Origin: Clostridia bacterium
Lineage (GTDB): Bacteria > Bacillota > Clostridia > Christensenellales > CAG-314
Assembly (NCBI GenBank): GCA_017407305.1
Contig: JAFQWS010000040.1
Span: forward strand, 1 to 32,792
Direction of reading: 5' to 3'
Length of the DNA stretch: 32,792 nt
Position 1 is the stretch's first letter. The number at the start of each line of letters is the position of its first letter. The notes beneath the pieces are model-generated. The model was not told the DNA's origin. It saw nothing but the letters and a program-made list of their open reading frames with translations, and made no database searches. This document shows, in pieces, positions 1 through 32,792 of the stretch. A program made the translations under genes and the position numbers.

Positions 1-1314
1 ATTGATTATTTGGGACAAGATGCCCCCGGACAACGCACAATCTATCCCGAAAGTTTGGCATGGTGCAAAACTCAATACAAAAACTATGGTGGCGAGTCGG
101 TGCTCAGCACTTCGTGGTTTCAATACGTTGTCAACACTCAACACGCCGTAGAATACCTTGCTACCAGAAAGGAAGTGGGAAAAATCACCGTTGTTGCAAT
201 CAAAGACGGCGCAGACGTGGCTTTCCCCATTATGGCAATGGAAGAAAACGTTTCCAGTGGTATTGTCGTTATGGGTGATTTGAACAGAGAATTCAGTTAT
301 GATGAAGAAAAACCTCAACAAGCCTTGTACGAAATTGACGTTGACCAATTGACGGAAACAATTCAAGAGGACGTTCACGAACAAGCGTGGGAAATGGGCA
401 TGGCACCCCAAAGTTATCTTCAATTGATAAAAATTCCCGTGCTCAACGTTTCTGCCCTTTACGACAATGGCCAAACGTTGTTTGACAAATATCAGATCTT
501 CGAACGCTTTGAAAAAGGATGTTTTTCCGTTGTCCCCTATTGTTACAAATGTATTCCCGACAGCGTTTGGAAAGGTGTTGTTCAATGGTTGAAAAAGCCC
601 TTTGAAAGCAATTTGTCCATTGAAAGAACAACTTTGGATGGCAATCTTGCATTTATGGTAAAAGGCGCTCATTCCAAACAAAAAGTTCAAGTTTGGTACT
701 GTCGAACAAAAGGTCAATACGACAAATATTGGGCACCTGCCGAAATGAAGGTCGTGGATCAAAAAACCTATGGCGTGTGCAAGTTGTACAGCCAAGAAAC
801 GGTGGTACAAGCCTTTGCCGTCACCGAAGAACCTTTGCCAATTTCCAGTCCAGTGGTGCAAGAAGTTGTCTCCGACGTCAAGTTTTTGCCCAAACAAAAC
901 GTTTTGTACAATGGTACGGAAAACATATTCTTGCCGTTGCATCATGGTTGGCACGCATTTATGCCCCTTTTGAAAAAGAAAAAAGGACCTTTCAAAATTG
1001 ACGGTATGTACGGAACGCACTTTGCAACCTTTGCCGTCGTTGACGACAATATTGGTTTGGAAGAAATTTCAACTTTGTCTTTTGACTTGTACAGCGAGGC
1101 CGTCCAAGACGTCAAGTTGTCCATTGTGTCATTTGACAACGTTACTTATACATACGTTACCCCCGTTTCACAAGGACCTTTGTGGCAACATCAAGTTGTA
1201 TATGTAAAAGACTTTAAAACAGCCACAGGCGAAAGTTTTGAAGAAAAGAAATTCAAGGCATTTGCCGTTGACGCACCCGAAGGTGTAATTATCACAAACT
1301 TTTTGGTATTGTAA
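1..1314 (+). CDS. Hypothetical protein, probably 5'-truncated by the window edge
   Basis: Frame 1 is open from nt 1, with no stop upstream of the listed TTG at nt 10. Stop TAA at 1312-1314. Only 1 nt separates it from the ATG at 1316, suggesting translational coupling to the downstream signal peptidase. No TM segment or family motif that I recognise. Confidence 0.6.
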   Translation: MDYLGQDAPGQRTIYPESLAWCKTQYKNYGGESVLSTSWFQYVVNTQHAVEYLATRKEVGKITVVAIKDGADVAFPIMAMEENVSSGIVVMGDLNREFSYDEEKPQQALYEIDVDQLTETIQEDVHEQAWEMGMAPQSYLQLIKIPVLNVSALYDNGQTLFDKYQIFERFEKGCFSVVPYCYKCIPDSVWKGVVQWLKKPFESNLSIERTTLDGNLAFMVKGAHSKQKVQVWYCRTKGQYDKYWAPAEMKVVDQKTYGVCKLYSQETVVQAFAVTEEPLPISSPVVQEVVSDVKFLPKQNVLYNGTENIFLPLHHGWHAFMPLLKKKKGPFKIDGMYGTHFATFAVVDDNIGLEEISTLSFDLYSEAVQDVKLSIVSFDNVTYTYVTPVSQGPLWQHQVVYVKDFKTATGESFEEKKFKAFAVDAPEGVIITNFLVL

Positions 1315-1315
1315 G

Positions 1316-1957
1316 ATGAATAAAGAAAAAAGCCGTTCAGGGAAAATTTTTGATCGCATACTAACCATTGCCATTGTTTTGTTGGTTTTGGTTTTGTTGT
1401 GCCGAATTTTCATCATAACCCCCGTAACAGTCAAAATGACCTCAATGTACCCCACCTTGGAAGAAGGCAACGTCGTTTGGATAAACAAGTTGGCACACGT
1501 TGAACGTGGCGAAATTGTTGTGTATTACAATCAACCTGTTCCCGTAAAAAATCTATATATGTTTTTTACAAGCATTTTCCCCAATGACAGCAAAGGGGAC
1601 ACCTATTTGCTTGTCAAACGCGTGGTGGCCGTTGCGGGCGACAAAGTTTGGGCGCAAATCAATCCTTTGACGGGCAATTTTCAACTTCGTGTCGTTGACG
1701 GTCAAGGAAACGAAATTGACGTGATAAATTCCTATACCAAAGACGGCCAACCAATCGACTATATTGAAAAGGAATTTTCTCAAGATTTATGTACTTATCT
1801 TCGTCAACGTGGACACGTCAGCCAAAATCGCGCATTGGTCATTGAAGAAGGTTTTATCTTTGCCGTTGGCGACAACAGGACCAATTCTGCCGACAGCCGA
1901 AACACAGGCCCAATTGCTCTAAGCGAAGTTGTTGGCATTGCCGTTGGAATAAACTAA
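1316..1957 (+). CDS. lepB: Signal peptidase I, S26A (LepB-type)
   Basis: N-terminal TM anchor (ILTIAIVLLVLVLLCRIFII). Catalytic Ser box SMYPTL, Lys box LVKRVVAVAGDKV, and box E GDNRTNSADSR. These are the canonical bacterial type I signal peptidase motifs. Confidence 0.9.
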   Translation: MNKEKSRSGKIFDRILTIAIVLLVLVLLCRIFIITPVTVKMTSMYPTLEEGNVVWINKLAHVERGEIVVYYNQPVPVKNLYMFFTSIFPNDSKGDTYLLVKRVVAVAGDKVWAQINPLTGNFQLRVVDGQGNEIDVINSYTKDGQPIDYIEKEFSQDLCTYLRQRGHVSQNRALVIEEGFIFAVGDNRTNSADSRNTGPIALSEVVGIAVGIN

Positions 1958-1964
1958 AAAACAC

Positions 1965-1999
1965 AAAAAAAGACCTTTTTTGAAAAAGGTCTTTTTTTT
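1965..1999. terminator. Bidirectional rho-independent terminator between convergent genes
   Basis: Near-perfect palindrome aaaaaaagaccttttt-tg-aaaaaggtctttttttt. The stem is flanked by an A-run on the left and a T-run on the right, so it can terminate both the + strand lepB-like gene and the - strand gene ending at 2061. Confidence 0.8.
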
Positions 2000-2060
2000 A
2001 TGCAAATTATTTTCAAAATGAATTTGGTGTGCGTCAACTTGGCTTTTGGTGTGCACCAAC

Positions 2061-2654
2061 TTAGTGGTTGGTGTTTTTCTTTATTTCTTGTGTATGCAAA
2101 CTTAGTTCCACCAATTTGCCATATCGTTTGACTTTGTCAAGCAGTACTTTGGTTACTTTACTGTCTTTTTTCACAATCAATTCATTGTCAAAAAAGATGT
2201 CTTTGTCGCATAGGCGACCAATCAAAAAGTCTCCGCCCACACTCAATTTTGGTATGGCAAGTTGGGGCTTTGCAGGTTGTTTTTTTGCGGTCTTTTTCAA
2301 AATTACAACGTCTTTAACAATGTGAACTTTTCTTGGCGAAAAGGTTTTTCCCGTTGTCAAAACAAAAGACTTGATTCTTCCTTTGCAAGAAAAGTTGACG
2401 TCACAAACGTTTCCCAACAATTTGCCTTTGGCAGTGTAAACAAGTTTATTCAACACAAATGGAAAGTCGCAATTTTCTTTTTTTGTTGCAAAAATTCCAT
2501 CACCAAATTTAATTGCATCAAATAAAAAGGTTGCTTTTTCCGTTTTGATTGCAACCAATTGTTCGTTTTGTATGGCAAAATCACAAATGGCACCCAAGCT
2601 TTCTCCTGTGGAGAGCAAAATCACCTGTTTGTCTAGTAAAGTTGATGCTTTCAA
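2061..2654 (-). CDS. PRC-barrel-like domain protein (YlmC/YmxH-like), two tandem PRC-like segments
   Basis: 197-aa ORF. Two segments (LLDKQVILLSTGESLGAICDF and LNKLVYTAKGKLLGNVCDV) resemble the l-x-G-x-x-V-x-x-x-G-x-x-lG-x-v-x-D PRC-barrel signature. The assignment is by eye only. Confidence 0.45.
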   Translation of the reverse strand: MKASTLLDKQVILLSTGESLGAICDFAIQNEQLVAIKTEKATFLFDAIKFGDGIFATKKENCDFPFVLNKLVYTAKGKLLGNVCDVNFSCKGRIKSFVLTTGKTFSPRKVHIVKDVVILKKTAKKQPAKPQLAIPKLSVGGDFLIGRLCDKDIFFDNELIVKKDSKVTKVLLDKVKRYGKLVELSLHTQEIKKNTNH

Positions 2655-2698
2655 TCTCTATTCCTTTGGTATAACATACAAAAATTTGTCCAAATGTA

Positions 2699-2728
2699 TG
2701 TACAAATTAAGTATATTTATGTTATAAT
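2699..2728 (+). promoter_or_regulatory. Sigma-70-type promoter with extended -10 for the SPFH gene
   Basis: TGtTATAAT (TG at 2720-2721, TATAAT at 2723-2728), with a weak -35 tgtaca at 2699-2704. It lies in the AT-rich divergent intergenic region, about 40 nt upstream of the aaaggaga RBS and the ATG at 2767. Confidence 0.5.
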
Positions 2729-2766
2729 GTATCAAACAAACTTTATTAAAAAGGAGATTTACAAAT

Positions 2767-3810
2767 ATGGGTTGGTTCAAATCACAAATGTGGAAAGTTT
2801 TGGAATGGACTGACAGTTCTTCCAATACAATCGTTTACAAGTTCCCTATGGACGGCAAAGAAATTATGCGTGGTTCTCGCTTGACGGTTAGAGAATCCCA
2901 AGTGGCCGTTTTCGTTGACAAAGGTCGCATTGCCGACGTTTTTGAACCCGGCGAATACAAATTGGAAGCATCAAACTTACCTATTTTGTCTGGACTCAAT
3001 GCTTTGTTGTATCAAGACAAAAAATCACCTTTCAAATCTGATTTGTATTTTGTCAATACAAAACAATTTCCCAACCAAAAATGGGGCACAAAAAATCCCA
3101 TCACGATGCGTGATGCCGAATTTGGTATGATTCGTATCAAGGCTTTTGGCACCTACTCCTTCCGTGTTGTCGATTCGGCAGTCTTTTTGAAAGAATTGTT
3201 TGGAACAAACAGCACTTTCACGGTGGAAGCCATTTCCGATTATTTAAGAAGTCTTGTGTTGTCACAAATTGGCGACACAATTGCCGAGAGTGGCATTTCC
3301 GCTTTGGATATGGCAAGCAACTACCAAGAATTTGGCAATCTTGTAGAAAACTATTCCAAAGAAAAATTTGCAAAACTTGGTTTGGACTTGGTTGCTTTCA
3401 ACGTTGAAAACATCAATTTCCCCGAAGCAGTGGAAAAAGCCATCGACGAAAGAACAAGTTTGGGCATTTTGGGCAACAGTATGGGCGCATACACGCAAAA
3501 GAAAGCAGCAGATGCAATGGGCGATGCAGCCAAAAACACAGGAAGTGTCGGAGCAATCTTTGGTATGGGCGTGGGTCAAGGTCTTGGCGCAACAATGTTT
3601 GGCGCAACCAATCAAGCAACCTCACAACCCCAACAACAAGAACAAGGCAAACAAAAGTTTTGCAGTGAATGTGGTGCAAAAATTGGCGCATCTGCAAAAT
3701 TCTGCCCCGAATGTGGCGCAAAGCAAACTCAAGATGGCAAATGCCCCAAATGTGGCGCAGAAGTCAAAAAAGGCGCAAAATTTTGCCCTGAATGTGGAGA
3801 AAAACTTTAA
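2767..3810 (+). CDS. SPFH-domain protein of the YdjI / COG4260 (virion-core-protein-like) family with two C-terminal zinc ribbons
   Basis: The N-terminus MGWFKSQMWKVLEWTD..IVYKFP..EIMRGSRLTVRESQVAVFVDKGRIADVFEPGEY is characteristic of YdjI-like SPFH proteins. The C-terminus has four CxxC pairs (FCSECG, FCPECG, KCPKCG, FCPECG). Good RBS aaaggaga. Confidence 0.8.
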   Translation: MGWFKSQMWKVLEWTDSSSNTIVYKFPMDGKEIMRGSRLTVRESQVAVFVDKGRIADVFEPGEYKLEASNLPILSGLNALLYQDKKSPFKSDLYFVNTKQFPNQKWGTKNPITMRDAEFGMIRIKAFGTYSFRVVDSAVFLKELFGTNSTFTVEAISDYLRSLVLSQIGDTIAESGISALDMASNYQEFGNLVENYSKEKFAKLGLDLVAFNVENINFPEAVEKAIDERTSLGILGNSMGAYTQKKAADAMGDAAKNTGSVGAIFGMGVGQGLGATMFGATNQATSQPQQQEQGKQKFCSECGAKIGASAKFCPECGAKQTQDGKCPKCGAEVKKGAKFCPECGEKL

Positions 3811-4916
3811 TACCAATGAATGACAAATCTACACAAGTAAATCAATACAAATGTGAAAGTTGTGGTGCAAACCTTGTCTTTGATCCAGACAGTGGAAATT
3901 TGATCTGCCCTCATTGTGAAACGCAAATTGAATTGAGCAGAGACAACGACGTCAAAGAGCGCGACTTTTCCGACTTGACAAAAACGGAAAATTTGTGGGA
4001 CAAAGAAAAGGTTCACTCTTACAAATGTGTCAACTGTGGCTCGCAAACGGTTATGGAAAAAAGTGAAATTTCATCCACTTGTCCTTTCTGTGGTTCGGCA
4101 GTTGTGGTGGATCAAGAAGCCCTTGCTTCTGTCAAGCCGGACACCGTTATTCCCTTCGAAGTGAACACCAACACGGCAGTTGATGCACTTTTGAAGTGGC
4201 GCAAGCGTCGTTGGCTTGCTCCCAACGCGTTTAGAAAAATGGTTGGCGTTGACCAAATGAAAGGTGTCTATCACCCAATGTGGACGTTTGACGGATACAC
4301 AACCACTGCCTACGAAGGACGTTTGGGACGTACACGCACACGCGTCGTTACTCGCAACGGAAAGACCACAACGCAAACTTACATCGAGTGGTTCAACGTT
4401 CGTGGAACAAGACGCAACACTTTTGACGATATCATCATTTCCGGCGCAGAAACAATTGACCAAAAAAACTTGGATAAACTTCAACCTTTTGAACAATCTA
4501 AGTATTGTGTCTATTCCGATCAATATTTGGCAGGTTACGTTGCAAGCAACTACACCCTTGCACCGGAAAAGGCTTTTGAAATTGCCAAAGACAAAATGAA
4601 GAAAGTCATCCAAAGCGAGATTATGCAACATCACAATGCAAATCACGTGGACTATCTCAATTTAAATATGCATTTTGACGCAAAATCCTTCAAATATTTG
4701 ATGTTGCCCATTTACGTTACGGCAACAAAGTTCAAAGAAAAGGTATTCAATCAATTTGTTGCAGGTGTCGTCACACAACAAAAGAAAAAATCACAAATAA
4801 AGGTGGCTGGAAAATCCCCCTTGTCCCCCATTAAGGTCACGTTGCTGTCGTTGGGCATTGCAATTGGCATTGGACTTTTGGGTTGGCTTATGGCAATATC
4901 GGGATTTTTTGCATAA
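3792..4916 (+). CDS. Double zinc-ribbon protein with C-terminal TM anchor (YdjG-like?)
   Basis: Two zinc ribbons (CESCG..CPHC and CVNCG..CPFCG) and a C-terminal TM segment (LLSLGIAIGIGLLGWLMAISGFF). The start is ambiguous. ATG 3792 overlaps the upstream gene, and ATG 3816 (MNDKSTQ...) lies downstream of ggaga at 3796-3800. Confidence 0.6.
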   Translation: MWRKTLIPMNDKSTQVNQYKCESCGANLVFDPDSGNLICPHCETQIELSRDNDVKERDFSDLTKTENLWDKEKVHSYKCVNCGSQTVMEKSEISSTCPFCGSAVVVDQEALASVKPDTVIPFEVNTNTAVDALLKWRKRRWLAPNAFRKMVGVDQMKGVYHPMWTFDGYTTTAYEGRLGRTRTRVVTRNGKTTTQTYIEWFNVRGTRRNTFDDIIISGAETIDQKNLDKLQPFEQSKYCVYSDQYLAGYVASNYTLAPEKAFEIAKDKMKKVIQSEIMQHHNANHVDYLNLNMHFDAKSFKYLMLPIYVTATKFKEKVFNQFVAGVVTQQKKKSQIKVAGKSPLSPIKVTLLSLGIAIGIGLLGWLMAISGFFA

Positions 4917-4950
4917 AAGAGAAAATAAACTTACATAAAGGAGAACAAAT

Positions 4951-5148
4951 ATGATTACCAAAGACACAAAAGTGGTAGAAGCATTGCAAATTGACAGAAG
5001 AACAGCATTGGTCTTCCAAAGCTACGGCATGGGTTGCATCCATTGTTTGGCAGCAAACGTGGAAAGCATTGAAGAAGCTTGCGCTGCACACGGCATCAAT
5101 CTTGATGAAATGTTGGAAAAACTCAACAGCGTTGCACAACAAGGCTAA
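4951..5148 (+). CDS. DUF1858-type small protein (hybrid-cluster-protein-associated redox disulfide domain)
   Basis: 65 aa with the pattern TKVVEAL..RTALVFQSYGMGCIHCLAANVESIEEACAAHGINLDEMLEKLN, typical of DUF1858. Strong RBS aaaggaga upstream. Confidence 0.65.
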   Translation: MITKDTKVVEALQIDRRTALVFQSYGMGCIHCLAANVESIEEACAAHGINLDEMLEKLNSVAQQG

Positions 5149-5170
5149 ACCAAACAAAAAGCATTTAAAA

Positions 5171-5203
5171 GGGCGAACAACCGATTGGTTGTTCGCCCTT
5201 TTT
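5171..5203. terminator. Rho-independent terminator between convergent genes
   Basis: Stem gggcgaacaacc / ggttgttcgccc (12 bp perfect), loop gatt, followed by ttttt and preceded by aaaa. Confidence 0.85.
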
Positions 5204-5267
5204 CACGTCAAAAAGATGAGTGTTTGGTCAACTTTGCCATTTGAGACCGGGAAAACGGCTCGTTTGG

Positions 5268-5858
5268 TCAGTTGTTGGGAATGCGTATCTTTCTTGCCGA
5301 CAACAAAAAGTCCAAACAAAGGGCAAATGCACCCCCAATCAATGATGCCCATTGTTGTACAAGGCCCCAAGCTGTTGCAAGGTTGTTCAATGCAGGTTGA
5401 GGCAACAACCCAGCGTCAACAAACAAGGGCAAAACAAGTTTTACGCATACGAAATACATAAAGATAAACTTCAAAACTGCGCCGATTACAACGCCAATGC
5501 CTTTATAAAAGTAGTTTTGCCAAGGTTTTTTGGCTACAAACAAAAAAGAAAGGCAATAAATTGCAACGAGCACTGCATTTGAAAGTGCAATGAAAGGTAC
5601 CAAAACAACGTTGGGGTTAATTCCCAAAGCAAGAGCAATAAATGGTGTAACAAGTCCCACACAAGATGCGCCAATCAAACCGACCAAAGATGCCGAAAAG
5701 ATCAAAAACATATTGACGACTGCGCCCGTCAACAATTGAATACCTGCCAACGAACACAACCATTGACAAGCAACGGTAAATGCCAAAAGGGATGCGGTCA
5801 AAGTGATGAAAAAGGTTTTGTTGCCATTTGTTTGACCAAATAAAAATTTGTTTTTCAC
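5268..5858 (-). CDS. Small polytopic membrane protein, possibly an ECF-type S component or vitamin/precursor transporter
   Basis: 196 aa with about 5-6 hydrophobic helices. GTG start preceded by ggaggg. The size and topology are typical of ECF S components, but no specific family motif was recognised. Confidence 0.4.
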   Translation of the reverse strand: MKNKFLFGQTNGNKTFFITLTASLLAFTVACQWLCSLAGIQLLTGAVVNMFLIFSASLVGLIGASCVGLVTPFIALALGINPNVVLVPFIALSNAVLVAIYCLSFLFVAKKPWQNYFYKGIGVVIGAVLKFIFMYFVCVKLVLPLFVDAGLLPQPALNNLATAWGLVQQWASLIGGAFALCLDFLLSARKIRIPNN

Positions 5859-5917
5859 AACGATTACCCTCCAATGAAGTTAAAAATTATTCGAAAGCCC
5901 AAGGGTTTTGCTAGACA

Positions 5918-5946
5918 ATTATAGACCAAAGGAAAAATTAAGTCAA
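5918..5946 (-). promoter_or_regulatory. Sigma-70 promoter for the membrane protein gene
   Basis: On the - strand: TTGACT (5946-5941), a 17-nt spacer, then TATAAT (5923-5918), about 55 nt upstream of the GTG start. Confidence 0.7.
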
Positions 5947-6478
5947 CACGCAAAGAAAGGAAAAAAAGGGGCAAGGTTTAAAAATGAACAGGTTGGAAAT
6001 TGTCCACGTCAAACGAAAGCAAAACAGTCTTTGCAAATTAAATTGTTCAAGGTCAAATTATAAGAATTGACAAACTATTTCACAAGAAAAAAACAGGAGA
6101 AATTCAAATGAAAATTTTTAATAAAAGAGATTTTTCGCTTGTTGAATAAAGGAAGAATTTTTTTAAAAACGTTGTCAAAATTTTATTGTCAAAAGTTGGT
6201 TTTTTCAAGGAAAATTTATGTTCAAATTTAGAAGAATAAACAAAGAAAAATTTAGACAAAATCAAGGAGCAAACGGTGCAAATTTAACTAGAAAACAACC
6301 AAGTTTTTTGCAAGAAAAATTTAGGGGAAAAAGTGTCGAATTTTGCGCATTTTTTCAACTTTATTTGCCCAGTAATATTTGGCTTTTTTTAAAATTTTTA
6401 GTAACAAAAGCAGTAACAAAAAAGTAATATTTTTTGCCAAAATTTTTGTTTAAATAAATAGAACAAACGTTCAAAAAT

Positions 6479-6507
6479 TGTGGATAAATCTTCAAAATTG
6501 TGGATAA
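6479..6507 (+). promoter_or_regulatory. Two perfect DnaA-box 9-mers in direct orientation, embedded in a 17-nt direct repeat
   Basis: TGTGGATAA, the reverse complement of the consensus TTATCCACA, occurs at 6479-6487 and 6499-6507. Each is preceded by ttcaaaa(a)t. The spacing is 20 bp, about 60-90 bp upstream of the operon promoter. Confidence 0.55.
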
Positions 6508-6564
6508 GAACTCAAATAAAACTCAACTTTTTTTGGGAATTTCAAAAAAAATTTTGTTAAAGTG

Positions 6565-6593
6565 TTCACCTTAATTTTTCTATGGTGTATAAT
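6565..6593 (+). promoter_or_regulatory. Sigma-70 promoter for the fibre-subunit operon
   Basis: TTCACC (6565-6570), a 17-nt spacer, then TATAAT (6588-6593). This predicts a ~150-nt A/T-rich 5' leader before the ATG at 6746. Confidence 0.5.
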
Positions 6594-6745
6594 ATTGTCG
6601 TAATTTATCTGGCAATTTTTTTATGCGAAAATTGTCATTATTTTTGTCCTTTTTTCGGGGCAGTAAAAAAACGGGTTTTTTGACAAAAAAAATCGGCTAA
6701 AAAACCTTGGAAAAAATCCATCAAATTTAGTGAGAAAACAGCGTT

Positions 6746-7711
6746 ATGTCCAGCAAAAAATTGTTCATTTCAATCATGACTTTGACCGTCACAATTTTTA
6801 CTTGTGTCGCCAGCGTTTTTGCCTGGTTTTTCAACGCACAAACGGGTATGTTTGGTGGTGTCAACATTGACGCTTCTGACGTTTTGAAAACGGTTGTTTC
6901 ACAAGACGGTTCTACTTGGCAAGAGTCAATGACTTTCGGTTCGGCAAGTTACAACTTTTCCTTGCTTTCAGGAACGGGTACAGTGGTGGGTGAACAACTC
7001 AATTTGGTACGTCCCGTGGTAGATGGTTTGACCGGCCAAGTAAAAGTGAACAGCTCAGGTCAATGGTTGTTGGATTCGGCTCCTCAAAAAGATGTTGACT
7101 TTATTGAATTTGACTTGTACGTCAAGACAAATTTGCAATCGGTTGTTTCCTTTGGCGAAGAAACTTACGTACGTCCCAAAGTTGCTGACGTTGCCAACAA
7201 TCAACGTAAAGCATCCAAGTTGGGTTACACACAAAGCCAATATGGAAGCTTTTCCATCGACTATCTTTCTGCGGCAACGCGCATGTCTATCAATAAGGTG
7301 GACGACAACGGTGAAACACTTTTGTGCTTGTGGGCTCCCAACGAAAACGTTCGCCTTCGTTGTGTAGATGTAGACAAATTCGTTTTATACACTGACGAAA
7401 GCCAATTTTCCAGCGACTCGACACAATACCTCTTTACGGAATTTCAATATTTGCAAAGTTACTCTTTTTACGACAACGCAATTTTGACGGAAAGAACTGT
7501 TGAAAGTCAAGATGATTGGTTCGTTACCGACATTGGTGACTTTTCCTACGAAATGCAATTGACTGATGCTCAAGACGGAGCATATGTATCCCACTTTGTG
7601 ATTCGCATTTGGATGGAAGGCTGTGACGCAGAAGCCCACTCGGCATTGGCAACGGGCGATGCAGAAATTGAAATCAACTTGCAAATCGCAACAACGTTGG
7701 TTACTGGCTAA
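6746..7711 (+). CDS. Secreted TasA/camelysin-like fibre subunit paralog 1 (SipW-type signal peptide)
   Basis: N-terminal TM segment then SVFA-WF (codons A-W-F at 6821-6829). Shared family blocks AATRMSI, LWAPN and IRIWMEGCDAEAH (W at 7610). No LPXTG motif and no C-terminal TM segment. Confidence 0.7.
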   Translation: MSSKKLFISIMTLTVTIFTCVASVFAWFFNAQTGMFGGVNIDASDVLKTVVSQDGSTWQESMTFGSASYNFSLLSGTGTVVGEQLNLVRPVVDGLTGQVKVNSSGQWLLDSAPQKDVDFIEFDLYVKTNLQSVVSFGEETYVRPKVADVANNQRKASKLGYTQSQYGSFSIDYLSAATRMSINKVDDNGETLLCLWAPNENVRLRCVDVDKFVLYTDESQFSSDSTQYLFTEFQYLQSYSFYDNAILTERTVESQDDWFVTDIGDFSYEMQLTDAQDGAYVSHFVIRIWMEGCDAEAHSALATGDAEIEINLQIATTLVTG

Positions 7712-7766
7712 CTAAGTTAATACTATATATAACATACACGCACGTACGCGTATTTAAAAGGTAAGC

Positions 7767-8720
7767 ATGAAAACAAACGCAAACAACAACGTAAATAAAA
7801 CAAGACGCATGGCACTGGTTGCCTTGTCTTTGGTTGTCGTTTTGTTGTTGTCGGTTGGAGTTACCCTTGCATGGTTTATCAACTATCAACTTACGCAACT
7901 TGGTGGCTCGACGGTTACCGTTACGGGAAGCAGAGTTTTGCAATTTTCCTTCTTTGACGAGGAAAATCCCGACCAATCGGTTTACGTCAGTCAAGCAACT
8001 CAAAGTTTTGAAGAATATGGATTGACACACGTTACAGGCAACGGCATAGATTTTTGGATTCCCTCGTTGGAACAACAAGATTCCAGTGCGTCGGTGGACG
8101 TGGGTGGCACTTGGACAAAAGCATTGGCTACCGACGGTACAGCACCAGGTGACTACATCAGTTTGTGCCTCAAGTTCTTTTCCGAAGATGTCATGGACGT
8201 TTATTTGAGCGCAGAAAGTTCCGTGCTTCCTGCAACGGAAAGCAACCCCAGCAACTACGGAGACTTTTCCAGAAACAACATTGCATCGGCCAGTCGCATT
8301 TCCTTTTTGAATACAACGTTTGATCAAGAGTGGAACAAGACGGAACAATTCAATTTTGTTTGGATTCCCAACGTCAACGGCCAATTGATTGAAACCAACG
8401 GAAGATTTTCCTTCAACTTAAACGGAACACCCGAAACGTCCTACTCTTACTACTATATCAATTCAAACGACGAAAAGGTGTCTGCAACGTTTAACGCAAC
8501 ACAATATATAACAGCCCCCACAGCACAAATCGGCGCAGAAGCACCTCAAGATGGAACGGGTTACGTCACAACTTTGCAAGAAGGGGAAAACGGACAATAC
8601 ACAGCCTACGTAACCATAAACATTTGGGTGGAAGGTTGCGACAGAGAATGTCGCAGAGCATTGGCAGGTGGACAATTTGACGTTTACTTGCAATTTATCG
8701 GTATTACGACACAACAATAA
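7767..8720 (+). CDS. Secreted TasA/camelysin-like fibre subunit paralog 2
   Basis: N-terminal TM segment then VTLA-WF. Family blocks SASRISF, VWIPN and INIWVEGCDRECR (W at 8625). Confidence 0.7.
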   Translation: MKTNANNNVNKTRRMALVALSLVVVLLLSVGVTLAWFINYQLTQLGGSTVTVTGSRVLQFSFFDEENPDQSVYVSQATQSFEEYGLTHVTGNGIDFWIPSLEQQDSSASVDVGGTWTKALATDGTAPGDYISLCLKFFSEDVMDVYLSAESSVLPATESNPSNYGDFSRNNIASASRISFLNTTFDQEWNKTEQFNFVWIPNVNGQLIETNGRFSFNLNGTPETSYSYYYINSNDEKVSATFNATQYITAPTAQIGAEAPQDGTGYVTTLQEGENGQYTAYVTINIWVEGCDRECRRALAGGQFDVYLQFIGITTQQ

Positions 8721-8728
8721 GGTACAAG

Positions 8729-9910
8729 ATGAAAAGTGGATTCAAAAACAAAAACTTAATACTAGCAATCGTAGCCATCATCCAAACGATTTTAATCGTC
8801 ACGATGGTAACCTTTGCGTGGATTGAAGGTGTGGATGAATCCAGACTTCACGGCAACAACGTTGGCATTTCTTCCTCTCCCAAATTGCTCATTTCATTGA
8901 GTGACGTCGTGGGCACGATTGAAATCAACGATTTTATCGACCAAGATTTTGCATTGAAAGAAGTTTCCAGCATTGACGGCAAAAACTTGTTCGTTGCAGA
9001 AGGTTACGAAAACGTAGGTGGCAAAACTTTCCGCACTTTGCGTCAAGCAACCGATTTAATGGACAAAAACATTTCTTATCTTCAATTTGACGTAAGCATG
9101 GTGTTTGATGCAAGTGGTCAATTTGAAGACAAGTTGATGAACGTTTTTATCAATCCCTACAAATCGTACGTAATCAAATCTCAAGACGCAACGGTCGATC
9201 GCAACCTTTTGGGAATTGAAGCAGGTGCCATGCAAGCCTTTGCAGAAAGTCAAGGTTTTGCAGACGTGGAAGCATATTTTACAGATTTCGTATCCAAAAC
9301 CAGACAACGTTTGGGCTTGGGCGAAGATGCTCAACTTACGGCAGATCAACTTGATGACTATTACGATTACTTATATGTCAATCAAGACAACCCCAATATT
9401 CCCGATTGCCCTCCCTACAAACCTCGTTATGCAACAACGTGGGATGAAACGGGCTATTTGGTATCACAACAAGCACCCTCTGCAGTGCTCAACCCTATTC
9501 GTGTTTCTTTGACCTACAACGACACAACAGTCATTATGGGTATGCGTGAAGAAGACAACGGAGCCATGACTTGGGAACAACTTGTTGCTGATGCAAGTGC
9601 AACCAAAGCAGTCAGCGCGCTCATCAGAGAGTGGTCGGAATTGAGTTTAACACAAGACCAAATTATGCAACAAGACGTCAAAGCACACATTGCAGGACAA
9701 AGAGTTTATTCTTTGTGTGGCACAATGGCAAATTCATTTGGATGCAATGCACAAAACAAATTGTTCACCTTAAATCCCAACCAAGAAATTATCGTTACAA
9801 TTCGCATTTGGTTGGAAGGTGGCGACGTAGAAACGACGGATGAAATTGCCAATACCGAATTTGATATTCAGTTATATTTTGACACGTCCATCGTAGATCA
9901 AACAAATTAG
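8729..9910 (+). CDS. Secreted TasA/camelysin-like fibre subunit paralog 3 (with large central insertion)
   Basis: N-terminal TM segment then VTFA-WI. Family blocks NPIRVSL and IRIWLEGGDVETT (W at 9809, no Cys). It is about 100 aa longer than its neighbours through a central acidic, Tyr-rich insert. Confidence 0.65.
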   Translation: MKSGFKNKNLILAIVAIIQTILIVTMVTFAWIEGVDESRLHGNNVGISSSPKLLISLSDVVGTIEINDFIDQDFALKEVSSIDGKNLFVAEGYENVGGKTFRTLRQATDLMDKNISYLQFDVSMVFDASGQFEDKLMNVFINPYKSYVIKSQDATVDRNLLGIEAGAMQAFAESQGFADVEAYFTDFVSKTRQRLGLGEDAQLTADQLDDYYDYLYVNQDNPNIPDCPPYKPRYATTWDETGYLVSQQAPSAVLNPIRVSLTYNDTTVIMGMREEDNGAMTWEQLVADASATKAVSALIREWSELSLTQDQIMQQDVKAHIAGQRVYSLCGTMANSFGCNAQNKLFTLNPNQEIIVTIRIWLEGGDVETTDEIANTEFDIQLYFDTSIVDQTN

Positions 9911-9920
9911 GAGATAGCCT

Positions 9921-10538
9921 ATGAAATCTACTTCCAGTTTGTTAAAAATCACTTGGATTTTGTTTTTGACAATGTTGTGTGTTGTCAGTTACACCTTTGC
10001 GTGGTTTTCCGTGGAATATTATGTTGGTAATTCGCTTAGATACACCAAACGACTTTCCATTGTGTCGGCATCCAACATTGTAGTAGAAAACTACTACGTA
10101 ACGCGCCAAGATCAAACGGACGTGTTTATTGAACAAAACGGCACTTTTGCATTAGACAACTTGGCACCCAATCAAACACAACAATTCAAAACCGTTATTT
10201 CCAACACAAACGGCGATCACGCAGTTAGAGTAAATCTTTTCATTGACCGTCTCAGTTACACACCTGCGCTCAACAACTACTTGTACGTCAGTGTTTATTC
10301 TCAATCGGCAACACAATGGTACAATTACAACTCCGGTTATTCTGAAACGACGGCTCTTATCAATGGACAACAACACGAGTTGTACCAACAAACGTCCGTA
10401 CAAATTGCAGATTCCATTGAAATTCAACCCAACGAAACGGTCACGATTGTTTGGGAAATTCTGCTCAACAAAAACGCAGGTGATGATTGTCAAGGCGCAT
10501 ACGTGCTTATCAACAATCTTATTATAGGACTTGCATAA
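9921..10538 (+). CDS. Small TasA/camelysin-like subunit paralog 4 (closest to the canonical M73/TasA pattern)
   Basis: Strong RBS aggaga. TM segment then YTFA-WF. LAPNQTQQFKTVISNTNG resembles TasA L-K-P-G-D..F.F.N.G. The C-terminal IVWEILLNKNAGDDCQGAYVLINNL resembles the TasA/camelysin N-x-Y-Q-G-x-s-phi-x-phi-x-F terminal strand. Confidence 0.7.
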   Translation: MKSTSSLLKITWILFLTMLCVVSYTFAWFSVEYYVGNSLRYTKRLSIVSASNIVVENYYVTRQDQTDVFIEQNGTFALDNLAPNQTQQFKTVISNTNGDHAVRVNLFIDRLSYTPALNNYLYVSVYSQSATQWYNYNSGYSETTALINGQQHELYQQTSVQIADSIEIQPNETVTIVWEILLNKNAGDDCQGAYVLINNLIIGLA

Positions 10539-10541
10539 AAG

Positions 10542-11150
10542 ATGACCATCAAAAAAATACTCAACGCAATTTCTTCAATATTTATTGCAATTTTGCTTTT
10601 GTTGGCAGTGATGTTGATGCTCAACCGATTTGTTTTCAAACAAGACGATATGTTTGGCTATCAAGTGTATTACGTGTCCACAGGCAGTATGGAGCCGTCC
10701 ATTCCCGAAGGTTCCTTGATATTGTGTAAAGCAGTGGAATTTGAAGAATTGGAAGAAGGTGACGTCATTACCTTTGTGTCGCAACAAGGCGAAACGAGGG
10801 GAATGCGCATCACACACGAAATTGTGAATATCGACCCTCAAACGGGTTTAATTACAACAAAAGGGGAAGCCAACCCCCACGAAGACGACGAAAAAGTCAG
10901 TTTCGAAAACGTTTTGGGCGAATATCAACGCACTTTGGTTATTTTTGGCTGGGTGTACCGAGTGTTCATCACACCTTGGGGATTGTTGATATTTATTGCT
11001 CCATTGCTGGCAGCCGTTGTCTTTGAACTTGTCAACCTTTTCAAAAGCGCAAAAGAGGAGCAAGAAAAAGAAGAGCAAGAGGAAGATCTTGCCAAAAAAT
11101 ACGAAAAACAACTTATTGAACAATACTTAAAAGATAAAAAAGATGAATAA
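10542..11150 (+). CDS. sipW: Signal peptidase I, archaeal/ER-type (S26B), SipW-like, copy 1
   Basis: N-terminal TM segment. Motifs TGSMEPSIPEGS (Ser box), GDVITF, ITHEIV (His of the Ser-His dyad) and TKGEANPHEDD. A C-terminal TM segment is followed by a Lys/Glu-rich tail. The stop overlaps the start of the giant gene (ATGAATAA). Confidence 0.85.
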   Translation: MTIKKILNAISSIFIAILLLLAVMLMLNRFVFKQDDMFGYQVYYVSTGSMEPSIPEGSLILCKAVEFEELEEGDVITFVSQQGETRGMRITHEIVNIDPQTGLITTKGEANPHEDDEKVSFENVLGEYQRTLVIFGWVYRVFITPWGLLIFIAPLLAAVVFELVNLFKSAKEEQEKEEQEEDLAKKYEKQLIEQYLKDKKDE

Positions 11151-14100
11151 ACAAAATCAATTCAAATCTTCATACGCAAGACTCAAAGGTGTCAAGGGCT
11201 TAACAACCTACACCTTGCTTTTGCTTGTCTTGGTTTTGATTACGTTTACCGTATTTGCATGGTTTACAGCCACTGTTACGCCTTTTGACGGAACAGTTTC
11301 CATGGCATCCATTTCGGCAAACGTGGTTTTGTTTGACGACGAATTGGATACCAACAACTATTTGCGAGTACTTGGTCAACAATCTTCCTTCACAACGGAC
11401 ACAACGGCATCCATGTACAACTATGGAACGTATCCCGTCAACGGAAGCAACACTTATATGACCAACTATTTGCAAATTACAAACACTTGCGAACTTGATT
11501 TGAAAGCTTACGTCAAGTATTTGTTTACATACGACGTTGGTGCAGACGATTCTTTCTTTGACTACTACTATTTCCTTATCACAGACATTACGGACGAAGT
11601 TTTGGGATATTCCGACAGCGTTGACCAAGTTGCTGAAAGTGAACAAGGTCTTGCAATGCTCACGTTATACAACCAAGCATATTCTGAAACCTTTGCCAGC
11701 AACGTAGAAAGAGTATCTTCCATTTACGACTCCGAAGACAAAAAGGTAATGAGCGACCTTCGTCGCAACAGCCAAATTTGTCCCGAAATCATTTCTATGG
11801 ACGAAACTCGTTACTTCAGAATTGACTTTTGCTGTTACGATATGCCTTCCACGTCAGTTGATGGTGTAGAATTTTCTTTCAGTTCACTCATCACTTTGAA
11901 ACAAAAGGATGCGCCTGGCAACGATGGTGAAGACGTCGACGAAGGAGCCGAAGATCTTTCCAGCAGTGAAGAATTTTTGCGTTTCATTTCTCAAGCAAGC
12001 AACGGTCAAACAATTCGTTTGGCAACGGACATCAAAGTTGAAGCAAGTGTCACAATCACGTCAAGACTTAACATTGACCTCAACGGCCACACGTTGGAAA
12101 TCGCAGGCGACCTTGTTTATGAAACAATGTCGGCAGGCAAGTGTTATTTGGATGCATCTCGTGTCAACAACGACTACACTTACAGCCAATTGTTGATTGG
12201 TGGCAACTTGACCATCAATATGCCCAATGCAGAATTTAAAATTATTGGCATTGAAAACGCAGACAACATTGTTTTGAACTACGGAACCACTCGTGACGAA
12301 GTTGCCTTTACGGCAAACTGTGTAAGAGACACCAACGTATACTCTGCCGTCAACCAAGACAGCTTCTTGGCAGGCTTGGTGTTGGAAAATGCACACCTTG
12401 TCATTATGGAAAGTTCCATCAGTTCACGAGTTGCAGACGTTTACTTGGACAGCAACACACGTTTGGAATTGACTTCTGGCTCAAGTGTAGCCAACGTTTA
12501 CAACGTACAAGGCGCACACGACGTTGAAATTGTCAACAAAGGCACAATTCATCAAATCAACTTGTCCACTTTGCAACATTCTGGTTCCACAAGTGGCGAC
12601 TATTACGAAATTGAAATCTACAATGAAGATGGTACCTTTACAAGCAAGGGCGAAAACCTTTCTGCAGCAATCTTGCTTCCTTCTTGGTCTGTAGGTTTGT
12701 ACTCTGCATCTCAAAATCCTTCTTTTGGAACGCCCAACACCTACGTTTACACAACGGTCTTGGACTGGTACGTAAGACCCACAAGCAACAACAGCTTTAC
12801 ACAAAACGACATTGTTCGTTCCGGTTCCAGCGTTGATCTTGTAACCTTTATTTCCAAGGGTGAATATCGTATTTCCTTAAAGGACACCGATTATGTAGAA
12901 GAAACTATTCATCAATATCTCACGCAATACTTCCTCAACGTCGAAAGTGAGGGCGTATTGGCAGGCGACAGTGTAGAAACCATCACATCTCTTACCATTT
13001 ACACCTATGACGAAGTTCGTTTGGGCAATGTGGCAACAAGTGGCGACTACATCAACGACTGGGAATTTATGCGCACACGCATGACCAGTTTGTCAATTTT
13101 GAACCTTGCTTTTGCAGAATTGGCAAACGACGAAATTCCTGACGGCGCATTTGACGGCAAAACCTCATTGGAAATTGTCACCTTGCCTACAAGTAACTAC
13201 GCACCCAATGGTTACGCCATTGGCGACAATGCATTTAGAGGCACCAGCATCAAAGAAATCAACCTCAGTTCTTTGTGCACAGCCATTGGCACAGATGCTT
13301 TCAAAGTTGGCAACGAACTTTCCGTTGACCAATTGGATTGGTTGGTAATCAACTGGACGGATACGTCTGCAATGAGCAGTTCTTTGCTCAACGCACTCAA
13401 CGTAGATCGTACAGTGGTCTTTATGCGTACGTCAGTGTACAATGCTTTCCGTCAAACAGCCGAACGTGATTCAACGTGGTTCTACAACGTATATGAAGCA
13501 TACTCGGTAAAAGTGGAAGATGCAGTACACGATTGCATTTACTACTTGACGACTGTTTCCGGCAACACGGTAAAAGTTGTATATTACAGTGGTGCAATTT
13601 GGGACGGAACTGTAAATTCCACAATCAACAGCAATTACAACGTGGTGGAAATTGGCCAATCGGCATATTACCACGCATTTAGAATTGACGACAAAGCAAG
13701 CAGTACAGTTTGCAATCTTTCACAACAATGCACCAGCATTGGTGCAGACGCATTTAGAAACGGCAACTTTGCAAGCCTCAATTTGGGTGGTGCAACCTAC
13801 GTTGGCGACTATGCCTTTGAAGGTGCATCCATCACAACGGTTTCTGCTCGTACAACGGTAAACGTCACCTACTTGGGCGAATATGCTTTCAGCAACGTTT
13901 TGATTGGTGCAATTGGTTCGGCACAAAGCGTTTTGGATTTGTCTGCAACGGGCAACAGCAAACTTGCTTTTGGTCAAGGCGCATTTGAAAACGCAACAAT
14001 CAGAAATGCAACGTTGATTTTCAACAATCTTGAAAATTGGCAATCATCCCTTATAAGTGGTGCAACCTTCAGCCAAGTAACACTTGACTTGACAGGCACA

Positions 14101-17100
14101 ACGACAATTTCTGCTCTTTCCTTTGTATATACGGAAGAAGGCGAAAACGTTGCAGTATTTGATGCAACTTATCAAGAACAAAACAACTTGTATTTATACA
14201 ACTGCTACAACATCCAAGCAAACGCACTCAACGGCGTACAAGTAAATGAACTTGGCTTTGGTATTGTTGCAGGAAGCTTCACGACACAAGCACAAGTTGA
14301 TGCAGTTTCCTCAATGGGCGACGGCGAAAGCGGTATTTTGGTCAATTCCCAAGACTATCCTACGGCAGTAGAAAAGGTTATTGTACACGGTTGGTTGCCT
14401 CAAGAAGTCAGCGAAACAGCCACAAGCAATTTCAAACATTTCTTGGGTGGCGCAAACACCTCCTTTGCACTTGAAATTGGACAACAACATGCCAATGCAG
14501 GTTCAGTTTGGAACTATTTCGTTTATGACGTAGAAGAGGACGACCACACAGTTATCACCAATTTGACGTTGGACGAAACGGTCACGTCCATTGGACATCG
14601 TTCCTTTGGCAACGTAGAAATTCAAAACACACAACTTGATTTGACTGCTGTTGAAAGCTATGACGAATACGCATTTGATACGGCGGTATTCCCCTACTTG
14701 ACAGACGTTATATTCTCCGACACAGAAGTTTCTGCACGTGCATTTGCATACAGCACGTTTACAATTTTGCAAACTTTGGATTTGACCACCGTCAACCAAA
14801 TTGGCGCAGGTGCTTTCTATCAAGCAAAATTCCCCGCATTGACAAGATTGGACCTTTCCAACACCAACACAATTGGCGCACAAGCATTCTATCAAGCAGA
14901 GATTGGCACAAGCAATTTGTTGATTGATGCAACTGACGTACTCAACATGGGTACAAACGCACTTGGCGTTATTCATCAAGGTTTGCCTTCCGAAGATGAC
15001 GCAAACTCTGGTGTAGTGGTTGGTATCGGTGACCAAACAACCAACTTGTCTGCTTGCAACTATGATGCAAACTTGTTCTACAACGGACAAGCAAACATGG
15101 GCTTTACCTATCTTACAATCAATGGTGGTTTGCCTCAAAACGCATCCAGAGCGTTTGCAGGTTTCAGCGTGGGCGACACAACCTATCAAACCATTGACGT
15201 TGCCAACACAACGTCATTGCCCGAATATTTGTTCTCATCCAATCGCGTGGGCGCACTCAACGTTGGACAACTTCGTTATATGACCAACGTAACTCTTACG
15301 TCCGGTGGTGCAGTTCCCGCCTTTGGTAACGAGATTTACAGTTACAACGCAAATTTGGGCAAATTTGAAGCATTGGTACAACGTCCTGACAACTGGAACA
15401 CAAACTACTTCGACTACTTTACGACAATGGGTTCTACTCAACTTTCACTTGGCGAAGCAACCTTTGGTGGCATTTTGTGGAATGACACAGAAAGTGGTTG
15501 GTGGGAAAGATTTTTCACACACGTAGATGCATTGACAGCAACAAAGATGTTTGCCTATGGCAAGTTCAGCAATTTCAGCGAAAACACTTTCGCATTGAAC
15601 ATTAACTTGGGCGAACAAGCATTTTTCAACGCAGAATTTTCCGATTTGGAAAAACTTATCATTGTTGCCAACGAGCACAACGTCACAATTTTGGACGACG
15701 TTTTTGCCAACGCAACGATGAACAACGTCCAAGAAATTGACGTTTACACCGATGGTTACACTTTGACAATTGGCAATCAATTGTTCCACGGTGCATCACT
15801 TGAAAATCTTGCAAGCATTGCCGTCACAACAAATACGGGTGTGTTGACAATTGGCGACAATATGTTTGATGGTTGTACGCTTCCCGTCACGTCTGCAACT
15901 TTCACAACGGGTGCAAGTTGGGCAACCATTGGCGACAACGTATTTGCAAATTCTTCACTTGGCAATTTGACAACGTTTACTTTGACCAGTGGAGAGGGCG
16001 CATTGACAATTGATGGTTATCTCTTTGGCGAAGGTGCAAACCTATCTCAATTGCAAACTCTTACGGTAACGACAGCAGGTGGAGCAGTCACGTTGCAAGG
16101 TTTGATCAACCAAGCAGAAAACTTGACTTCATTGTTAGCCATCAACATCACCACAGGGTCCACGGAAGTTGCTGGTATCAACGCAGGTACGTTGACCATT
16201 TCCGAAACGGCAATTGTCAACGTTACGCAAGATGTTTTGAGCGGTTTGGAACGCATTTTGGTACAACCGAGCAAAGGCGCAATTTACGTTTCCAGTATTG
16301 CCGACGGCATTACCTTCAACAACGCATTTGATACACTTCAACTTGCATCTTCCACGTACAACACAAACGCAACACTCACTTTGGAAAGTGGCGTATTGTA
16401 CGACAGCACAGCAACAGGTTTGACACAAATCAACTTTGCAGTAAACAGTTCCAACTTGATTGTCAACGGCACCTTCCAAGGAAGCACCTTGTCCGGTGTG
16501 CAAAACATCACGGCACAAATCAATTCCACAGGTTCGTTGACTTTGGCAGACGGATTGTTTGAAAGTTGCGACCTAACGGCATTGGCAACGTGCGACCTTG
16601 CAGGTGCCTACAAAGTGGGCAACGATTTGTTCAAAAACGCAACGTTTGGACAAGTAGTCAATGTTGACTTGCGCAACGTATTGCAAGTTGGCGCACACTT
16701 GTTTGAATCGTCAGGAAACGTCACGTTGGGCAACGTTTACGTTGGTATCAACGACGCATCTTTGAAGGCACACGCACTTCAACCTCAAAACCACAACTAC
16801 GACTGTTTCTATGGTTTAGGTGACGGAACGTCCGCCAACATTTTTGGAACAACGGCAAGGGTAACAATTGCAAACCTTGTTGTGGACGGCGAATTGCCCA
16901 CCTACAACAGTGCGCAAATGTTTGGTTTGACCACAACGGGTGGCGAACTCAACTTTACGCAATTGACCATCACGGAAAACTGCTCGCAATTGCCCAATGC
17001 AGTATTCTTTGAACAAGCAGGTCAAATCACAATTAGCCAAATCAACGCATGTATTTCCTTGGAAAACAGCACGTTGAGAACGACAACAATTTCCATTGGC

Positions 17101-20100
17101 GACAACGCATTTAAAAACGTAACCATCAATGGTGCAGGATTCTTTGCCAACTTGTCCGACAATATCACGTCCATTGGTGCAAGTGCATTTGAAGGTGTCA
17201 CAATTCAAGACACTCAAAAATTCAACTTTGTCAACCTTACCACCAACGGAACGGCAATTGGCAACGGCGCATTCAAAGGCGCAACACTTTATACAAGTGA
17301 AATCGAATTTAGACAAGGCACAACTCTTGGCGAAAGTGCTTTTGAAGGTGCAACCTTCAACAACGCAGTCACAGTCACGGCAACCTCCCTTGTAGGCATT
17401 GGCGCAAGAGCCTTTGCCCAAGCAGAGTTGAGAGCAAATTCCTCTTTCGACTTCACGTTGACCACGACCATTGGCGACGAATTGTTTAGTCAAGCTCTCC
17501 TTCGTTCGGGCGACACGGCAAACAGCGTTGCAGTTAATATGGTCAACGTAAGACAACTTGGCAAACACGTATTTTACAATACGGACTTTGTTTCAACGTT
17601 GACGTTGGGAATTACGACAAACACAAGCGGTGCCTACTATGCTTCGGCAGAGGGTGGTTACACCATTTTTGGTGGTACGACAACCATTGGAACTGTGGAA
17701 GTTGTCAATGCAATTCCCACAACAGGCGTGGAAAACGCATTTGGTATTGAATCGGCCGACACTCAAGGTCGTTTGACAATCAACACGGTACTCATTTCCA
17801 ACGCAGTCAAAACCTTGCCCGACCAATTGTTTGCAGGTGCAACTTCACGCATGAAAATTGGAACGTTGCAACTTGGCGACAGTGTCAACGTTATCAGCGA
17901 AGACTTTGCAATTGGTCAACAATGCTTCTATCAAGTGTCCTTTGAAAGTTTTGCAATTTACTTTGCAAACGACTACACAGCCGACACAATTATTGAAAGT
18001 TATGCTTTCCAAGGCTCAATTTTGGGCAACGAAGCCAACCAAAACACAACGTTTGCAACCTTGCTCAGCCAAGTAACGGAAATTCAAGCCAACGCCTTTG
18101 ACGGTGCAACGGCATACTTTGGTGGTGGCGACGTAACCATTGTAGATGCAAGCATCAGACAAAACGCATTTACAAATGCAACCCTTTCCAACGTTGGATT
18201 GATTACAATTGAAAACACAACTTTGGAAACAAACGCTTTCAACGGAGCAATTATTTCAGGCCCCACTGCTTCGACGTTTGACCTTGTCATCACAAACGGA
18301 ACGACAATCAGCGAAAGCTGTTTTGCAGGGGCAACGCTTACTCGAATTGGTACGATTTCGGTAGACGACAGCACCATCGCAAGCAAGGGCTTTGCCAACG
18401 TCAATGCAAGTTCGGCAACGTTGCTAACTTTGACAAACGTTGGAGAAATTGGCTCGCAAGCATTTTATCAAGCCAACTTGGCATCCGTTGCAACAGCAAC
18501 AATCACCACTGCAGACAAACTTGGCGACAGCGCATTTGAAGGTGCAAACTTTGAACGTTTGACAACGTTACAAATTCAAGACGTTCCCGTCATTGGTACT
18601 GCAGTCTTTACAAACGCAACGTTGACAAATCTTGCACAATTGTCCATTGTTTGCGACCAATCTTTGTTGGACAGCAAAGCAACGGCAATTGGCGACAGCG
18701 CGTTTGCCAACTTGACGTTGACCAGCCTTTCAACTTTGACTTTGGTCAACTACGAAACAATTGGAAACCTTGCCTTTTACGACACCCCTATGAGCGAAGT
18801 AACAACCTTTACGCTCACTTTGGAAAGTGGTTACGTTGGAAGAATTGGCAACAAAGCCTTTGCCAACGTTCAATTGCAAAACTTGACCACCAACGGACTT
18901 GCCTTTGACGGCTATCAATACATTGGCAATTCCACAGAAGACAGTTACGTCTTTGCCAACGCATTCAAAGGTGGCATTGACCTTGACTTGACCGACGCTC
19001 GTGTCATTGGCAAATATTCCTTTGCAAGTTGTCAATTGGGCACGGTCACAATGGGCAACAGTACCTATGCAACCAGTGGTCAATACAGTTGGGGTGGCGG
19101 ACACGCAATCTTCACCGGTATTAAAGATGAAGACTACTCCAACTCAACGATTGCTTTCTTGGACGTCGTTGCACCCATGCCCACCAGCGCACAATACGTG
19201 TTTGGTGCAGACATCGTTGAGATGGATGCTCCCACCTACACAACGGTACGCTTTGGCGAAACGGTCAACACAATTCCCGACTATGCGTTCAATGCAGAGT
19301 TTGACACGGTAACGTTAAACAACCCTCGTCCTACAGTTCAAATTGAAAACTTGTACTTGATGTATCAACCCGATTACAACAACGGCGACTACTTCTATTT
19401 GGGCAACGTTTCTCACGCAGCCAAATTTATGGGTGCAGACAGTATGCCTACAAACTGGGTATTTGTTCATTACACGTCTATGCAAACAGACGGTTGGACA
19501 GCAACAGCAACCCACACTATTTTCTACTTGACGACTATTACGAGAATTTACGTTCCTGCAGGTACAGTTGACGATTATGAAAAATCAGCATTGGGCAGTT
19601 ACTATTGTATTAACAACGATGTTCGTTCGACCTTGCTTGGTACAACTGGTAACAGAACTTATACATCATGGGGTTCTGGCACGTATTTTGCATTTGAGTC
19701 AGCAAACCGTGATACAGTGCCTACCATTGCAAATAATGGTTTGCAAAACAAATTCAACACGTTGTCAACGGCATCAGACGATTGGACGTTTACAATCTTG
19801 AACGGCAACGAAGTTGCATTGGTTTCCTACGAAGGCACAGGCGACGTCACAATTCCTGCAACAATCACAAGCGGTGGCACGGATTATACGGTTGTGGAAG
19901 TGCTCAGTTCCGTTTTGCAAGGCACAACGGCGGAAATTGTCACAATTGGTGCAAACGTTCGCACAATTGGTGTTGACGGAATCAGTTCCACAATCAGACA
20001 ATTCAACGTCGACAACAACGCAAGATTTAGTGCAAGTTATTACTATCAAATAGACACAACCACAGGAAACGGCAACAATGCCAACACAACGACGACGTTC

Positions 20101-20559
20101 GGAACGTTTGACACTCCTCAGACCAACACAAACCGTGTCACTTATACTTTGTTGGGTTGCACTTTGTACAATGGAGACGGCACGACGTTGATAAGATATG
20201 CCCCCGGCAGTACTGCAGAAACGTTTACGGTACCTTCCACAGTGCGAGTTGTTGGCTCTTACGCCTTTGATGGAGTAACTCTTACCACGTTGACCTTCGA
20301 AGCCAACACAATGTTGTTCTTGTCCAGCAATGCTTTCAGAACGACAACAATTCAAAACTACCTATTCCAAGGAACGACAGCCCCCATTTTGGCAGGGGAA
20401 GACGTATTTTATATGTATCGTTCCATCAACATAAATGCAAGTCCCTCTGCCTACACTTACACAACTGCCTATTCAATCACGGTGGAAAGTGCAACGGCAT
20501 ACAACGCATTTATGAACAGTCCTTATTGGAGCATCCTTGCACCCATTATGGATTACTAA
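11143..20559 (+). CDS. Giant (3138 aa) surface protein: SipW-type signal peptide, fibre-subunit-like N-domain, beta-helix-like region and long BspA-type LRR (LRR_5) arrays
   Basis: TM segment then TVFA-WF, followed by a family-like N-domain (ISANVVLF; RYFRIDFCCYD..GVEFSFSSLITLKQ at ~11812-11900). A TITSRLNIDLNGHTLEIAGDL-type beta-helix signature is present. Dozens of IG-x-x-AF-x-x-phi repeats (IGDNAFRG, IGADAFRN, VGDYAFEG, ...) are typical of BspA/LRR_5 cell-surface proteins. No LPXTG motif and no C-terminal TM segment. Confidence 0.8.
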   Translation: MNKQNQFKSSYARLKGVKGLTTYTLLLLVLVLITFTVFAWFTATVTPFDGTVSMASISANVVLFDDELDTNNYLRVLGQQSSFTTDTTASMYNYGTYPVNGSNTYMTNYLQITNTCELDLKAYVKYLFTYDVGADDSFFDYYYFLITDITDEVLGYSDSVDQVAESEQGLAMLTLYNQAYSETFASNVERVSSIYDSEDKKVMSDLRRNSQICPEIISMDETRYFRIDFCCYDMPSTSVDGVEFSFSSLITLKQKDAPGNDGEDVDEGAEDLSSSEEFLRFISQASNGQTIRLATDIKVEASVTITSRLNIDLNGHTLEIAGDLVYETMSAGKCYLDASRVNNDYTYSQLLIGGNLTINMPNAEFKIIGIENADNIVLNYGTTRDEVAFTANCVRDTNVYSAVNQDSFLAGLVLENAHLVIMESSISSRVADVYLDSNTRLELTSGSSVANVYNVQGAHDVEIVNKGTIHQINLSTLQHSGSTSGDYYEIEIYNEDGTFTSKGENLSAAILLPSWSVGLYSASQNPSFGTPNTYVYTTVLDWYVRPTSNNSFTQNDIVRSGSSVDLVTFISKGEYRISLKDTDYVEETIHQYLTQYFLNVESEGVLAGDSVETITSLTIYTYDEVRLGNVATSGDYINDWEFMRTRMTSLSILNLAFAELANDEIPDGAFDGKTSLEIVTLPTSNYAPNGYAIGDNAFRGTSIKEINLSSLCTAIGTDAFKVGNELSVDQLDWLVINWTDTSAMSSSLLNALNVDRTVVFMRTSVYNAFRQTAERDSTWFYNVYEAYSVKVEDAVHDCIYYLTTVSGNTVKVVYYSGAIWDGTVNSTINSNYNVVEIGQSAYYHAFRIDDKASSTVCNLSQQCTSIGADAFRNGNFASLNLGGATYVGDYAFEGASITTVSARTTVNVTYLGEYAFSNVLIGAIGSAQSVLDLSATGNSKLAFGQGAFENATIRNATLIFNNLENWQSSLISGATFSQVTLDLTGTTTISALSFVYTEEGENVAVFDATYQEQNNLYLYNCYNIQANALNGVQVNELGFGIVAGSFTTQAQVDAVSSMGDGESGILVNSQDYPTAVEKVIVHGWLPQEVSETATSNFKHFLGGANTSFALEIGQQHANAGSVWNYFVYDVEEDDHTVITNLTLDETVTSIGHRSFGNVEIQNTQLDLTAVESYDEYAFDTAVFPYLTDVIFSDTEVSARAFAYSTFTILQTLDLTTVNQIGAGAFYQAKFPALTRLDLSNTNTIGAQAFYQAEIGTSNLLIDATDVLNMGTNALGVIHQGLPSEDDANSGVVVGIGDQTTNLSACNYDANLFYNGQANMGFTYLTINGGLPQNASRAFAGFSVGDTTYQTIDVANTTSLPEYLFSSNRVGALNVGQLRYMTNVTLTSGGAVPAFGNEIYSYNANLGKFEALVQRPDNWNTNYFDYFTTMGSTQLSLGEATFGGILWNDTESGWWERFFTHVDALTATKMFAYGKFSNFSENTFALNINLGEQAFFNAEFSDLEKLIIVANEHNVTILDDVFANATMNNVQEIDVYTDGYTLTIGNQLFHGASLENLASIAVTTNTGVLTIGDNMFDGCTLPVTSATFTTGASWATIGDNVFANSSLGNLTTFTLTSGEGALTIDGYLFGEGANLSQLQTLTVTTAGGAVTLQGLINQAENLTSLLAINITTGSTEVAGINAGTLTISETAIVNVTQDVLSGLERILVQPSKGAIYVSSIADGITFNNAFDTLQLASSTYNTNATLTLESGVLYDSTATGLTQINFAVNSSNLIVNGTFQGSTLSGVQNITAQINSTGSLTLADGLFESCDLTALATCDLAGAYKVGNDLFKNATFGQVVNVDLRNVLQVGAHLFESSGNVTLGNVYVGINDASLKAHALQPQNHNYDCFYGLGDGTSANIFGTTARVTIANLVVDGELPTYNSAQMFGLTTTGGELNFTQLTITENCSQLPNAVFFEQAGQITISQINACISLENSTLRTTTISIGDNAFKNVTINGAGFFANLSDNITSIGASAFEGVTIQDTQKFNFVNLTTNGTAIGNGAFKGATLYTSEIEFRQGTTLGESAFEGATFNNAVTVTATSLVGIGARAFAQAELRANSSFDFTLTTTIGDELFSQALLRSGDTANSVAVNMVNVRQLGKHVFYNTDFVSTLTLGITTNTSGAYYASAEGGYTIFGGTTTIGTVEVVNAIPTTGVENAFGIESADTQGRLTINTVLISNAVKTLPDQLFAGATSRMKIGTLQLGDSVNVISEDFAIGQQCFYQVSFESFAIYFANDYTADTIIESYAFQGSILGNEANQNTTFATLLSQVTEIQANAFDGATAYFGGGDVTIVDASIRQNAFTNATLSNVGLITIENTTLETNAFNGAIISGPTASTFDLVITNGTTISESCFAGATLTRIGTISVDDSTIASKGFANVNASSATLLTLTNVGEIGSQAFYQANLASVATATITTADKLGDSAFEGANFERLTTLQIQDVPVIGTAVFTNATLTNLAQLSIVCDQSLLDSKATAIGDSAFANLTLTSLSTLTLVNYETIGNLAFYDTPMSEVTTFTLTLESGYVGRIGNKAFANVQLQNLTTNGLAFDGYQYIGNSTEDSYVFANAFKGGIDLDLTDARVIGKYSFASCQLGTVTMGNSTYATSGQYSWGGGHAIFTGIKDEDYSNSTIAFLDVVAPMPTSAQYVFGADIVEMDAPTYTTVRFGETVNTIPDYAFNAEFDTVTLNNPRPTVQIENLYLMYQPDYNNGDYFYLGNVSHAAKFMGADSMPTNWVFVHYTSMQTDGWTATATHTIFYLTTITRIYVPAGTVDDYEKSALGSYYCINNDVRSTLLGTTGNRTYTSWGSGTYFAFESANRDTVPTIANNGLQNKFNTLSTASDDWTFTILNGNEVALVSYEGTGDVTIPATITSGGTDYTVVEVLSSVLQGTTAEIVTIGANVRTIGVDGISSTIRQFNVDNNARFSASYYYQIDTTTGNGNNANTTTTFGTFDTPQTNTNRVTYTLLGCTLYNGDGTTLIRYAPGSTAETFTVPSTVRVVGSYAFDGVTLTTLTFEANTMLFLSSNAFRTTTIQNYLFQGTTAPILAGEDVFYMYRSININASPSAYTYTTAYSITVESATAYNAFMNSPYWSILAPIMDY

Positions 20560-20575
20560 AACAAAAATTTTTGGC

Positions 20576-20613
20576 GAGTGATGCGTCTTGAACGCAATCA
20601 AGACGCATCACTC
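20576..20613 (+). other. Perfect 16-bp-stem hairpin immediately after the giant gene (no U-tract)
   Basis: gagtgatgcgtcttga (20576-20591), loop acgcaa, tcaagacgcatcactc (20598-20613). It is followed by caaag rather than a T-run, so it is not a canonical intrinsic terminator. It could be an RNA-stability or processing element, or a weak terminator. Confidence 0.5.
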
Positions 20614-20717
20614 CAAAGAACGTTTACCATACGCGTTGCAAAACGCAAAAAACTTTGCAACACGCGTGGCAAATACAAAACAAAAAATTTGTCAAAAAAA
20701 GGCAAACGGAAGTTCAA

Positions 20718-21725
20718 ATGGCAAAGAAAAAAGACTCAAAACTTAATATAAGCGAGCAAGAGCTTTCCGAAGGCAATTTGGCGCTCAACGACAAGTTGGA
20801 AGAGGCAGCCAAGGCAAAGTTGTCTGAAGTTCAAGAAAGGTTGCCCGACGAAATTTCCGTAAAGGACTACGAAAAGTTTATTCAAAGTCTCATTGACAAA
20901 AAGGAAATCACAGGCACAAGCACCGTCAGTGTCACCCACACAGCGCAAAAAAATGCCGAACTCAGCATCAATCGTCGAATGAAAGCAAAAGTGGTGGCAA
21001 CCACAGCCGTATTTTTGATTATGCTTATGTTCATTGCATACTTGTTGGCATTGTTGTTGCTTTCCATGGGTAACTTCTCGGTAGAGGTGGACACCATGAA
21101 TCCCGAATGGGCATTGTCCTTGTCCAAAGACAGCAACTTTTCCGATCCGTCCAACTCATTGCAGGCCGAACCACTTCGCGAAATGCGCGACATGGCGTTT
21201 AACGAGGTGTTGCAAGTTCCCGACCAGTCAGCGCTGTTAGACACGCTGAAAGACCTTCAAAACAAGTCCACTCAGACGGAAGAGGACGAGTTTATGCTCA
21301 ACACTTTTTACGTACGCAACGACAGTCCCGTTGACGTCAACTATTGTTGGGAATTGCTTGTCACAGAAGAAACGAAAGACCTTGGCAAAGCAGTGCGCAT
21401 TTTGGTCATCAAAAACGCCTATTTGGGCGAAGAGGGCTGTGAGTATTGGTTTTTTGCCAAAGCCAACCCGGACGGCACACAACCATTTGTTGTGGAAGAA
21501 AGCCGAGTGGGAGGCAACAGTTATTTCCTTTCAGCCGAGACAATCAACTTCCAAAGTGACGCCATAGTTGCCAGCATTACCGAAAACATAATGCAAGATG
21601 GCGCCGTTGACGTTTACACGGTTATTTTGTGGATTGAGGGAAGTGACGTCGATTGTGACCAATCACGATTGGGAGGCACCTTGGCAGTGGCAATGAAACT
21701 GACCATCTTAAATCAAGCCGACTGA
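20718..21725 (+). CDS. Fibre-subunit paralog 6 with ~100-aa cytoplasmic N-terminal extension and signal-anchor (candidate membrane anchor)
   Basis: I prefer ATG 20718 (MAKKKDS, ggaag 5 nt upstream) over the TTG at 20655. The N-terminus is charged and coiled-coil-like. It is followed by a TM segment (TAVFLIMLMFIAYLLALLLLS) and then MG-NFSVEV in place of xA-WF. Family blocks KAVRILV and VILWIEGSDVDCD (W at 21630) are retained. Confidence 0.65.
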   Translation: MAKKKDSKLNISEQELSEGNLALNDKLEEAAKAKLSEVQERLPDEISVKDYEKFIQSLIDKKEITGTSTVSVTHTAQKNAELSINRRMKAKVVATTAVFLIMLMFIAYLLALLLLSMGNFSVEVDTMNPEWALSLSKDSNFSDPSNSLQAEPLREMRDMAFNEVLQVPDQSALLDTLKDLQNKSTQTEEDEFMLNTFYVRNDSPVDVNYCWELLVTEETKDLGKAVRILVIKNAYLGEEGCEYWFFAKANPDGTQPFVVEESRVGGNSYFLSAETINFQSDAIVASITENIMQDGAVDVYTVILWIEGSDVDCDQSRLGGTLAVAMKLTILNQAD

Positions 21726-21849
21726 TAAAAAAAACAAAGGTATCACGCAAAGACAAAAAACAAAGATAACTCATTCTATTTTTGAATTTTGCTCTTTGCT
21801 CAAAATACTAAAAAAATAAAAAGTTTCAAAATTTAGGAGGAAACAAAAA

Positions 21850-22686
21850 ATGAAAAACAGCAAAAGCAAAGTTTTGATGACGTCCGTCATTATGTTGGTC
21901 GTTGCAGTTATGGCATTGACCACAGCAACCTACGCATGGTTCATCTCTGCAGACTCTGCAAGCGTAACTGATATCACAATGCAAGCCGCATCCGCAAGCG
22001 GTATTCGTTTCTCTGCAGACAACGGCACAACTTGGAAAAACTACTTGGTAGTTGGTGAAGCAAGTGACAATGCTACTCCCGACATTGAGATTGAAATTCC
22101 TAGTGATGGTTACAATCCTACGTCCACAAACGCAGTGTTGAATAGTGGAGCATTTAGTTTTTTCTATGCACATAGCTACGAAGACGGTTTCGTTGTTGTC
22201 GAAGAAGATCCAGCAAACTTTATCCATCTTGCATTCAAAATTAGATTGGATGGCGACTCTGCAACAACACAACATCTTTGGTTGACAAGTGACTCTGCAA
22301 TTACATCTAATGGTTCTTTGGATTCTATTCTTAGAGTTGCATTTGTTTACAACAATACAGTCAAAGTATGGCAACCCAACCAAGAACAAGCAAATACATA
22401 CAAACCTCTTGTCACTGAAAAAGAAAGTGTTCAATTGCCCGTAAGCTCCATTATCACAGATACAGACGTTATTGGCGACGAAATTGGTAGTAACCACCTT
22501 GTTGGCGGAGCAGCAAATTTGCCTGTTTTTGACTTCGCAAACCCCCAAGGAACTTCAGTAGAATATGACGTAGAAATCTACATCTGGCTTGAAGGTCAAG
22601 ATCCAGACTGCACCAACGCAGTTGCAAGCCAAAACATCACGGCAAATCTTGTCTTCACATTTATTGATCCCACAAACAACGGCTAA
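21850..22686 (+). CDS. Fibre-subunit paralog 7, candidate major subunit
   Basis: It has the best RBS in the locus (aggagg, 9 nt before the ATG) and sits after a 124-nt gap containing a possible promoter (TTGAAT 21782-21787, ..aatact). TM segment then ATYA-WF. Family blocks ILRVAFVY, VWQPN and IYIWLEGQDPDCT (W at 22585). The mature protein is compact at about 250 aa. Confidence 0.7.
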   Translation: MKNSKSKVLMTSVIMLVVAVMALTTATYAWFISADSASVTDITMQAASASGIRFSADNGTTWKNYLVVGEASDNATPDIEIEIPSDGYNPTSTNAVLNSGAFSFFYAHSYEDGFVVVEEDPANFIHLAFKIRLDGDSATTQHLWLTSDSAITSNGSLDSILRVAFVYNNTVKVWQPNQEQANTYKPLVTEKESVQLPVSSIITDTDVIGDEIGSNHLVGGAANLPVFDFANPQGTSVEYDVEIYIWLEGQDPDCTNAVASQNITANLVFTFIDPTNNG

Positions 22687-22765
22687 CAACAATTAACTAA
22701 TCTTACTTAGGGCTTTTTGCCCAGTTCCTTTGAGAACAAAAATTTTCTAAATTTTGACCAAAATA

Positions 22766-22799
22766 GACTGTTCTCAAAGATTCGTCTTTGAGAACAGTC
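22766..22799 (+). other. Perfect 14-bp-stem hairpin downstream of the candidate major subunit gene
   Basis: gactgttctcaaag (22766-22779), loop attcgt, ctttgagaacagtc (22786-22799). A third half-copy ctttgagaaca lies at ~22727-22737. No U-tract follows. It may be an attenuator or mRNA-stabilising element. Confidence 0.5.
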
Positions 22800-22870
22800 G
22801 CAAGGTTGTATTTGCAAGAATGAGTGCAAAGTTTGCCTTTTTGGTCACGTCAATTTTGGTACAAGAAACA

Positions 22871-24112
22871 ATGACTCACGAAAAAGTGCAACTTGCCAAA
22901 AGCAAATTGTTGCTTTCCATCTTGTCTGTGGCAATCACCCTTGTGATGCTCACAACCTCTACCTATGCATGGTTTGTCACCGAACAAAGTGCCACCATGT
23001 CGCAAATGCAGGTAACGGCAGACATTGATGCAACAATCACCTTTACGGCAGGAGACGTTGACCTTGACGGCAACGTAATTTGGACAACGTCCGCCTTCAA
23101 CACAATCACCACCGATAATTTGCGCAACGCACAAACCAACAACAGCATTCCCCAAGGGACGGTTGGCAATCTTTCTTGTGCAGGAAACCTTGTCTATGGC
23201 TCTTATGGTTGGCAACTCGGTTTGTATTCAGCAGACTGTCGTGGTGGTCAATTTCAGTCAACTTTGACGTCACAACTTGTATCCGAGCCCAATTACTTTG
23301 CGTCCGACTTAAATTTTTATGCCTTTGATTTGTATGCTCACACAGAGCTTGAAACAACCTTGTGCATAAAACAATCCAGCATAGTTTACGCAATTGATCA
23401 CGCAACTTCATCCCAATTTGACATGTCCAACGCAGTGCGCGTTGCCTTTGTCTACTTTGGAACGTTTGACGCACACCATCGTGACGTGGCTTTTCAAACT
23501 GCACGCAGTGCGTCAATGAACGACAGTTGTCAAGTGGTCGTGTGGGAACCCAACGCACTTTCCCACAATCAAGACAACCCCATCCCTGATGGTGCTTTGC
23601 AACCCTATTGTGCAGTTGCAGGTGCATCAAACCAACCTTTCGACTCAACAACACCAGGACAATTTCTTCGTCAAATGGTGCCCGGTCAAAACTTCGTGTA
23701 CACAGCCACCAATTTTATTGGCGACGTTCCCTTGTTTGACGTGACTCCCGGCGTTTCAAAACTTCGCGTTTATTTGTGGTTGGAAGGTCAAGACGGAGAC
23801 TGCACCGACCAATCGGCCGGTTGCACCGTATGTGCTGACTTGGTTATTGGCATTTTAGATATGCAAGAAGAAGACCTTTCAGTCGGCACCATCAACTTTG
23901 GCACAGTTTCCGGCTGTGAACAAATGGGATCTCCCTTGGCAAGCAAAGTATTTACCACTTTGCCCAAAACAGCACAAGATTTTACACAATACGTACAGGC
24001 TGTGGAAGGCTATACCTTTGTCGGCTGGTACAGTGATTCCAATGGACAAACCCCTTTCAACGGCAACGTGGAATACAATTCCACCCTTTATGCCAAGTTT
24101 GAATTGGCCTAA
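22871..24112 (+). CDS. Fibre-subunit paralog 8 with C-terminal Listeria-Bacteroides (Flg_new/InlB B-repeat-like) domain
   Basis: The listed ORF starts at 22754, before and running through the hairpin above. ATG 22871 (MTHEKVQLAKSK) gives a normal n-region, TM segment and STYA-WF. Family blocks NAVRVAFVY, VWEPN and VYLWLEGQDGDCTDQSAGCTVC (W at 23777). The C-terminal EGYTFVGWYSDSNGQTPFNGNVEYNSTLYAKF matches the G-Y-x-F-x-G-W-Y...LYA-x-(W/F) repeat signature. Confidence 0.65.
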   Translation: MTHEKVQLAKSKLLLSILSVAITLVMLTTSTYAWFVTEQSATMSQMQVTADIDATITFTAGDVDLDGNVIWTTSAFNTITTDNLRNAQTNNSIPQGTVGNLSCAGNLVYGSYGWQLGLYSADCRGGQFQSTLTSQLVSEPNYFASDLNFYAFDLYAHTELETTLCIKQSSIVYAIDHATSSQFDMSNAVRVAFVYFGTFDAHHRDVAFQTARSASMNDSCQVVVWEPNALSHNQDNPIPDGALQPYCAVAGASNQPFDSTTPGQFLRQMVPGQNFVYTATNFIGDVPLFDVTPGVSKLRVYLWLEGQDGDCTDQSAGCTVCADLVIGILDMQEEDLSVGTINFGTVSGCEQMGSPLASKVFTTLPKTAQDFTQYVQAVEGYTFVGWYSDSNGQTPFNGNVEYNSTLYAKFELA

Positions 24113-24138
24113 GTCCACCAAATTTTTACAAAACACTA

Positions 24139-24168
24139 TTTACAAACATTCACAAAATGGGTTATATT
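24139..24168 (+). promoter_or_regulatory. Possible internal promoter ahead of sipW copy 2
   Basis: TTTACA (24139-24144), an 18-nt spacer, then TATATT (24163-24168), about 35 nt upstream of the gaggag RBS and the ATG at 24203. Confidence 0.35.
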
Positions 24169-24202
24169 ATAAAATAACGTTTCAATTTTGTGAGGAGCAG
24201 GT

Positions 24203-32792: not shown

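Follow-up and report, generated by a model that had tools for sequence, protein, structure and literature searches.

The 3138-aa protein encoded from 11143 to 20559 of the window (the whole 32,792-nucleotide stretch of DNA that was analysed, from an uncultured gut member of the Clostridia), designated here the giant, is tentatively interpreted as the adhesive end-piece of a surface fibre that depends on SipW, and not as a paralog of the fibre subunits. By analogy with TapA and archaeal TafC, it is best read as an adhesin that is processed by SipW and either terminates or initiates a donor-strand fibre. As the giant has the same signal peptide as the neighbouring pilus-like subunits, it is probably attached to a fibre of these adjacent subunits.

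The ORF and all of the features described below are on the + strand. The giant (338 kDa, pI 4.15) is named 'leucine-rich repeat protein' by NCBI (MBQ2723382.1). Its ATG overlaps the sipW-1 stop codon by 8 nt, within 'GATGAATAA', and the identical 8-nt overlap is present in orthologous contigs. The ORF and overlap given in the initial annotation were confirmed, and the description of the adhesin as megadalton-scale was corrected by the computed mass. Residues 1-39 (11143..11259) are a signal peptide of the SipW class; its h-region of 22 residues ends in T-V-F-A, and the cut is predicted at A39/W40. A conserved N-domain follows (aa 40-254; 11260..11904; 24.5 kDa, pI 4.05), which starts with W-F and ends with ITLKQ, and is joined by an acidic linker (KDAPGNDGEDVDEGAEDLSSSEE; aa 255-277; 11905..11973) to the remainder of the protein. 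This linker position is acidic or S/T-rich in every homologue with sequence beyond the N-domain. Residues 278-640 (11974..13062) constitute a conserved beta-rich region ('...NGHTLEIAGDL...') that is kept in long homologues and missing from a 681-aa form; with no match to this region in Pfam or the PDB, its earlier designation as beta-helix-like is unconfirmed.

The rest of the giant (aa 641-3138; 13063..20556; 267 kDa) is a BspA-type LRR_5 body, presumed to be the binding surface. As proposed previously, LRR_5 repeats (PF13306) are present, in 10 stretches from ~aa 640 to 3100 (E = 4.1e-65; 217.9 bits versus a cut-off of 27.7), and when the protein was divided into ten 314-aa chunks, seven had an LRR_5 match, five of them above the gathering score. 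The absence of an LPXTG, SLH, CWB or C-terminal TM anchor also held: Pfam, NCBIfam and motif scans for LPXTG, SLH, CW_binding, LysM and GW elements found none in the giant, the sole LPXTG-like motif being an internal LPVTS at aa 1580, and a hydropathy scan revealed no hydrophobic segment besides aa 17-45, and so no C-terminal TM. BspA-like LRR_5 proteins on the surface of gut and oral anaerobes have the same type of body. These typically have ordinary signals and separate anchoring domains, whereas the giant combines a SipW-class signal with a private N-domain and lacks an anchor.

The only hydrophobic segment of the giant is thus N-terminal, and it ends in a T/V-F/Y-A↓W-F junction specific to this gene cluster. 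Of the 77 ORFs of at least 100 aa in the window, exactly seven have [AS]W[FI] after a hydrophobic stretch, namely p1, p2, p3, p4, the giant, p6 and p7, consistent with the earlier observation of a common SipW-type signal and TVFA-WF junction. Signals ending in T-Y/F-A and then W-F are a feature of the local small-subunit family, and the signal and junction of the giant match this family with an HHalign P = 4.7e-8 over 40 columns. All giant homologues conform to [TV]-[FY]-[AS]↓W-F, with small residues at -1 and -3, and W40-F41 is invariant, placing an aromatic residue, as a feature of the sequence, at mature position 2. Mature TasA starts with A-F (PDB 8AUR), F29 of TasA makes a donor-strand contact (PMC9674648), and an aromatic residue at position 2 is also conserved in AbpX homologues (bioRxiv 10.64898/2026.01.04.697558). 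We infer that SipW cleaves the giant at A39/W40.

Five genes precede the giant in what is designated module A. The first two encode pilin-like small subunits, p1 (6746..7711; 321 aa), which has an SVFA↓WF junction, an IWMEGCD C-terminal motif and orthologs in L015 and L016 (leave-one-out HHalign P = 3.6e-16), and p2 (7767..8720; 317 aa; HHalign P = 2.2e-14). The pilin-like subunit p3 (8729..9910; 393 aa) has a TFA↓WI junction and, when left out, was recovered by hmmsearch with E = 5.8e-11; a p3-like gene is located ahead of p4 in every lineage for which upstream DNA was recovered. The divergent small protein p4 (9921..10538; 205 aa) has the cluster signal and junction, and its similarity to the family or to the giant is significant only in the signal region. 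In all lineages with upstream DNA, p4 is directly upstream of the giant, or of sipW and the giant, and it may serve the giant as its partner, in the role of an adaptor or minor subunit. The product of sipW-1 (10542..11150) scores 79.9 bits with TIGR02228, the archaeal/ER-type signal peptidase I model (cut-off 51.85), and 91.3 bits (E = 5.5e-26) with NF046067, the SipW equivalog model, which is under the 190-bit cut-off of that model. The giant gene is single-copy and last in the module A operon, and within module A itself no membrane or wall anchor is apparent.

Module B lies downstream. Its first gene, p5 (20718..21725; 335 aa), encodes a ~90-aa cytoplasmic N-terminus, one TM helix lacking the AWF junction, and then a subunit-like domain, with aa 191-330 matching the subunit family (HHalign P = 1.5e-7). 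By analogy with the layout of TafF, p5 is a candidate membrane anchor for module B. The pilin-like subunit p6 (21850..22686; 278 aa) is hypervariable from strain to strain and is a candidate major exposed subunit of module B. The pilin-like p7 (22868..24112; start codon uncertain, 22820 or 22868) has a C-terminal Flg_new (Listeria-Bacteroides repeat) add-on. The product of sipW-2 (24203..24904) is another archaeal/ER-type signal peptidase I, which scores 59.3 bits with TIGR02228, exceeding the 51.85 threshold, and 91.8 bits (E = 4e-26) with NF046067, again under the 190-bit cut-off. With both peptidases above the TIGR02228 cut-off, the TasA-superfamily feature of a dedicated archaeal/ER-type signal peptidase I encoded alongside is present. 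In L016, the one distant homologue with downstream DNA recovered, the p5-p6-p7-sipW-2 module is absent and no p5-like gene follows the giant. The initial annotation suggested paralog 7 as the partner of the giant, but p7 belongs to this second module, and the conserved neighbours are p4 and p3.

The first ~255 aa of the giant had been described as similar to the small subunits, and the N-domain as a TasA-like module; neither description is supported. The local small-subunit family, comprising p1, p2, p3, p5, p6, p7 and 32 database relatives, has a mature domain of ~250 aa, and p1-p3 and p5-p7, used as positive controls, gave HHalign values of P = 1e-7 to 1e-32. When residues ~40-255 of the giant were aligned to the paralogs by BLASTP, HMMER and HHalign, no homology was detectable past the signal and junction. 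The best BLASTP match had E = 1.3, no giant was matched by an HMM of the mature family (hmmsearch --max), and HHalign matches between the N-terminus of the giant and the small subunits (P = 8e-7 to 5e-8) covered just the signal peptide and ~6-14 mature residues. Without the signal, P was 0.16 versus the subunit family and 0.38 versus p4, and nothing beyond ~residue 48 was significant. The A-R-V-S, W-x-P-N and I-W-L-E-G-x-D-x-x-C motifs of the small subunits are absent from the giant. The C-terminal block previously noted, RYFRIDFCCYD...ITLKQ, does exist and is conserved in distant homologues, but has no significant similarity to the IWLEGxDxxC block. The N-domain has no match in Pfam, NCBIfam or the PDB. 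It forms a separate family, which these comparisons did not identify as a copy of the small subunits.

Peptidase_M73 and other TasA HMMs did not match the giant, the N-domain homologues or 38 small-family members, and profile searches of the PDB with the small subunits and N-domain returned no TasA, and no pilin of any kind, at E <= 10. The sole hint of TasA is a weak 'ENxGxIxIK' match in the N-domain (24 columns; HHalign P = 0.023; 0/120 shuffles). An AF2 model of the N-domain, with a pLDDT of 43.7, is too poor to inform on a jelly-roll or pilin-like beta-sandwich fold, a groove or a donor strand; Foldseek output for this model is, for the same reason, meaningless. The AF2 model of p6 is much better (pLDDT 83, pTM 0.80), and Foldseek matched it weakly to FimA-type pilins, with nothing at E <= 1e-3 and no TasA among the 50 matches listed.

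The N-domain is a discrete module of ~215 aa, recovered in seven independent lineages with 22-31% identity and with W40, F41, A59, G78, Y109, N114, D119, K121, T150, V153, P235 and Q254 invariant. Wherever sequence continues, it is followed by a linker and LRR_5 cargo, giving complete proteins of 681 to 3138 aa, and the gene order p3-like, p4-like, sipW (in some lineages) and N-domain-LRR is kept in every lineage with upstream DNA. The first 100 aa of the giant are among its best-conserved parts (80% identity versus 44-85% elsewhere). C-terminal cargo is also present on other SipW-type modules, with Flg_new on p7, and CBM26 and Flg_new on pilin-like proteins of L021.

We propose that translation of the giant would be coupled to that of sipW-1 and that, after Sec export, SipW-1 would cut at T-V-F-A↓W-F, the junction common to p1-p4. 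W40-F41 and the next strand, with the 215-aa N-domain, would then dock onto the p1-p4 fibre, probably via the always-adjacent p4, with the N-terminal strand inserted into a groove of a subunit, and the acidic linker and ~2,850 aa of BspA-type LRR would project outward as a binding surface. Strand donation, a tip position and fibre formation itself are all inferred, and placement at the tip rather than the base is conjectural. The end-piece interpretation is favoured by the presence of two dedicated SipW-type peptidases in the cluster and the overlap of the giant ATG with the sipW-1 stop, by a cluster-specific junction kept in all giant homologues, by an N-domain that is a discrete conserved module in a protein with a well-conserved N-terminus, by the lack of any other anchor and the recurrence of C-terminal cargo on SipW-type modules, and by published loci that pair a tip, adaptor, pilin, TM-anchor and SPase I. 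The giant belongs to the SipW-linked, fibre-like gene cluster, and with a cluster-specific signal and junction and no conventional anchor, attachment through the N-terminus is the economical reading. This part of the initial proposal is supported; its identification of the N-domain as a subunit paralog is not. Arguing against an end-piece are the lack of an anchor in module A itself, p5 being part of module B, and a 22-residue h-region that could be an uncleaved signal-anchor. A further argument is that similarity of the mature N-terminus is not significant when the signal is removed, and the shared feature could thus be a mere peptidase recognition signal.

Alternatively, although we regard this as unlikely, the giant may be routed by SipW independently of any fibre, and then either set free or retained loosely on the surface or within the matrix, as is BsaC of Clostridium perfringens, with the N-domain having a different role. 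The signal region is the only part demonstrably shared with the subunits. The giant is also very acidic and has no anchor, and BsaC provides the precedent of a large binding-domain protein encoded in a SipW operon (PMC11580942). However, the N-domain and its p3 and p4 neighbours are strictly conserved across lineages while cargo length varies, the N-terminus of the giant is among its best-conserved parts, and the invariance of W-F at mature positions 1 and 2 exceeds what a cleavage site requires.

Less probable again is that the N-domain is a true but highly diverged small-subunit paralog, with a groove and donor strand, so that the giant decorates the fibre, possibly at many positions. The cluster signal and junction and the pilin-like size of the N-domain (215 aa) are consistent with this, as are greedy alignments with p4 and p6 that are colinear but not significant, and p7 and L021_505 are real family members with C-terminal cargo. 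The test for paralogy moreover has low power, as profile methods likewise fail to detect p4, which is plausibly a diverged family member. Against paralogy, BLASTP, hmmsearch --max and HHalign gave no significant similarity of the mature domain to the family, even when a 9-sequence profile was used, the IWLEGxDxxC hallmark is missing, repeating subunits that each carried 330 kDa of cargo would cause steric hindrance in a thin fibre, and a single-copy, operon-last gene is typical of tip or initiator components. It is similarly improbable that the N-terminal segment remains uncleaved, which would make the giant a type II membrane protein whose N-domain, linker and aa 278-640 form a stalk that crosses the wall. 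In favour of this, the only hydrophobic segment is N-terminal, with an h-region of TM length (~22 residues) after K/R, and there is no other anchor. Against it, the small subunits have h-regions as long and the same junction, the small -3/-1 residues and invariant W-F are conserved, and two dedicated peptidases adjoin their substrates, with translation of the giant coupled to sipW-1.

The end-piece interpretation has precedents in TapA, archaeal TafC tips and the tips and anchors of AbpX loci (PMC9674648, PMC11821415, PMC12337348, bioRxiv 10.64898/2026.01.04.697558), and the mode of adhesin display, previously suggested to be new, is therefore not wholly so. TapA, encoded by tapA-sipW-tasA in Bacillus subtilis, is processed by SipW, as predicted for the giant; both genes adjoin a sipW gene, and both proteins have only N-terminal residues in common with the fibre subunit. 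TapA has been proposed to give the first donor strand to TasA, and hence to be located at one fibre end (PMC9674648). Unlike the giant, TapA has only 253 aa and carries no adhesive cargo. The two sequences were not detectably similar, and the partner of TapA is TasA, whereas the partner subunits of the giant are not TasA-family by any HMM. TafC, the predicted tip of archaeal Tat-fimbriae (Tafi), has, like the giant, an N-terminal docking domain and a C-terminal adhesive domain, and has been modelled to donate its N-terminal strand at the Tafi tip. The Tafi locus encodes a TafE adaptor, TafA/E pilin, TafF TM anchor and TafD SPase I, a layout resembling, by analogy and not homology, that of p1-p4, sipW-1/2 and p5 (TM helix and family domain), and the Tafi pilin fold and the p6 model matched the same FimA PDB entries. 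Tafi differ in being archaeal and mostly Tat-exported, TafG/DUF5305 is missing here, and the TafC cargo is a laminin-G-like domain in place of 2,850 aa of LRR.

AbpX-type loci of the TasA superfamily encode tip proteins and SLH/LPXTG anchor proteins, predicted by AF3 to co-assemble with the fibre (bioRxiv 10.64898/2026.01.04.697558). In these accessory proteins, a strand-exchange-competent module is fused to other domains and, as here, they are encoded with minor subunits and an SPase I; the bacterial examples are, however, wall anchors and not giant adhesins, and their SPase I has ten TM helices. BsaC, encoded by sipW-bsaA-bsaB-bsaC, is also a large binding-domain protein with a signal peptide from a SipW/TasA-like operon, but is ~70 kDa with a vWA domain, its secretion depends on type IV pilus proteins, and it is not known to attach to BsaA polymers (PMC11580942). 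The FimH and PapG tip adhesins of chaperone-usher pili are present at one per fibre, held via adaptors by donor-strand complementation, and p4 could act as do FimF and FimG. These are Gram-negative systems that need a chaperone and usher, and in FimH and PapG a C-terminal pilin domain accepts a strand, whereas the docking end of the giant is N-terminal and would donate one.

Little is understood of how monoderm gut anaerobes display giant adhesins when sortase, SLH and choline-binding anchors are absent. The N-domain and p4 might conceivably make up a new type of tip-complex module, for donor-strand pili that uncultured gut Clostridia build with SipW and without a chaperone, a general plug on which interchangeable LRR cargos are mounted without a wall anchor, although we hold this to be doubtful. 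The appendage would then be a modular fibre-borne device that binds a substrate or host. If the end-piece interpretation is correct, the TapA/TafC principle, in which an N-terminal strand is inserted into a SipW-processed fibre, would extend to giant bacterial LRR adhesins, and two families for which these searches gave no Pfam, NCBIfam or PDB match would be added, the AWF/IWLEGxD pilin-like proteins and the giant N-domain together with p4. The end-piece interpretation predicts cleavage at A39/W40 and p4-dependent mounting on p1-p3 filaments, and searches with the conserved N-domain could help to find similar adhesins in metagenomes.

Upstream of p1, in an AT-rich region (GC 0.30 in 6001-7000), the sequence TTCACC-17-TATAAT (6565..6593) is a candidate promoter for module A, identified as a consensus match only. 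At the other end of the module, 17 nt past the giant stop codon, the sequence contains a perfect 16-bp stem with a 6-nt loop and no T-run (20576..20613), where the module A transcript may end or be processed.

All relevant genes of the fibre-like cluster lie on the + strand of the contig, a metagenome-assembled 'Clostridia bacterium' sequence of 32,792 bp with locus tags IJF72_*. In module A, the genes for the small proteins p1, p2, p3 and p4 start at 6746, 7767, 8729 and 9921, respectively, followed by the SipW-type signal peptidase gene sipW-1 at 10542 and the gene for the giant, a 3138-aa protein (11143-20559; MBQ2723382.1, deposited as 'leucine-rich repeat protein'), with intergenic gaps of 55, 8, 10, 3 and -8 nt from p1 through to the giant. 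The full-length ORF and its ATGAATAA overlap with the sipW-1 stop codon, both described in the initial annotation, are real, the same type of overlap is also present in orthologous contigs, and the giant is translationally coupled to a SipW-type peptidase. Minus-strand ORFs that overlap the giant gene are short and unconserved. A perfect 16-bp hairpin (20576-20613) follows the giant gene, and the genes of module B, p5, p6, p7 and sipW-2, then start on the + strand at 20718, 21850, about 22868 and 24203, respectively. Before p1, AT-rich DNA at 6470-6510 contains two copies of the direct repeat AAATTGTGGATAA, with a spacing of about 21 nt and ~60 nt upstream of a promoter-like site, that could be a regulator binding site. 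No Rfam family, such as a c-di-GMP riboswitch upstream of p1, was matched in the window.

There are three signal peptidases I encoded on the contig, one an ordinary LepB-type enzyme (1316-1957; Peptidase_S26, E = 4e-29) and two of the SipW type, sipW-1 (10542-11150) and sipW-2 (24203-24904), each of which may serve one module. Both SipW-type proteins pass the TIGR02228 threshold for archaeal/ER-type SPase I and match the NF046067 SipW equivalog with an E of about 5e-26 and 91 bits, under the 190-bit cut-off. As first noted, the giant has the same SipW-type signal as the small proteins: in the giant, p1 to p4, p6 and p7, [AS]W[FI] comes after a hydrophobic stretch. Of the 77 ORFs in the window that reach 100 aa, exactly 7 have this arrangement and all seven are inside the cluster; signal and junction are shared and cluster-specific. 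In the giant, small residues occupy positions -3 and -1, and the invariant W-F constitutes mature positions 1-2.

The BspA-type repeats were also correctly identified, as LRR_5 is the only Pfam match in the giant (217.9 bits, 10 stretches, about aa 640-3100). A search of NCBIfam gave no match, and self-BLASTP at 1e-5 detected no internal super-repeats. Consistent with the proposed lack of a conventional anchor, Pfam, NCBIfam and a hydropathy/motif scan identified neither a C-terminal sorting signal nor a wall-binding domain. Because its mass is 338 kDa (pI 4.15), the giant is not the megadalton-scale adhesin originally envisaged.

TasA polymerises through an N-terminal strand made by SipW cleavage, with A28-F29 as the mature N-terminus and F29 as the key contact, and TapA, which has the N-terminal residues of TasA, is the proposed donor of the first strand (PMC9674648). 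For the giant, SipW-1 would cleave at A39|W40 and the W-F strand would insert into the groove of a subunit, most likely p4 or p3, so that the giant would terminate a p1-p4 fibre and present its LRR body on the outside. A strand donor that has no groove could cap one end only, which fits a single-copy gene located last in the operon. We consider it plausible, at somewhat less than an even chance, that the giant is such a terminal adhesin. That it is a secreted protein, routed by SipW and independent of the fibre, as is BsaC (PMC11580942), appears doubtful. Retention of the giant as an uncleaved signal-anchor through aa 17-45, its sole hydrophobic segment, is unlikely.

In related systems, Tafi has been modelled with TafC as the tip, TafE as adaptor, TafA as rod, TafF as TM anchor and TafD as peptidase (PMC11821415, PMC12337348), and the products predicted for AbpX-type loci are tips and minor subunits plus, in bacteria, anchors of the SLH or LPXTG type, which AF3 co-assembles by strand complementation (bioRxiv 10.64898/2026.01.04.697558). 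The module B protein p5 (20718-21725) starts with a cytoplasmic tail of about 90 aa, continues with a TM helix that lacks an AWF cleavage junction, and has a family domain (P = 1.5e-7). TafF-type anchors have the same layout and, by analogy, p5 is a candidate membrane base for the fibre of module B. No p5-like gene is present downstream of the giant in the homologous locus L016.

An exhaustive phmmer search of 1.84 billion representatives with giant aa 40-265 found three relevant proteins, the giant itself, P0042 (a 3101-aa giant, 27% identity) and P0040 (a truncated giant, 31% identity), and no stand-alone small homologue of the N-domain (aa 40-254). A word-indexed search with giant aa 1-300 gave no match, though the full protein and cluster are in that collection, and such negatives are unreliable for fragments of very long proteins. 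Scanning JGI metagenomes with close orthologues gave no match, and a degenerate pattern from the divergent alignment recovered five further loci. All homologues have an identical build, a signal ending [TV]-[FY]-[AS]|W-F, an N-domain of ~215 aa (invariant W40, F41, A59, G78, Y109, N114, D119, K121, T150, V153, P235 and Q254) that ends ITLKQ-x-x-A-P, or VTTQ in the short form at loci L021 and L022, an acidic or S/T-rich linker and LRR_5 cargo, with the L017 and L020 sequences stopping just past the linker. At 681 aa the L021/L022 form is the shortest in total length, and the longest reach about 3100 aa; a conserved N-module carries variable LRR cargo. In every lineage recovered, the gene order is p3-like, p4-like, sometimes sipW, and then the N-domain-LRR protein, with the full p1-p2-p3-p4-sipW-giant order kept in yak-caecum MAG L015 and L016 (GCA_964568705.1). 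The giants of the window and L015 are 80% identical over the first 100 aa and 44 to 85% identical over the remainder, and their SipW-1 proteins are 68% identical. From the conserved build, gene order and N-terminal conservation, the N-domain is therefore a docking-type module private to these proteins, itself conserved although its cargo varies, and always accompanied by p4.

The small proteins p1, p2, p3, p5, p6 and p7 form a clear pilin-like family (leave-one-out HHalign P = 1e-7 to 1e-32) with 32 database relatives, sharing a T-Y-A|W-F junction, A-R-V-S and W-x-P-N motifs and a C-terminal I-W-L-E-G-x-D-x-x-C block. The first ~255 aa of the giant had been considered subunit-like, but its first 262 aa fall outside this family by BLASTP (best E = 1.3), HHalign and hmmsearch. 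HHalign aligned the giant with the family only across the signal peptide and first 6-14 mature residues (P = 8e-7 to 5e-8), and with N-domain profiles of 3, 5 and 9 sequences, with and without signal, the signal region alone was significant. With the signal trimmed, P was 0.16 against the family and 0.38 against p4, and an internal N-domain/p4 match (P = 1.4e-4) was set aside because it was then lost. Unfiltered hmmsearch (--max) with the mature-family HMM matched no giant; it did retrieve p3 when that was left out (E = 6e-11), and remote members of the family. Alignment with the small paralogs therefore reveals no sequence homology past the signal and junction, which at the sequence level is the outcome that the initial annotation named as refuting its view. 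The 205-aa p4 is equally undetectable past its signal, so the power of these methods is limited where beta-rich proteins have diverged this far; the AF2 model of the N-domain, from a three-sequence alignment, has a pLDDT of 43.7. That the giant is a genuine subunit, diverged but incorporated in the fibre shaft, is improbable.

The designation of the N-domain as TasA-like was likewise not upheld, as Pfam, NCBIfam and PDB searches with the small subunits, p4 and the N-domain were all negative, with no match to Peptidase_M73 or another TasA-related model, and TasA was not reached in PDB profile searches at E <= 10. The p6 protein has a confident AF2 model (pLDDT 83, pTM 0.80) with no Foldseek match at E <= 1e-3, the best being self-complemented FimA pilins (2M5G, 5LP9, 5NKT, 6ERJ, 6R7E and 6R74; E about 1e-2, TM 0.26-0.42). 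The best local match of the N-domain profile to verified TasA (8AUR) pairs YLxVENTGxIDLKxxLK with FQFENNGSLAIKEVLM at colinear positions (HHalign P = 0.023), and its score of 21.3 exceeds those of all 120 shuffles (mean 12.5, SD 2.1), a resemblance that is a lead rather than a finding. Weak Pilin_N matches (best E = 0.077) raised a type IV pilin reading, rejected because the proteins lack both a G|F-x-x-x-E site and a class III site of the archaeal kind, the helix in the AF2 model is the TM segment alone followed by a disordered junction, and the cluster has SipW genes, not a prepilin peptidase. In L018 (JGI contig Ga0265295_1002727, 1137-3079), another SipW-like gene lies upstream of p3-p4-giant between two small proteins with classical TasA-type signal junctions, AYA|WWD and TYA|FFD; the giant module thus has a further TasA-like set, of a more canonical kind, next to it.

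Overall, the observations in the initial annotation are partly confirmed and its interpretation is partly supported. The idea that a strand-exchange module can be fused to a part that adheres or anchors, and be encoded together with its own SPase I, is already published, modelled rather than structurally demonstrated, in archaea and for bacterial anchors (PMC11821415, PMC12337348, bioRxiv 10.64898/2026.01.04.697558). What is new is a bacterial pilin-like family with no Pfam, NCBIfam or PDB match, the private N-domain/p4 pair and LRR cargo that reaches 2,850 aa. A literature search on SipW systems and LRR/BspA adhesins found no paper linking them.

Other proteins also carry cargo. On JGI contig OJAR01000405.1 (L021), a 505-aa protein (gene at 323-1837) has the pilin-like family domain at aa 54-265 and a C-terminal CBM26 starch-binding module, and a 925-aa protein (1867-4641) has the same SWIEGG-type signal junction, Flg_new, Flg_new_2 and CBM26, with no match of its N-terminal part to the mature-family HMM. 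Flg_new is also present at the C-terminus of p7 (22868-24112), and this cargo suggests that substrate-binding modules are displayed on the fibre. The p6 gene (21850-22686) is hypervariable among otherwise near-identical strains. Its identity is 84%, 52% and 52% in L001, L003 and L004, respectively, against 96-100% for the flanking p5, p7 and sipW-2, the giant and the genes downstream, and it resembles a major exposed subunit under diversifying selection or subject to allelic replacement. A perfect 15-bp palindrome (22766-22799) and a small hairpin, GGGCTTTTTGCCC, at about 22711-22723 lie between p6 and p7 and may be a terminator or attenuator behind the putative major subunit gene. Past sipW-2, three tightly coupled genes (24925-30429; gaps of 20, 1 and -4 nt) encode a 533-aa protein with a Walker-A-like GISGTGKTS motif and two charged, repetitive proteins of 492 and 808 aa; they have no significant Pfam match and are 99-100% conserved in L003.
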